Assembly: GCA_965212015.1 (NCBI GenBank) | Contig: OZ243037.1 | Span: 736,001 to 800,000, forward strand | Direction of reading: 5' to 3' | Source: Cenarchaeum sp. | GTDB taxonomy: Archaea > Thermoproteota > Nitrososphaeria > Nitrososphaerales > Nitrosopumilaceae | DNA length: 64,000 nt | Shown here: piece after piece, positions 1 to 64,000 of the stretch | How positions within the stretch are numbered: position 1 is the first letter of the stretch | Layout of the letters: each line of letters opens with the position of its first letter | The notes under the pieces: model-generated | What the model was told of the DNA's origin: nothing | The model's database searches: none | Seen by the model: only the letters and a program-made list of their open reading frames with translations | Made by a program: the position numbers and the translations under genes

Positions 1-1
1 T

Positions 2-331
2 GCACGCACCGAGTCGCTGGCCCTCTACGATCACAAGGCGGTGCTAATTGACGCAAAAAAGCAGCTAATCTCGCTTCCGATATATGATTCGTATCCCGAT
101 CTGCACAAGATACAAGGCGAGCTGTCCGGGCAGTGGGCGGGGTTTCACGTGTACGGGATAGGCGACGGCGGCTTTGAGGATCTCGGCACGGTAAGGCACG
201 GCGATGACTATCCCTCAAGGGCGCGATCGCTGTACATTCACGAGGCGCTGTACACAATCATGGATGACACCCTCAAGATAAACGATCTCGGCGACATTGA
301 CAGGCAGATCAAGACGATAGTCTTTGGCTGA
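2..331 (+). CDS. C-terminal part of a secreted beta-propeller domain protein (5' end outside window)
   Basis: Frame is open from base 2: ...TESLALYDHKAVLID...RSLYIHEALYTI, resembling the C-terminus of the secreted beta-propeller family. Confidence 0.7.
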   Translation, partial: ARTESLALYDHKAVLIDAKKQLISLPIYDSYPDLHKIQGELSGQWAGFHVYGIGDGGFEDLGTVRHGDDYPSRARSLYIHEALYTIMDDTLKINDLGDIDRQIKTIVFG

Positions 332-332
332 C

Positions 333-956
333 TCAGAGATCGTGGATTGCCTCGCCGTATTTTTTCTCAATGCTAGAGCTGGAAATCTCGGGATCCAGTG
401 CGTGCAGTCTTTGTATGTCCGCATCCAGGCTTATCCTTTTGCAGCCCTCGGTGATGAATTTTTCCTGGTGTGCCTGATCGTATCCGAGTGCGATAATGTC
501 CGGCCTCACCCTGTTGACTGTCTCAAAAATGTCCGCATCGCTTCCAATCATGCACGCATCCACCACGGAGAGCGAGCCTACCAGGTTCCTTCTCTGGTTC
601 TGGTGGTGGATTGGGGATCTCTTTTTCATGCTTTTTGCAGTCCTGTCTGTGGCCACCACCACCACTAGCACGTCTGCGAGCTTTTTTGCAGAATCCAGCG
701 TATGGATGTGTCCGGGATGGATTATGTCAAACACCCCGCCTGCCAAGACCACCGTAAATGACGCACGGCCGAGCTTTGTCAGGCTGCGGTCCTCGTTGAG
801 CATGCCTTTTTTTATCAGCGCGTCGATTCCCGAGGCGATTGCCGCATCTGACATGTTGCGCCCCTGCATCCTTTTTACGGGATCCGAGCAGTCCAGTGAT
901 GACGCAAACAGTACAGTCAGAATCAGCCCGTCCGTATTCATTGCCGTTTTTTGCAA
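333..956 (-). CDS. ribL: FAD synthase / cytidyltransferase family nucleotidyltransferase
   Basis: VVLAGGVFDIIHPGHIH (HxGH) and PDIIALGYDQ motifs. Confidence 0.85.
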   Translation of the reverse strand: MQKTAMNTDGLILTVLFASSLDCSDPVKRMQGRNMSDAAIASGIDALIKKGMLNEDRSLTKLGRASFTVVLAGGVFDIIHPGHIHTLDSAKKLADVLVVVVATDRTAKSMKKRSPIHHQNQRRNLVGSLSVVDACMIGSDADIFETVNRVRPDIIALGYDQAHQEKFITEGCKRISLDADIQRLHALDPEISSSSIEKKYGEAIHDL

Positions 957-978
957 TCCGCCCTCCTTTAATTCATCG

Positions 979-2013
979 CTATTCCCTGGAAAGCCCCTTG
1001 GCCATCCTGAGGGCGTCGACTAGCCCGTCGGCATAGCCTATGCTCAGTACGGCCACCTCGTCTTTTCCCTGCGCAAGAAAGTCTTTTGCATCCCTGACGT
1101 AAAGCTCGGCATTTTCTATAATCTCGCGGTATTCCGGGGAATTCACATAGTGCGGGGCAATCTCCCTTATGGCGTCCTCGATCATGGGGGCGTATTTTTC
1201 AATCATCTGTCGCGCGATTTTTTTCGTCCTTTGTGAATTGTCAGACGGCTCGTCCAGGCAGTCCCCCAGCACCTTTAGCGCGCCTGATTCTGTAAAATGC
1301 ATGCTGCCCGGGATGATTACCGTGTGCGGGGGAGGCCCGAAATCCCGCCCCGTCAGGGTGGAGATTCTTCCCGCGGTGATTGACTGTGATTTGAGTCCTA
1401 TCCGGGAGGCGATTATCGCAAAAGCCGAGGGGCCGAGGATTTTTCTTTGCTGTTCTTTTTCTGTCCGGACCAAAAGATCGAGGGCGTCCTTGGGATCCAA
1501 AAAAAACCCCCCGTCCTGATCGTATTCCAAAAGCAGGATGGTATGGTTGCCCTCCAGCAGGTTTTTGTAGACTATGCCGTACGGCGTGGACGTTGTCTTT
1601 GCATCGCTCATTATTGTCGCCATTCTTCCAATCTTGTAGTGGTGCAGCCCGCATTCGCCTATCATCGACGTAATGGCCGACGCGGCGTGGATGCTGCAGG
1701 TTTTTATGCCGTCTAGTATCGCGCGCCTTCTTAATTCGACATGGGTGGTGGCGATATACGGATCCCCGTACGACATTAGGACGACGTTTTTGTCCCTTGC
1801 GTTTCCCAGAATCTCGGTGCCGTCCTCCACCATCCATCTTTTTGCGGTCCGGAACTCTCCCCCCGTGATGCTTGACATCCTTGCAATATCAGACTGTGTT
1901 ATCGGGCTTGTAAACTCTTCAAGGTACACCACGTCTGCCTTTTTGAGAATTTCCCGGGATTTTTCGGATATGGAATCCGCACCAGAGATTCCCATGCCTA
2001 CAAACCAGAGCAT
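979..2013 (-). CDS. dph5: Diphthine synthase with C-terminal DUF357-like domain
   Basis: MLWFVGMG, YLEEFTS, GDPYIATTH, HTILLL, FGPPPHTVIIPG; C-terminal YVRDAKDFL...GYADGLVDALR. Confidence 0.92.
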   Translation of the reverse strand: MLWFVGMGISGADSISEKSREILKKADVVYLEEFTSPITQSDIARMSSITGGEFRTAKRWMVEDGTEILGNARDKNVVLMSYGDPYIATTHVELRRRAILDGIKTCSIHAASAITSMIGECGLHHYKIGRMATIMSDAKTTSTPYGIVYKNLLEGNHTILLLEYDQDGGFFLDPKDALDLLVRTEKEQQRKILGPSAFAIIASRIGLKSQSITAGRISTLTGRDFGPPPHTVIIPGSMHFTESGALKVLGDCLDEPSDNSQRTKKIARQMIEKYAPMIEDAIREIAPHYVNSPEYREIIENAELYVRDAKDFLAQGKDEVAVLSIGYADGLVDALRMAKGLSRE

Positions 2014-2058
2014 TACATTTTACGAGCCCGGACGCCATATTTGCGTTGGCAAGCCGGT

Positions 2059-2121
2059 CCTAGTATGAAAAAGTCTTCCAAAATCGACCCAGATTGACGC
2101 CTAGGCTCTGCCGGCAATGTC
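2059..2121. repeat. Dispersed repeat 'box A', copy 1 (63 bp)
   Basis: CCTAGTATGAAAAAGTCTTCCAAAAtCGACCCAGATTGACGCCTAGGCTCTGCCGGCAATGTC; one mismatch to 10702-10764; both ends also recur around the 48-bp array. Confidence 0.9.
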
Positions 2122-2160
2122 AGTGATATTGTTATATGGAACCGGCTTGCTGTATATGGT

Positions 2161-2271
2161 ATGCAAGACTTACCAAAAGGCTGGATGGCAAAAGTGTTCA
2201 AAGAGGCTGCCGAGGCAGTGAAAAAAATACCAAAAGAAGAGCGCGAATTCTATGAGCAGCATTCTAGCTAG
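2161..2271 (+). CDS. Possible 36-aa peptide (MQDLPKGWMAKVFKEAAEAVKKIPKEEREFYEQHSS)
   Basis: Manual translation; ATG to TAG, protein-like composition, lies between two repeat boxes. Confidence 0.3.
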   Translation: MQDLPKGWMAKVFKEAAEAVKKIPKEEREFYEQHSS

Positions 2272-2394
2272 AATACAGGCAGATTTATGAATTCTGGCTG
2301 GATCGAGTTAAAGGTATCCAATAGTTCTGTTTCACAGGTCGCTTTGTCGTGTCCGAGTGAGGCCCAAAATTGGCAGATATGATGGGATCTCAAG

Positions 2395-2640
2395 AGGTTG
2401 GCAAATTAGGGAATTATGGGTAGGCGTAGTATAGTCTGTAAACCCGGAATTGGAACCAAAAGTTGGCAAAGTTCACAGAGTTGACAAAGTTGGTAAATTC
2501 AGAAAAAACGCCTAGGTAGGGGTCTGGGCGTAAAGTAGACAGAGTTGGCAAATGGCGGATGCCCGTGGGCAGGTGTAGTATAGTCTGTAAAGCTCCGAAC
2601 CGGAGCCAAAAGTTGGCAAATCAGGAGAGGTTGCAGGACC
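2395..2640. repeat. Degenerate copies of the 'box B' repeat (AAAGTTG[G/A]CAAA motifs plus the GGGCAGGTGT...GTCTGTAAA...GGAGCCAAAAG unit)
   Basis: Visibly similar to the 112-bp units at 10017-10600 and to 8460-8570. Confidence 0.8.
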
Positions 2641-2675
2641 ATATGGTCATATGATCCAGCGCCGTCTCATAGTTC

Positions 2676-2963
2676 TCATTCTGAAGAAGTCCGTGTTGGA
2701 CGATATAATTTTACTTTTGAATAAATTTTAAACACAATCACAGATAAAATGATGGAATTGATGATAAATAATAAGAGATCAACAAAAGTGTTTGTTGGAT
2801 AGTTTTGATAATAGGGCACAAGAGCACCGTACCCATATAAAGATATATCTTTGTATATTACCTGTCCCAGAAATATTGTTGTTGCACCAATGATGATAAT
2901 TCCACAAAAACCAAAAATAAGTCTAAAAAAACGTGGTTGCATTTCACCATCGGCCATAAACAA
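2676..2963 (-). CDS. Small two-TM membrane protein
   Basis: Two hydrophobic segments; overlaps the stop of the upstream ORF; AT-rich. Confidence 0.6.
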   Translation of the reverse strand: MFMADGEMQPRFFRLIFGFCGIIIIGATTIFLGQVIYKDISLYGYGALVPYYQNYPTNTFVDLLLFIINSIILSVIVFKIYSKVKLYRPTRTSSE

Positions 2964-3702
2964 AATCTACGCTAACAGCATACCAAGTTGTACCACCGTG
3001 TCCGTTAATAAATGCATGAAAACCTCTTCTATCCGCATGACCATCTAAACGGTAATGATCTGTTCCATATTGGACATCACCATGCATAAATTCATGTGGT
3101 ACAAAACACCAATGTAGATAGTATGGACTGCCTTCCCAATTCACATCTATGACATTTGGTTTTACTGTGGCACTAAAAACACCTTGATTAAAAGTGGCAC
3201 ATGCCGAATAGTTGTCATGTAATCTTAAAGTATTGGGAGTTCCAATCTCACGATCATACAGATTAATACTGGCACCAAAGGGGTTTGAACGACCACCACC
3301 ATCACCAGTTGCACCCCGAGACACATCCGTAAAAGTCTCCCGTATTCCAAGATTATGATTAATCAGTTTGTATGTTCCATCATCATTAGTAACAATTCTA
3401 AAGGTTTCAGTCATTAATTTCTTTCCATCTATCTTGGTTGTGGTCTTTACAACGTATCTATCATTTGTTACCTGTTTGGTTTTAGTAATCAGTGTTACAG
3501 TTTCGCCATCAATTATTTTCTCTTGAGTATTTTTGCCTGGTTGAGAAATGAGGTTTTCTATATATTGCACTACAACAGGATCATAGATTGCATTTGTTTG
3601 TTCTTCAGCTAATGTACTGTTTATACTAAACGGCACAATTATCGCAGTAATCAGTCCCGCAAATAATAATATTTGAATTGTTTTTTGATTTTCGTTTTTC
3701 AT
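2944..3702 (-). CDS. Secreted hypothetical protein
   Basis: Signal-peptide-like N-terminus (MKNENQKTIQILLFAGLITAIIVPF); 252 aa; Gly-rich linker GATGDGGGRS. Confidence 0.75.
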   Translation of the reverse strand: MKNENQKTIQILLFAGLITAIIVPFSINSTLAEEQTNAIYDPVVVQYIENLISQPGKNTQEKIIDGETVTLITKTKQVTNDRYVVKTTTKIDGKKLMTETFRIVTNDDGTYKLINHNLGIRETFTDVSRGATGDGGGRSNPFGASINLYDREIGTPNTLRLHDNYSACATFNQGVFSATVKPNVIDVNWEGSPYYLHWCFVPHEFMHGDVQYGTDHYRLDGHADRRGFHAFINGHGGTTWYAVSVDFVYGRW

Positions 3703-3758
3703 GGTTCAATTATGAGCATATCAGTACTATTATATAAGCAGTTATATCCAAATATGGA

Positions 3759-4139
3759 GTGCCTCTATCAAACAATTATGTTGTAAATGGGAAAATCACG
3801 CCCAAATTCCGGAAACCCCAATCTATTCAGAATGCTCTAGTAGTTGATGGTTATCATGAAATCGCTCATCCTTGGACCGACTTACGTAATGTTGGATTTG
3901 ATTATGGGGAGAAAAATCTAACTGGTATGGGTGGATGTAACGAAGGTGAATTTAGAGATCAAAATTTCATTTATCCGCCTAATAAGCCCCATCAAGGCAG
4001 TATAGGATGGCACATACTACAGCAATTAAATGAACCAAATCCAGAATTACAAGAATATGATCTACCTATTTTTTGGTGGGGTGTATACACTACTTTCTGG
4101 CACTGGCAATTAATTCACTCCTTTTTTTATTTATCATGA
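3759..4139 (+). CDS. Hypothetical protein (possibly a C-terminal fragment)
   Basis: 126-aa ORF with GTG start in an AT-rich block; stop overlaps the next ATG (ATGA). Confidence 0.5.
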   Translation: MPLSNNYVVNGKITPKFRKPQSIQNALVVDGYHEIAHPWTDLRNVGFDYGEKNLTGMGGCNEGEFRDQNFIYPPNKPHQGSIGWHILQQLNEPNPELQEYDLPIFWWGVYTTFWHWQLIHSFFYLS

Positions 4140-4438
4140 AATTAAGATCTTATATAATTATAATAATTTTGATCATTACAGCAATATATATTCTGTCATA
4201 TCATCAAACTGTTTTAAATAATTCTCAGGGATTATATGAGACGTCGGTATTTCATGACTATGGATATGATATACAGTGTGATACACATTTTTTACAAAAA
4301 CCTACAAATTGCAAAATTGTCGATGAATCAGGTATTATAGTCCCAAATGAAAAATTACTTGAAACAGATCATCACTGTCTGTTCGAAAATGAAGAAGGTT
4401 ATTTAGTGCCATGCAGGATAGATAGTGGATTTCCCTGA
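4136..4438 (+). CDS. Small membrane-anchored protein with four Cys
   Basis: MKLRSYIIIIILIITAIYIL anchor; start coupled to the upstream stop. Confidence 0.6.
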   Translation: MKLRSYIIIIILIITAIYILSYHQTVLNNSQGLYETSVFHDYGYDIQCDTHFLQKPTNCKIVDESGIIVPNEKLLETDHHCLFENEEGYLVPCRIDSGFP

Positions 4439-4552
4439 ATATCCAGACAACAAATCGACTGCTGTTATCTAGACCGTATACGTAATTAACAAACTTCTCA
4501 ATTATTCTAGATCAACATCATTTAGATCACCCATGATCGCCGAACACGCCTG

Positions 4553-4843
4553 ATGTCAAGTTCACAGGAGCAATTGATACGCAATCTGCAACAAAAATGT
4601 GAAAAATTCCAGTTCGAGAGCGCAAAATACCAACAAGAGAACAAAATACTGCGCGATATGTGGCATATGGCCGAGAACAAAAGCCTTGGAGGATCCTGTA
4701 CGACAGGCGGAGGGGCGCCCGTAAAGGGGATACGCGGGCAAGGCCTGATTTTTAAGGCATACATGATACGGGCTTTAATCATGCCGGGCGGGCTTGGGGG
4801 CCATGATTATGGCGGCAGGCGCATTCCGGCCTTTTTGGTTTAG
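4553..4843 (+). CDS. Hypothetical protein, N-terminal coiled coil (C-terminus doubtful)
   Basis: Heptad-like QEQLIRNLQQKCEKFQFESAKYQQENKILRD. Confidence 0.35.
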   Translation: MSSSQEQLIRNLQQKCEKFQFESAKYQQENKILRDMWHMAENKSLGGSCTTGGGAPVKGIRGQGLIFKAYMIRALIMPGGLGGHDYGGRRIPAFLV

Positions 4844-4889
4844 AAATTTAAACACCTGCAACTATGAACCCAAACGATCAGTCCGGTTC

Positions 4890-5366
4890 ATGATGGGATA
4901 CCCAGAGTTTGTGGGCATAATGGAGGAAAACCCGTACTATCCGGTCTTAATAAAGGACTATCCGAAACTGTTTGATTTTGAACCGACCGCGGCGGGTCTT
5001 ACCTATTTCCAAAGGCTGAGGAAGGAATGGTCAGAGGGCGATCTTTCCGACAGGGAGTGCCTTTACCTTGGAATGCTGCACTTGGCGTACGCCACCTCGA
5101 TGAAAAGCGCAAGGGAGTGCAAGGAATGGCAGGCATACATGTTTTTGCTCGGGGTGCGGCCGGATCTTGAAGGCCAGGGCATCAAAACGACGCTAAAACA
5201 GATGGGATGCATCAGGGACAATCCCGCATATGATCCAAAGTTATACAAGCGCCACATATTGTGGAAAGCCGGGGTTTTTGCCGCGGCAAACAAGGTACAG
5301 TCCCAAGATTCAAAGATGCCGCAGAACAAGCCGGCACCGAACCGCCCGTATGGCCGGCAAGTCTGA
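4890..5366 (+). CDS. Hypothetical protein
   Basis: Protein-like ORF from MMGYPEFV. Confidence 0.55.
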   Translation: MMGYPEFVGIMEENPYYPVLIKDYPKLFDFEPTAAGLTYFQRLRKEWSEGDLSDRECLYLGMLHLAYATSMKSARECKEWQAYMFLLGVRPDLEGQGIKTTLKQMGCIRDNPAYDPKLYKRHILWKAGVFAAANKVQSQDSKMPQNKPAPNRPYGRQV

Positions 5367-5447
5367 AACCGATCCATGCCGCGCGCATATGCCGCACGGA
5401 CTTGGACTTTCAAATGCATTATATGGCATGTGATTCAAGACCAACGC

Positions 5448-5756
5448 ATGACCTGTGAGAAGCTAAAGTGTTCCGGAGGCCATGCCATGGTGGAGATCAC
5501 GCCGGAGGAGAAGAAAAAGGCGGATCTCGGCGTCGGGGTGCTGTTTCTGGCAAAGCTGGACAAGATCGACCCGTCCAAGTTTGCAAGCTATTACTGCAAG
5601 GCATGCGAAAAAGAGTTTGAGGGGCCGCCCGAATACCGGTTCGAGACCATGGATGAAAAGGTGGCAGATGGGATTGTTCTCAGGGAACGCGGCCAGTACG
5701 TGTGCAAAAAATGCGACGGCATACTGGGCGAATACAGGCAGTTCGAGCAAAAATAA
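5448..5756 (+). CDS. Conserved Zn-binding hypothetical protein
   Basis: YYCKACEKEF...GQYVCKKC; two CxxC pairs. Confidence 0.75.
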   Translation: MTCEKLKCSGGHAMVEITPEEKKKADLGVGVLFLAKLDKIDPSKFASYYCKACEKEFEGPPEYRFETMDEKVADGIVLRERGQYVCKKCDGILGEYRQFEQK

Positions 5757-5914
5757 GGATTTTGCACGGGGGATCCGGGCCGGCGGAATTTCAGGCACGC
5801 TGTCAGACCGCCGCGACTAGGCGTGAATTTCGCATCATGTGCGTAGGCGGGACGGGGCCCCGTACAATTTCAGGCCATAAAATATTATATCCTACGGATG
5901 CGTGGGTTATTTGC

Positions 5915-6292
5915 ATGTATTCCGGCAAGCTGGTTCGCGATGTAATGAACAAGGCGCTAATCTCCGTGGATCCCAGCACTACTGTCTTTCAGGTGGCAAA
6001 AATGATGGAGCAGGGAATCGGCGCCATACTGATAAAAAAAGACGGGATACCCGCCGGGATTGTCACGGACCGGGATTATGCGATAAAAATCGCGGTAAAC
6101 AACATTGCAATGGATACGCCCATTGAACAGGTGGCCTCGTTTCCATTAATCACGATAGGCGGCGGCGAGACGCTAAGGAATGCGGCAGTACAAATGTCGG
6201 AGAAAAAGATCCGAAAGCTGGCCGTGACGGAGAACGGCAGCATTGTGGGAATAATAACGTCGACTGATCTTGTGACCCAGATGGCGGCATAG
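5915..6292 (+). CDS. CBS-domain pair protein
   Basis: VRDVM...GIVTDRD...KIRKLAV...GIITSTDL. Confidence 0.9.
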   Translation: MYSGKLVRDVMNKALISVDPSTTVFQVAKMMEQGIGAILIKKDGIPAGIVTDRDYAIKIAVNNIAMDTPIEQVASFPLITIGGGETLRNAAVQMSEKKIRKLAVTENGSIVGIITSTDLVTQMAA

Positions 6293-6372
6293 CGCATCCA
6301 AAGGCCCCGTATATTGTGGAGACTGCATTTTGGCAAAGGTGTAAATTGGAACATGCCCCTGCCTGAATAGGG

Positions 6373-6789
6373 TTGAGCTACAAGCTACTGGATCATGCGA
6401 CCGATGCCGTAATCGAGGTCACGGCCAAGGATCTTGACGAGGCGTTCACGGTTGCAGGCCAGGCAGCGGCGGATATCATGCTGGATACGAAATCCGTCGC
6501 AGAGAAGCAAGAGTGGAACATTGCCGTCGCGGGCGAGGATCTGAGCCGTCTTTTGTATGACTGGCTAGAGTCGGTAATATACCAGATTATCACCGACGGG
6601 TTTGCAATAGCCAGAATCGAGGCAAGGGTGGTAAGGGACGCAGGATACGCGATTGAAGCTACGACTTTTGGCGAGCCGATCGACGTAAAGAGGCACGGAT
6701 TCAAGGTGGAGATAAAGGCGCCCACGTTCCACGAGATGGAGATCATACAGGAGGAAAATGTTAAAATGAAGTTTTTGCTGGACTTGTAG
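6373..6789 (+). CDS. Archease
   Basis: YKLLDHATD...VEIKAPTFH...FLLDL. Confidence 0.92.
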   Translation: MSYKLLDHATDAVIEVTAKDLDEAFTVAGQAAADIMLDTKSVAEKQEWNIAVAGEDLSRLLYDWLESVIYQIITDGFAIARIEARVVRDAGYAIEATTFGEPIDVKRHGFKVEIKAPTFHEMEIIQEENVKMKFLLDL

Positions 6790-6793
6790 TGGA

Positions 6794-7183
6794 ATGGAAG
6801 ACGAGGAGATAGAGCGCATAAAGAGAAAAAAGCTGCAAGAGATGATCGACTCCCAAAGGGAGGGGGTGCTGGATCTTGACACGGCAAGCTTTGATGCGGC
6901 AGTCTCGAAAAACTGCCTGACTTTGGTGGATTTTTGGGCGGAATGGTGCGGCCCGTGCAGGATGATGCATCCCGTCTTTGAGAGGATGGCCAAAAAGTAC
7001 CCGCAAATAAAATTTGCGCGGGTAAACGTCGATCAGGTGCAGCCGGTCGCGCAGAGGTATCAGGTGCAGTCAATTCCCACGTTTCTCCTGTTCAAGGAGG
7101 GCCGGATTGTCCAAGCTTTCACTCAATGTCAAAAGAGCTCGTTCATATGCGGAGAGGATGTTTGGGGCAATTATACTGGATAA
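6794..7183 (+). CDS. trxA: Thioredoxin; native C-terminal helix apparently replaced near 7112
   Basis: VDFWAEWCGPC and VQSIPT; after EGRIVQ the sequence runs into the AAA ATPase relic. Confidence 0.85.
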   Translation: MEDEEIERIKRKKLQEMIDSQREGVLDLDTASFDAAVSKNCLTLVDFWAEWCGPCRMMHPVFERMAKKYPQIKFARVNVDQVQPVAQRYQVQSIPTFLLFKEGRIVQAFTQCQKSSFICGEDVWGNYTG

Positions 7184-7661
7184 TTTGACAAAGAAGGAAG
7201 CATCACTGGCCATATCCAAACCGTTAAAGGATTCATCGTATAATTTTTCCAAAGATCTAATTAGTGCGATTGTTATGGATACCGGACAGTATCCATATTT
7301 TATCCAGTTTTATTGCCAGGAAATCATTTGCAATGTTCTCAAACAGAATATCGATATTGACGACTATAATTCTGTAAAGCCGATTATTATCAAGAACCTT
7401 CAAACAGCCTTTTTTGATCCACGCATTGACAATCTTACCGATCTAGAAAAAAAACTTTTGATCTCGATGGCCAAAATAAATAAAAAAGATCTTCAGTTCA
7501 GGACCATTCTCACAAAATCTCGAATCAAAAAAACATCCCTAAATAAATATCTCGATAGCTTGGAAAAGAAAGGCCTGGTGTATAATCACAAACGTGGCGT
7601 ATATCGATTCTCGCTGCCCATGTTGCAAGACTACATAGTCCAGAAATACATCCAGTCCTAG
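7113..7661 (+). pseudogene. 5'-truncated AAA ATPase + wHTH relic, paralogous to 8805-10001
   Basis: KRARSYAERMF...DTGQYPYFIQFY...GVYRFSLP aligns with the C-terminal half of the intact copy; Walker A/B absent. Confidence 0.85.
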
Positions 7662-8428
7662 TATGAAAAAGTCTTCCAAAATAGAAGACAACCGGGTTCG
7701 TGCCTAGAGTATGAAAAAGTCTTCCAAAATAGAAGACAACCGGGTTCGTGCCTAGAGTATGAAAAAGTCTTCCAAAATAGAAGACAACCGGGTTCGTGCC
7801 TAGAGTATGAAAAAGTCTTCCAAAATAGAAGACAACCGGGTTCGTGCCTAGAGTATGAAAAAGTCTTCCAAAATAGAAGACAACCGGGTTCGTGCCTAGA
7901 GTATGAAAAAGTCTTCCAAAATAGAAGACAACCGGGTTCGTGCCTAGAGTATGAAAAAGTCTTCCAAAATAGAAGACAACCGGGTTCGTGCCTAGAGTAT
8001 GAAAAAGTCTTCCAAAATAGAAGACAACCGGGTTCGTGCCTAGAGTATGAAAAAGTCTTCCAAAATAGAAGACAACCGGGTTCGTGCCTAGAGTATGAAA
8101 AAGTCTTCCAAAATAGAAGACAACCGGGTTCGTGCCTAGAGTATGAAAAAGTCTTCCAAAATAGAAGACAACCGGGTTCGTGCCTAGAGTATGAAAAAGT
8201 CTTCCAAAATAGAAGACAACCGGGTTCGTGCCTAGAGTATGAAAAAGTCTTCCAAAATAGAAGACAACCGGGTTCGTGCCTAGAGTATGAAAAAGTCTTC
8301 CAAAATAGAAGACAACCGGGTTCGTGCCTAGAGTATGAAAAAGTCTTCCAAAATAGAAGACAACCGGGTTCGTGCCTAGAGTATGAAAAAGTCTTCCAAA
8401 ATAGAAGACAACCGGGTTCGTGCCTAGA
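7661..8428. repeat. Perfect tandem array, 16 x 48 bp
   Basis: Unit GTATGAAAAAGTCTTCCAAAATAGAAGACAACCGGGTTCGTGCCTAGA; 768 bp = 16 units; internal GTCTTC/GAAGAC inverted pair; no spacers. Confidence 0.95.
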
Positions 8429-8570
8429 TTGACGCCTAGGCTCTGCCGGTAACGCCAAAAACCCCGAATTGGAGCCAAAAGTTGGCAAAGTTGGCAAATT
8501 AGGGAATGGTGGTGGGCAGGTGCGGGCCCGTCTGTAAAGCCCCGAATCAAAGCCAAAAGTTGACAAATTA
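8429..8570. repeat. 3' half of box A followed by a degenerate box B
   Basis: TTGACGCCTAGGCTCTGCCGG, then CCCGAATTGGAGCCAAAAGTTGGCAAAGTTGGCAAA...GTGGGCAGGTG...GTCTGTAAAGC. Confidence 0.85.
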
Positions 8571-8574
8571 AAAG

Positions 8575-8592
8575 AGAGCGCCCTCGGCGGGA
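8575..8592. repeat. Distal att site (duplicated tRNA-Asp 3' end)
   Basis: Identical to 28255-28272. Confidence 0.92.
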
Positions 8593-8804
8593 GTCTGCAG
8601 CTCAAAGTCAACGCCCTGCATCAGACTACCAGAAAAACCGTCCAAATATCGTAATTTTTGCATGATTATACACGGAATACGTGTCTCATAAGGCTTTCCT
8701 TCTTTTTGCAGCTGTAGATCGCAAATTATTTGAGCAGATCTTGACTTTTTGTCAATATACAGATGACAAACACATTAAAACAGATCCTAGGTTATTATAT
8801 AATA

Positions 8805-10001
8805 ATGAAAAATCCGTTTACCCCAGGTTCCGGGTTGGATCCCCCGTATTTGGCCGGTCGTGATACTGAGATGGAAGAATTCTTGCAAATGCTGTACAAT
8901 ATCAAAAACGGAGATGTTGAAAACCTAATGATGTACGGAATTCGGGGGGTGGGAAAAACTGTTCTTTTGAACAAATTTGCTAAACTCTGTATCAAGGAGA
9001 ATTTTCTTCCCGTGACACAGTTTCAATACAGTGAACGGTTTGCAAGCTCGAAGGAATTTATTGGGATTTTCAAGCATGATCTGGATCATGCAATTAAGAC
9101 CTTTTCAAAGGTGGAAAAGACAAAGGGCAAGATTCAATCCACTGCCAAATATCTGAAACCTGCAGATATTGGAATGCCGGGAGTAATATCCTATAAGCCA
9201 TCATATGATTCGGATGACCAGACTCCGCTGATGCATCAGATCATAAACCATATGGATAAAAAATGGAGTGTCATCAAAAACAGCAACTATGACGGCGTGG
9301 TTTTTCTCTTTGATGAGTTTCATACCGTCTATGACATAAAGGAAAAACGGTATACACTTGCGGATTTTATCGGAGCCCTGAACGAGATACAGAGGAAGGG
9401 ACGCCCATATTCGGCAGTTCTGTGCGGCCTACCCACCCTTCCAATCAATCTCAAAGCGGCACGCTCTTATTCTGAAAGAATGTTCAAAACGATGCAAATA
9501 TCCAACCTTGATGAGAATGATGCCATAAAGGCGATCACCAAACCACTTGAAAAAACCGATTGGAGTTTTTCTGATGATCTGATATCTGCAATAGTGCAGG
9601 ATACTGACCGATACCCATATTTCATCCAGTTTTATTCCAAGGAGATCATCAACAGGGTTAGGAAAAAAGACATTGGGTTGGAAGATTATACGGTAGTCAA
9701 AGTACATATAATGAAAAAGCTGGGAAAGAGTTTTTTTGATCAGCGTATGGGATCTCTAACTGATCTACAAAAAAAATTATTATACACCATGGCCAAGTTG
9801 GAAAAAACTGATATGGCGTTTGGTTTAATCCATGAATCGACAAATATGGGTAAGGGAGTACTTGGAACGAATCTGCGCCGCCTGGAGGACAGGGGTACGG
9901 TCTACAAACAGGCACATGGAGTTTACCGGTTCTCCATACCTCTGTTTCGGACGTATCTTTTAGAGCAAATTCGATCTCAAAACCCATTCGAAATAGAATA
10001 A
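8805..10001 (+). CDS. Archaeal-type AAA/STAND ATPase with C-terminal winged helix
   Basis: NPFTPG..PPYLAGRD, Walker A GIRGVGKT, Walker B FLFDEFH, YPYFIQ; start at MKNPF chosen. Confidence 0.88.
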   Translation: MKNPFTPGSGLDPPYLAGRDTEMEEFLQMLYNIKNGDVENLMMYGIRGVGKTVLLNKFAKLCIKENFLPVTQFQYSERFASSKEFIGIFKHDLDHAIKTFSKVEKTKGKIQSTAKYLKPADIGMPGVISYKPSYDSDDQTPLMHQIINHMDKKWSVIKNSNYDGVVFLFDEFHTVYDIKEKRYTLADFIGALNEIQRKGRPYSAVLCGLPTLPINLKAARSYSERMFKTMQISNLDENDAIKAITKPLEKTDWSFSDDLISAIVQDTDRYPYFIQFYSKEIINRVRKKDIGLEDYTVVKVHIMKKLGKSFFDQRMGSLTDLQKKLLYTMAKLEKTDMAFGLIHESTNMGKGVLGTNLRRLEDRGTVYKQAHGVYRFSIPLFRTYLLEQIRSQNPFEIE

Positions 10002-10016
10002 AATCCGATCCTCCAA

Positions 10017-10600
10017 AAGTTGACAAAGTTCACAGAGTTGACAAATTGGGGATGCTAGTGGGCAGGTGTGGTGCAGTCTGTAAAGCCCGAATTGGAGCCA
10101 AAAGTTGACAAAGTTCACAGAGTTGACAAAGTTCACAGAGTTGACAAAGTTGACAAATTGGGGATGCTAGTGGGCAGGTGTGGTGCAGTCTGTAAAGCCC
10201 GAATTGGAGCCAAAAGTTGACAAAGTTCACAGAGTTGACAAAGTTCACAGAGTTGACAAAGTTGACAAATCGGGGATGCTAGTGGGCAGGTGTGGTGCAG
10301 TCTGTAAAGCCCGAATTGGAGCCAAAAGTTGACAAAGTTCACAGAGTTGACAAAGTTCACAGAGTTGACAAAGTTGACAAATCGGGGATGCTAGTGGGCA
10401 GGTGTGGTGCAGTCTGTAAAGCCCGAATTGGAGCCAAAAGTTGACAAAGTTCACAGAGTTGACAAAGTTCACAGAGTTGACAAAGTTGACAAATCGGGGA
10501 TGCTAGTGAGCAGGTGTGGTGCAGTCTGTAAAGCCCGAATTGGAGCCAAAAGTTGACAAAGTTCACAGAGTTGACAAAGTTGACAAATTGGGGATGCCTA
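10017..10600. repeat. Hierarchical tandem repeat, about 5 x 112 bp, with nested 9/18-bp subrepeats (box B)
   Basis: GGGGATGCTAGTGGGCAGGTGTGGTGCAGTCTGTAAAGCCCGAATTGGAGCCA recurs at 10048, 10160, 10272, 10384 and 10496, separated by runs of AAAGTTGAC/AAAGTTCAC/AGAGTTGAC. Confidence 0.93.
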
Positions 10601-10701
10601 GAAAGTTGGCAAATTCAGGAAAAACGCCCAGATGGGGATCTGGGCGCAAAGTAGACAAATCAGGAGAGGCTGCAAGGCCATAGGGTTCAGAAATACATCT
10701 G

Positions 10702-10764
10702 CCTAGTATGAAAAAGTCTTCCAAAACCGACCCAGATTGACGCCTAGGCTCTGCCGGCAATGTC
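10702..10764. repeat. Dispersed repeat 'box A', copy 3
   Basis: 62/63 identical to 2059-2121. Confidence 0.9.
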
Positions 10765-10899
10765 TCCAAAAATTCCTGACCAGTGCCAAAAGTTGGCAAA
10801 GTTGGCAAATCGGGAATGGTGCCCAGAAAGTTGGCAGATCAGGAATCTGAGGAGCAAGATATGGCGGTGTTCATAAACCACGAATTGGTCCAAATCATC

Positions 10900-11544
10900 T
10901 TACTGGATTAGCTGTCGTTCGTATGTCTCTACAAGTTTTATTATGTCGTCATAGTAGACCTGGATTTTCTTTTCCAAGTGCTCTGTCAAATCCTTGCTAT
11001 GTGCAGGAATATTTCTGCACGACGCTAACTCGGACAATTTTACCCTTAATGCATCCTTGTCGTGAAATATGTTCTCAAAGTATTTCTTCCAGTTATTGTC
11101 GAATAATATCAACTGAAGATCTGAGAAATAGACCTCGTCTATGAGCTTATAGTCTGGGATTAGAAGAACTTTCTTGTATTTTTCGCCCCTTTGTTTCTCG
11201 ATTGCTACTTTTTCCTTTACTTTGGGGTGGATCTTGTTGTTCCACCAATCAGGATCATCCCTAGACAATTCCTGAACGATCAATTTGCGCATCTTGATCT
11301 CAAGACTTGAGATAAGATCCATGGAAGACATATAGGCCGTTTCTGTTCCTATGTACTTGACACGGCCTGATTGTTCGTCTTCGCATTTTACCTTTATGCC
11401 AAGATCATGCTTGGCATCCTTGGTTATAATCTCCTTGACGTAGCATGGAATCATATCCGGATTTTCATCTTCCTTGATCATGACTCGCATGCCGATCCTG
11501 ATATTGGCTCTGTAGTGTGGATCCTGGGATCCTTTTTGAATCAT
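10900..11544 (-). CDS. YwbE/DUF2196-like domain fused to a Swt1-like HEPN domain
   Basis: N-terminal RANIRIGMRV...VKEIIT...H..GIKV..ED...GRV; C-terminal LEIKMRKLI...DWW...RNIPAH (RxxxxH). Confidence 0.72.
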   Translation of the reverse strand: MIQKGSQDPHYRANIRIGMRVMIKEDENPDMIPCYVKEIITKDAKHDLGIKVKCEDEQSGRVKYIGTETAYMSSMDLISSLEIKMRKLIVQELSRDDPDWWNNKIHPKVKEKVAIEKQRGEKYKKVLLIPDYKLIDEVYFSDLQLILFDNNWKKYFENIFHDKDALRVKLSELASCRNIPAHSKDLTEHLEKKIQVYYDDIIKLVETYERQLIQ

Positions 11545-11551
11545 CCTATTA

Positions 11552-14104
11552 TCACAGGTCGGATTCTGCTCCAATCTGCTTGAGAGTTTCTTTGATCGAA
11601 TCAATATTGTTCTTGGACATTTTTCCATCGGAAGCCATGACATGTAGCTTGAGGATATGATAATGACTTTCTATCATCAATAGCATTTGGCTTATGTTAT
11701 TGACCTGTCCTTCGGGAATATTGAATGTAAAATCAAGTTGTTGTTGATCCAATTCTGATGGTGGTTCGGATTTGGCATCGTGTGATCGTTGATGTGTTTC
11801 CAAATTTGCTTTGTCACTTGTCTTGTATCCACAATTACTGCACACATATTCCTCCTGTTCTTCCTTACAGAGTGATTCATGAATTAATAATTCTCCGGGC
11901 CCAAAGCTTACCAACACTGGTTTTTTGAATGATTTGACAACTAGCACACCATTTCTGTTTTCACCCAGTCCAAATTCCCCATTCAATACGCCATCGGATA
12001 TGGTCTTTTCAAGAACTGACTTGTTTACGGGTCTAAGCTCCCCTGGAACTGCCAGCATGGACTTGAGGAGATCCGACGTCTCGATGGTTTTTTTGTCTTG
12101 AAGATACTTGGTTTTCAATGTCAGCGCACCGATGACCGGATTTATCGCCTCTTTGTTCAAAAGATGTTCATACATTATGTGATCAATTCCGCTGTCTGTA
12201 ACCGGAGGAGGCCTTACCTGACTTGGTTCCAACCCATCACTTTCCGGTATGTACAACACGCTATAATAGTCATTTATCAGACTGCCGAGTCGCTCGTCTT
12301 CTTTTTTTAGTTCGTGTGAAAGTGTAGCTGATTGTTCCCTATTTAACCGGATATATTGATCTTCCTTGATTTTCTCCCATGCTATCTTGCTCTTGAGTGA
12401 CTCCATGAATTGCCTCTTCTCGGCATCAGAGGGAACCAGAAAAAACACATTGTTCCTATAAGTACGATCGGATTCACCAACTCTGTCATATATCTGATGG
12501 ATTAGATCCTGGTCATCTTTCTTCATTATGACCAGCTTGAGCTGCGCCAAATCTTCTATGTCTTTCGAATTAGATGGCCAAAGAATTGTTCGTAATTCTC
12601 TAGTTCCGCCTATGCGTTTTTTGATTAGGTTCTTTTCTGCCTCATCTATGTCATTTTGCTTAAGATTGTCCATCACATCTACTTTGATCTTCAGTATGTT
12701 GGCCTCCTTGGTAAACATGTATCTGTCATTTGTCACAGTCAAATAGAACAGATTGTTTCTAAACAAATTCAATATGCCGCTTATCTGTGCTGCTGGAATA
12801 TCACGATCACATGTTGCTCTCTTTATCTCTGCCTCTGTAGCTCCGTTGATCTCCGCCCCACCCGAATGAGTGTACATAAAAATTGCCGCGGCCGCCCGCG
12901 TTCCGAGTGTTTTGCCACGAAATTGATCCGGAACCATTTCATTAACCCTGTATGCGCCGGATCCTTTTCCCACCATGTCCTTTGCAATCACGCCATTAAA
13001 CTCTGGCTCGTTTATGTAACCTACAAGCTCTTGTCGGATCGCATCATTGCTCAAGTCAAAGTCTCCTAGACTGATAAACTGTTTATCGGTTTTGGACAGT
13101 GAACCTACAACTAGGGATAACAGACGAAGGACTCCTCTAGTTCTCTGAAAGCGCCCTATTGTACCCCATCGATGATACAATACATTGATCACTTGGGGAA
13201 GAAATGGATAGCTGTTGAGGAATTCTTTTCGATATTCTGATACATGTTTTCCTTCAGGGATCAATTTCTCGTTGTCACAATAATCTACAAAATCTTTTAC
13301 AACTCCTTCTGCCCTTTCACGAATCTCAGCATCTGGAGTAGAAAACAGTCTCTGCCTGATTATTCGCGGAACGTCCTCATCAGATACCGGAGTTATGCTA
13401 TCTTTGGTTCTTCCCGCCACTTTTACCAGCATTTCGTACAGCTTGGCTGATCGTTCATCATCAAGCTGTTCATTTGCGCTGGACGGTAGTGTGGCCACAA
13501 CACATACGTTGTCCAAGTTTTTCACTGCTTCGCTGAGCTCATGCACGAATGCAATAGTGAGAATTGCAAGTGTGGTATTGTTTATTTTGACTCCTTCTGC
13601 TCTGACAACATACTGTAGTAATTCATCGATCAAGATCAGGATCGGCCTGTCTTGTTCTTCTAGCATCTTTCTAAGCTCTTCACTGCCATGCGAAACCCGT
13701 TCTTTGAATCGATTTATTTTACCAGTCAGTTGTTCTTCGATCATTCCCCAAAGTGTTTGTTCATTTGGATTCAATTTGGTGCCTACCAAAACTACCGGTT
13801 TGACATTCCATTCAGCACATTTGTGATACAATGCGATGAGTGTGTGTGTCTTACCCCCTCCGAATGGAGTATGTATGGATCGAAAATGTCCTCCACCGCG
13901 TCCGTCAAGTCGATCTTTTACAGAATCAAGTATCTTCGTCAGGTTACTTGTCAGATATGTTTTCTCAAAAAATGTCTTGGCATCGACATATTCGTCACGG
14001 CCCTTACCTATATGAACATCCCATAGATCTGCTGCATATACCTCGGCCGAATAATTGGCAGAAAGGATGTCTTGATGGGGTACTGCAATCTGATGAAATG
14101 CCAT
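11552..14104 (-). CDS. DUF499-family AAA+ ATPase
   Basis: YAADL, FFEKTYLT, TPFGGGKTHTLIALYH, ILIDELLQY, YPF, FQRTRGVLRLL. Confidence 0.9.
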   Translation of the reverse strand: MAFHQIAVPHQDILSANYSAEVYAADLWDVHIGKGRDEYVDAKTFFEKTYLTSNLTKILDSVKDRLDGRGGGHFRSIHTPFGGGKTHTLIALYHKCAEWNVKPVVLVGTKLNPNEQTLWGMIEEQLTGKINRFKERVSHGSEELRKMLEEQDRPILILIDELLQYVVRAEGVKINNTTLAILTIAFVHELSEAVKNLDNVCVVATLPSSANEQLDDERSAKLYEMLVKVAGRTKDSITPVSDEDVPRIIRQRLFSTPDAEIRERAEGVVKDFVDYCDNEKLIPEGKHVSEYRKEFLNSYPFLPQVINVLYHRWGTIGRFQRTRGVLRLLSLVVGSLSKTDKQFISLGDFDLSNDAIRQELVGYINEPEFNGVIAKDMVGKGSGAYRVNEMVPDQFRGKTLGTRAAAAIFMYTHSGGAEINGATEAEIKRATCDRDIPAAQISGILNLFRNNLFYLTVTNDRYMFTKEANILKIKVDVMDNLKQNDIDEAEKNLIKKRIGGTRELRTILWPSNSKDIEDLAQLKLVIMKKDDQDLIHQIYDRVGESDRTYRNNVFFLVPSDAEKRQFMESLKSKIAWEKIKEDQYIRLNREQSATLSHELKKEDERLGSLINDYYSVLYIPESDGLEPSQVRPPPVTDSGIDHIMYEHLLNKEAINPVIGALTLKTKYLQDKKTIETSDLLKSMLAVPGELRPVNKSVLEKTISDGVLNGEFGLGENRNGVLVVKSFKKPVLVSFGPGELLIHESLCKEEQEEYVCSNCGYKTSDKANLETHQRSHDAKSEPPSELDQQQLDFTFNIPEGQVNNISQMLLMIESHYHILKLHVMASDGKMSKNNIDSIKETLKQIGAESDL

Positions 14105-14127
14105 AATGTCTTTTGAGAAAGGCCGGG

Positions 14128-16785
14128 TTAAAATATCTTGGTCTGATCTGGGTCATGTGATACGCCAAGAGAGCCTGTAAACATCCCATCAATCCAGATC
14201 TTCTCCTTACTTGCAGAGTCAGATAGTGACTCGGAGATGGCCTGTGCTACCCGTTTTAGAACCTCACTGTGCTTGTATCCTTTGGATGTCAGGAATTTCT
14301 CTGATTCTTCTGTCATTTGATTCCTCCACAGTATAAGGGCATGATGCAATATGTCTATCAGCTCACCAGAATCTTTCAAATTCTCGGATTCCCTCTCATC
14401 TGGGCCCGCCATATGCACGTATTCCTTGTCTTTTCTGATAAATCCTTTGTCCAACTCTTGTGTTAGATCAATTCCGACACTGTGTGCAAGCTTTAATGCA
14501 TCATCAAATGGTGCCTTGGCATCACCATGTGCCCATCTCCATAGTATGTAAAACCGAGTTAAAGGCGATATCTTGCCAGCAAACTCGCCTCGTATTACCT
14601 TGTCTATTGCATAATTGGTTACCATAGTTCTTGTGTCTTCAAGCAATTTCAAGATGGGTACATCTTTATCCTGGTTGTCTATGACCTTGTCATATTTTCC
14701 GTACACTTCTATGGCAGATCCTATAGATGCAATAAAAAAATCAGCGCCCGCGATCTTCTCATTCCATAACTGATCTAGCTTTTTGTCAAGATATTGTTTT
14801 AGATCCCGCCTTATGTCTTGATAGAATCCTACTGGTTTCCTTTTCCATTTTCTGCACACCATATATATCGATGATAATAATGCAGCTGATTTGTTGGATC
14901 TCAATCTGCTTTTCATTTCCGTATGTATTGGCCATGCGGCTGTAACTACCAAACCAGCTTGAAGCAATGATTCAATTAATGTTTCCCAGCCATCAATGGA
15001 TTTGTGTGCATATACTATCACTGCTATGCCATTTGGTTTTAGAACTCGATGGATCTCTTGGAATGATTTTGCCAATGTTTCTTGAAAGAATTTTTTACCT
15101 GCTTCTATTCCACCAGGCCCGTTAGAGTACGTTACAATCTCATCACTCTTGGGAGTCAAAGGCGTTGAAAACATATCTGAAAATCTACTACCCATTATCC
15201 TCTTAAGCCACACGTAAAAGAAATCCGATAGATGAGAGTATGGAATATTGTCGTAATATGGTGGATCCGTAATCACTGCATCAAAGAACTCATTGGAGAA
15301 CGGCAATGCGGTAGCCGATGTACATTTTACGACTGCCGGTTTGGCGTCTATAATCGACAAATGCTCTAGCACTCCTAGAACCCATTTCTCCATGTTTGGC
15401 CAACCTATGCTAGTAAATGGATTAATTTCCGTATAGTCCCATATCATAGGTAATGCCAGACGACTAAAAATCTGTTCTACATTTTCTCTCGCCACATTAT
15501 ATCGAGCTAAATTAACATTCTTTGCTACAAGACGATCAAATATTATTCCCAGATATGGTAGAGTTTGTACATATTTGGGCGAATTTTCCTTCTCTATCAT
15601 TTTTGCAGCCTCGAGAATTTTTTCTACAAATGTAAGTTGAACGAGTTTTTGTCTATCGTTAAATAAATCTCCCCATGTATTCATATTATATAGTCTAATA
15701 GAAAATGCTCGTTCAGCACCACTACCTTTTCCTTCGGGAGTGGATTCATTTGGTATTAGATCAACACCATATTTTTGTTGGATTCTTCTTTGTTTTTTCT
15801 TTAATGTCTGCCGAGCTTTTACAAACACATCTAGATGATTTTTGGTTGCAATCTTGTATGTTTTACCGGATCTCTCTTTGTTATTGATTATCACAACATT
15901 CATGTTTTCAGTATTTTCATTATTAGTAAATAGTGCCTTAACTCTGTCACCATCCATTCTATGACCGCATATCAAACAACTAGCCTTACCTCTGGATATC
16001 GTTCCCCTTTGTGGATCAAAATCTTGGGGAATTTCATCCTTTCCATATTCTGCAATCTTGAATGAGATCTTTTTGTTCTGAACAGAGGGCAGTAATACAA
16101 TTTTTTTATTCCGAGTTCTAACCAACCAAAATTGCATCATTAGAGGAATAGTTGCACCACATCTAGGATTTTGGCAAGGAATACATCTTGACCACATATA
16201 TCCTACAGGCTCTCCTTCTTTTTCAGTTGGAAAGAATGCTGCAAGATCTTTTTTTGCTTCTTCCAATACCCATTGACTCCATTTTTTTACACATATGATC
16301 AGAGGTGAATCCTCATGTTGTTTATGACCGTGATTTTGCATCCCTCCCAGAAACGGATATTCTATGGCAGCTTTCACGATCAGACTGGCTACAGGGTTAT
16401 AATCTGATGCATATGTCTCACATCCCAATCGTAGAGCTTCTAGTGGTATACTCCCTCCTCCTGCAAACGGGTCAAGCACTCTAGGTGGTGTCTTGTTGTA
16501 ATCCATTATGCGTTTTCTTGCTCTGTCTACCAATTCGGAACGTATTGGATTTGACCACCTTGACAGTTCGGCAATCTCTTGCTTTAGGGTTTCCACTTCC
16601 TTCTTATTCTTTGGAGCAGGAATTAGTGATGCATATATGGTTGCCCGTGACGCTGCAAGAGGACGCCTTGCCCACCACAAATGCATGGTGGATATGTGTC
16701 CATGTCTTACGCTCTTGTCTCTAATTGATTCCTCACTGACCTTCTCAACTGGAAAATGTTCTTCGATGAATCGCCTTTCTGTCAT
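14128..16785 (-). CDS. DUF1156-family adenine DNA methyltransferase
   Basis: HLWWARRPLAASRA, LDPFAGGGSIPLEALRLG, TDPPYYDN, SDFFYVWLKR. Confidence 0.92.
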   Translation of the reverse strand: MTERRFIEEHFPVEKVSEESIRDKSVRHGHISTMHLWWARRPLAASRATIYASLIPAPKNKKEVETLKQEIAELSRWSNPIRSELVDRARKRIMDYNKTPPRVLDPFAGGGSIPLEALRLGCETYASDYNPVASLIVKAAIEYPFLGGMQNHGHKQHEDSPLIICVKKWSQWVLEEAKKDLAAFFPTEKEGEPVGYMWSRCIPCQNPRCGATIPLMMQFWLVRTRNKKIVLLPSVQNKKISFKIAEYGKDEIPQDFDPQRGTISRGKASCLICGHRMDGDRVKALFTNNENTENMNVVIINNKERSGKTYKIATKNHLDVFVKARQTLKKKQRRIQQKYGVDLIPNESTPEGKGSGAERAFSIRLYNMNTWGDLFNDRQKLVQLTFVEKILEAAKMIEKENSPKYVQTLPYLGIIFDRLVAKNVNLARYNVARENVEQIFSRLALPMIWDYTEINPFTSIGWPNMEKWVLGVLEHLSIIDAKPAVVKCTSATALPFSNEFFDAVITDPPYYDNIPYSHLSDFFYVWLKRIMGSRFSDMFSTPLTPKSDEIVTYSNGPGGIEAGKKFFQETLAKSFQEIHRVLKPNGIAVIVYAHKSIDGWETLIESLLQAGLVVTAAWPIHTEMKSRLRSNKSAALLSSIYMVCRKWKRKPVGFYQDIRRDLKQYLDKKLDQLWNEKIAGADFFIASIGSAIEVYGKYDKVIDNQDKDVPILKLLEDTRTMVTNYAIDKVIRGEFAGKISPLTRFYILWRWAHGDAKAPFDDALKLAHSVGIDLTQELDKGFIRKDKEYVHMAGPDERESENLKDSGELIDILHHALILWRNQMTEESEKFLTSKGYKHSEVLKRVAQAISESLSDSASKEKIWIDGMFTGSLGVSHDPDQTKIF

Positions 16786-19700
16786 GTAGATTTTTCCCGT
16801 ATCACTTCAGTGTCAACTATGTAATGTACGTCCTTCTTTGGGTTTATGGTGTGAGCCGGATCTTGGATTACTCTGGGCACCATATCAGTTTCTGGATGAT
16901 CCTTGGTGTTCCAGACCACGTACAGGTAATAGTCTGTTCCCAGATGCAGTGCCTTGAACCATTCATTGCGGGTGAGGGCTACCCTTCCCTCCTTGTGGCG
17001 ACCCTTTACTTCGATGTATCGAATCCCCCCATCACCAGTAGATTTTATGTCATATCCTAGACCTATGGTTTTTGATACGTCAGTAGGTTCCCTGCCATGT
17101 GCCCTCTCAAATTCCATGGCAGCCCTCATGGCAACCATTTCAGATTCCGTATTTTCTCTCATAGCATCAGGGATTACATCGGATGGTATCACTTTGATTA
17201 TTCCAAGAAATGTGGGCGTGCTAATTGTCAAATTTTTCTCTCTTTTTATGAGGTCTTCAAGGCGCTGCTTGCTGTCAATATACTGTCTCTGTCTTTCCTC
17301 CTTGCGCCTTATTGCAATGTCTACATTCTCCCCTTGTCTACGTCTTTCTCGAAGTGACAACAGATCCGCATCATGATCGTGGATAAGTTTCTGCATAGAC
17401 CGGATTCCATATTTTTCCTTGATCTGTGCCTGTCTCTCCCTTTCGTCTAGCAGTTCCTTTTGATAGTCCCTGAGTGTGGCTATTACCCCTGTTTGCACTG
17501 TAGCTTTCTGGCCCACTAGATCTACTGGTTCTGTATGTCCTCCTATCGAATCATCCAGATCCCACAGGATCGTAGTGGGTATGTGCTCTGCCGTGCCAGT
17601 TGCCGCATCCACATAATACGAGAACAGTCGCTTGCCTGCTATGCGTCCCGTACCATCCTGGATGATTCCCTCAAAGAACAACACCGTGCCGTTTAGCTGT
17701 CCAGAATGGTCCACAAACGTGGCTCCTCGTTGTAGGTTGGTGGTAAACTCCTTCGAGATCCACTCCAATACGGCCTCAAAGAGTGGATGTCCGAATGTAA
17801 GAAATTCAGCATCTTGATCCTTTGCACTGACCTCCTTACCGAAGGTTATCTTTCGGTATCCACTCTGTAATGTTCCAAATGATCTCCTGAAGTGATCCTC
17901 TCTTGCAATATTGCGAATCTGGTATGGAATAGAATCTATCGCATACAGTCCTCCCTGTCTAATTCTTATCTTGCCTTCAGCTTTGGCAAATGCTTTGATG
18001 AAAAAATCTGATGTATATTCAGGCATTAGTCTATTCTCTCTGGCCACCTCTTTAATGTCTCCAATCTTACGAAAATCTATGTTGCGGGTTGCTAGCGTGT
18101 CTGTCAAATTTTCCCTGATCTTTCGAATATAATCGTGATCTACAGTAATCTCCATCTCTTTTAGAACTTCTTCTTCTGTCTTTGCACCCATTGCTGCGTC
18201 TGACAATAGCTGCGCAAGATCCCGCCCATGGTATATGTCTCCTATTATATCATACACACGGTCACTACCCATTTTGGATCGTATTTCGGCCAGTTTTTCA
18301 AATAATCTCCTAAAGATCCTTCCCTCTATGGTATCTTGGGCCATCAGGTTGTAGACGAATACTTCGTATTTTTGTCCATATCTGTGGATTCTTCCCATCC
18401 TTTGTTCCAGTCTGTTTGGATTCCATGGTATGTCATAGTTTATCATTAGGTGGCAAAATTGCAAATTTATACCCTCTCCTGCAGCCTCTGTCGCAATCAT
18501 TACTCTGCTTTGATTCTTGAATGTCTTCTCTGCCTCTATCCTTTCGGCCAATTTCATGCCACCATGAATAGTGCTTACCATGTGACCCCAACTGATGACT
18601 CGTTTCTTGAGATACTCTAATGTATCCCTTGATTCCGTAAAGATGAGAATCTTGTCATTTACATGCTTTCTGTCAAGCTCCTCCATGGTTTGTTTGAGTG
18701 CCTTTAATTTTATTTCATGTTCACCATCAATCACGTCCTTGGCAACACCAATTAGCTCCTCTATCGTATGAATCTCTTTTCTGAGTTCATCCCTGTTCTC
18801 TGCTATGCTAAGAGTTTCCCATATTTGTTCGTGCTTCCACCTATCTTCCTCGCTCATATCTTCTACTTCTTCAAAGTCGACTACATTGGGCGCAGTCTGT
18901 TTAGATCTCTCAAAGTCTTTGAGCAGAACTGATAATCTGTCCCTCCTGCGCTGAAGTGATCTCCAAAGTGCAAAGCTACTGGATGCTAGTCGACGTTGAA
19001 GTACTATAACCGCAAACCCTATGTTTCTCTTCTTGTCTGGTGACAAGGCCTTGTTGAATTGGTTCCTGACGTATTCGGTCACACTTCTATACAGATCACG
19101 TTCTGGATTAGACAAACTGTAAGCCGGTGTAGAAACATGTCTGGGCAGGAATAAAGGCTTGCCATCAAAATCTTTCATGTCTTCCTTGATCTGTCTTAAG
19201 AAAAGCGTATTCTCGTCTTTTTTCAATGACTCCTCTAGCATCTCCGTGGTGGCAAAAAATCCAGGCTCCAGCAAATCTAGGAAAAGTCGAAAATTCTCAT
19301 TATCTCCTTTATGAGGTGTAGCTGTAAGGAATAACAAATGCTCCGAGTTAGTCGACAGTATCTCACCCAGTCTATATCTACTGGTTTTGGTAACTTTGTC
19401 GCCGTACCTGTACGCGGCCATCTTGTGAGCCTCATCTACTATAACTAGATCAAATTGAGCCGTCTGCATAGATGAAGCAACTTCTTCTCTCTTGGCAAAA
19501 TCTATCGATGTGATGAGCTGATTTTCCTTGTGCCAGACATTCTCTCCGTACAAAGCGTCTGTAGTTCCTCTGTCGGCGATCACGAACGACTCTTCAAATT
19601 TATCCTTCAACTCACGTCGCCATTGATCCTTGAGGTGTCCTGGTACGACAATCAATATTCTCCTTGCCAAGTGCCTCAGTTTCAGCTCTTTGATTATGAG

Positions 19701-20114
19701 GCCAGCCATAATCGTCTTACCCGCTCCCGGATCATGTGCTAATAGGAATCTAATACGCGGTATCTTTAGAACATGCCCGTATACCGCATCGATCTGATGT
19801 GGAAGTGGATCTATCTTGGACGAGTTCATGGCTAGTAATGGGTCATATAGGAACGCAAAACGGTATCTGATGGTCTCCAGTGCCAGGAATACCTTCCACG
19901 GCTCACTGGAAAAATCACAGTTGATCTTCTTGAGGCTGATATGGGTTAATTCCTCAGCAGCTAGGACAGCATCCACATGTGTGCCAGACTGTGTTAGTGA
20001 ACCGATTATTCTCACCATACCGTCTAATTGATCTACTTTTTTGATTTCTACTGGTTCTAACCACTTGGGGCCCTCAATCAATACACCGGCTTCAAGATCA
20101 GTGACATTCAACAT
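16782..20114 (-). CDS. SNF2-family helicase with C-terminal DUF3883-like nuclease domain
   Basis: PLPHQ, LLAHDPGAGKT, VDEAH, LTATPH, EAAGEGINLQ, WNPNRLEQRMGRIHRYGQ; C-terminal GYDI..RYIEVKG..LTRNEW. Confidence 0.92.
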   Translation of the reverse strand: MLNVTDLEAGVLIEGPKWLEPVEIKKVDQLDGMVRIIGSLTQSGTHVDAVLAAEELTHISLKKINCDFSSEPWKVFLALETIRYRFAFLYDPLLAMNSSKIDPLPHQIDAVYGHVLKIPRIRFLLAHDPGAGKTIMAGLIIKELKLRHLARRILIVVPGHLKDQWRRELKDKFEESFVIADRGTTDALYGENVWHKENQLITSIDFAKREEVASSMQTAQFDLVIVDEAHKMAAYRYGDKVTKTSRYRLGEILSTNSEHLLFLTATPHKGDNENFRLFLDLLEPGFFATTEMLEESLKKDENTLFLRQIKEDMKDFDGKPLFLPRHVSTPAYSLSNPERDLYRSVTEYVRNQFNKALSPDKKRNIGFAVIVLQRRLASSSFALWRSLQRRRDRLSVLLKDFERSKQTAPNVVDFEEVEDMSEEDRWKHEQIWETLSIAENRDELRKEIHTIEELIGVAKDVIDGEHEIKLKALKQTMEELDRKHVNDKILIFTESRDTLEYLKKRVISWGHMVSTIHGGMKLAERIEAEKTFKNQSRVMIATEAAGEGINLQFCHLMINYDIPWNPNRLEQRMGRIHRYGQKYEVFVYNLMAQDTIEGRIFRRLFEKLAEIRSKMGSDRVYDIIGDIYHGRDLAQLLSDAAMGAKTEEEVLKEMEITVDHDYIRKIRENLTDTLATRNIDFRKIGDIKEVARENRLMPEYTSDFFIKAFAKAEGKIRIRQGGLYAIDSIPYQIRNIAREDHFRRSFGTLQSGYRKITFGKEVSAKDQDAEFLTFGHPLFEAVLEWISKEFTTNLQRGATFVDHSGQLNGTVLFFEGIIQDGTGRIAGKRLFSYYVDAATGTAEHIPTTILWDLDDSIGGHTEPVDLVGQKATVQTGVIATLRDYQKELLDERERQAQIKEKYGIRSMQKLIHDHDADLLSLRERRRQGENVDIAIRRKEERQRQYIDSKQRLEDLIKREKNLTISTPTFLGIIKVIPSDVIPDAMRENTESEMVAMRAAMEFERAHGREPTDVSKTIGLGYDIKSTGDGGIRYIEVKGRHKEGRVALTRNEWFKALHLGTDYYLYVVWNTKDHPETDMVPRVIQDPAHTINPKKDVHYIVDTEVIREKST

Positions 20115-20221
20115 GGTTAATTCATACCCTCAATGAATAAATCTTGCCCCATAGATGTCGATGGTTTTGAATTATTATGATCCGACTCGTACATAACCTC
20201 CCGATCATGTGATTTATGGCC

Positions 20222-20449
20222 GGCCTTGGTGACCTGTACGGGCCTTGGTGACCTGTACGGGCCTTGGTGACCTGTACGGGCCTTGGTGACCTGTACGGGC
20301 CTTGGTGACCTGTACGGGCCTTGGTGACCTGTACGGGCCTTGGTGACCTGTACGGGCCTTGGTGACCTGTACGGGCCTTGGTGACCTGTACGGGCCTTGG
20401 TGACCTGTACGGGCCTTGGTGACCTGTACGGGCCTTGGTGACCTGTACG
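20222..20449. repeat. Perfect tandem array, 12 x 19 bp
   Basis: Unit GGCCTTGGTGACCTGTACG; 228 bp. Confidence 0.95.
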
Positions 20450-20487
20450 GGCTTGTGCGGGCTTTGTGTATGTGATTTGTATCCTGT

Positions 20488-20583
20488 CCGGGCCGGGACT
20501 CCGGCCCGGGATGGTTCTGGGCAAGAGGGCCGGCTCTGCCGGCCCGATGATGTGATGGGATAGGGCTCCCGTCAGGGAGCCCT
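20488..20583. other. Three consecutive GC-rich hairpins
   Basis: CCGGGCCGG-gact-CCGGCCCGG (20488-20509), GGGCCGGC-tct-GCCGGCCC (20527-20545), AGGGCTCCC-gtca-GGGAGCCCT (20562-20583). Confidence 0.8.
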
Positions 20584-20711
20584 GGAGGAAAAGACGTTGA
20601 GATTACCGAGTCAGAGTTCGTTGTTGGAGACTTGTGAGGTAACTGCGAGCTGGAAAATCTGCCGGCTCAGGCATAACAGCCCGTCCGGGGCACATTCAAT
20701 CATGCCCTAAA

Positions 20712-20875
20712 TGCATATTATGCATGACCCTCATGCATGTTCTGCACCATACAAGTGCATATTCTGCATGGGAAAAAACGCCCATTATGCCAAATATGCA
20801 CCGCCCTCATGCATGTTCTGCATACGGAAAACATGTCTCATGCTAAACATGCACCATCCTGGTGCATTTTATGCA
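20712..20875. promoter_or_regulatory. Array of seven TGCA-N5-TGCA boxes, helically phased (candidate centromere/operator array)
   Basis: Boxes start at 20712, 20734, 20756, 20788, 20810, 20841 and 20863 (spacings 22,22,32,22,31,22); two have a degenerate first half-site (TGCC, TGCT). Confidence 0.75.
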
Positions 20876-20912
20876 TTTTTTTGGCCTTTTATGTAAACCG
20901 ATATTATACAGC

Positions 20913-21239
20913 ATGGAACTTGAAGACATACAGCGAAAGATCCAATTCCGCCAGGGCTCATATATGGTGACCATACCGCTCCAGATAATCCACATGCTGG
21001 GAATCCGCAAGGACCATCATGTGAAGTTTGCCGTCTCCAAAAACAAGATTGTCATAAAGCCAATCGAGTCCAACATTACCAAAAAGGATCTGAGCGAGGC
21101 CGAAAAAGACTCTGCCATACTGGATGAATCCCACACTCCCGGATACCGGGAGGATCTTGCCATAGCGCTGGGACGAAAGACCAAACCTGAAAAAGATAGT
21201 GCAGAGCCCAGCCGCCTTGAAAAGCTCAGGATGAAATGA
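20913..21239 (+). CDS. AbrB/MazE/SpoVT-fold DNA-binding protein with charged C-terminal tail
   Basis: RKIQFRQGSYMVTIP...LGI..D.HVKF...KIVIKPI; TATA-like TTTATGTA about 25 bp upstream. Confidence 0.85.
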   Translation: MELEDIQRKIQFRQGSYMVTIPLQIIHMLGIRKDHHVKFAVSKNKIVIKPIESNITKKDLSEAEKDSAILDESHTPGYREDLAIALGRKTKPEKDSAEPSRLEKLRMK

Positions 21240-24200
21240 CTACGGTCGATACCTTTTTTCTTTCCTCATCATCAAGGCCGTCGCGGATCTGCCTTATTTT
21301 ATAGCTCTTGGACCACACGTGGCACTCGGAGAATCCAAGCTTTGGCCACTTTGTCATGTTGTATCTTACGTGCTCCTGGTGGCTCTGCACCTCGCTGAGA
21401 GACTCTATCTCTACACTGATTGCGATTTCCTCTGTATAGTTATAGGCTACCAGATCAGTCCGGTCCCTTCCCTTTTTGATGCGCTGGGATGCCATTGCCA
21501 CAAACAGGCCCTCGTCCAGATACGCCTCGATTGCCTTTTTGGAGACCTCCGGTATGTCAGGTGCCGTGCCAATCTGTGCATAGTCAAACTCAAAGTATGC
21601 CTTTTGGGTCTTTTCAGCAAGCCTGTACGGCGAGGTTCGCTCCGCACCGGTCCTCTCTATCCTGCCGTGCTCCTCCATCTCTTTGAGAACGGGCACCACC
21701 TCGTCCCTGTTCTGCACCTTGAGGGCATTTACAATCTGGGCCTGCCTCATCTCCTCCCCGGACAGCAGGCGCATTATATCCCACTCCATCTTGGTCGGAA
21801 ACTCGACTTCAATGTTTTCAATCCACCTGTTTCTCTCCCTGCCGGCCTGCGCTATCGAGTTCTGGCCTATGCTGCCGCCGCCGTACCTTGCCAGCTGTGC
21901 CGCAATATACGCGTCATACTCTGCTTCCCCTACCAGAATCTCCGGCGGCGGACTGAGCCAGAACTGCATGGGCGGGGGCTGCTCCTGGCCCGGCGGCGCC
22001 TTTTCGCGCACGGTCCAGTGAAAGTACTCCTGGCTGGCAAGCTGCTGTAGGAGCTCCCTTTGGAACTGGGGATCCCATATCTGGGCTATCCGGGATGCGT
22101 CCTTGCCGTTGACTTTGCCTATCATCTGCGTGCCAGAGTTTCCTGATATTATTCCAAGCTGCTTGTCGCTTATCTGCTCGGTGGTCTGGTGGGATAACAC
22201 GAGCCCCAGTCCCAGTGATCTTGCCTGCTCGAGCATCAGCTGTAATACCTGGAGGTCCTTTACTATCTGAAACTCGTCTAACGCCAGAACCACCTGTGTT
22301 CGTTCCGACTCGTCCGGAACACGGTTTGCCCTCTCTTGTATGGTAAACCACAGTTTTAGTATGAACGCCTGCATGGCCAGCGGCTGGACGTGCTGCGGCA
22401 TGTTGAGCGGGGATATCCGGACAATGGTCTGCCGTCCAGGCTTTATTAATTCGCCAAAGTCTACCGTTCCCCTACGTACAGAGAACATGCGCTTTAGCAC
22501 GGGGTCGGTAGCAAACTGCTCCACGCGGTTGAGCAGGGGCGTAAAGGCATCCCCCTTTAGGGTGGCAATGCTGGTAAGTGCCTGCTTCATCTCGGGATCC
22601 GGCGTGCCAAACGTCTGTATGATATGCGGCATGGCGCGCACGCCATTATCCTGTAGTCGCAATATGATATCGTGAATGTCTAGGAACGTGGGGGCATCGT
22701 GCCTCATGTAAATATAGAACAGCAAGGCCCGGAATATTCGCTCCATCTGCACATAGCTTGCCGACTGCTGGTACCATTCCTCTATGGTCTTCATGAAATA
22801 CCCGACATATCGAGACACGACCTCCTCGCGCTCCCACGGGGAATGCGCCGGCAATTCCAGTGGGTTTATCGAGAATTTGGTCTTTTGTGGATCCAAAAAG
22901 TGTATGCGCTCGCCTGTCAGGGATTCTGCCTCACACTGCCGGACAAACTTGTGTGAGTCGTCCCCCTTGGGGTCCACGTATATGAACGCGTTTGGAAACT
23001 TGCCGTTGTGGTTCCACATTTCCAGATGCTTGGCAAACAGCCTGATCAGCGAGGTCTTGCCGGAGCCCGATGCCCCGACGGCATAGACGTGCGTGGCAAA
23101 GTCGGTAGGCGATATGACTGCGGCATTTAGGTCCTTTGACCTATCAATCCCGCCCCACAGAGACTTCCAGTCAAAGCCTTTTTCCGGATTCTTGAAAAAC
23201 CCGACACATGCCCCCGCCTTTAGCGACGGCTTTGAGGGGATCATTACTCCGCGCGTGGTATCGATGTTTGGCGTGACAGGCTCTGGCAAATGCACCAAAA
23301 GAGGAATCTCCTCCAGGTTCAGTATGAGAAACGGAAGCGGCTCGCGCTCGCGGTACCCCAGTATCCCCTTGTCAAAATAGCGCCCGATCGCACCGTCCAG
23401 AAACTTGCCGGGGTCCGGAAGCAGCCTGTGCCTGAATATGCCTATTCTGGGCATCTTTTCCCTGCTGTCTGCCACCCGAATCCGCGTCTTTTTGGGCTCA
23501 TCTGCCAGAAAATTTTGATACTTGTATCGGAATTTTGTAAGGTGCTCGTGGCCGGAATGGATGTTCTCGACTGGCAGGGCCTCTATTTCGTCAAAATTGA
23601 GGTCTATATCGCGATCGCTCCTTATCATGCCCCTTATGCTCATGAGCAGCTGGGCAGACTGCATCTTGAGCGTGGCATGCTTTTGAAGGCCGCCGTAATT
23701 GTTGGTAAAGTCGTACCCCATCTCAGGGTGCTCGTGGGGCTTTTTGTCCGGATTCATGATAATCTCGGTATTGCTGAGGTATCTGCCGCGCTTGATCTCG
23801 CGCACCTTTTCATCCAGCCTGCCCACGTGTTTGCGCAGGAACGGGCCGAACGTGTGGTGCTTGAATACGATCTGTATCCAGGCGTGCCTGGAGAGCTGTA
23901 CGGTGTTTGCCACCTGCGTGATCAGCTGGTGCGCGCGGGCCCGGTCAAATACGGCCGAATAATGGCCGTGATATGTCCCCACGTCAAATATCTGGCACTC
24001 GGACTCGTCAAACCACCCCGGCACCGTGTTTGACATGTCAGAGAATACGGAATTTGGATACATGTTTAGAAATGCCTGCTTGTAGGCGGCAAGGTCGTTT
24101 TTTTCCGCTACCAGGACAAACTCCATTTTTTTCTCATCGGCGTCCCACCACACCTCAAAGCTCCGAATACCTGCGCTGGCAAGCCCGCCGGCTGCCAGTA

Positions 24201-24342
24201 CTGCCTTTTTTTCATTCATGTCTATGGGGACGACAATCGAGCAGGCGGCCAGCTCCCCCGGCGTGGCAAGAAAATCCTTGACCTGATCCAGCCTGCCTGA
24301 TGGTTTTTTCTTGTTGGCAAGGCGCCACCGTTTTGAACCCAC
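21226..24342 (-). CDS. VirB4/VirD4(TraG)/HerA-like ATPase with C-terminal wHTH and possible PD-(D/E)xK domain
   Basis: Walker A GASGSGKT, YVDPKGD, INPLE, Walker B LALDEFQ, QARSLGLGLVLSHQ; 1038 aa. Confidence 0.85.
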   Translation of the reverse strand: MGSKRWRLANKKKPSGRLDQVKDFLATPGELAACSIVVPIDMNEKKAVLAAGGLASAGIRSFEVWWDADEKKMEFVLVAEKNDLAAYKQAFLNMYPNSVFSDMSNTVPGWFDESECQIFDVGTYHGHYSAVFDRARAHQLITQVANTVQLSRHAWIQIVFKHHTFGPFLRKHVGRLDEKVREIKRGRYLSNTEIIMNPDKKPHEHPEMGYDFTNNYGGLQKHATLKMQSAQLLMSIRGMIRSDRDIDLNFDEIEALPVENIHSGHEHLTKFRYKYQNFLADEPKKTRIRVADSREKMPRIGIFRHRLLPDPGKFLDGAIGRYFDKGILGYREREPLPFLILNLEEIPLLVHLPEPVTPNIDTTRGVMIPSKPSLKAGACVGFFKNPEKGFDWKSLWGGIDRSKDLNAAVISPTDFATHVYAVGASGSGKTSLIRLFAKHLEMWNHNGKFPNAFIYVDPKGDDSHKFVRQCEAESLTGERIHFLDPQKTKFSINPLELPAHSPWEREEVVSRYVGYFMKTIEEWYQQSASYVQMERIFRALLFYIYMRHDAPTFLDIHDIILRLQDNGVRAMPHIIQTFGTPDPEMKQALTSIATLKGDAFTPLLNRVEQFATDPVLKRMFSVRRGTVDFGELIKPGRQTIVRISPLNMPQHVQPLAMQAFILKLWFTIQERANRVPDESERTQVVLALDEFQIVKDLQVLQLMLEQARSLGLGLVLSHQTTEQISDKQLGIISGNSGTQMIGKVNGKDASRIAQIWDPQFQRELLQQLASQEYFHWTVREKAPPGQEQPPPMQFWLSPPPEILVGEAEYDAYIAAQLARYGGGSIGQNSIAQAGRERNRWIENIEVEFPTKMEWDIMRLLSGEEMRQAQIVNALKVQNRDEVVPVLKEMEEHGRIERTGAERTSPYRLAEKTQKAYFEFDYAQIGTAPDIPEVSKKAIEAYLDEGLFVAMASQRIKKGRDRTDLVAYNYTEEIAISVEIESLSEVQSHQEHVRYNMTKWPKLGFSECHVWSKSYKIRQIRDGLDDEERKKVSTVVISS

Positions 24343-24394
24343 ACAGACAAAACCCCGGTTGTATTTAAGGCGGTTTTATCGTGCAAAAAAAAAA

Positions 24395-25207
24395 TTACTC
24401 TACAAGCTTGTAGAGGCCGGCGGCATTGCTCATCACCGGATTGACGGGGACGCTGATCTTGAACTTTTTGAGCCGCGCCTCGAGCTCGTCGCGCACGCCG
24501 GGAATCAACAGTCCCCCGCCGGATAACGCAAGCTCGTACGAGCCATAGTTTGAGGCCACGTCGGTTATCTCCGTTGCCAGGTTTTCTGCAAGCACCTTTG
24601 CGTATTTTTTGCACGTCTCCTTGCGCCGTACCAGAAGGTCCCTGTACAGGTGGGCAAACTTGCCCACTTTACGGGTTATGAACTCCGATGCCCACCTCGA
24701 GCTCTCACCGTCGATCACCTCATTGTCGTCAATGACCACTATCTCTGTGGTCCCCTGTCCGATGGATACGACCATGCCGGTGCTCTTTCCGAGGTCGATG
24801 AGTGTTCCTACTGCCTGGGCGACCACGTCGCACCTTTCCACGTCCGTCGATCTTTTGACGATCTTGGAGATGGATTCGCGGCAGTCAGATGCCTCGTATG
24901 GCAGCCCCACGGCTATCCGGGTCTTTTCCTCCTTTTCTGTGCCGCAGAGCCTGTCAATGGCCTCGCGGATCAGCAGCTCTACCTGTTTTTGATATCTGGG
25001 ATCCGGCCTTCCGCGCACTATGGGCCTGACTATGGAGGTGCCGGTGCTCTCTAGCATCCTTAACGCCCCCTCGCCTACTGCCTCCGATGCCTTGCCGGTC
25101 CAGTCGCCGTTTGTCCTCTTGACGTACAGCGACGGAAACGTGACAGAGCCCCGGTTGGATACGCACTTTACAAAGCCGGTTCCGATATCCAGTCCTAACT
25201 TTAGCAT
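24395..25207 (-). CDS. Actin-like ATPase, ParM/StbA-like
   Basis: Phosphate-1 GLDIGTGFVK, connect-1 VVAQAVG, phosphate-2 SIGQGTTE, adenosine LSGGG, connect-2 PVMSNAAG. Confidence 0.88.
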   Translation of the reverse strand: MLKLGLDIGTGFVKCVSNRGSVTFPSLYVKRTNGDWTGKASEAVGEGALRMLESTGTSIVRPIVRGRPDPRYQKQVELLIREAIDRLCGTEKEEKTRIAVGLPYEASDCRESISKIVKRSTDVERCDVVAQAVGTLIDLGKSTGMVVSIGQGTTEIVVIDDNEVIDGESSRWASEFITRKVGKFAHLYRDLLVRRKETCKKYAKVLAENLATEITDVASNYGSYELALSGGGLLIPGVRDELEARLKKFKISVPVNPVMSNAAGLYKLVE

Positions 25208-25464
25208 TACAATACAAATGTGAGATGGATTTAAGGCCAAAAATTTATGGCAGTTTAGTGTACGAGGTCACCTGTCCTGCCTAAAAGACATCTTGTGATG
25301 CGAAATTCACGCCTAATTACAGTAAGACGTGACCTCACACAGTTTAGTGTATTTAAAGTATAAATATTATAAATACATATGCAGCCTGATAATTCTAGAG
25401 GCTCAGAAAATATACAAAGAATGGAAAAGACAAAATAAGGCGACAAGAATTATTTGATATCATA

Positions 25465-25620
25465 TTGGCATCAGATGAAAGCAATGAAGTTGTTAAGAAG
25501 GATGAACTGGACAAAATCATCGATAGTCTAGTTGCTCAAATGTGTTATGCTCTTAATGAAGATAAGAAACGGATGGATAAGATAGAAGATCGAATCAAAA
25601 ATCTAGAACCCGATGACTAG
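25465..25620 (+). CDS. Possible 51-aa coiled-coil protein
   Basis: Manual translation from TTG: MASDESNEVVKKDELDKIIDSLVAQMCYALNEDKKRMDKIEDRIKNLEPDD. Confidence 0.45.
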   Translation: MASDESNEVVKKDELDKIIDSLVAQMCYALNEDKKRMDKIEDRIKNLEPDD

Positions 25621-25750
25621 CTCTTGATTACGTAACAGAACCTCAAATCATCCTCCATGTTTAACGATATTATCGGCATAAAGCCAAAAATTGATCCGGT
25701 AGGCTAGATGATTTTACATGCATTATTCCGGATGTTTTTTCAGAGGCCAG

Positions 25751-26626
25751 TCACATGTCGGATGCCGCATCTGCAAGCTTTGTTTTTTCCTCCTCCTCCT
25801 GCCTTATGATCTCGTTGTATTTTTTCATGTCGAGGTGTTTTTTGATGTTGGTTTCAAGTAGTCTTACGAGCTTTTTTGGATCTAGTGCGTCAAGCTCCCA
25901 TGATTGATCCCCGTATATCTCCCTGTACTGTCCGGATCTGGGATCGGACATCTTTGTGGGGTTTGGGGGCGGCTCGTATTTTTTTATCTGATCCATTGTA
26001 AGGGCAATCCTCTGTATGTCGACTGAGCATCTAAAATCGGCCAGCCGCATGTTCATGTCACGCACCATGTCGATTCCGCTCGGATCGTGGTCGCCCAGAT
26101 ATAGAATGTGGCATATCTTGCCGTTCTCTTCGTCCTGTTGGTTTATCCTCTGTGCCAGATCATGCATGGCACTGGCAGACGCGTATCCCTTGTTTGCAAG
26201 CAGCGAGACGTGATACTTGTCGGCTACCGGCTCCAGGATTCCGGCCAGTGCCTCCTTTTCAACTATGACCTCCACATAGTGCGGCTGGTCATGCCATCTG
26301 TGCCTTCGATATGAATAGGTGGCCGCATTGACGAGGTCGGACAGATTCCAAAACTGGCTGGGCATTATCCGCTTTCTTACCCTGTCCACTATGGTGTCCC
26401 AGTCGATCTCGCCGTTCATCCGGCCTATGTTGAGGAGCTTGCTTGTACGCTGATACATATTGTCCACATTTGCCAGTATAAGGCGCGTCACCATCTGATA
26501 GTATACCTGCCTGACGGTGAGGAGATAATTCAGAGCCTCGTATTCCTCTATCACGTGGATCATCTTGTCTAAAAGTATCCTACTAGCTTTGTGGATGTTT
26601 TTTTCTGCATATTGTATTTTGGCCAT
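25751..26626 (-). CDS. Stand-alone TopoVI-A/Spo11-like wHTH-Toprim protein
   Basis: TVRQVYYQ (candidate catalytic Tyr), VEVIVEKEAL, KGYAS, YLGDHDPSG, WELDAL. Confidence 0.8.
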   Translation of the reverse strand: MAKIQYAEKNIHKASRILLDKMIHVIEEYEALNYLLTVRQVYYQMVTRLILANVDNMYQRTSKLLNIGRMNGEIDWDTIVDRVRKRIMPSQFWNLSDLVNAATYSYRRHRWHDQPHYVEVIVEKEALAGILEPVADKYHVSLLANKGYASASAMHDLAQRINQQDEENGKICHILYLGDHDPSGIDMVRDMNMRLADFRCSVDIQRIALTMDQIKKYEPPPNPTKMSDPRSGQYREIYGDQSWELDALDPKKLVRLLETNIKKHLDMKKYNEIIRQEEEEKTKLADAASDM

Positions 26627-26821
26627 GATAAAGTACCATAACATACCGTACTGGGTATATATTATTGTAACGATCAGGGTGGTCGGCAGGCGGATTACGG
26701 GTTTGGGTTCGGCTAGAGTCATGATTGGGTAGGACTATATGTTCAGATAAATCACTCTGCCGGTGCAATTCGGGCCGATACGAAATATGACGGCCTTTTA
26801 AGCTGCCCGTATTTCACAGAT

Positions 26822-26929
26822 ATGGAAGAATTCATTCAGGTTCCAAAAAGCATGCTGCTACAGTTACAGCAATTAATCCTGGAATACAGGACCGAGGTTG
26901 AAAGGATGAAAAAGGCATTTACCGGCTAG
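26822..26929 (+). CDS. Possible 35-aa peptide convergent with the integrase
   Basis: MEEFIQVPKSMLLQLQQLILEYRTEVERMKKAFTG; its stop overlaps the integrase stop in a shared CTAG. Confidence 0.35.
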   Translation: MEEFIQVPKSMLLQLQQLILEYRTEVERMKKAFTG

Positions 26930-28185
26930 GTCTGCAGGGATTTCTGCTTTAAAAGCTCGCCAAAGATCAGGTCAAGTTTTTTCTCTACCTTTCTGATGCG
27001 CTCAAGGCCCGCGTTCATCTCGTCTATCACGCCCTGCTGCGTCTTTGCATCCTGCGGCAAGAGCGCCCCGTCGAGAATGTATCCGCACTGGGAGCATCTC
27101 TGGTTATCCGGGGTGTTTTGTGTGCTGCACCGGGGACACGTATCAAGCCGTATTATCCCGTTGGAATCATCCTTGATTCTTATCCCGTGCATCTCCAGTA
27201 TCGCCTCGTCAATGTCCTTGCCTGACAGGTGGACGTATTTTTTTGCCATGTTTGAGTTTGGACTCCAGTTGCCATACACGCGAAGCGTCTGGTCTGAGAG
27301 CTTTTTGGCAAGAAGCGTCAGCTGCGTGTGCCGCATCAGATACAGCCACACCTTTTTTGTAATACCGGCATCCGTTGCATACTGCCTGAGGTGACAGCGC
27401 AGATAGCTGTACGATACCCTGGCCACCCCGCTCCGCGATGTTGTAGAGTGCCACAAAAACGCATCCGGATTGTCCCTTTCGGGGTGTTCCCTGAGCCACT
27501 CCAAAAGTGGCTTAAAGGATAGCACGAGTGCCACGCGCTTTGAACCAGTCTTGCCTCCATGTGTGGTAACCAGGACATGGTCGTCCTTGAAATCAATGCC
27601 GCCGACCTTGAACTTTAAGAGCTCACCGGTACGAAACGCACCCTCAAAGAGAACCCAGTACATTGCGCGGTCCCGCTTGTTTGATATCTTTCCCAAGAGG
27701 GCGACCACCTCGTCTGCAGTCAAAAGATCCTCTGGCCTTACTGTAACCTCGTTTTTGTCAAGGTACCGCGACGGCTTTATCCACGACACCTCTTTTGCGT
27801 ATCCGTCCTCCCGAGTTCCAATCTCGCCGGTCTTTACAAAATGGATGAATTTCAACAGGGCAAGGGCGTACGCCTTTTTCGTCTCGCCGCTGTATGCCTC
27901 GTTTGATATTATCTCAGACAGTATGGACTCGCAGTGATGTTTTTTGACGTTTTTTAGGCGTGTTTTTGCAAATTTCTTACCGTACAGCCGCAGTATGAGG
28001 GCCATCCTGTCGCCATAATAGCATATACGGCCGTCCCGGATTCCAGATATCTTTAGGTGCTCCAAAAATCTTACTGCCGCATCCCCCTGCGGTATCGTGC
28101 CAAACTGTCGCTTGAGACGCCTTATCTTTCCGGTATAGTTGTAAATATCGTCCTCGGATCTTGCGGTGTTATGTTTGACGTTCAT
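26926..28185 (-). CDS. Tyrosine recombinase/integrase with C-terminal Zn ribbon
   Basis: RDRAM..VLFEGAFRTGE (R), GKTG (K), YLMRHT, YGNW, KKYVHL (Y); CPRC..CSQC. Confidence 0.92.
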   Translation of the reverse strand: MNVKHNTARSEDDIYNYTGKIRRLKRQFGTIPQGDAAVRFLEHLKISGIRDGRICYYGDRMALILRLYGKKFAKTRLKNVKKHHCESILSEIISNEAYSGETKKAYALALLKFIHFVKTGEIGTREDGYAKEVSWIKPSRYLDKNEVTVRPEDLLTADEVVALLGKISNKRDRAMYWVLFEGAFRTGELLKFKVGGIDFKDDHVLVTTHGGKTGSKRVALVLSFKPLLEWLREHPERDNPDAFLWHSTTSRSGVARVSYSYLRCHLRQYATDAGITKKVWLYLMRHTQLTLLAKKLSDQTLRVYGNWSPNSNMAKKYVHLSGKDIDEAILEMHGIRIKDDSNGIIRLDTCPRCSTQNTPDNQRCSQCGYILDGALLPQDAKTQQGVIDEMNAGLERIRKVEKKLDLIFGELLKQKSLQT

Positions 28186-28258
28186 GGCGGCACACTCCAA
28201 GTATCGGTTAGTATAAAAGCCCGCTTTTTTCTGCAGGGCGTTGACCAAGAAGTTAGAG

Positions 28259-28333
28259 CGCCCTCGGCGGGATTTGAACACGCGTCTCAGCCGTGACAGG
28301 GCCGAATTCTAGACCGGGCTATACTACAAGGGC
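28259..28333 (-). tRNA. tRNA-Asp (GTC)
   Basis: GCCCTTGTAGTATAGCCCGGTCTAGAATTCGGCCCTGTCACGGCTGAGACGCGTGTTCAAATCCCGCCGAGGGCG folds as a cloverleaf; one T-stem mismatch. Confidence 0.9.
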
Positions 28334-29932
28334 GCAACTATACAAGACAAATTTGCCAGTTTAAAGCTTTGCTCAACGGGGTGGTGAACGGTTAAATTCG
28401 ATGCCTGCGGAATCAAAATCCCTCCTGGAGCCAACCCGTTCTCACAAGGTTCATGGGTGCTTTATATATGGAAAATTTCCCAAAAATCAGACCGTTTGTA
28501 AAGTGCCATACTGCAAAACCCGCTTTACAAAGTTTGAGGGCGTTCTGATCGCACAGGCCGTCCATCAAAGTCAGGGGCAAAAAAATCCAGGCCCCCGATA
28601 ACAGGCCCCGTCATGATGTAGTCCCGATGGTAAATGATCCCGCGTCTTTTTCCACCGTCCGAATGTCCGGTTTATGTATCCCAATCCAAAATTCTAGATC
28701 AAAAATCACATATTCCAAACGCGCAACAAAACGGCCGATTGCGGATATTGAAAATACGCGCATGCCGTCACGTTTGCACCAGGACCGGAGCTTGCAAACT
28801 TTGGATCATGTCCATACATCCAAGGATTTTCAGACCCGTGTTTTGCCGTCCCGTCGTTTGGCGCGCCTCGCTGACTGCCGTCCCGACAGCGGGCATCAGC
28901 CGTCCATTTGGGTTTTATTCGGATCTCAAATATTCCGAATCAAGTTCGCAGGCTTTGGCTCAGATTGACGGAGGGATTGTTCCGGGTCTTTCCAACACCC
29001 GAGGTTTACCGTTTTGTCATGCGCGTATCGCATGTTTGTCTCACAGTTTTCAGTCCACTCCGAATTTTTGATCTCAGGCTTTGGATTGAGGCCGTGTTAC
29101 AAATCACACATGATGGAACAGTATTCCAGACACGATCTCTTTGGATCGAGGGACGGATTCCATTTAAAACGAGTCCGTGCCGGCAGTGTCCGGGAATCAA
29201 ACGCCGGATCCTGCGGACTGTGTTGCAATCCCGCGTGCAGGGCAGGCCATATCATCATGCCCCGCGCGTAAATGGATAAAATCACGATTCGACACTAGCT
29301 TTTAGCATTGGCGGCCGGATTTCAATTGTGGGTTTTTGCCTATTGCGCACGGGATAACAGGTTGGGTTCAAGAGGGATATTTGGATTACATGTATGGGAC
29401 CTAACCGGTTACCGCACAGGGTCTGCCGGAATTAAATTACACCCGGCGGCTCTGCCGTCGAGGAATTCTAGCGACGCGGGTTTGAAAATTACGCCCATTA
29501 AACTGCAATCGGACAGTCCCCGTACTCGTGCAGCCATTCCAAAAGTGCATGGCGCACAAAGCGGACGTCCCGGCAAAACAGGCAATCCCGCGCACACGAA
29601 ACTATGGCATGATCCGGCCAGTCCCCGGCAAAGGCCGGAATCAGAATTCTCAAACCAGAACAGGGTAAAAGGCGTGCCGTGGCCTCATAACTACATCAGA
29701 CATGCCGCCGGCCCCACAAACTGCAAGGCCTGCCGGCGTCAGGCGCCGCCGGAATCACGGCCGCAGACAGGCCCCGTATTTGGAAGGCACGCCAGATATT
29801 GCAGGCAGGCCGCATGGCCTGTCTGCCGGCCCCCATTCTAGGCGCAACACGCCGGTTTTTGCGGTTTAGGCGCTTTATTGGGCGCCGGCAAAGCTCTAAG
29901 TTATTATACTAATGCACAGGTGTAATGTAGAG

Positions 29933-30136
29933 ATGGTTAAAGCTAAAACCAAACCCAAATCAAAATCCAAATCAAAAGCTAAACCCAAGAAAAAGGCATT
30001 TGGCGGATATGCAATCAGCTTTGCGGGTCGCAAAGATACCGTAGAGCAGATATTTGGCAAAAAGCCAATCCCCCCAAGTGAAATGACGAAAAGGATTTGG
30101 GCTTATGTAAAGGCCAAAAAACTGGCAAACAAATAA
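29933..30136 (+). CDS. Small basic SWIB/MDM2-like domain protein with Lys-rich N-terminal tail
   Basis: IFGKKPIPPSEMTKRIWAYVKAKKL resembles the SWIB core. Confidence 0.7.
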   Translation: MVKAKTKPKSKSKSKAKPKKKAFGGYAISFAGRKDTVEQIFGKKPIPPSEMTKRIWAYVKAKKLANK

Positions 30137-30217
30137 CCCCGGTATTTTTTTAACCAAGCAACAGGCGGCTTTGGTAAAGCCGATTAATTTCTACAGCCAG
30201 CACTTGCATGTCCAGAG

Positions 30218-30733
30218 TCAAAACGTCTGTTGCATGTCTTTTTTTATCATGTCGATTTTTTTGGCAAACGCCTTTTTCGGCCTGTCGTTTTTCTTGAGGT
30301 TCAAAACCTTTCCGCACGACGGGCATTTGAACATGTCCTCGAGGGCGTTTTCAAATGTCACCCGCTGGCAGTCATCATTACCGCAGTGGTAAAACTCTGA
30401 CGAGTTTTCATAGTCCAGCCTCTGCTGCAGCCTCTCGCCGATCTTCTTTTTTTGATTCTCGATAAAGTTCTCCACCTCCTCGCGCCTTGAGCGCCACCTG
30501 TACACAAACCAGCCCTTTCTCTCATCCTTGACGCGTATTCCGGTGATGAGCGACTTGCCAAACAGGTCGTACAGGACCTTTCTTACCATGTTGATTCGAA
30601 GGCCCGTCGAGCTTGCAATCTCTTCGTCCGTAGAGTCCTCCGCCTTTAGGAGGGATCGCGCCACTTTGAGATATTCGTCGCCGCCAATCATGGTGGCAAT
30701 CCTGACAAATGGATCCTCGTACTTGTCAACCAA
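30218..30733 (-). CDS. tfe: Transcription factor E (TFIIE alpha)
   Basis: TDEEIA..RKVLYDL, GWFVYRW, CxxxxC..FKCPSCG. Confidence 0.92.
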   Translation of the reverse strand: MVDKYEDPFVRIATMIGGDEYLKVARSLLKAEDSTDEEIASSTGLRINMVRKVLYDLFGKSLITGIRVKDERKGWFVYRWRSRREEVENFIENQKKKIGERLQQRLDYENSSEFYHCGNDDCQRVTFENALEDMFKCPSCGKVLNLKKNDRPKKAFAKKIDMIKKDMQQTF

Positions 30734-30759
30734 TACGCACCCCTGCCGTCTTGGCAATA

Positions 30760-31290
30760 TTAATCCCTTGTTTCATCCACCAGCACGTTTTTGCCCCGGC
30801 GGGCCGGAATGATTGTCCTTTTGGCGTCCTGGTACGTCCTTGAGAACTGGCCCCCCTCCTGTATCCTGTCCAGAAATACCGCAAGCGCGCTAATCTCCGA
30901 GTGCGGCTGGCTTCCAACTGAGACGTTATAATCGGACATGTCATATACCTCCCTTGGAACCTTTTCGGCCCCGACTATAACCAGGATGTTCTTCTCACCC
31001 CTTATCCTGCCAGATACCTTGTTTATCTCCTCGCCATACATTGTAAGGTGTATGATTTTGGCCGAGTCCTTCTTTTGCTTGAGTAGCCGCCTCCAGCTAT
31101 CGACAATGTCAACCTGAAAGTCTCCCCCCCACGTCTTGTTAATCTTGGCAATAGTCTGCCTGATGTCGGGGTTTACCTCGTCCATGAATATTTTGCTTGC
31201 CCCAAACGCCCTGGACACCAGGGCCACGTGCGTAGTCACCCTGTCGTCGCGCACCAGCCTCTGTCCAATCCTCAGCACCTCAATCCTCAT
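30760..31290 (-). CDS. tRNA (cytidine56-2'-O)-methyltransferase
   Basis: [44 protein letters not shown] (aTrm56 family). Confidence 0.92.
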
Positions 31291-32401
31291 ACGGCATCCC
31301 TGCCCCCTGGGCTTTTTTGGCCTTTGAATCGTGCGGACCTCCCACCATGTCCTCAACTAGCCGCATTAGCCGCGCCAGGTTGTATCCCGTGACAGCCGAC
31401 ACCGGCACCCATTTCTTGTTCTCTGCCAGGCCAAGCTCTTCTGCCCTGCGCACAATCTCCTGCCTGCTTGCCAGATCCGACTTGTTTAGCGCAAAGATAA
31501 TCCTGTCGGGCTGCACTCCAATCTCCGTCAGGGTTTTTTTGCAGCTCTGGAATTTCTTTTGCAGATCCGCTGCCGAATCGCTAATGTCGACTATTAACAG
31601 CACTGCGTCCGTATGCAGGAGCTCCTCTAGCGTGGATCTGAACGCCTCCACCATGTATGCGGGCAGCTTGCTGATAAAACCCACCGTATCTGAAAGCAGG
31701 TACGCCTTTTGGTTGGCAGTTACCCTCCTCGTAGTAGTCGAAAGCGTGGTAAAAAGCTCGTCGCTGCGCTCCTTGTGCTCGCCTGTCAGCCTGTTGAACA
31801 GGGTGGTCTTTCCGGCAGACGTGTATCCTGCCAGGGAGATTGTCGTAAAGCCGGTTTTTTTTCTCGCCTGGCGGTGAAGATCCCTCTGCTTTCCGGCCTT
31901 GCCAAGCTTTGATTTTACCGTGTTCATCCTGTGCCGGATGTCGTTGGTATAGACGTCTGCCTCGAACTTGCCAATCCCCATGAATCCGGGCTGCTCGCCC
32001 ATCTTTGCAAGCCTTACCTTTTCCTTTGCGCGCGACATCTCGTACCTCATTTGTGCCAGCTTTACCTGCAGCTTGGACTCGGAGCTAGAGGCCCTGCTCT
32101 CAAAGATCTCCAAGATCAGCGCCTCCCTGTCAAGGATGTTTCTGTGGAGTCGGGATGCCAGGTTATAGTTCTGGCTGGGCTTGAGTATCTCGTCGTATAC
32201 AATGACGTCCGGGTCTGAGGCATCTGCGATCTTTTCAAGGCGGTCAAGCACCTGATCGCCTATGCCGTACTTTGGCCTGTTTAGGAACCGCTGCTCCATG
32301 GTATGCACCACGCGATAGCCGGCTGACCGGCATAGATCGCCTGCCTCGCGGATTGCGTCGTCCCTGTTAGACGTTATCAGGATCGCAGTCTTCATCGGCA
32401 T
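31280..32401 (-). CDS. hflX: GTPase HflX
   Basis: [38 protein letters not shown]. Confidence 0.93.
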
Positions 32402-32430
32402 CTCTCAGTATCCGCCGGATTAAAAATGAT

Positions 32431-33474
32431 CTAGTCTTTCTTTAGCACCTTTTCGATGTTTATATTGAGCACTATCTCGGCTATGTCGCTTGCATATTCT
32501 GCTATCCTGCGTATGTTCTCAGTCATCCTCCTAATCCTGTATATTTCCTGGTGATCCCGCAGGTGCCTGGTCGAGTCCAGGACGGTTTTTTCATACCTTA
32601 CAATCCCGGCTGCGTCATTGATGGTTTTTTCTGCCTGGGCATAGTTTTCCTTGAACAGTGCAAGGCACGCCTCGTCGAGCACGCATATTGCAAACTCGCT
32701 CATGTCCCGGATTTTTTCCAGCACCTCCTTTTTGATGCCCTTTTTGAATTCCAGCAGATCGTGCGCGATTAGCGCCGCGTGATCGCCTGTCCTCTCTATG
32801 TTTTTGACCACCAGCCGGTATCCCAGACAGTTTCTGGCGTTTGCAAAGCCCATCTCCTTGAGCATGTGCTCGTGCTGGATTGCGATTTTTAGCTGGCGGA
32901 TTATGTAAAAGCCGAACCTGTCCACCTCGTCGTCCGTGTTTATCACCTCCTGTGCAAGATCAAGGTTCCCCTCCCTTACTGCCAGGATGGCATCAGAGAG
33001 CATGGATTTTGCCAGATGAATCATCCGCTTGAATGCCCCGTCCACTGTCAGCTCCAACAGGTTGACTAGGACCTGTATGGTTATCCCCTTGCTGGAATCG
33101 GCAATTATTTCAGAGCCCATCAGCATCCGCTTGACTGCCCCCTTTACTGCCGTTCTCTGGCCGGGACTCAGCCTGGTATTTTTGGAATTCACGTGTATCG
33201 TCTTGAAGCCGAGAAAATACAGCGAGATTAGCTTTCTTATTATCGACGACGTCTCCTCACTGGTACCGATCTCGATCGTGGCGTCATCTGTCTGTATTAT
33301 GCTGGTTTGAAATCCGACGGCGTGGATTTGCAGCGCAGACGAGTTTTGGCGGGTCATCCTCACCTGATCGCCCTGTTTTAGCCCCAAATCCATTACCCAT
33401 CGCTTTGGTAATGAAACTATATAGGAGGATTTTCCGGTAAACTGAATTTTTCGTATTTCGCCATTTTCATCCAT
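32431..33474 (-). CDS. Phosphate uptake regulator (AbrB + PhoU domains)
   Basis: RKIQFTGKSSYIVSLPKRW; DDEVDRF; ERTGDHA; RRIAEYASDIAE. Confidence 0.9.
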   Translation of the reverse strand: MDENGEIRKIQFTGKSSYIVSLPKRWVMDLGLKQGDQVRMTRQNSSALQIHAVGFQTSIIQTDDATIEIGTSEETSSIIRKLISLYFLGFKTIHVNSKNTRLSPGQRTAVKGAVKRMLMGSEIIADSSKGITIQVLVNLLELTVDGAFKRMIHLAKSMLSDAILAVREGNLDLAQEVINTDDEVDRFGFYIIRQLKIAIQHEHMLKEMGFANARNCLGYRLVVKNIERTGDHAALIAHDLLEFKKGIKKEVLEKIRDMSEFAICVLDEACLALFKENYAQAEKTINDAAGIVRYEKTVLDSTRHLRDHQEIYRIRRMTENIRRIAEYASDIAEIVLNINIEKVLKKD

Positions 33475-33607
33475 AATATATAGAAATCAGGTTTAGTTAT
33501 ATAGTTTAACGGTATCAACATAGGCAATTCGTCGGATTTCACGCCTGTGGATTCGGGCATCCGGATCCGGCACTGGACTAATATTGAGACCAAGGCCCGT
33601 GCAGTGC

Positions 33608-34072
33608 ATGGATAATTATCTAAAGCTGCGCCACACGCTAGATGCCCTGTTTGGGGCAAGGACGTCTGCCAATCTGCCAAAAAAGGTAGAGTTTGTCCTC
33701 TCAAAAAAAAACGGGCGGATTAAAAACGTCCATTACGGCAAAAAGCTGCTGTGCACCCTCAGGATAGACGGGGGCCTGGCAATCACGCCCTATTTTGCCC
33801 AGATGCTGCTGAAAGGCAAAAGTTTCAGGCACAACTGTCTGGAAGTCGACGCCGAATCCAGGCCGTTTGTGGAGGACGGAAGATCGGTCTTTTGCTCCCA
33901 CGTGCTGTGGTGCGGCAAGAACGTCAGGATAGCATCAGACGTGCCGGTCCTCTTCAAGGACAGGGTGATTGCGGTGGGAAAGGCGGTGCTCCCCTCAGAG
34001 ATGATAATGCAGATGAGGCGCGGAGTCGCAGTCAAGGTCAGGGATTCCGTAAGGCCATCTGCCCGGATGTGA
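33608..34072 (+). CDS. PUA-domain protein (archaeosine TGT C-terminal-like)
   Basis: GRIKNV..LCTLR.DG, PFVEDGRSVFCSHV, GVAVKVR. Confidence 0.82.
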   Translation: MDNYLKLRHTLDALFGARTSANLPKKVEFVLSKKNGRIKNVHYGKKLLCTLRIDGGLAITPYFAQMLLKGKSFRHNCLEVDAESRPFVEDGRSVFCSHVLWCGKNVRIASDVPVLFKDRVIAVGKAVLPSEMIMQMRRGVAVKVRDSVRPSARM

Positions 34073-34122
34073 CGCGCCGCATACCGTAATGGAGATTTGC
34101 CGGCATCATACAAGTGTTGTAT

Positions 34123-35250
34123 CTAGCGCATCCGTACCACGTCGACGCCGCGCAGCGTCAGCGACTGGATGCTCGATTCCTTGAGGCAGGCCACCCTGTC
34201 CCGTATTATCACGGGATTCAGATCGTCTCTGCACTGTATCTTGTCAGGCGACACTCCGTTGGCAATCTGCTGGCGCGAGGACAGCGACGCATCGGCGGTA
34301 CTGCCTATGTAGAGCACGACTGTCCCGCGCAGCGTCAGCGAATCATGGCTTGTGCCGGCGCTGACTAGCACGGTGTGCTCGCCGGCAGTCTTTGGAATCC
34401 ACGACAGGGCGGCAGACGCAGTCCTGCCTGGCGGAATGTCCCCAGAGATGGAGCTTTCGCGGGTGTCATTTGAGACTATCAGGTAGACATAGTGCTGTGT
34501 GTGGTCCTCCGTGTTGTGAATGTCAGCCGCTATGTGAACGCGCTGGCCCTGCTCTATCTCAGATACGCCCTCGCCGAATGCGTTTACAATCCTTATGTCC
34601 GACACGTCCAGCGAGTGGGACTGGACAGTTTCCGTTATGTCTATTTTTTTGGCCGCGCCGTGCTCCAGGCAGAACGTCCTGCCCCTTATGTCCACGGGAT
34701 TCAGGCCTTGCTCGCAGCGGGGCTCGTCAGGCGGCGCGACATTATCAACGGGTGGCGGTGCGACATTATCAACTGGTGGCGGTGCGACATCATCAGGCCG
34801 CGAATCTGCCGCATCCACGTCAAGCACCAATGTTGCGCGCAGCGGCGCCGACTTGTAGTCAGACGCATGCTCCGGGCCGACTCGGATCATCACGGTGTGC
34901 TCGCCTGCCGTCTTGGGCACCCATATTATTCCGGCAGTTATCCTCTGGTCCGCCTGAATAGAGCCGGACATATAGTCGCCGTCACCGCCCTCTGGCACCA
35001 GGGCATAGACAAACCTCCGCTCGGAGCTGTCGTTGTTTTTTATGTCCGCCATGATGTATAGCCGCTGGTTTTGCTCTATTTCAGATACCGGCCTCTCAGA
35101 GGCGTCTAGCACCATTATGTTTGAGACGTGCAGCGGGCCGGACTGGGGTTTTTCCGTTATGCTAGTCGCCCCGCCAGAGTCCTGCTGCGCCTGCGCGTCT
35201 GCGCCATACAGGGCAAAAAGTACCGCAATGAAAAACAGCAACACCCTCAT
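34123..35250 (-). CDS. Secreted protein with two repeated Ig-like domains and a short Pro-rich repeat linker
   Basis: Signal peptide; duplicated VSEIEQ.QR..I.ADI.N...W.PKTAGEHTV; three (D/N)VAPP repeats. Confidence 0.75.
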   Translation of the reverse strand: MRVLLFFIAVLFALYGADAQAQQDSGGATSITEKPQSGPLHVSNIMVLDASERPVSEIEQNQRLYIMADIKNNDSSERRFVYALVPEGGDGDYMSGSIQADQRITAGIIWVPKTAGEHTVMIRVGPEHASDYKSAPLRATLVLDVDAADSRPDDVAPPPVDNVAPPPVDNVAPPDEPRCEQGLNPVDIRGRTFCLEHGAAKKIDITETVQSHSLDVSDIRIVNAFGEGVSEIEQGQRVHIAADIHNTEDHTQHYVYLIVSNDTRESSISGDIPPGRTASAALSWIPKTAGEHTVLVSAGTSHDSLTLRGTVVLYIGSTADASLSSRQQIANGVSPDKIQCRDDLNPVIIRDRVACLKESSIQSLTLRGVDVVRMR

Positions 35251-35405
35251 TGGAATTCGGGTGTTTTTATCACATATTAGGAATTCGATCCATTTCTCAG
35301 TGCCGGGCCCTGCCTCCGGCAACCACGCAGCAAGTCCGGATGCGCATCACCGCACCAAGATAGCTTAAAAAGCCGGGAATGGCTCGGGATTGCGAGTGGA
35401 TGCAA

Positions 35406-35750
35406 ATGATGCGCGGTGGAAATCGGAACATGCGAAGAATGATGGACAAGATGGGGCTGGACATGCAAGAGGTCGCCGACGTCAACGAGGTCATCATAAA
35501 GACCAATACAAAGGAGATCATAATATCAAAGCCGCAGGTAACAGAGATGAAGGCAAAGGACAGCTCCATCTTTACTGTAACGTGCGAGGATTACGAGGAA
35601 AAGGAGCTAGAGGTTCCAAAGTTCAAGAGCGGCGACGTGGAGATTGTCTGCATGAAGACCGGCGCAAGCGAGGAGCAGGCAATCAATTCGCTGACTGAGA
35701 CAGACGGGGATCTGGCACGGGCAATCATGCTGCTGCAGCCTACCAGATGA
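35406..35750 (+). CDS. nac: Nascent polypeptide-associated complex protein
   Basis: RRMMDKMGLDMQEV..V.EVII; C-terminal UBA-like GDLARAIM. Confidence 0.9.
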   Translation: MMRGGNRNMRRMMDKMGLDMQEVADVNEVIIKTNTKEIIISKPQVTEMKAKDSSIFTVTCEDYEEKELEVPKFKSGDVEIVCMKTGASEEQAINSLTETDGDLARAIMLLQPTR

Positions 35751-35762
35751 ACGAGTCGCGTC

Positions 35763-36422
35763 CTATCCGGTAATCGACAGCGGCAGTACTAGACGCCGGC
35801 GTCCTTGGCGCTGTGATATGTATTTTGCAGACAGCCTGTCGCGCTTTCCCCTCTGGTTGTGGTTTCTAGTCCTCGGGCTGGTCCTGTACTCGTTGACAAA
35901 TTCCAGCTCAAAAGACGAGCAGAACCTCAGGTTAAGCGCGGCCCCGATGTTCCTTGCCGCAGCCATGTTACCGCAGCCGATCTTTACAATCTTTTTCTTC
36001 GCCCCCAGTCCCGCCAGAACAGTTATCATGTGCGAGACCAGCCCGTCCACTGACGAGTGCGTGGTGCTTTCAATCTCCAGCCCGTAATAGAATATCGACA
36101 GGCCGATCCCGCCCCCCGGATCAACGCCGATGACAAGTGCGTCCTGCTCAAGTGCAGGATCCAGCTTTTGCAAGACCAGCCCCCTTATCACGGCGGGATG
36201 CATCTCGCAGGTCTCCTCGTACAGCATTGGCATGCGGGATTTTTCTGGTGCCTCTTTTTTTGTGGTAAATATTATGTCCCCGGAATAATCCGGAATGTCC
36301 CGCGGCAGCAGCGAGTCGAATCTGGCCCCCAGCCTGTCAAGGGAGCGGACAAACCTAAAGTACGGTTTGCCGTATGCGGTTGCAACACCAATTCGAAGAT
36401 TGTCCAGCGCGCCTATGTCCAA
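35763..36422 (-). CDS. Conserved hypothetical protein with RNase H-like motif
   Basis: VIGVDPG, VKIG.G, VNEYRTS. Confidence 0.65.
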   Translation of the reverse strand: MDIGALDNLRIGVATAYGKPYFRFVRSLDRLGARFDSLLPRDIPDYSGDIIFTTKKEAPEKSRMPMLYEETCEMHPAVIRGLVLQKLDPALEQDALVIGVDPGGGIGLSIFYYGLEIESTTHSSVDGLVSHMITVLAGLGAKKKIVKIGCGNMAAARNIGAALNLRFCSSFELEFVNEYRTSPRTRNHNQRGKRDRLSAKYISQRQGRRRLVLPLSITG

Positions 36423-36447
36423 ACGGACATGCCGTACGATATTAGGT

Positions 36448-36780
36448 TTATGCCTTTAAAACCGTCGAGACGACGTGCTTTACGGCATCCTCAAAGCTGG
36501 CGTCAATCTGCGAGCGCAGCTTTTGGAGTTGTTTCTCGCTGTCCTGTACGATTGTGGCAGACTCGGACTCGGCCTTTGCCTTTGCATCTCCGATGATCGT
36601 TCCGGCCTCCTTGGTTGCCATCTCGCCGGTCTTGGCCATCAGCGCGTCAATCTCGCCCTGGGCCTTGTCGGCCAGATTTTTTTTCATGTCTGCAATCTTT
36701 GTGTTCAGCGAGTCGAGATCATCTTCCAGCCCAGATAGTGCGGCCATGATCCCCGTAACCCTGGATTCTGCCTTGCCCAT
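36448..36780 (-). CDS. Coiled-coil protein resembling A/V-ATPase subunit H/G
   Basis: Ala/Glu/Lys-rich helix ending FEDAVKHVVSTVL. Confidence 0.6.
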   Translation of the reverse strand: MGKAESRVTGIMAALSGLEDDLDSLNTKIADMKKNLADKAQGEIDALMAKTGEMATKEAGTIIGDAKAKAESESATIVQDSEKQLQKLRSQIDASFEDAVKHVVSTVLKA

Positions 36781-37018
36781 AATTGCTTGAAATTCAAAAT
36801 TCCAATAATTAAATCATGCCCAGCCAGTCTCGCGCCGCCGGAATTCTCGGATTCACAAGAGCTATAGATATTTATACAGCTTTTTTCGTTTTTCTTAAGA
36901 TCTATCTTTTTTAAAGTGCTAATCATTAAAAAAAATATACATATTTGGGGTCAAAATTATAAAAATTATCGATCTACTCTTATATACTTGTGAATTCTAC
37001 AATAGAATGAGTGATTAA

Positions 37019-37258
37019 ATGACTTGTAAAGGAATTTGCATAAGATACAAGGCACAAAAGCCGGTCGGAACCGGCAGGTATGCCTCCGGACAGAGACGAT
37101 GTCAGATTTGCGAAATCTTCATCAAGTGGGAGGGACTTTGGTGTCCGTGCTGCGGATACAGGCTGAGAACAAAGCCGCGAAACCTAAAGTACAAGGCAAA
37201 GCTCAGAGCAAGGGTGGAGGCCGATTCCAAGGCCGAAGCAATAGCAATAAAAGCATAA
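37019..37258 (+). CDS. Conserved thaumarchaeal Cys-rich Zn-binding protein
   Basis: MTCKGIC...RRCQICEIF...CPCCGYRLR. Confidence 0.8.
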   Translation: MTCKGICIRYKAQKPVGTGRYASGQRRCQICEIFIKWEGLWCPCCGYRLRTKPRNLKYKAKLRARVEADSKAEAIAIKA

Positions 37259-37275
37259 AACCCATTCCAAGATTA

Positions 37276-37614
37276 TTGACTAGCAATCCTTTTTGCCAAA
37301 AGACAGTCAGCGCAGGCGGCCGCTCATTTACAGTAATGGTCCTAAGGTTTGAGAACGGCAGCTTTGTATCGGTTTCAGAGGGGGCAGCAAGGATAGGGTC
37401 CATGGCAGTGTCCCTTGGTTCCGGGCCCGCCCCCGTCACTACTACTGTGATACCCTCAAGGACGGACTCGCTTTTTTTAAGGCTTGCAGCAGAAAGGGTC
37501 AGCTCGATTAGCCGGGGCGTCGCCATAGTGTCAAGTAATGTGCAAGGCGAGCTTGATCCGGACTCCATAAAGGCTCTGATGGGCGGCATTATAGAGATGG
37601 TGAAAAATGTCTGA
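37276..37614 (+). CDS. Conserved hypothetical protein (proteasome assembly chaperone-like)
   Basis: TTG start; FENGSFVSVSEG..RIGSMAVS; overlaps the ubiD start. Confidence 0.6.
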   Translation: MTSNPFCQKTVSAGGRSFTVMVLRFENGSFVSVSEGAARIGSMAVSLGSGPAPVTTTVIPSRTDSLFLRLAAERVSSISRGVAIVSSNVQGELDPDSIKALMGGIIEMVKNV

Positions 37615-38935
37615 TCTCAGGGGCTTTCTTGCGCTGCTAAAAAAGGAGGGCGAGCTTGCGACTGTAAAAAAGCCAGTCTCTGCCAGGTACGAGGTTGCCG
37701 GAGTCACCGCCAAGATGGACGGATCTCGCGCCGTACTCTTTGAGAATGTCAGGGACTCGGAATTTCGCATAGTGTCAAACCTTGTCGGGACGAAAAAAAG
37801 ATTCGGGCTCGCAGCGGGGACGGACCGGGACGGGATACACCGCGGGGTCATAAAGTCCATTGCAGAGGCCAAAAGGCCGGGGACCGTGCGGGCCGGGGAA
37901 TTTCTTGAAAACACGTCAGGTGATCTGTCCTGTTTGCCGGTGGTGACGCACTTTGAAAAAGAGTCCGGGCCGTTTATCACGTCGTCTATAATACACGCAA
38001 AAAACCCAGAGTCCGGAATGCAAAACTCGTCCTTTCACAGGCTGATGCCGATAGACGACGGGCGTTTTTCAGTCAGGATGGTGGAGGGCAGGCACCTCCA
38101 CCGGTGCCACGCAGATGCAAAAAGTCACGGCGAGGATCTCGGCGTGGCAATCACGATAGGGGTCCATCCGGCAGTCTCCATAGCGGGGGCATACCAGGCC
38201 GACTGGGGAAAAGACGAGATGGGCATTGCAAACGCCATGCTCGGCGGCAAGCTCGCCCTTGCAAAATGCCCCATCACCGGCCTGCACGTTCCGTCCCATT
38301 CCGAGATTGTAATGGAGGGAAAAATCCTGAGAGACGAGACGCACGAGGAATGGATGGTCGAGATGCTCCAGACGTACGACCACAAGAGGCACCAGCCGGT
38401 CTTTGAGCTAGAAAGGCTCTATCACAGAAGCGAGCCAATCTTTCATGACGTCCTGGCAGGATACTCCGAACACAGGCTGCTGATGGGAATGCCGATAGAG
38501 TCAAAGCTCAGCGGCGAGCTAAAAAAGGCGTTCCCGCAGACGAGGGGCGTCTCGATGACAGACGGCGGGTGCAACTGGCTGCACGCAGTAGTCCAGATCA
38601 AAAAGGGCGCCCAGGACGAGCCTGGAAAAATCATCAAAAAGACATTCGAGATACACAGATCGCTAAAGCAGGTGACCATAGTAGACGAGGACATTGATCC
38701 CGGATCTGCCAGGCAGGTGGAATACGCCCTTGCCACCAGGTTCCAGGCAGATACGGATCTCGTGGTAATGAGAAACCTGCGCGGATCCAGCCTGGATCCC
38801 TCCAGTGATCAGGAAAACCTCAGCACCGCAAAAACCGGACTGGACGCCACAAAGTCTCACTCCAAGCGGCAGGAGGGCTTTGAGATAGCAAGGATACCGG
38901 GCATGGGCGAGATATCGCTAGAGGACTATCTCTAG
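37607..38935 (+). CDS. UbiD-family decarboxylase
   Basis: GPFITSS, NSSFHR, EIVMEG, VDEDID, SSLDPS, K.GLDAT. Confidence 0.92.
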   Translation: MSDLRGFLALLKKEGELATVKKPVSARYEVAGVTAKMDGSRAVLFENVRDSEFRIVSNLVGTKKRFGLAAGTDRDGIHRGVIKSIAEAKRPGTVRAGEFLENTSGDLSCLPVVTHFEKESGPFITSSIIHAKNPESGMQNSSFHRLMPIDDGRFSVRMVEGRHLHRCHADAKSHGEDLGVAITIGVHPAVSIAGAYQADWGKDEMGIANAMLGGKLALAKCPITGLHVPSHSEIVMEGKILRDETHEEWMVEMLQTYDHKRHQPVFELERLYHRSEPIFHDVLAGYSEHRLLMGMPIESKLSGELKKAFPQTRGVSMTDGGCNWLHAVVQIKKGAQDEPGKIIKKTFEIHRSLKQVTIVDEDIDPGSARQVEYALATRFQADTDLVVMRNLRGSSLDPSSDQENLSTAKTGLDATKSHSKRQEGFEIARIPGMGEISLEDYL

Positions 38936-38955
38936 TAGGCCGGTGCCTGCCACAG

Positions 38956-39258
38956 TCACTCTAGCTCGGAAATTGATTTCAGGTTGTCGTGGCACACCTT
39001 GTTGGAGTCAGTCCTGATAGAGTGATCGCCTCCGACTTTGACGAACCTCACCGCATCGCCAATGCTCCAGCTGGCGTTGCCGCCAAAGATGGTACAGTAC
39101 GACGCCCCTTTTTTCAGGTTTGCACTCAGCGTGTCCCTGTCGACTAGCTGCCCGCCCCCGATGTCCCCGCCCGTATCGGCATGCTGCATTACTTTGACCA
39201 GCCTTTTTTTGGAATCATACTTTGCCGCAGAGATCAAATAGTCCGCCCATTTTGCCAT
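38956..39258 (-). CDS. DUF3892-like protein
   Basis: ADYLISA..Y...IRTDSN....DNL. Confidence 0.6.
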   Translation of the reverse strand: MAKWADYLISAAKYDSKKRLVKVMQHADTGGDIGGGQLVDRDTLSANLKKGASYCTIFGGNASWSIGDAVRFVKVGGDHSIRTDSNKVCHDNLKSISELE

Positions 39259-39294
39259 GCGCGCAGTAAAGATGTTTGCAAATATAAATTATAA

Positions 39295-39885
39295 TCACGT
39301 GGCGCCTGATGCATCCTGGCTTATGTAGAATGTCTGCTCTTTTGCAACACTGACAAAGGTGTCAAATGTCAGCGGTTTGTCGAGCATCCTGTTTGGAAAT
39401 TCCGCGCCCACTATCTGGATTTGAAAGTGAAACAGGCCGCCCTGGAAGATTATCGGCCCACTTATCACCGGGTTGCTTTGGCCCTGCGCGTACAGCGCCC
39501 CGTTTATCGGGTGCGGCGTCCCATAGTATACGGTGCACCTCCACTGCACGGATTCGGGGCATCCGGCGATCGGCCGCACCTCCACGTTAAGCATCCCGTT
39601 TTCGGCATAAAAATAATTGTTGGCAAGCAGATCGCCGTGCTTGTAGATTGCCAGCTTGTAAGTCACGTTATCAAAGTTTTTCTGCGTGTCATTGTCAAAG
39701 AAATTCACGGTAAACCTTGCGTCATCAAGGGACTCTGCGGTGAGATCGGCCGGGTGAATCATGGTCGATATCGTGACGTTCCGGTCATCAAGGTTCAGCG
39801 TCACCTCGTCGTATGGCCCCCCGCCGTGCGCAAAGGCCGGCAATACCGCAAAGGCCAGGAAAAGCACCGCTAGCAGGTATAACAT
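39295..39885 (-). CDS. Secreted conserved protein
   Basis: Signal peptide ending PAFAHG; GPIIFQGGLFHFQI motif. Confidence 0.65.
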   Translation of the reverse strand: MLYLLAVLFLAFAVLPAFAHGGGPYDEVTLNLDDRNVTISTMIHPADLTAESLDDARFTVNFFDNDTQKNFDNVTYKLAIYKHGDLLANNYFYAENGMLNVEVRPIAGCPESVQWRCTVYYGTPHPINGALYAQGQSNPVISGPIIFQGGLFHFQIQIVGAEFPNRMLDKPLTFDTFVSVAKEQTFYISQDASGAT

Positions 39886-39934
39886 CGCACATCGGTGCCT
39901 CACGAGTTATAATAAATGTATTTTGCGTCCCGGG

Positions 39935-41620
39935 TTACGCCTGACTCTTTCTTTGATCCCGCCACCTGGTGCGCTCGCCCTTTACCCAGAGGAATTTTTT
40001 TTGCAGTGCCGACGTGTACAGCTTTTCCCATTCCGCCCCGACCTCGTCGGTCCACGCCTTAAAGACGCGCGGATCTATATAGTTTCGAAGCGACGTTCCG
40101 AGGTTAAAGTCCTTGGTCTGTTCAGTCAGGGAGATCTGCAGGCTGAGCTTTTCTTTTCTTGTCTCGTGCCTCTGCTTTTGCATTTCAATCTGCTCGTGCA
40201 GCTTTGTGATCCTTTTTTTCTTGTTGTTTTTCTGTACGGGGGTCTTTGGCTTTACGGACTCGGCTTTTTTGAGGCTGTCAAGTGTCTTTTGTGTGGGCGT
40301 GGTCTCGCCTTCAAGAATTTTTAGCCTGTCGCGCTTTTTTTGCAGCGACTGCTCAAATGTCTTTGGGATAGTCCTCTTGTGGTTGCACATGGTGGCTGCC
40401 TGCAAGTTGGCCATCTTTGCGCGGTAGAGCTTTTTGTGGGGGGCCTCTTTGTGTATCTTGTCGTATTTGGACAAGTATTCTGCGACCGTCGCAGTTGCCA
40501 GGTACGTCCTGAATACCTTGGCGGTAAGTCCCTTTACGATTCCCGAATAGTACCGGTTGACGTGCCTTGATGTAATGTCCTCAAATATGTCGTCCTTTGG
40601 TTTTTTCTTTTCTACCAGTCTTTTGAGGTTTGTCCGGAACTGCACGTCGTCGTCCTTTATGACCAGCTTCTCCTGCCACCTCACGCTGTCCTTGCCCAAA
40701 AAGTCAAACTCGATCGTGTCTTTCTTGATTATAATGTGCTCCTTTCTCAGAGTTGTGGCGCCGACCGTATCTGCCTCATCAGCATCCTTTTCGTCACCCA
40801 CCCTCATTGCGGTCCTGTTTATCAGATAGCATACGGTGGCAATCCTGCTTGTCGCGGGATTCCTGCTTTTCATGTCGCGCACTATGCTTCTTTTTACCTT
40901 GTCAATTCCCTTTGCAAGCTTTACTGCCTTTTCGTACTTTGCCTTGTCCCTGTCCTGCTTTAGTCCCGCAGAGTCTGCAAGCCAGACGTATTTTCTTTTT
41001 CGTGTGAGATAGTCAACCCAGCTTGCAAGCCACGTCGATTCCCCGTCGTGTATGATCTTTGCCCAGTTCCCCCCGGGCACCTTGGCATCAGAGCCGAGAT
41101 TCAGCGTAATGTCCCTTTGTGTGACGCGCGGCTTCCACCTGCCCCTGAGCGGGTGCTTCCCGCGTCCGATGAATATCCCCGGGGGTTCGGCCATATAGTT
41201 TCCGACATCCACGTCCTTTCCGTCCATTACCGCGACGCCGTACTGCGCCTTTAGCTTTTCGCGCATCTCCTTTCTGTCCCTTGCCTGCTTTTTTCTTGCC
41301 TCCTTTGACATCATATCCCTTTTGTCTTTTTCCTTGTCGACTAGTTTGTAGGCGACGGAAAAATCAATGTCATTGTATGACAGGTTTTTGAATTTCGGGC
41401 CAAACGTCTTTGCAAAGTCGGCCGTAAAGTTTTTTTGAAACACCCCGTCCTTGGCGTACGGCGTGTCCTTTTTTTTCGCCCACTGATAGACCATCTCCTC
41501 CTGGCCCAGATCGAGGGCAACAGGCCTGCCTTTGATCCTTATCTTTATCCCCTTGGTTTCAAACGCGGCGGGAATCAGTATTCCCCTGTGTTGCAGTGTC
41601 TTCCATTGTATCTTTTTCAT
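39935..41620 (-). CDS. DNA topoisomerase IB (eukaryote-like)
   Basis: WKTLQHRG, EPPGIFIGRGKHP, RVGDEKD, DTVGATTLR, FDFLGKDS, TAKVFRTY, CNHKR, TSLRNYIDPR. Confidence 0.95.
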   Translation of the reverse strand: MKKIQWKTLQHRGILIPAAFETKGIKIRIKGRPVALDLGQEEMVYQWAKKKDTPYAKDGVFQKNFTADFAKTFGPKFKNLSYNDIDFSVAYKLVDKEKDKRDMMSKEARKKQARDRKEMREKLKAQYGVAVMDGKDVDVGNYMAEPPGIFIGRGKHPLRGRWKPRVTQRDITLNLGSDAKVPGGNWAKIIHDGESTWLASWVDYLTRKRKYVWLADSAGLKQDRDKAKYEKAVKLAKGIDKVKRSIVRDMKSRNPATSRIATVCYLINRTAMRVGDEKDADEADTVGATTLRKEHIIIKKDTIEFDFLGKDSVRWQEKLVIKDDDVQFRTNLKRLVEKKKPKDDIFEDITSRHVNRYYSGIVKGLTAKVFRTYLATATVAEYLSKYDKIHKEAPHKKLYRAKMANLQAATMCNHKRTIPKTFEQSLQKKRDRLKILEGETTPTQKTLDSLKKAESVKPKTPVQKNNKKKRITKLHEQIEMQKQRHETRKEKLSLQISLTEQTKDFNLGTSLRNYIDPRVFKAWTDEVGAEWEKLYTSALQKKFLWVKGERTRWRDQRKSQA

Positions 41621-41880
41621 CTCAAAACAGCAGACTCTGACAAAAACCGCGTTTTACGCGTATATCAATTTAACGTGTGACGGCCCGTGCGGGGCCTGCC
41701 CGGTCACGCCTGACAGCCGCAACAGAGCTCACGCCTACGGGGTGATCGGGGCCGCATTTGCCAGAATGCAGAGTCGCGCGCCCGGCGCAAGTCACGGATC
41801 GAGCCGCAGCAAGACAGTCGGATCACACCGATGCCGTGCAGGACTTGCACAAGGAATTAGTCTGATTTTGACGCGATAGC

Positions 41881-42171
41881 CTATTTATCCAGCATTCCGA
41901 TTGCTTTACCATTAGCAGTACAAATCTCAAAGATTTGTTTTAATGAATGGCCACCTAGCCGCTTTTCCGTTTTTTTCTGACTTGCTTCCATACCGAATAG
42001 TCGGCCGCCAATTCCATCCAACTTTGCATTAACCACACTTATTTTTTTATGTGTTTTATCCAACTTTGAGCAGTTTATCTTGACTTGATTTCGTAGTTCT
42101 TTTACCTCGGTTTTTACGCCTTTAAAATCCGATTGTAAATTCTTTACCCATTTTGGTTTAACCTCACTCAT
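41881..42171 (-). CDS. AT-rich hypothetical coiled-coil protein
   Basis: 96-aa ORF with heptad pattern; composition differs from the flanks. Confidence 0.5.
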   Translation of the reverse strand: MSEVKPKWVKNLQSDFKGVKTEVKELRNQVKINCSKLDKTHKKISVVNAKLDGIGGRLFGMEASQKKTEKRLGGHSLKQIFEICTANGKAIGMLDK

Positions 42172-42411
42172 ATCCGATTACTATGGGTTATTACTTATAA
42201 TTTTACAACAATTGGCTTGCCTCGACGGCAAGTTGCCGAGACCCAAAACCAGTCAAAATCCCCCATACTCCTCAAAATGTGGAAAACCTCAGAATGCGAT
42301 CGCGGTGAACGGGGTTGAAAATCCGCCATGCCAAAAGACGCCGGCAGGCCATGCGCGGGATTGGTTTTTTTTTTATTTCCCGCCGCGTACCGTGCTACAG
42401 GCTTGCGCGTA

Positions 42412-43239
42412 TCAGCTCGGAAACAGCTCGGCACCCATGTATTTTTCAAATTCCAGATCCGTTTTCATCTTTTTTGCCTCCATGAACATTGCCGCGTCCG
42501 TTCCTACAATGTATCTTGGCTGCATCTCTTTGTCGTGAATCGCCTTTATTATTACCCTGGCCACCTCGGAGGGCTCTGTCCCCATCTGTACCATCATCTT
42601 TAGGCCCGCGTGGATGCGGTCAGTTATCTCTTTGTATTTTGGATCTGCCTGCGAGTCCGGAAGCCTCATCGAGTCGAAAAATCCCGTCTTTATCACGCCC
42701 GGCTCGATGAGAGTCGTCCTTATCCCGAACATTCCCAGCTCATACCGCAGGCATTCGCCCAGTCCCTCCAGCGCGAATTTTGAGCTGATATAGGCAGGCG
42801 AGCCGGGCAGCCCCATCCGTCCGCCCACAGAGCTAATGTTGACTATAATCCCAGAGCCCTGCCTTCGCATGACGGGGGCGACTTGCTGTATTATTCCCAC
42901 AATGCTAAAAAAGTTGGTCTCAAACTGCGCCCTGAACTGATCCACGGTGACGTCCTCGGTGCACCCAAACTGCCCGTATCCGGCATTATTCACCAGCACG
43001 TCTATCGTCCCGCCGTCGGATATTTTTTTGACTGCAGAGGCGACGGATTCTGCCCTGTCTACGTCCATGTACGTGATCTCCACGGGGAGGCCCTCCCGCT
43101 GTACGGTTTTTTCCAGCTCGGATGATTTTGCAGTGTCGCGCATGCCGGCAAACGTGTGATAGCCGTCCCTCGCAAGCGCCAGGACGGTCTCTAGGCCGAT
43201 TCCCGACGAGCTTCCCGTGACCAGAGCCCTGCCGTTCAT
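42412..43239 (-). CDS. Short-chain dehydrogenase/reductase
   Basis: TGSSSGIG, NNAG, YISSK (YxxxK). Confidence 0.93.
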   Translation of the reverse strand: MNGRALVTGSSSGIGLETVLALARDGYHTFAGMRDTAKSSELEKTVQREGLPVEITYMDVDRAESVASAVKKISDGGTIDVLVNNAGYGQFGCTEDVTVDQFRAQFETNFFSIVGIIQQVAPVMRRQGSGIIVNISSVGGRMGLPGSPAYISSKFALEGLGECLRYELGMFGIRTTLIEPGVIKTGFFDSMRLPDSQADPKYKEITDRIHAGLKMMVQMGTEPSEVARVIIKAIHDKEMQPRYIVGTDAAMFMEAKKMKTDLEFEKYMGAELFPS

Positions 43240-43312
43240 TGCATATTTCAGGGTACTTGCCGTATTTATCACATTTGCATCCCGAAAAAGGCTGTGCCGG
43301 CCGAAGGATGTG

Positions 43313-43404
43313 TGCCGGGGGTGGGTTTCGAACCCACGACCTCCAGATTATGAGTATTGCCTTTGTGGAAGCTGGCACTCTAGGCCAGGCTGAGCTACCC
43401 CGGC
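43313..43404 (-). tRNA. tRNA-Met (CAT), probably elongator, with a 16-nt intron at 43356-43371
   Basis: GCCGGGGTAGCTCAGCCTGGCCTAGAGTGCCAG[CTTCCACAAAGGCAAT]ACTCATAATCTGGAGGTCGTGGGTTCGAAACCCACCCCCGGCA; removing the insert restores the CCAGA/TCTGG stem. Confidence 0.88.
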
Positions 43405-43500
43405 ATGAACTAGTGCAAAATCCCAAACAAATTAAACCATTCTAAACGCCGGTTTTGGGAATCCCGGTGCGATGGCCGCGCGCAGGCATAAAAAAAAGGG

Positions 43501-43758
43501 TCAGGGGCAGCCTTCCATCTTTTGGATAAAGTACCCGTCCTTCTCTATTGCCTGTGCCACCGGTTCGGGGGCCGACTGCGAGTGGCAGAACTGGCATTCG
43601 TTTTGCGTCATTGTCGACTCGCCCTCGCCAATAGTCTGCAGCCACTGTTTTCCATACTCGATTGCCTTTTCGTGGTCCTTGTTGCCCGTAATGACATCAA
43701 AGTGCATGGTGTGGCCGTCCTTGGCCTTGACGTACGTGTCGTATACGTGGATTTCCAT
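43501..43758 (-). CDS. DUF2024-family protein
   Basis: VYDTYV...MHFDVI...CQFCH...GYFI. Confidence 0.85.
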   Translation of the reverse strand: MEIHVYDTYVKAKDGHTMHFDVITGNKDHEKAIEYGKQWLQTIGEGESTMTQNECQFCHSQSAPEPVAQAIEKDGYFIQKMEGCP

Positions 43759-43809
43759 GACGTATAATCAATACAGGCCATATTTAATTCAAAACCTTCG
43801 GATGCGCTT

Positions 43810-44208
43810 TCAGATGATCGCAATCTCGACTGTCCTTTGATCAGAGACGTACGCCCGGAAATCCCCGTTCAGGCCGGAATAAATCACCCACGCCACGGGG
43901 TTGACTAGCATGAATCTTTCGTCGGTCTTTGACGGGACTGCCGGCGAGTCCGGGTGGGAGTGGAATATTCCCACCATCTGCATGTTTTTTTGCTCCGCCC
44001 TGCCGTAGCATTCAATGACGTCCTTGTGCGAAATCGCAAAGCTGGTGCGTGATTTTTGCGCGTTTGCGGCAAATATAATCTCCCCTACCGTTGCCATATT
44101 CCCCCTGCTTGTCCCAAGCAGCATGGCGCACGATTCCTCTGGGGCAAGCAGTTCTGCGTGCCTTTTTAGCCGGTCCCTCTGGCTTTCGTCGATTGCTATG
44201 CCGTTCAA
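43810..44208 (-). CDS. JAB/MPN (Mov34) metalloprotease
   Basis: PEESCAML, GIFHSHP, PSKTD; start uncertain. Confidence 0.85.
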   Translation of the reverse strand: MNGIAIDESQRDRLKRHAELLAPEESCAMLLGTSRGNMATVGEIIFAANAQKSRTSFAISHKDVIECYGRAEQKNMQMVGIFHSHPDSPAVPSKTDERFMLVNPVAWVIYSGLNGDFRAYVSDQRTVEIAII

Positions 44209-44210
44209 TG

Positions 44211-45026
44211 CTACTCCGGAACGGTTTCTGGCCCGGAGCTGGTCACCGTGATGGAGGAGACCATCCACGGATGGACGCTGCAAAAGTACTCATAGTCGCC
44301 TGCCTCCAGATCCGCAGTATCTACTGTAAAGACGTCGTCTGCTATCATGAGCCCGGAATAAAACGCATCGCCTGCGTCAAGTGAGCTAGTCACGGTGTGC
44401 ACCACGCTGTCCTCGTTTGTCCACCGCACGACTGTCCCCTGTTCTACGGATGCAGCATCGGGATCATAGTCTGGCGCGCCCTGCACCACGGATCCCTCCA
44501 GTATGGCAATGTCGTAAAACTCTGCATCAGGCGCAATGACTTTTTCCTCCTCTACCTCCTCGGGCTCGTCGATAAGGTACGTGTCGGGCCCCACAAGGCC
44601 AAAGGCGACAAACGCGCCGACGCCGGCTATCGCCGCCAGAGCAAAGATTCCCCCTATCGGCCTCGTATACTGCGGCATTTTTGCCGCCACATACGCAATC
44701 ACGATTGCCGGCGTTGCAAGAATCATCATTACTGCCGCAAACGTCGGCACCGTGCTAATGGTGCTAAATGCCAGCGCCGTCATGCCAAACGAGAGCGCGA
44801 TGGATATCACCACCAGCGTGGTGGCCTTTGCGCGGTTGCTGGTGGAAACCCCGCCCTCCAGGATTCCCGCAGACAGGAATATCAGGCCCACAAACATGGT
44901 AAGGCCGGTAAGGGCGTGCATTCCGTCTATGAACGTGTGCGCAATTCCGGAATACGATATTATGACTCCGGCCAGGCCTATCGATGTGAGACCCATCCCG
45001 GGCATCATTAAATCCCAATTGCTCAT
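44211..45026 (-). CDS. Membrane protein with C-terminal cupredoxin (blue copper) domain
   Basis: About five TM helices; WTNEDSVVHTVT and YFCSVHPWM. Confidence 0.9.
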   Translation of the reverse strand: MSNWDLMMPGMGLTSIGLAGVIISYSGIAHTFIDGMHALTGLTMFVGLIFLSAGILEGGVSTSNRAKATTLVVISIALSFGMTALAFSTISTVPTFAAVMMILATPAIVIAYVAAKMPQYTRPIGGIFALAAIAGVGAFVAFGLVGPDTYLIDEPEEVEEEKVIAPDAEFYDIAILEGSVVQGAPDYDPDAASVEQGTVVRWTNEDSVVHTVTSSLDAGDAFYSGLMIADDVFTVDTADLEAGDYEYFCSVHPWMVSSITVTSSGPETVPE

Positions 45027-45121
45027 CTTCTGCCAGCTCGTCTGGTGCGAGATTACTTAATCGTTTTGAAAAGATCCCCTAGTCGAATACATTAAATCCC
45101 CACAGGCGATCCCCAAAGCAA

Positions 45122-45994
45122 TTGGTATTAAGAGAAATAATCGAGGTCTCAAAACCCCGAATCATCGTACTGCTGGTAATTACGGCAGTCACCTCGCTGT
45201 ATGCGGCCGACGAGCTCTCCGGCGCGCATGCCGGATACTGGGCGTACATACACCTGATAGTGGCCGGATCGCTTGCCTCTGCGGGCTCTAGCGCGCTTAA
45301 CCACTATTATGACAGGGACATCGATCCAAAGATGAAGAGGACCAGCACAAGGCCCATACCGTCCGGCAGGATCCGGGCGCGCTCCGTGCTGGCCTACGGC
45401 ATGGCGGCAAGTGCGGCGTCTGTGGCATACGGGTATTTCGCGCTAAACGAGCTTGCCGCGTTTTTTATCGCCCTCGGGATATTCTCGTACGTCATAATCT
45501 ATACCGTATGGCTCAAGCGCCTCAACACGTCGAACATAGTAATCGGGGGCATAGCCGGAAGCGCGGCATCGTGGGCAGGGTGGGCGTCTGCTACGGGATC
45601 GCTGGATCTTTTGGGGTTCATGGTCGGGCTGCTGGTCTTTGCGTGGACCCCGTCGCATTTCTGGTGCCTTGCAATGAAGATCAAAAGCGAATACGAGGAG
45701 GCAAATGTCCCGATGCTGCCAGTCGTAATCGGGATGCAAAAGACCTCAAGGTACATCCTGGCCAACACCATAATCCTGGTCCCGTACTCCCTTTTGCTTT
45801 ACGCCGCCGGCATGGGGCTGGTTTATGCCGCAATTGCCGCGGCAGCCGGCGGGCTGATGCTGGTATACCACTACAAGCTCACAAAGACGCCCACCCCGGA
45901 CTTTGCATGGAAGGCCTACAAGGTCACCGCGCCGTACCTTACGATAATTTTCGTGGCAGTGGCGCTGGATGCGGCGTTTAATTTCAGGATTTAA
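45122..45994 (+). CDS. ctaB: Protoheme IX farnesyltransferase (heme O synthase)
   Basis: KPRI, YDRDID..MKRT..RPIPSG, YTVWLKR, WTPSHFW. Confidence 0.92.
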   Translation: MVLREIIEVSKPRIIVLLVITAVTSLYAADELSGAHAGYWAYIHLIVAGSLASAGSSALNHYYDRDIDPKMKRTSTRPIPSGRIRARSVLAYGMAASAASVAYGYFALNELAAFFIALGIFSYVIIYTVWLKRLNTSNIVIGGIAGSAASWAGWASATGSLDLLGFMVGLLVFAWTPSHFWCLAMKIKSEYEEANVPMLPVVIGMQKTSRYILANTIILVPYSLLLYAAGMGLVYAAIAAAAGGLMLVYHYKLTKTPTPDFAWKAYKVTAPYLTIIFVAVALDAAFNFRI

Positions 45995-46028
45995 AAAGGC
46001 ACGGCGGGGATTTGCGGCGGTTTTTGCG

Positions 46029-46844
46029 CTAGAATCCCAGCTTGCTCATCTGTCTCAGTCCGCGCCTGCCCAGCCGCACAAAGACTGCCGGCTTTTTGTA
46101 TTTTTTTATGGTTATCGGCTCGCCGAATCCGACTGACTTTACGACCTGCGCATCCATCACCACGCTGCAGTCGTGCGAGCAGATTACCTGGACTTTCTCG
46201 TCGGGCACGACGATTGATGCCAGCCTGTATACGGGCGCCATCGGGGTTATTATCAGCACGTCAAGGCTCTCGTGCAGGATTGGGCCGCCCAGCGAGAAGG
46301 AATGCCCGGTAGATCCGCTAGGAGTCGACACTATCACCCCGTCCATTTTCTGCCTTACCGTGTCGTCCTGGAATTTTATCTCAATCTCTGCGGTCTTTGT
46401 GAGGTTCTTTCTCTGAATCAGTATCTCGTTTAGCGCCGGCGGAAACTCTTCTTTTCCGCAGGACGCAGTCACCCGGGTGCGCCTCTCCAGGATTATCTTT
46501 CCGGAGCGGATCTGCCTGAGGGCCAGGTCCAGCTCGTCTAGCGTTATCTCAGACAGGATTCCCCTGTTTCCCCCCACGTTGATTGTAAGTACGGGAGTCT
46601 CGTTTTCCATGTTTCTAAACGCCCTGAGCGTGGTGCCGTCCCCCCCGAGTGTCACTACCAGGTCCAGCTTTATCTTTTTCAGGTCGGCTATTGACTCTAT
46701 TCTGTTTACCCTGTCCACCGGAATCTCCGATGTCGCATATACGGCGCATTTTATCGCAAGGAGCTTTTTTGCCACCTTTTTTGCCGCGTCATCTGCCGGT
46801 TTGGAGCCGAATTTGCCCACTATTGCCACTTTGCGTAGTTTCAA
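46029..46844 (-). CDS. NAD+ kinase
   Basis: GGDGT, LNE, DGVIVSTPSGSTGHSFSLGGP. Confidence 0.92.
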   Translation of the reverse strand: MKLRKVAIVGKFGSKPADDAAKKVAKKLLAIKCAVYATSEIPVDRVNRIESIADLKKIKLDLVVTLGGDGTTLRAFRNMENETPVLTINVGGNRGILSEITLDELDLALRQIRSGKIILERRTRVTASCGKEEFPPALNEILIQRKNLTKTAEIEIKFQDDTVRQKMDGVIVSTPSGSTGHSFSLGGPILHESLDVLIITPMAPVYRLASIVVPDEKVQVICSHDCSVVMDAQVVKSVGFGEPITIKKYKKPAVFVRLGRRGLRQMSKLGF

Positions 46845-47207
46845 GCAGAGACTGTTGTTCTGATTTGCTTAATAATCATAGCTAAAAACGGCGCCATAAG
46901 GGCAGATGCCGGCCAAAAACACCACGAATTTGGGAGCAGGGCAATCTCAAAAATCAGGATGAATTGGTGCCCAATCCGCGGCGCAAGTTTTCCAGACTAC
47001 AGTTGTGGCAGTCAGCGGCACGCGTGCTCTGGTGCATTAGCGCCGGATTTCACTGCGGTGTTGCATACGCCGGATTTCAGACTTTGATGATTTTACGCCC
47101 AAATCTAGAGTTTGATCGCATATGGCAAGCCACTCACAGACATGATTTCCTCCGGTTAGAAGTTTGGTTGAAAAAAACCGCCCGGAAAGACGGGCAGGTC
47201 GGTGGAA

Positions 47208-48548
47208 TTATTCGCCTTTTACCAGGACCCAGCAACCGTCGTTCTTTCCAAACGATGTCCACGCAAAGTCGTGCCTCTTTAGCACATCATCAATCATGTG
47301 CCACATGTCCCCCCTCATCCAGGTCTTTGGGACGACCCTGCAGGAATCCTCACTGTTGAACACATTGACGTATTTTATTTTTCCACCAAGCTCCAGAATG
47401 AACTGTGGCTTTTTCATGTCATCTCGACGGTCGAGCAGGCTGGCAATCTTGTCCTCGCCCAGGTCCCCACAAATTCCGGCTGCCTCTGCCGGGGTCTTTC
47501 CGCCAAGCCCCATGTGTGGCCTTATAAAATTGTGGTAAATCTGCAGCATCTCCACAAAGCCCTGGGCGGACTCGTCGTTTCCAAGCCCGCGCCGTGTCTT
47601 CAAGTTCTCGCGAATCTCATTGTGATATCGCTCAACCGGCCTGTTCGTAAAGCCGTCCCGGATGGCCTTTGTCTCGATGTGGGCAACCCTGTCATTGAAC
47701 TCCTTTTGTATGGCAGACTTGTATGACTGGAGCGAGTCGCTGATCACATAGTTTGGAATAGGACACCCTGTCTCCTTTGCCTTGCCTATTATTTTTCGTG
47801 CATCCACGATCTCCCGTTTTTTTGAGACCTGGGTTGCAATCATGAAACGTGTGTGCGGATCAATTATGTTCCACAGCCACACATGGAACCCCTTTGCCAG
47901 TTTTTCGGTTTTCTTGACCTTCACGACTGCCTCGTCAATCGACCACACGTCGGAGGTTTCGGGCATCAGGGTATCGGTGTATTCTTTGATCATCCGGGTA
48001 TAGTTCCTTACCCATCGTATTATTGTGGTGTGGGCCACCTTGACGGAATGCGTCTTTTCAATCTGTCTTGCAATGTTCCTTGATGAGACACCCCTCATAA
48101 GCAGATACATGGCATCCATGATTGTCTCCGGATCTGCCCTGTGGCCGGCAAACCCCTTTGGCAGCAGGACAGACTCTGCATTGCATTTCTTGCATACGTA
48201 TCGCTGCCTCTTCACTCCCGTTTCCAGGCCCCTTGTCCCGTTTTTGTTGAATATGGTAGACTTGCAGCCGATACAGAAATAATCCACCTCTCGCCTTTCA
48301 ATCCCCCTTTCCGCGTATAACTTTTCACGGTGCAGTATGCACGCCTCTATGTGGTAGCAGAGTCTCTCGCGCCCCTCACTACGGGTAATGTTGTAGTGAA
48401 AATGCTTGCAGTCACAGTACCAGATGTGGCTTTTTGGCACGCGCTGTATCGTGTATGATTTTGCCGGGTCTGACTGTGAATCGACCCCAAAACGGTCCTT
48501 TGTGATCTGCCTTACAGAATATGATTTTACCTGTTCGTCTCCATTCAT
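47208..48548 (-). CDS. IS6-family DDE transposase with N-terminal SWIM finger and Zn ribbon
   Basis: CDC...CYH (SWIM); CIGC..QRYVCKKC; WSIDE, WNIID, ISD, NRPVER, HNFIRPH..LGGKTPAE. Confidence 0.9.
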   Translation of the reverse strand: MNGDEQVKSYSVRQITKDRFGVDSQSDPAKSYTIQRVPKSHIWYCDCKHFHYNITRSEGRERLCYHIEACILHREKLYAERGIERREVDYFCIGCKSTIFNKNGTRGLETGVKRQRYVCKKCNAESVLLPKGFAGHRADPETIMDAMYLLMRGVSSRNIARQIEKTHSVKVAHTTIIRWVRNYTRMIKEYTDTLMPETSDVWSIDEAVVKVKKTEKLAKGFHVWLWNIIDPHTRFMIATQVSKKREIVDARKIIGKAKETGCPIPNYVISDSLQSYKSAIQKEFNDRVAHIETKAIRDGFTNRPVERYHNEIRENLKTRRGLGNDESAQGFVEMLQIYHNFIRPHMGLGGKTPAEAAGICGDLGEDKIASLLDRRDDMKKPQFILELGGKIKYVNVFNSEDSCRVVPKTWMRGDMWHMIDDVLKRHDFAWTSFGKNDGCWVLVKGE

Positions 48549-48702
48549 ACGGCATCACCCGGAATAGTCGAACCTCTATGGTTTGTGTTTTCCTTTTTGT
48601 TTGTCTTTATTGTTTTCATGCCTTACTATACGTCTAAAGTGTATATATACCTATTCATACTATTAGCAATACGTATATATACTATTTTGCCATAATACTG
48701 GC

Positions 48703-48846
48703 GTGAGCCTGAAAGTGCGGGGGGATTACTGGGAACATGAGTGCAACAGGTGCAACTATGTGTGGTACAGCACAAAGGAGGAACCCAGGGTGTGCACCAA
48801 CTGCAAGTCGCCGTACTGGAACAAGGAACGTATCCGTAATTTATAG
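48703..48846 (+). CDS. 47-aa Zn-ribbon protein divergent from the transposase
   Basis: Manual translation from GTG: MSLKVRGDYWEHECNRCNYVWYSTKEEPRVCTNCKSPYWNKERIRNL. Confidence 0.7.
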   Translation: MSLKVRGDYWEHECNRCNYVWYSTKEEPRVCTNCKSPYWNKERIRNL

Positions 48847-48994
48847 AGGCGATAAATCCGCATGATCAAATTCGGAATAAAGCAACAAGCTTTGTAATGA
48901 ACGTTTAGATCGATACACTGAGGCAAAAAAACTGGTTTAGTTATCTAGAAAGTTTAACAAAAATTCAGATATGTGGGTAGAAATAACAAGATGA

Positions 48995-49354
48995 ATGGTT
49001 TGGGAACATGAGCGTCGTTCTGGAATAATTATTGGCATGCCATTAGCGTTAGCAATATTCATTACAGAAATTGTGTTATTGGGAGCGATTAAAATCACGG
49101 AGTTTTGGCAACAAGCTGCAATCAGCTTGGGAATTCCAGCCTTAATTACTTTAAGTGTCGTCTTAGGAACTATGTGGCGGAGTAAAAATGATCAAAAGGC
49201 AATCATGGATGCCCTGACAGATCCTCCCAGAGAGGGCGAAACCAAAAGGACTAACAAGCTGGACCGACTGGGAAATATCTTGAATGAGCATACGGCTATT
49301 TTGACTGAGATTCGGGACTTGTTGCGCCAGAATCGCGGCCAAAACACCTCCTGA
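48995..49354 (+). CDS. Two-TM membrane passenger protein with C-terminal coiled coil
   Basis: Two hydrophobic helices; lies between the TIRs. Confidence 0.7.
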   Translation: MVWEHERRSGIIIGMPLALAIFITEIVLLGAIKITEFWQQAAISLGIPALITLSVVLGTMWRSKNDQKAIMDALTDPPREGETKRTNKLDRLGNILNEHTAILTEIRDLLRQNRGQNTS

Positions 49355-49604
49355 AACCCGGATAATTGCCTTATCCTGACCGATCTAGGCCATAAGATCA
49401 TGCCCAAAAACCCTCAAATCCGGCGTATGCAACACCGCAGTGAAATCCGGCGCTAATGCACCAGAGCAGGCACGCGGGTACTGTTAAGTTAATGAATGGT
49501 AGGCGCGGACCTCCCGATTCAAAATCGAGCAAAGTCCGAAAATCCTGAAAATCTGTCAGGGCGAACTTGAAGGATCAAGGGTGAATCTTGTGTAGGACGG
49601 CGTT

Positions 49605-49800
49605 CTAGATGAGAGTAATCCGCTTGTTCTGACCCTCGATCTCTATCAGGGCAACCTCTGCCGGCGTCTTGTCATCTAGGGCGGAATGTTTCTTTATCAT
49701 GTTGAAATACGCGATAAAGCCGTGGATTAAAGGAGAATCTGGATTCTTGAGTACTCTAAATGATTGCTCCCAGTCCCGGAATTTCACTGTTTGATTATTC
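49605..49800 (-). pseudogene. C-terminal fragment of a second IS6-like transposase
   Basis: FRVLK...YFNMIKKHSALDDKTPAE parallels RRGLG...YHNFIRPHMGLGGKTPAE of the intact transposase. Confidence 0.75.
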
Positions 49801-49867
49801 CAGGGAACTAATCGTGTCTGTCAACTAATTAAGGAGCCCTCCGGATTTGTGGGATCAATCCCTCATA

Positions 49868-49948
49868 TCGGCAGTCCCCCATATGGACGGCGGACTGCCG
49901 GTGCAGTTCCGTGCCGGCGGCCGGACGTGCATGCCGCGCGCGAATCCG
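49868..49948. repeat. 81-bp GC-rich direct repeat, copy 1
   Basis: 79/81 identical to 51344-51424; contains the inverted pair CGGCAGTCC...GGACTGCCG. Confidence 0.92.
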
Positions 49949-50030
49949 CCAATCCGGACTGTCATTGCATGTGGGCAGAAAATTATGGCGTTTGTCTTTG
50001 CCATACGGCCATACCTTTGGCAGATGTTTT

Positions 50031-50433
50031 TTATCTGTGGGCATCATTGGGCTTGTTAGACCAAACTTTAATTTCCCCAAATTTGTTTTTGCCGTCTAAT
50101 ACAAGCGTCCATAAATTAATCAGATCCCTACCCACAAGCACATCGTCCCTGTTTAATGCCACAACTTCCATAAGATCAAACTTTATCTCCCCTATTTTTA
50201 TATGCACAAGATACATATTTTCCTGTGTTATTGATCCATTTCCCATTTGGGAATGCCTTTTCGTCGTGTTTTTGTAAATTTGACTTGTTGATCAAATATT
50301 TTGGAATTGCGGTCTTGTCTGCACCGGTGTCTGATTTTCCCTTTTCGGGGAATGATTTTTCGAGATAACTCATCACTTGCAGATCAATGTATGGTGCATT
50401 TGGAACTATTGTGGTATTGTATTTGAATTTCAA
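50031..50433 (-). pseudogene. Retropepsin-like (clan AA) aspartic protease, frameshifted near 50250
   Basis: DTGADKTAIP in one frame, VLVGRDLIN in the next; removing one base gives KAFQMGNGS. Confidence 0.75.
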
Positions 50434-50645
50434 CTCAAGCTAGTTCCGGAGTATCCATGACAAATATTGTTTTTTGTGAACGGATTTTCCAGGTTTTCAA
50501 CACATGCGTCCTTTTTAATATCGAACCAAAGTGACGTATCATGCGGACAGGTTACCGTTTTGTCCAGATCCCACTGTTCAATGTCAGTACTTTCCTGTTC
50601 AAACGGTGTTTTTTCCTCCAGTACTTGCCAGATGTCTTCAATCAA
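50430..50645 (-). CDS. Small acidic hypothetical protein
   Basis: Overlaps both neighbours (translational coupling). Confidence 0.45.
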   Translation of the reverse strand: MIEDIWQVLEEKTPFEQESTDIEQWDLDKTVTCPHDTSLWFDIKKDACVENLENPFTKNNICHGYSGTSLS

Positions 50646-51253
50646 TTATATTATCACCGAATTTACTGCGAATGTCCTGTATTTCAGTCTTTAATGAGTC
50701 ATAACCGTCGTTTAATTCATCGATTAGTTTTTTAACATCACTTATCTTTAATTGAAAATCAACCATTTTGTCATCATCAAACTCGTGGATCTTTATACTG
50801 ACAATCAAGGATAGGATGATTTTTGTAATTCCATTTTTTCCATCTGAAATCGGCCTGAACTCGGTAACAGTGTTGAAATCGCGAATATGCGGGTGTCCAA
50901 ATATTTGAAGAAAATTGGCAGTCATGCCGGCCGATACATTATCCAAATCGGTTTTATTGTGAATTATTTGAACTGTTTTTTTTTAACACCTTTTTTTTCT
51001 CTTCATCTAACTTTGATGTATCGATGATTTTAAAAATTTTATCGGGATTGCGCTTGCCTATAAAAAAATTGTAAAATACGTGTATCAGTTTTGCAGTTGC
51101 ATCCAGTCCAAAACCATCGCCTAAAACCCGCTCTATTTCGGATGGATTGGGGCGCGTGTGTAAAATACGCTCATCAAGCAGATTGCCAAGTTCGGTGATT
51201 TTTTTTTTTGGTATTTTCTCAAAAACATCCAGTTCAGACTGCGGATCCAACAT
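50638..51253 (-). pseudogene. About 204-aa protein split by a frameshift in an A9 run; COMMD-like architecture
   Basis: A8 instead of A9 at 50976-50984 joins the two ORFs (VLKKTVQIIHNKTDLDNV). Confidence 0.6.
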
Positions 51254-51343
51254 GTATTAAGACCACGAATAACGCCTTAATAGTTTGTTATTTTTGGCGC
51301 TATACTTTTTGAACCCGCTTTCTGATACTCGCATTCCATCATG

Positions 51344-51424
51344 TCGGCAGTCCCCAATATGGACGGCGGACTGCCGGCGCAGTTCCGTGCCGGCGGCCGG
51401 ACGTGCATGCCGCGCGCGAATCCG
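51344..51424. repeat. 81-bp GC-rich direct repeat, copy 2
   Basis: Matches 49868-49948. Confidence 0.92.
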
Positions 51425-51579
51425 GATTTTCGGCAAAGTGCGGCCCTGTTCGGACACCAAGCCGGCAGGAGGTCGCAGGCCGGATTTCCCGGCAGGCGCG
51501 GCACCGGCAGTTTAAATAGAATCACCTGCCCGCAGGAAAAACAATTAATTATGCAGTCAGGCCAGCATGGTTATTCAAG

Positions 51580-52425
51580 ATGAGCTATGCACACCCCGAA
51601 GTACTAGTGGACACCGACTGGGTCGCAGACAATCCGCCCAATGAAAAAAGGAGGCTCGTCGAGGTGGACTATGATCCGGAAAACGGATACCGCAAGGGCC
51701 ACATTAGTGAGGCGACGCTTATCTGGTGGAAGCGCGACATAAACGATCCCCTGACGCGCGATATTATAAACAAAAAACAGTTCGAGGAGCTGATGTCAAA
51801 AAACGGCATCACTTCTGATACCGAGGTAATCCTGTATGGCGACTTTAACAACTGGTTTGCGGCGTTCGTATTCTGGGTATTCAAGTATTACGGACACGAA
51901 AGCATAAGGATCATGAACGGCGGCAGGAAAAAATGGGAGCTAGAAGACAGGCCGTACACGACTGACGAGCCGCAGATGCGGCCTACTTCCTACGCGTCTG
52001 CTCCGCCCGATGAGGGCCTGCGCGCGTACCTGTTTGACGTAAAAAGGGCGCTGGACAGAGGCGATACCGTAATGGTGGACGTCCGCTCCCCAAAAGAGTT
52101 TACCGGCGAGATTACCGCGCCGCCAGAATACCCAATGGAGCACGCGCAGAGGGGCGGGCACATTCCCGGCGCAAACAACATTCCGTGGGCCACTGCGGTA
52201 AACGATGCGGACGGCACGTTCAAGACGGCCGACGAGCTAAGGCAGAACTATGAACCCAAAGGCGTCACCTCGGACAAGGACGTGATATGCTACTGCAGGA
52301 TAGGCGAGAGATCATCGCACTCGTGGTTCGTCCTAAAGTACCTTTTGGGATATTCCAGGGTGAGAAACTATGACGGCTCGTGGACCGAATGGGGAAACAT
52401 GATCGGAAATCCCGTTGAAAAATGA
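51580..52425 (+). CDS. Thiosulfate sulfurtransferase (tandem rhodanese)
   Basis: GHI, DVRSPKEF, GHIPGA, YCRIGERS, YDGSWTEW. Confidence 0.93.
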   Translation: MSYAHPEVLVDTDWVADNPPNEKRRLVEVDYDPENGYRKGHISEATLIWWKRDINDPLTRDIINKKQFEELMSKNGITSDTEVILYGDFNNWFAAFVFWVFKYYGHESIRIMNGGRKKWELEDRPYTTDEPQMRPTSYASAPPDEGLRAYLFDVKRALDRGDTVMVDVRSPKEFTGEITAPPEYPMEHAQRGGHIPGANNIPWATAVNDADGTFKTADELRQNYEPKGVTSDKDVICYCRIGERSSHSWFVLKYLLGYSRVRNYDGSWTEWGNMIGNPVEK

Positions 52426-52721
52426 GCCAGGACACGCTAGAAAAGGGGAGCTTTTACACCATCAAGGACGGCGGGGATTTTCTCGTAATGGAGGACATGA
52501 CCAAGCGTGGCCTGACTGTCAGGGACAAGTCAGTCGACGACAAGCTCAAAGTCAGCGCAGACAAGGGGATGATTCACGACATGGACGGGATAGGACACCA
52601 GGTTCCAATACGATGGTTTTTTCCAAAAAAAGAGTACGACTTGAAAAAGGTGCTAGTCTATGCCCGCGCAATGGAGAAAAAATACGCGCAGCTGCGCGAG
52701 CTTACGTGTCCTGACGACTAG
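52422..52721 (+). CDS. Conserved hypothetical protein
   Basis: Coupled to the rhodanese gene; protein-like 99-aa ORF. Confidence 0.7.
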   Translation: MSQDTLEKGSFYTIKDGGDFLVMEDMTKRGLTVRDKSVDDKLKVSADKGMIHDMDGIGHQVPIRWFFPKKEYDLKKVLVYARAMEKKYAQLRELTCPDD

Positions 52722-53720
52722 ATTGTTCGGATATGATGCCGGCAATGTTCTCGTCGATTGCGACTTTGACAATGTCCCCCGAGTACGAACCGGATCACAG
52801 TAGGGTTTTTGTCAGACTCGCCGATTCCCGACATGAACGATTTTTCGCCGTCTATCACATTTTTTGCCTCGTCGGCGGCCCTTTCGGCGAGGCCAAGTCC
52901 CTTTTTATCAGCGCCTCAACTGAGCGGCCGAACACGGACGGCGAGCCCTCCGATATCGCGAGGATTTTTTTCATGAGTTTTGGCTCGATGCGGCCGTCAA
53001 GAAACTTTACCCTTTTTGCAATCAGTCCGGCGTGATCCGCAATGCGCTCGATTCTGCCCGCCACCTCCCTGTATCCGAGGCAGTCAGACGGCCTTTGCAG
53101 CCCCATGTCAAGCAGGGCATCGGTGTTGCCGACTGCAGTCACCAGGTTGCGCCTCATGTACAGGCCGAACCTGTCCGCTTTGTCGTCCATCCGGATCACC
53201 TCTTCTGAGTGGCCCGCATCGCAGGCGGAGAGCGATTCGAAGGCCTCGCGGTGCATGTTGGAGGCCATCAGGTGCATCCTTTTGAGCGCAGTCTCAAAGG
53301 AGAGCTCCGGCAGCATGGTCAGAATCTGAATCAGCATGGACTCTGAGCTTGATTCCACTATCTCGGTTCCGATCATAGACGATCTGACCATATCCCGTAT
53401 CGCCCTCGTATGCGCCGGCTGCATTCTCATCCCGCCGGACTTTATCCGGATCGTCTTGTATTCCCCGAGATACGCCGCGATTATCCTTCTGCGTATGGAT
53501 TCGGCCGAATCATTCTGGCCAGATACGATTACTGCGCCAGTCATTTTTGGCTATAGGCCGGATTCGGGGAACAGTAAAGGGATCTGTCAGAGTTTTTAAT
53601 CATGACGATATTGTCGCCCGCGCCTGCCCCGAGATCCGCAATCCAGTCCTTGGGGAGAGATGTGATAAAAGTCGAGCCGCCGCTGAGCTGCGGCCTTGTC
53701 TGCCTTCCCCGTCTGTCCAA
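52719..53720 (-). pseudogene. Degraded AbrB-PhoU phosphate regulator
   Basis: QLSGGSTFITSLPKDW (AbrB) near 53690-53640 is out of frame with the PhoU part (DDKADRF, ERIADHA); C-terminus also disrupted; paralog of 32431-33474. Confidence 0.8.
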
Positions 53721-53804
53721 TTACACATGGGTGCGCGCAGGCCGGCATTATGTTATAGCCGGTGATCTATATAGCACTATAAAAAAGCCATAAAGTCTTA
53801 GGAC

Positions 53805-54791
53805 ATGTCTGATAAGCGGTTTTTCCAGAGTTCCAGCATGGTGCGCAGGCGCAGTCTTGGATCTGACAGGATCTTCAAGATGTGCGCCGCCATGGCAGGC
53901 GCCTTTGTCCTGGTAGTGATCGCCCTCATGGTGTACGAGCTTGCAGTGGAATCCTATCCGGTGTGGGAGAAGGACGGGATTTCGTTCATTACAAAGACGG
54001 ACTGGAACGCAGTCGAGGGCAGGGAGTCATTCGGCGCGCTGCCCTACATCTTTGGGACGCTGACTACTGCGGCAATCGCAATGGCAATAGGCGTCCCGCT
54101 CAGCCTGGGCATTGCAATGTTCATCTCCGATGCGCCCTCAAAGATTGGAAAGCCGCTGGGCTTTATAGTGGAGCTATTGGCCGCCGTGCCGAGCGTGATT
54201 TACGGGCTGTGGGGTCTGTTTGTATTCAGGCAGTATTTCAGCGACTGGGTGGAAAGGCCGCTTCACGACATGTTAGGCGAGAGCGTCTGGCTTTTTTCGG
54301 GGACGCCCTTCGGGCTGGACATACTGACTGCAAGCGTGATTCTTGCCATAATGATCATTCCCACCGTGTCCTCTGTGGCCCGCGAGGTCATGAAGGCCGT
54401 GCCGCAGCAGCAAAAGGAGGCAGCATACATGCTGGGGGCCACAAAGTGGGAGATGTTCAAGCTTGCCGTGTTTCCCTATTCCAAGACGGGGCTAATCGGC
54501 GCGTCAATTCTGGGGCTGGGCCGCGCAGTAGGCGAGACCATGGCAGTCACCATGCTGATTGGAAACGCCACCGGGCTTGGCGCAATCCCGTCGTCGCTGT
54601 TCAAGCCCAGCCAGACAATGTCAAGCATTATAGCAAACGAGTTCGTCGAGGCCTCGCCTGCCTCGCTGCACCTGCCGGCCCTCATCGGGGTTGGCCTGGT
54701 CCTGCTGCTGATCGCCATCTGCATCAATATAGTGGCGCACATGCTGGTAACAAGAATGCTCAAGGTAAAGGAAGGTGCCATCAACAACTAA
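53805..54791 (+). CDS. pstC: Phosphate ABC transporter permease PstC
   Basis: ELLAAVPSVIYGLWG, EAAYMLGAT, LGRAVGETMAV. Confidence 0.95.
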   Translation: MSDKRFFQSSSMVRRRSLGSDRIFKMCAAMAGAFVLVVIALMVYELAVESYPVWEKDGISFITKTDWNAVEGRESFGALPYIFGTLTTAAIAMAIGVPLSLGIAMFISDAPSKIGKPLGFIVELLAAVPSVIYGLWGLFVFRQYFSDWVERPLHDMLGESVWLFSGTPFGLDILTASVILAIMIIPTVSSVAREVMKAVPQQQKEAAYMLGATKWEMFKLAVFPYSKTGLIGASILGLGRAVGETMAVTMLIGNATGLGAIPSSLFKPSQTMSSIIANEFVEASPASLHLPALIGVGLVLLLIAICINIVAHMLVTRMLKVKEGAINN

Positions 54792-55714
54792 TGTCCATAC
54801 AAGACAAGAGAAAACAGTACAGGTCCATGTTCAAGCACAACGTGGAAAAAAGGCTGATGATTGACAGGATGGTCAGGATTGCGATTTTTGCCTGCGTGAT
54901 AATTGCAATCATACCGCTGGGCAGCATACTAGTCGAGGTCTTTCGGAACGGAATCTCGGCTATCAGCATAGAGTTTCTGACAGAGACGCCCGGCTCCATA
55001 GGTTCCGGGGAGGGGGGAATCGGCCCCGCAATCCAGGGCACGCTGATAATCATCGGCCTTGCAAGCATGATCGGGGTCCCAATCGGGGTCATGTCCGGTA
55101 TTTTTTTGGCAGAGTTTAGCGGCAACCTGCTGGTAAAGCCTGTCAGGTTTTTTACGGACGTCTTTATGGAGTTTCCCTCGATAGTGCTGGGAATATTCGC
55201 ATTCCTGGTGATAGTCCTGGTACTGGGCCATTTTTCGGTGTGGGCCGGCGCGTTTGCGCTGGCACTGATAATGTTTCCGATAATCACAAGGACCACAGAG
55301 GAGTCGCTAAAGCTCGTCCCCATGACGTACCGCGAGGCAGGCACCGCCCTGGGGCTCAAAAAATGGGTCATTACGTTCCGGATAGTGCTTGCCGCCGCAA
55401 AAAGCGGCCTCATAACCGGCGTGCTGCTGTCCGTATCAAGGATAGGCGGCGAGACTGCGCCGCTGATCATGACCATTCTGGGAAGCAGCCAGTTCTTTGG
55501 GGGATTCGACGTGCCAATAGACGCGCTTCCGCTGAGGATCTGGAGGCTGTCACTATTGCCCTATGACAGCGCGCAGATGCAGGGGTGGGGCTCGGCGCTG
55601 GTCCTGATTATGATAATTCTTGCAGTAAATCTTGGCGTGCGGTATTTTTTTATGAACAGGGGTACTGGAATACTGGGCAGGTTAATTAACCAAGGAGCTC
55701 AAAGTCAGAGATGA
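54791..55714 (+). CDS. pstA: Phosphate ABC transporter permease PstA
   Basis: [32 protein letters not shown]. Confidence 0.95.
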
Positions 55715-56532
55715 CCCTATTGACTGAGCATGCCACAACAGAGTCCCCATCCCCTGCCGCCCCGCAGGACGGAAAAAAATACAAGGTCATAGCAGAGGAC
55801 GTTACTGTGGCATACGGCGGCACACTGGCAGTCAGGAACATAACCATGAAGTTTCAGGAGAAATCCGTCACCGCCCTGATCGGCCCGTCCGGATGCGGCA
55901 AGACCACGTTTCTGCGGTGCCTGAACCGCATGCACGACATGACTGACAGCGCAAGGGTGACCGGAAGGGTGATGATCGACGGCACTGACCTGTACTCGGG
56001 CGACGTGGATCCCATATACCACAGGCGCAAGGTCGGAATGGTGTTCCAAAAGCCAAACCCGTTTCCCACAATGTCCATATACGACAATGTCACCGCCGGA
56101 CTGAGGCTCAACGGGATGCGCAACAGGAGAATACTCGGCGAGATAGTCGAGGACTCGCTAAAAATGGCATACCTCTGGGACGAGGTAAAAGACAACCTCA
56201 AAAAGCCGGCAATCGAGCTCTCCGGGGGGCAGCAGCAGCGGCTGTGCATCGCACGGGCGCTTGCCATCCAGCCCGAGGTGCTGCTCATGGACGAGCCGGC
56301 ATCGGCCCTGGATCCCATCGCCACCCAAAAGATAGAGGAGACAATCACCGAGCTCAAAAAGGACTATACCATAATCATCGTAACGCACAACATGCAGCAG
56401 GCAGTAAGGGTGTCGGACTATACGGGCTTTATGTACCTGGGGGACCTCATCGAGTTCAGGGAGACCAAAAAGCTGTTCACGGATCCAAAGCACGAGCTGA
56501 CTGCCAAATACGTAGAGGGGCGGTTTGGTTGA
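55711..56532 (+). CDS. pstB: Phosphate ABC transporter ATPase PstB
   Basis: [40 protein letters not shown]. Confidence 0.96.
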
Positions 56533-57191
56533 CCCGCCTGATAGACCCGTACCTCGAAAAGCTCTCCAGGATAATGTCGGAGATGGGCGACATGGTAATA
56601 GAGTCCATCTCGCTTGCAATCAGCTCCTACATCGAGGGCGAGAACACCGTCACGCAGGTGCACTCGCTTTCCAACACAATACGCGAGAAATACTACGAGG
56701 TGGAGGATCTCACCTTTGATATGCTATTAAAGTTCCAGCCGGTGGCCGACGACTTTAGGTTTGTGCGCTCCTCGACTGAGATCTCTTATGCGTTTTCAAG
56801 GTTCGGAAGGTACGCCTACGACATAACGCTGGTGCGCAACGAGTTCGGCGACATATCAGAGTGCATCAATGCGTCGCTCATCGAGTCCTCCAAAAAGGTC
56901 AGACACATGATAAAGGAGGCGGTGTTCTCCTTTGCCGAGCTGGACGTAAGAAAGGCAGTAAAGATAAGAGAAGACGAGGCGTTCATTGACAGGATATACA
57001 AGGAGCGCCTGCCAAAGCTCATCAATTCAAAGAACACAAAGTGCGCCCTGGTGGAGGCACTCGTGCTGCGCTATCTCGAGAGAATCGGGGATCACGCAGT
57101 CTTTATGAGCGACGCGATAAACTATATCGTCACAGGCAAGCACAGGCCGAGCGAAAAGCGGATAAAGTCGCGCACAAGGCCAAAGAAATAG
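56529..57191 (+). CDS. phoU: PhoU-family regulator
   Basis: [17 protein letters not shown]; TTG start overlaps the pstB stop. Confidence 0.9.
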
Positions 57192-57709
57192 CCGGCAGCA
57201 TTGTTTGCCGCATAGGACGGGAATCTGTTTGCTCGGATAGTGTCCGTTGCGAGCTTTTCTGGCCCGGGCGTTGGCAATGGCATACACCACCATTTGGCCC
57301 TCGCCGCGTTGCCGCCGGCCTTTGGAGTAGAGGTGACTGCAAGCATGATGGTGATGATACTAAATGGCGTACACCAGGCCATAGGTCGTAAAAAAGACCA
57401 CCGGTACCGCTAACAGTATTTCTTATCTATTCAGACCATACTAGTATCAGATGAGCACGCAGGTGAACAAAACAATTATCTCTAAACAAGATCTTTGATG
57501 GCCGATTCTGTGTTTTGTCGATTCTAGATCCAAAACATCGATCTGATCTCTTACTTGTCAATAACCACTCAGGGTTTTTTTTTGCAAATGTTTGCAAAGA
57601 TGAATCATCACAAGAAACATTATATGTTAAATTACATTATATGATAGAAAACCACATGATCAAAATAATCAACCGATAGTTTCTTAAATACGTTAATGTT
57701 ATTATATTT

Positions 57710-58977
57710 ATGACAAAATCACCCACAATCACGATATTTGCAGGGATAAGCGGAATCGACAAGGCAAAATTCATCCAAAAACTACTCAAAAAATCTAAAA
57801 TGACGAAAAGTGTCCTAGTCATCGATTTTGACAAAGAGTTAAGAAATAAAAATAGAGAACCAACAGAGGCACCGCCAGATATGGCAACATATCTTGATAG
57901 TCCAGATCCAACGATAAAATTTAGAATTTTCGAGGATACTTTTTCATGGATTAGCGGTATGATAAAAGAGAGAAAAAACAAATACGAACATATATTCCTA
58001 TTGACGCATTTGAGCTATTTTAAGAACAGTGAGTTTTATCCCCCATTTATTCCGATTCTCTACAATCAGTTATTTACAAACATTTCCTCATCAAAAATAA
58101 GAATAATCACACTGATTGATGATGTTTTTTCGATCTGGAAAAAATTTCCAAGAGAGAAAAAGAAGAGGGGTATCACAATACAAAATTGAGCCTCAGGGAA
58201 ATTCTTGCATGGCGTTCTCTAGAATCCCTGCGCGCCGAAGCCTTAAAAAAACATGTGGAATATGAAAGGGAGGGAAGTGGAAAAATACCCCATTATGTTA
58301 TTTCAATAAGGCATCCGCACCATACATTCCACAACCTGATCTTCAAAAAGGATGCGAGCAGAATTTACCTATCATATCCCATTTCTCAGACTAGAAAGAC
58401 GGACATAGGAATCGGGGATGTCAACGGATTCAGAAAGGAAATGCATGCTCTGGGCAAAAAATTCGGATGGGTGATTTTTGATCCAGTAGCCATCGATGAG
58501 TTATGCGTTAAATTCGCACTAGACAACTTGCTGAAAAAAACACCAAAATCAAAACATAGTAAGATCACTTCGGTCACGGTTACAAGCAAGGACAGGTGGC
58601 CAATCGATCTTTCGGATATGATTGATGAGCACATCTTGCTTCCAGTCGACCTGCCACGCCGCGAGATAGAAGAGGTCGTAAGAGATATTGAAAATCAGAT
58701 CGCCTCTAGGGATTATACGCTAGTCGACACAGCATCATATCTGGCCGTATATCGTCCCTTCTACAACAAGATTCCATCAGAGGGGGTAGGAAAAGAGATT
58801 GATCGGGCCAATAACCATATGATAAGGGTTTTAGTCCATCACCCCATAGAGGATCATATAGAGGAGATAGCGACAACCCACCCATTTGGCTCCAAAACCA
58901 AGACTTTTGACGTTAAAAAAGACTTGTTTGATAGCTTACAAAAGCTTAGCGATAAAGAAAAGAAAAGGGATAAATGA
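57710..58977 (+). pseudogene. P-loop kinase-like domain fused to a nucleoside 2-deoxyribosyltransferase-like domain; frameshift in an A6 run near 58139-58144
   Basis: FAGISGIDK, ITLIDD, EILAWR; RIYLSYPIS, DYTLVD, SEGVGKEI; one extra A gives WKKISKREKEEGYHNTKLSLREIL. Confidence 0.65.
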
Positions 58978-58983
58978 GTTTGT

Positions 58984-59481
58984 ATGGGTAAGACTGCGAT
59001 GATAGAATCCGAAAACGATCAGGTTTTGCGCATATTGCGTAATTTGGGGCCCATAAAATTGGACGAATTTGATGATAGGCTAAGACTGCAAAAACAGGCA
59101 TATCTCATCCAGGAAATTGGAGCCACTACCAAGTATACCTATTCATGGTATGTTCACGGGCCGTATTCGTCCTCGCTGACATCCGCACTATTTCTAGGCG
59201 ATAAGATAGGCAAATTCGATTCCAAGGATAAACTGAGAGATGGGGAGTCTAGGATCGTTTCCAGACTAAAGGAACTGCTAGGGAGGAGAATCTCCGATCC
59301 CAGACAGCTGGAATTGTTTGCGTCTGTATGGTACCTGCTGCCCACTTCCAGAAGGGTTTCAAAGGATGACAGGGAAGGCATCATGACGGTCATGAACAGG
59401 GAAAAACCACAGTTTACAAGTACACGGGTACGGTCTGCGCTAGATACGATATTGGGTTTTAAAAAGACTCAGAAGGCGTGA
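58984..59481 (+). CDS. YwgA/Panacea(SocA)-like winged-helix protein
   Basis: RLRLQKQAYL, YSWYVHGPYSSSL, LELFASV. Confidence 0.75.
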   Translation: MGKTAMIESENDQVLRILRNLGPIKLDEFDDRLRLQKQAYLIQEIGATTKYTYSWYVHGPYSSSLTSALFLGDKIGKFDSKDKLRDGESRIVSRLKELLGRRISDPRQLELFASVWYLLPTSRRVSKDDREGIMTVMNREKPQFTSTRVRSALDTILGFKKTQKA

Positions 59482-59580
59482 AACCCGCGCCCGGCCAGAA
59501 CGGCAGGCAGGACCCGCCCACAGGCACGAGGCTGGGTCGATCGGGATATTACGAATAATAATCCCGACTTTTAGCAGTGT

Positions 59581-60861
59581 GTGTTGTCAAAGTCGAGAAT
59601 CGCGTACACTAGGGCAAAAAGGACAATCCCGTCTGGCGTGAACAGCCCCGTCAGGTACTTTGAGCCGCACCCGTTCTTTGTGAAAAGATCCGACAAGAGC
59701 CATGTTTGGGACGCAGACGGCAAAAGATACACCGACTTTTGCAACGGGTACGGCGCGCTGCTCTTGGGCCACAACAGAAAGGAAATAGTAAATGCGGTAT
59801 CAAGACAGCTAAAAAGAGGCGCCCTGTTTTGCGCCCCCACAGAACAAGAGACGGAGCTATCCGAGCTGATAGCCGAATGCTACAAGTCGATCTCCAAGGT
59901 GCGCCTGGTCAACACCGGCGGCGAGGCTACAATGACGGCAGTAAGGCTGGCGCGCGGCTTTACCGGCGGCAAAAAGATCATAAAGTTCGATGGCGGCTAT
60001 CACGGGGCGCACGACTCTATGCTGGTGGGCGCCGGATCCGGCGCGGCGCACGGCAGGATTACTATATCCGGCGGAGTAACCGGCGAGGTCGCAAGAAACA
60101 CGCTTGTCATACCGTACAACGACTCTGCACGGCTGGAAAGGACAATCCAGAAAAACAGGGACGCAGCCGGGGTAATCATCGAGCCCGTTCTGGGAAACAT
60201 GGGCGTCATACCGCCAAAAGATAATTTTCTAGGGGACGTCAGGCGCATTACAAAGCAAAACGACGTCACACTGATATTCGACGAGGTAATCACGGGGTTT
60301 CGCGCATCGCCTGGCGGCATGCAGGGGATTCTCGGCATCACACCGGACATTACGACCCTGGGCAAGGCGCTGGGCGGGGGGTTTGCCATTGCGGCAGTCG
60401 GCGGCAAAGGCGAGATCATGGACAAGCTCGCGCCGGGAGGCGTCGTATACCAGGCAAGCACGTTTGCAGGAAACCCGGTATCTGTCAGCGCGGGAATTGC
60501 GTCAATTAACACCATAAACAGAATCAAAAACAAAATGTATCCCAGGCTGGAAAGATACTGCGCGCGGCTGGCCGCAGCCATTGACGACATTGCAACTGAC
60601 ATGAAAATACCGCACCGGATCAACTTTGCCGCATCCATGTTCCAGCTGTTTTTTACCGGCACCCCGGTTACCGACGCGAGGACCGCCAGAATGGCGGATG
60701 CAAAAAAATTCAACATTCTGTTCAGATCACTGCTAAAGGACGGAATATTCGTAGCACCCTCGCAGTTCGAGGCAGTAATGCTGTCTGCGGCGCACACCGA
60801 TTCTGATATCAGCGCGGCGCTAGAGGCGTACCGGAGGGCGCTTGCGGCGGTAAAGAGTTGA
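59581..60861 (+). CDS. hemL: Glutamate-1-semialdehyde 2,1-aminomutase
   Basis: GVNSPVR, LIFDEVITGFR, TTLGKALGGG, APSQFEA. Confidence 0.95.
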   Translation: MLSKSRIAYTRAKRTIPSGVNSPVRYFEPHPFFVKRSDKSHVWDADGKRYTDFCNGYGALLLGHNRKEIVNAVSRQLKRGALFCAPTEQETELSELIAECYKSISKVRLVNTGGEATMTAVRLARGFTGGKKIIKFDGGYHGAHDSMLVGAGSGAAHGRITISGGVTGEVARNTLVIPYNDSARLERTIQKNRDAAGVIIEPVLGNMGVIPPKDNFLGDVRRITKQNDVTLIFDEVITGFRASPGGMQGILGITPDITTLGKALGGGFAIAAVGGKGEIMDKLAPGGVVYQASTFAGNPVSVSAGIASINTINRIKNKMYPRLERYCARLAAAIDDIATDMKIPHRINFAASMFQLFFTGTPVTDARTARMADAKKFNILFRSLLKDGIFVAPSQFEAVMLSAAHTDSDISAALEAYRRALAAVKS

Positions 60862-61787
60862 ACTATACGGTGGGAACGCGCAAAAGCGCGCTGGCACTTG
60901 CGCAGACAGGCCAGATAGTAGAGGAGCTCAAAAGGGCAAACCCCGGTTCGGGCTATGAGGTTATGGGAATGCAGACAAGGGGTGACACGGACTCAAAGCC
61001 GCTGTTTGCAATCAACCAGAGGGGAATATTTGAAAAAGAGATAGACCTGGCGGTGGCAGACGGGAGGATGGACTTTGCCGTGCACAGCCTCAAGGACGTC
61101 CCGACTGATCTTCCAGAGAGCCTCTGCATTGCGTGCGTTCCAAGGCGCGAGGCGGCAAACGACGTGATAATATCCGGCGACGGGGCCGACATTTACTCCA
61201 TAGCGCCGCACGGAATAGTCGGCACCAGCAGTCTGAGGCGCGCAGTACAGATAATGCGAAAAAGGCCGGATCTCCAGACAAGGCCGGTCCGAGGAAACAT
61301 CGAGACGCGCATCAAAAAAATCTCAGACGGCTATGACGCAATAGTGCTTGCGCAGGCCGGAATCTCCAGGCTGGGGCTGAATGTCCGGTACTCTAGGCTG
61401 CCTGTGAGTGATTTTACGCCGTCGCCGGGGCAGGGGGCCCTTGCCGTGGTGGCTCGCGCAGACGACGCAGAAACAATCGGCATGCTGGAGGGAATCGAGG
61501 ATGCACAGGCGCGCGCAGAGACCACGGCGGAGCGCGCGCTTTCGAGTTACGTCGAGTCCGGGTGCAGGTTTCCCGTGGGGGCGCACGCAAGGACGTCGGC
61601 AGGCGAAATGACGCTCAGAGTCGAGGCCTTTTCGGTGGACGCAAAAAAATCACTGGCAGTGGAGAGGACGGGTCCGGCAAAAGACCCCGAGGGATTAGGC
61701 GAGGCCGCAGGCAGGCAGCTGCAGGAAATGGGCATAGATGAGCTTTCATTAAATTGGAGAGAAAGGATGGAAGAGTGGAACAGATGA
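60858..61787 (+). CDS. hemC: Hydroxymethylbilane synthase
   Basis: GTRKSALALAQ, AVHSLKD, GTSSLRR, RGNIETR, GC.FPVG. Confidence 0.95.
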   Translation: MNYTVGTRKSALALAQTGQIVEELKRANPGSGYEVMGMQTRGDTDSKPLFAINQRGIFEKEIDLAVADGRMDFAVHSLKDVPTDLPESLCIACVPRREAANDVIISGDGADIYSIAPHGIVGTSSLRRAVQIMRKRPDLQTRPVRGNIETRIKKISDGYDAIVLAQAGISRLGLNVRYSRLPVSDFTPSPGQGALAVVARADDAETIGMLEGIEDAQARAETTAERALSSYVESGCRFPVGAHARTSAGEMTLRVEAFSVDAKKSLAVERTGPAKDPEGLGEAAGRQLQEMGIDELSLNWRERMEEWNR

Positions 61788-62521
61788 CAGGCAAGGTATA
61801 CCTGGTGGGCGCAGGCCCTGGCGATGCCAGGCTGATCACGCTTCGCGCAGCGGAGCTGCTCAGAAAGGCAGACGTGGTATTATACGACAGGCTGGTCGGC
61901 AGGAAAATCCTTGCAATGATTCCAAAGGACGCGCAAAAAATCTATGTGGGCCGCGCAGTGGGTGACGACACAGGCCACCAGAATTCCACAAACGCACTCA
62001 TGGAAAAGCACGCAAGGGACAAAAAGACAGTCGTCCGCCTAAAGGGCGGTGATCCCACGATGTTCGGCAGGGGCGGCGAGGAGGCAGAATTCCTCAAACG
62101 GCACAAGATAAGATGCGAGATAGTACCTGGAATCACGTCGGGGATTGGTTCTGCAACGTACGCCGGAATACCGCTCACGCACAGAAAGTTTGCGTCGTCT
62201 GTGGCGTTTGTCACCGGCCACGAGGATTTTGAAAAAAAATCCCCCGCCGTAAACTGGAAAAAGCTTGCAAAATCAGTAGACACCATCGTTATAATGATGG
62301 GCCTCGCCGGCATTGACAGAATATGCAAACAGCTAGTGCAGGGCGGAATGGACGCAGACACGCCGGCTGCCGTGATTCAAAACGGCACCACCCCGAGACA
62401 AAAGACCGTCACCGGAAACATATCGAACATTGGCAGGCTCGCAAGGCAAAACAGGATCAGCCCGCCGGGCGTAATAATAATAGGAAGGGTAGTCGGCCTG
62501 GCAGGGGAGGAAAAATGCTAG
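61784..62521 (+). CDS. cobA: Uroporphyrinogen-III C-methyltransferase
   Basis: VYLVGAGPGD, VRLKGGDP, VPGITS, GIPLTHR. Confidence 0.95.
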   Translation: MTGKVYLVGAGPGDARLITLRAAELLRKADVVLYDRLVGRKILAMIPKDAQKIYVGRAVGDDTGHQNSTNALMEKHARDKKTVVRLKGGDPTMFGRGGEEAEFLKRHKIRCEIVPGITSGIGSATYAGIPLTHRKFASSVAFVTGHEDFEKKSPAVNWKKLAKSVDTIVIMMGLAGIDRICKQLVQGGMDADTPAAVIQNGTTPRQKTVTGNISNIGRLARQNRISPPGVIIIGRVVGLAGEEKC

Positions 62522-63330
62522 ACGGAAAGACCATAGCAATCACCAGATCAGAGCAGGACGCCGCAGAGTTTATGGAGCTGATGGCCGGGGGCAACGCAAG
62601 GCCCGTGCCGCTGCCCACGATAGAGCTGGTAAGCAGGGGCGAAAAGATTGCCGACGAGTTCCTAGAGTCCGCAGGGCGCTACGATCCGGACTATGCCGTC
62701 TTTATGAGCTCAAAGGCAGTAAGGCTGCTCTTTGATGCCGCAAAGGCATCCTCCAGCTTTGAGCGCCTCAGGCTTGCGGTGGCAAACACAACCGTAATCG
62801 CAGTCGGGCCCAAGACAAGGGACGCCCTCGCAGAGTACGGAATCAGGGTATCGCACATGCCGGAGCTGTTCTCGTCAGTCGGCATAGGCGAGGTGTTTAC
62901 AAGGCTCAACCCGGCGGGAAAAAAGGTGATCGTTCCGCGAAGCGGCGCATCGACTCCGTTTCTCGCAGAGCTGCTCTCCAAGATCGGCCTTGACGTCCTA
63001 GAGGTGCACCTGTACGACGTCTGCGCATTCCGGGACACCGCCCAGTGGAACGAATTCCGGAAAATGTTCTCCGGGGACGGAATAGACGGGATTATCTTTA
63101 CTAGTGCGTCCTCTGTAAGGGCGTGGTTTGAGATAATGTCGGCAGATCACGATTCTGACGCGCTTTTGGGGCGCCTGCAAAAAAGCAACATAGTCGCAAT
63201 CGGCCCGTTTACCGCCGGCGAGCTAGAAAAGTTCGGCGTGCAAAACACCGTATCGCAGGTTCACACGGTGCGCGGCGCAGTCGAGACGATCAGCAGTGTT
63301 CTAGGCGGGGGCCAAAAACGCCGTCCCTAG
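62515..63330 (+). CDS. hemD: Uroporphyrinogen-III synthase
   Basis: IAITR, AVGPKT, FTSASSV, AIGPFTA. Confidence 0.9.
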   Translation: MLDGKTIAITRSEQDAAEFMELMAGGNARPVPLPTIELVSRGEKIADEFLESAGRYDPDYAVFMSSKAVRLLFDAAKASSSFERLRLAVANTTVIAVGPKTRDALAEYGIRVSHMPELFSSVGIGEVFTRLNPAGKKVIVPRSGASTPFLAELLSKIGLDVLEVHLYDVCAFRDTAQWNEFRKMFSGDGIDGIIFTSASSVRAWFEIMSADHDSDALLGRLQKSNIVAIGPFTAGELEKFGVQNTVSQVHTVRGAVETISSVLGGGQKRRP

Positions 63331-63395
63331 GCGCGGTTATTTAGCTATACCTCATTTTCCTTATCTATTTATAATATAACAGGGTTATTTTCCGC

Positions 63396-64000
63396 ATGAC
63401 GACTGAAAATCTGGACATGGATTATTCAAAGTATGATTTCAAGGATTCGACTGAATTGTACGTGCATTTGAGCAAAAAGGGGCTCTCAAAGGAGACGGTA
63501 AAAAGCATCAGCAAGATGAAAGACGAGCCGCAGTGGATGCTCGACTTTAGGCTGCGCTCGTACGAGATATTCATGAAAAAGCCAATGCCGACGTGGGGCG
63601 CCGATCTCAGCTCCATTGACTTTCAAAACATATTCTATTATGCAAAGGCATCCGAAAAGACCGAAAAGAACTGGGACGACGTGCCAGAGGACGTCAAAAA
63701 CACGTTTGACAAGCTCGGCATTCCAGAGGCCGAAAAAAAGTTTCTGGCCGGCGTCGGCGCGCAGTACGAGTCAGAGGTGGTATACCACAGCCTCCGCGAG
63801 GACCTGCAAAAGCAGGGGGTGCTGTTTCTCGATACCGACTCTGCGCTAAAGGAGCAGCCCGAGATTTTCAAAAAGTACTTTGGCAAGATAATCCCGCCCG
63901 AAGACAACAAGTTTGCCGCACTGAACAGCGCCGTGTGGAGCGGCGGCTCGTTTATCTATGTCCCGCCCGGCGTCAAAGTCGACATGCCGCTGCAGGCGTA
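63396..64000 (+). CDS. sufB: Fe-S cluster assembly protein SufB (3' end outside window)
   Basis: Manual translation: KKGLS..V..IS..K.EPQWML.FRL...PTWGADLS...[13 protein letters not shown]...[21 protein letters not shown]. Confidence 0.93.

Follow-up and report, generated by a model that had tools for sequence, protein, structure and literature searches.

How actin-like proteins segregate DNA is understood in detail for bacterial plasmids; in the literature searched, no such segregation has been described for an archaeal mobile element. The question raised by the present locus is whether an archaeal integrated element carries such a system. The window, by which is meant the whole 64,000-nt stretch of Cenarchaeum sp. 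DNA that was analysed (contig OZ243037.1, positions 736,001 to 800,000), contains an array of phased repeats, a gene for a small AbrB-fold protein and, convergent with it, an operon encoding an actin-like protein and a large ATPase. A preliminary description had read these genes as a partition system analogous to ParMRC. As set out below, the conserved trio (the array with its tailed AbrB protein, the actin and the ATPase) probably holds or moves the DNA of the element on which it lies.

The element and the genes of the trio

The trio is part of an element of approximately 19.7 kb that is integrated at a tRNA-Asp gene (28258-28333, minus strand) and bounded by 18-nt direct repeats (8575-28272). 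The left copy (attL, 8575..8592) is 100% identical to the right copy (attR, 28255-28272), which overlaps the 3' end of the tRNA gene and is adjoined by a gene for a XerA-like tyrosine recombinase with a C-terminal zinc ribbon (26926..28281, minus strand). A contig joining position 28258 back to position 8580, found in two runs of one study (related strains, at contig level), is the junction of a circular or tandem form of the element. A recombinase beside a tRNA gene, terminal direct repeats and a circular or tandem junction are the marks of a tRNA-integrating element, and the earlier suggestion of an integrative archaeal element was borne out. Its cargo block (8763..20114) is a Pfam-annotated set of five genes, encoding a STAND/AAA ATPase (8763-10001, plus strand) and, on the minus strand, a DUF2196+HEPN protein (10900-11643), a DUF499 protein (11552-14104), a DUF1156 methyltransferase (14128-16785) and an SNF2 helicase with NOV_C (16782-20114); it looks like a defence island. 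A single genome can contain as many as five elements of the trio type, and many of these elements carry defence cargo. A 323-aa protein that matches a phage "DNA topoisomerase" family (25751..26722, minus strand; PHROG 6247, E 8e-88) was found by tblastn in only three of the loci with which the trio was compared (W1, L004 and L022).

The phased array (20702..20876) consists of five exact and two one-mismatch RTGCA-N5-TGCAY boxes, together with an overlapping half-box that starts at 20702, 9 bp upstream. Exact TGCA-N5-TGCA boxes start at 20712, 20734, 20756, 20810 and 20863, and the one-mismatch boxes at 20788 (TGCC..TGCA) and 20841 (TGCT..TGCA), giving box-start spacings of 22, 22, 32, 22, 31 and 22 bp. 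All seven boxes of the preliminary description were therefore found with the spacings it had claimed, ahead of the promoter of the 108-aa gene, two of them carrying one mismatch. Its term "palindromic" holds for the subgroup to which this array belongs; in many related arrays the half-sites spaced 9 bp apart form direct repeats. There were nine exact TGCA-N5-TGCA matches in the 64-kb window, five of them in the array, compared to 1.68 expected and a maximum of five in 100 shuffles. The last box ends at 20876, 7 bp ahead of a TATA/BRE-like box, GGCCTTTTATG (20883-20893, plus strand), which lies 20-30 nt ahead of the AbrB ATG (20913) and therefore suggests a leaderless mRNA. The same type of TATA motif was present at the same distance from the start codon in the 24 upstream regions compared.

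Two further non-coding features precede the array. A perfect 19-bp tandem repeat of 12.2 copies (20222..20452) has a unit that recurs next to element 2 and at two other genomic sites; an Rfam search of 20100-20950 returned only a chance-level microRNA match on this repeat (24.8 bits, gathering threshold 197). The second is a conserved cis-module (20487..20653, plus strand) of three GC-rich hairpins (20488-20509, 20527-20545 and 20562-20583), a T-rich stretch and a box, GTGAGGTAACTGCGAG (20634-20649), in which TGCGA was nearly invariant in the alignments. The 8-bp hairpin was 99.1% paired in the tighter alignment, with compensatory changes in four of its eight pairs; RNAalifold gave only three pairs on the wide alignment, and folding of the module as single-stranded DNA gave a z of -5.3. 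That the box might be the ribosome-binding site and ATG of a small ORF was considered and rejected, since the window reads CTG at that point and conservation is confined to TGCGA. The same genome contains at least 11 dispersed copies of the hairpin/box module, every one accompanied by an array of its own. Orphan arrays without any AbrB gene also exist, with no promoter or gene behind them.

The gene behind the array encodes a 108-aa AbrB/SpoVT-fold protein (20913..21239, plus strand) and converges on the actin-ATPase operon. The protein comprises a DNA-binding domain (residues 1-55), a TKKD..AEKD block, a variable charged linker and a C-terminal SRLEKLRMK. Its own match to the Pfam MazE_antitoxin/SpoVT-AbrB family (E 2.3e-4, 21.5 bits) was under the 24.7 cut-off, which relatives passed (34.8 and 26.9 bits), and a profile of 24 homologues matched solved MazE and AbrB/MazE/SpoVT chains, 2mrn and 1ub4 included, at E values from 3.7e-5 to 5.7e-5. 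By its N-terminal domain of ~50 residues, which is of the swapped-hairpin type and recognisable by profile, the protein was assigned to the AbrB/MazE/SpoVT superfamily; the earlier call of an AbrB-fold protein with a long charged tail agreed with these matches and with the C-terminal motif. The tail amounts to a short terminal motif of the L-E-K-L-R-M-K type, preceded by a linker whose length varies. Leu105 was invariant in 24 sequences, endings like [LMI]-[ED]-[KR]-L-R-[ML]-[KRG] were present in 57 of 61 database homologues, and the motif occurred in no other ORF of less than 220 aa in the same genome. The terminal 7-9 residues were kept while the DNA-binding domain fell to 20-30% identity.

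The first gene of the operon encodes a 270-aa actin-fold ATPase (24395..25207, minus strand) behind a TATA-like box, GGCCTTAAAT (25229..25238, minus strand). It scored over the cut-offs for MreB_Mbl (53.3 bits) and ALP_N (29.1 bits) and matched a PHROG "partition protein" family at E 1.3e-18; the NCBIfam ParM model gave only 19.3 bits, with a cut-off of 417. The phosphate-1, phosphate-2, adenosine and connect motifs were invariant in 62 homologues, the invariant blocks being DxGxG..K, GQGTTE, SGGG and PxMSNAxG. Together with the two family scores, these motifs uphold the earlier identification of an actin-fold ATPase.

The second gene, which has the same orientation as the actin gene, starts 52 nt past it and shares 14 nt at its own 3' end with the AbrB gene, encodes a soluble VirD4/TrwB-like P-loop ATPase of 1038 aa (21226..24342, minus strand). 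Its Walker A motif spans residues 423-431 and its Walker B motif residues 685-691. The TrwB_AAD_bind model scored 23.7 bits (cut-off 20.5), in agreement with the preliminary description of a DNA-translocase-like ATPase co-oriented with the actin, and homologues carry PF10412, PF02534 and PF12696. TraG-D_C was under its cut-off (19.3 bits, cut-off 22), and conju_CD1115 aligned to residues 415-740 with 26.9 bits, its cut-off being 250. The first 400 aa occur in this family only and contain an invariant H-G-H and invariant Tyr residues; the C-terminal part, which has invariant D963, E978, E980 and K998, bears a weak likeness to a wHTH and is also nuclease-like. When the N-terminal 410 aa and the C-terminal 209 aa were searched alone, Pfam returned nothing better than E 0.07, and a PDB profile search with the large ATPase gave no match at E values up to 0.1. 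There were no relatives of this ATPase among 36 pattern matches in viral contigs.

Conservation of the trio and relatives without actin

A genome search for co-occurrence of the three genes and the upstream array, as the preliminary description had proposed, revealed strict linkage. The trio has a paralogous copy in the same genome (L003) and was found at 28 further Nitrosopumilaceae loci; linkage counts take in the window, the paralogue and these 28. An intact, convergent, tailed AbrB gene was present in 25 of the 27 loci with DNA downstream of the ATPase; in the other two, the AbrB gene is degenerate (L006) or missing beside a truncated ATPase (L028). Actin was present in 25 of the 26 loci with enough upstream DNA. 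Tandem Repeats Finder (TRF) placed an array within 200 nt of the AbrB start in 21 of 26 regions, and at L015 boxes were also visible ahead of the AbrB gene. The leading autocorrelation lags were 22, 32/33, 54/55 and 9; arrays abut the TATA box, and the 22/33/54-bp phasing (two or three turns) is constant across loci. One locus, L074, has a rearranged trio, in which an AbrB-like ORF is convergent on the actin gene and the ATPase gene is divergent.

Between the element in the window and the co-resident element the ATPase is 71%, the actin 64% and the AbrB protein 30% identical, and the arrays are unrelated; both AbrB proteins end in EPSRLEKLR[MI]K. Recurrent 7-mers were common only to arrays whose AbrB DNA-binding domains were at least 60% identical. 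At the level of sequence, these comparisons showed that the AbrB DNA-binding domain and the array change together, with the partners and the tail constant. The joint change was dropped as independent evidence, since adjacent sequences share ancestry and the overall correlation of array with AbrB domain across these related, non-independent loci was low (rho 0.13; 106 of 2000 permutations as high or higher). Arrays of the same type coexist within one genome (L012/L015, L009/L020 and L013/L021), which indicates that any divergence driven by incompatibility is not strict. Across the same related, non-independent loci, tail similarity gave rho values of 0.37 with actin identity (0.30 with ATPase identity removed), 0.23 and 0.05 with whole-ATPase identity, and 0.37 with the C-terminal part of the ATPase. 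The tail-partner correlation was rejected as an arbiter between actin and ATPase; it is too weak and the loci are not independent.

The search also reached relatives that lack the actin. In the ATPase clade at 40-55% identity to the ATPase of the window, a convergent AbrB-ATPase pair was detected by HMM in six of ten loci; two more of the ten had divergent AbrB-like ORFs, and one had a broken ORF of this kind. Actin was found in none of the 20 loci L082-L101, and there was no actin-profile match anywhere in four 99%-complete genomes that carry the AbrB-ATPase pair. By this distribution, the convergent pair is judged older than its association with actin. The actin-less tails (NPLKDLDL and similar, L-x-x-L-x-hydrophobic) align with the window tail via intermediates such as DPLDRLEIK; the partner of the peptide therefore probably predates the actin, and since a homologous tail is present in genomes without actin, the tail may dock on the ATPase. 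The tail turns basic exactly where actin occurs. Median TRF-covered array length was 133.5 nt (n = 24) with actin and 42 nt (n = 6) without, a difference of approximately 3-fold, and the actin-less relatives have short, operator-like sets of two to eight 9-bp repeats.

Distant relatives of the actin are arranged differently. In 11 of 18 loci the actin gene is directly followed by an ORF of ~95 aa whose C-terminus is conserved in its own right, and in L079 and L080 repeated 20-bp palindromes precede the actin gene. These relatives occupy classical repeat-actin-small-adaptor loci, where the family behaves like a partition ATPase. In the actin-bearing clade of the window, no such small ORF and no adaptor candidate besides AbrB was found, and no repeats were found at or upstream of the actin promoter (25229..25238). 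The preliminary description had counted homologous actins without the AbrB protein against its own proposal, and such actins do occur in the distant clades.

Candidate mechanisms

The reading preferred here, to which we give a probability of roughly 0.4, is that the array and its AbrB protein form a handle that couples the excised element, via the tail, to the actin and the VirD4-like ATPase. The AbrB protein encoded behind each array would bind that array as its cognate platform. Many dimers would occupy half-sites at 9-bp spacing, in units separated by two or three helical turns, and cover about 170 bp of roughly one DNA face together with their own promoter. In the actin-bearing clade, the resulting nucleoprotein would serve as an element-specific handle, or centromere, for the excised circle, and the actin would form filaments and segregate it. 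The coupling link would be the conserved C-terminal peptide on its flexible charged linker, reaching the actin directly, as in ParR, or through the ATPase. As regards the analogy with ParMRC, which is supported only in part, the linkage of the trio, the C-terminal peptide, the phased arrays with their greater length where actin is present, the kin of the actin and the lack of any other adaptor in the actin-bearing clade speak for it; the AbrB-ATPase pair without actin and the lack of repeats on the actin promoter speak against it.

A possible, if doubtful, alternative is that the AbrB-array complex serves the VirD4-like ATPase, with the tail docking there either to load a hexameric motor or nuclease at a defined site on the element, in the manner of TraM or TrwA with their coupling proteins or of clt with Streptomyces TraB, or to restrain it as the tail of MazE restrains MazF; the actin would then find DNA by other means or have a separate role. 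The 3'-overlapping convergent pair, kept down to 40-55% ATPase identity and in actin-less genomes, argues for this, as do the homology of the tail motif in both clades, the matches to TrwB_AAD_bind and TraG-D_C ("TraM recognition site") and the wHTH-like and nuclease-like C-terminus. The conserved hairpin/box module beside the array resembles an origin of transfer. Relatives in AT-rich genomes lie close to a weak prepilin-peptidase match, as in thaumarchaeal conjugative elements (PMC6563490). However, the ATPase lacks a membrane anchor (its 19-residue Kyte-Doolittle means peak at 1.34), no relaxase was recognised, and the VirB4-type ATPase models PF12846 and PF03135 had no match in the 99.7%-complete genome, with matches obtained in control genomes. 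Split or short forms of the ATPase (L092-L098) had an AbrB gene by HMM in none of seven loci. Docking on the ATPase would also leave unexplained why longer arrays and a basic tail occur exactly where actin does, and how an actin translationally adjacent to the ATPase finds DNA without an adaptor.

An extended form of the preferred reading, which we regard as unlikely, would make the trio a three-part DNA-handling machine with no described counterpart, in which element-specific, phased AbrB-array centromeres tether the excised circle, by way of a portable C-terminal peptide, to a complex of a minimal ParM-like actin and a soluble VirD4-like translocase/nuclease. The many orphan hairpin-box-array cassettes, which are scattered and stacked in the chromosome, would then be non-autonomous hitch-hikers or decoys that depend on these same proteins supplied in trans.

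It is improbable that the array is an autoregulatory or immunity operator and nothing else, with AbrB repressing its own promoter, perhaps also the operon by convergent transcription, and the tail serving oligomerisation. Every array ends at a TATA box, AbrB/MazE/SpoVT proteins are classical repressors, and the two to eight 9-bp repeats of the actin-less relatives are operator-like; short, tail-less AbrB genes lie beside the actins of ~40% identity in six of six loci, which suggests that AbrB regulators are common furniture of such elements. In contrast, arrays of 130-270 bp with four to nine phased units go far beyond the needs of a promoter, a conserved terminal motif behind a variable, low-complexity linker is typical of a docking peptide and not of an oligomerisation domain, and the orphan arrays have no promoter or gene to regulate. 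Least probable of all is that the ~800 bp of non-coding DNA, comprising the tandem repeat, hairpins, box and array, is a replication origin, with the array as iterons and with AbrB bringing in the ATPase as helicase and acting as initiator or in copy-number control (handcuffing): no replication protein was recognisable in the element by Pfam or PHROG, iterons, hairpins and repeats are commonly combined in origins, and the N-terminal domain of the ATPase has invariant H-G-H and Tyr residues, but the position of the array on a promoter and its 22/33-bp phasing fit an operator or a centromere equally well, and to our knowledge there is no AbrB-fold initiator and the FtsK/TrwB-type motors are no known class of replicative helicase.

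Comparison with known systems

Integrated elements of Thaumarchaeota enter tRNA genes by means of tyrosine recombinases (Krupovic et al. 2019, PMC6563490). According to that study, VirD4/TraG homologues are signature genes of thaumarchaeal conjugative elements and the cryptic elements have no signature genes; its main text contains no mention of actin, ParM, AbrB, SpoVT, MreB or StbA, and its supplementary annotation may list such genes. No description of an actin/AbrB/ATPase module was found in the literature searched, supplementary files aside. The module is a compact, testable candidate of three small-to-medium genes and a site of ~170 bp, and natural variation helps, in that dozens of binder/array pairs of differing specificity share one tail. 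If AbrB is the adaptor, it would be a third DNA-binding fold among centromere-binding proteins known so far; if its partner is the VirD4-like ATPase, this would suggest that archaea employ a coupling-protein motor away from the membrane. In both cases, the trio supplies signature genes by which a class of "cryptic" integrated elements of Thaumarchaeota is defined.

MazE dimerises through an N-terminal AbrB fold, holds its partner MazF with a long charged C-terminal tail and has an operator at its own promoter. The window AbrB protein likewise has an AbrB-fold N-terminus, a long charged tail and repeats at its own promoter; unlike MazE, it has no MazF-like toxin beside it, its neighbour is convergent and not co-transcribed, and the array is far longer than a toxin-antitoxin operator. 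In F TraD-TraM, R388 TrwB-TrwA and Streptomyces TraB-clt, an FtsK/TrwB-type motor is paired with a small, sequence-specific binder of repeated sites beside the motor gene, and TraD contacts TraM by a terminal peptide. The window resembles such coupling-protein and oriT-accessory systems in pairing a TrwB-type motor with a small AbrB protein next to repeats. It differs from TraD-TraM in that the peptide is on the DNA binder, not the motor, and in the AbrB fold of the accessory protein, and from type IV coupling proteins in the soluble motor and the lack of a VirB4 or a recognised relaxase.

Among actin-like systems, AlfA is close in size to the 270-aa actin of the window. SrpMRC of SXT/R391 ICEs, AlpA/AlpC/alpS of prophage CGP3 and AlfA/AlfB/parN of pLS32 each combine actin-like segregation or transport with a site-specific adaptor (PMC4489591, PMC5539076, 10.1101/190744). 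All three are bacterial, use adaptors of other folds and lack a fused translocase partner, and the likeness of their actins to that of the window is at the level of the actin superfamily. In the ParMRC system of plasmid R1, an actin-fold ATPase acts with a small dimeric DNA binder, which carries a C-terminal partner peptide, and a phased-repeat centromere that overlaps and autoregulates a promoter. The window departs from this plan in its archaeal host and in the fold of its adaptor candidate (AbrB/SpoVT, not ribbon-helix-helix). As the preliminary description had cautioned, the gene for that candidate is convergent and lies off the actin gene, by 3.1 kb, and not downstream in the operon, where the 1038-aa VirD4-like ATPase fills the slot of ParR; the repeats sit on the AbrB promoter and not on that of the actin. 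In distant clades of this actin family, an adaptor-size ORF does lie immediately downstream, as in type II systems. Like ParMRC, the window has an actin-fold ATPase and a small putative DNA binder with a conserved C-terminal peptide; its phased repeats lie at the promoter of that binder.

The array, the AbrB gene and the actin-ATPase operon

The preliminary description of seven phased boxes upstream of the putative promoter of a 108-aa AbrB-fold gene was borne out, spacing included; two of the boxes carried one mismatch. The array (20702-20876) consisted of five exact TGCA-N5-TGCA boxes, two one-mismatch boxes and an additional half-box 9 bp upstream of the seven, whose start-to-start distances were 22, 22, 32, 22, 31 and 22 bp. 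Exact TGCA-N5-TGCA occurred nine times in the 64-kb window, compared to 1.68 expected and a maximum of five among 100 shuffles. The TATA-like sequence GGCCTTTTATG (20883-20893) lay 7 bases past the final box, followed by the ATG of the 108-aa ORF at 20913. The SpoVT/AbrB Pfam score of this ORF was slightly under the cut-off, which its relatives exceeded, and a profile built from 24 AbrB homologues matched solved MazE and AbrB/MazE/SpoVT chains at E ~4e-5. Alignment revealed three conserved blocks, namely the DNA-binding domain, a TKKD..ADKY block and a terminal motif, the last set apart from the remaining protein by a linker of variable length. This motif, or an -RMG variant, formed the C-terminal end in 57 of 61 database homologues; carried at the end of a flexible linker, this peptide has the look of a motif that docks on a conserved partner. 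It is almost certain that the AbrB protein binds at the array.

The actin-fold ATPase (270 aa, 24395-25207) and the large ATPase (1038 aa, 21226-24342) formed one operon, in agreement with the co-orientation described previously. The AbrB gene was convergent with this operon and overlapped its end by 14 nt. The actin passed both the MreB_Mbl and ALP_N Pfam cut-offs, matched a PHROG 'partition protein' at 1.3e-18, and had nucleotide-binding blocks that were all invariant in 62 homologues. In the large ATPase, a VirD4/TrwB-type P-loop domain occupied residues ~415-750 and the N-terminal 400 residues were restricted to its own protein family (61 proteins). Since no hydrophobic anchor was found in this protein and the VirB4-type family was absent from the Cenarchaeum genome, the ATPase is unlikely to act there as a conventional conjugative coupling protein.

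The host element and its repeats

An 18-nt direct repeat was present at 8575-8592 and again at 28255-28272, where it overlapped the tRNA-Asp gene at its 3' end; a XerA-like tyrosine recombinase gene lay alongside. These features bound an integrated element of ~19.7 kb, as the proposed archaeal integrative element required. Two public runs of a single study yielded contigs in which 28258 was joined back to 8580, within the repeat. This joint marks a circular or tandem form; the evidence is at contig level only, because the contigs came from close relatives (90-99% alike).

The cargo (8763-20114) encoded a DUF499 ATPase, a DUF1156 methyltransferase, an SNF2 helicase with a NOV_C domain, a DUF2196-HEPN protein and a STAND-like ATPase, and looks like a defence island; its GC content was 0.39-0.45, and that of the core module about 0.52. 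A 323-aa protein (25751-26722, minus strand) matched the phage family PHROG 6247 'DNA topoisomerase' (E 8e-88), had no Pfam match and, among the related loci compared, was found in just three. Next to its gene, runs X3 and X4 had 71 other bases in place of 25252-25776. Three further repeats were observed: a 48-bp unit repeated in tandem (17 in-register copies within 7516-8583, reaching attL), a 112-bp family inside the element (10016-10697), and a 63-nt stretch present twice (2059-2121 and 10702-10764; 98% identity, 8.6 kb between). These repeats suggest older or nested insertions left of the element. Elsewhere in the window, ARAGORN reported a 93-nt tRNA-like gene (43312-43404, minus strand) with a four-base anticodon loop (tcca) and no amino acid assigned, which may be an intron-containing tRNA.

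A cis-module of ~170 nt, comprising three hairpins and the box GTGAGGTAACTGCGAG (20487-20653), lay between a 19-bp tandem repeat and the array. At least 11 copies with 79-86% identity were present in the Cenarchaeum genome, at about 324.6, 647.8, 648.8, 649.6, 650.2, 947.7, 1108.2, 1134.3, 1162.8, 1163.4 and 1163.9 kb (loci L102-L105). The 8-bp hairpin was 99.1% paired over 18 distinct sequences (slid controls, 31-65%), with compensatory changes at four of eight pairs and a covariation score that none of 500 shuffles reached; folding of the module as single-stranded DNA gave z = -5.3. The repeat array behind each copy differed from the others. Just two copies had an AbrB, ATPase or actin gene in their neighbourhood; nine had none. 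Four copies were stacked head to tail at 647.8-650.7 kb, adjoining a 532-aa recombinase-like ORF, and three more at 1162.8-1164 kb; an orphan compound array (genome 650554-650738) held eight TGCA-N5-TGCA boxes of the window's type. The orphan copies may be relics, decoys or non-autonomous elements.

Perfect 19-bp tandem repeats of 12-15 copies were found at 20222-20452 in the window, at about 14716-14994 in L003, the second element of the same genome, and at genome positions 649235-649534 and 1162613-1162667. This unit, which flanks the cis-module, was common to co-resident elements with differing arrays, and copy-number variants appeared in public-run contigs (joints at 20237-20524). Other genomes had their own unit, common within the genome (13 bp in L010/L011/L014/L019, 15 bp in L009/L020).

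Conservation and separation of the module genes

In the second element the order was integrase, actin, ATPase, convergent AbrB and array. Identities between the two elements were 47% (integrase), 64% (actin), 71% (ATPase) and 30% (AbrB); despite the last value, both AbrB proteins ended in EPSRLEKLR[MI]K. The two arrays had no sequence relation. A one-genome-per-species scan yielded 28 further loci, up to five per genome, all from records labelled Nitrosopumilaceae or Nitrosopumilus, and linkage was near-constant. Sequence continued beyond the ATPase in 27 loci; a tailed AbrB was intact in 25 of these, degenerate in one and missing from one, where the ATPase was truncated. Upstream sequence was long enough in 26 loci, of which 25 had the actin. 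Of 26 upstream regions searched with TRF, 21 had an array next to the AbrB gene, and in the regions inspected the arrays stopped at a TATA-like motif that preceded the start codon by 20-30 nt. The strongest self-similarity lags were 22, 32/33, 54/55 and 9. Units varied between elements: the term 'palindromic' holds for the window's boxes but not for many related loci, which carried direct 9-bp repeats. One contig contained the whole module twice (L012 and L015), ~3 kb apart, inverted and back to back, with the same array type and nearly identical AbrB DNA-binding domains; L009/L020 and L013/L021 were further same-array-type pairs, each within one genome.

A sample of 223 genomes from a single taxonomic family contained the actin family in 41 (two of them flagged as unpublished), whereas 177 genomes from 19 other families of the same class contained it in none; the ATPase family occurred in 50 of the 400 genomes scanned from that first family. 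Near actins of clades at ≤40% identity, no ATPase was found except at L074, a distant locus with a rearranged trio (AbrB-like ORF convergent on actin, ATPase divergent). Directly after the actin, 11 of 18 distant loci had a ~95-aa ORF whose C-terminus was conserved in its own right. Two of these loci, L079 and L080, had repeated 20-bp palindromes ahead of and around the actin promoter (about 5560-6000 in L079; about 5720-6060 in L080, four copies of the GGTCGTCTAATTACGCGACC type) and a ~95-aa ORF ending DPDLL directly behind the actin. This layout is the classical centromere-motor-adaptor order, in archaea, and the actin family is therefore probably a partition motor. At L064-L069, of the ~40%-identity actin clade, all six loci had, besides the ~95-aa ORF, an AbrB gene of 58-72 aa that lacked the tail and lay 0.6-5 kb downstream; integrases were found beside three of the loci.

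No counterpart of the ~95-aa ORF was found in the window's actin-bearing clade, and where some loci had genes separating actin from ATPase, these were unrelated to it. In one subclade this position held an ORF of ~90 aa, RelE/ParE-like by look (minus strand; L017 7417-7686, L024 7414-7689, L031 7331-7606).

Ten loci represented the ATPase clade that shares 40-55% identity with the window's protein: HMM searches detected a convergent AbrB in six, two had divergent AbrB-like ORFs and one a broken AbrB. Actin was found in none of the 20 ATPase loci examined, and the actin profile had no match in four nearly complete genomes of this clade. AbrB tails in actin-less loci (NPLKDLDL, NPLDEVF and similar) aligned to the window's tail via intermediates such as DPLDRLEIK. 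Their arrays consisted of 9-bp repeats in short runs; TRF covered a median of 42 nt there and 133.5 nt in the actin-bearing clade.

Proposed role of the AbrB-array complex and relation to known systems

The proposal of a ParMRC-like system with an AbrB adaptor was supported in part. The actin-bearing clade has long arrays, a basic tail and no other adaptor, which fits a ParR-like model; the tail motif and the AbrB-ATPase pairing are both older than the actin, in line with a tail that docks on the ATPase. Taken together, these two sets of observations led us to favour a joint machine (probability about 0.4), in which the AbrB-array complex would mark the element's DNA for the actin/ATPase pair. 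A purely ATPase-directed role ranks second and is possible but doubtful: the age of the pair and its tail speaks for it, and the arrays, tail and missing alternative adaptor of the actin-bearing clade speak against it. As the predicted AbrB site, the array necessarily regulates the AbrB promoter; that it is an operator and nothing else is improbable. A role as origin iterons is the least probable reading, and very much so.

Neither the module nor an AbrB-fold centromere binder was described in the literature searched. A survey of thaumarchaeal integrated elements names VirD4 homologues (PMC6563490); its main text, supplements aside, makes no mention of actin, ParM or AbrB. The pairing of ATPase and AbrB resembles that of a coupling protein with an accessory DNA binder, but the module has no membrane anchor, VirB4 or recognisable relaxase. 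It also differs from type II partition in three defining features: the position of the adaptor gene, the fold of the adaptor, and the site of the repeats, the phased array being present but at the AbrB promoter and not at that of the motor. Nevertheless, type II partition (R1 ParMRC, SrpMRC of SXT/R391 elements, AlpAC and AlfAB) is the closest in working, and by analogy it is this class that the module would function most like.
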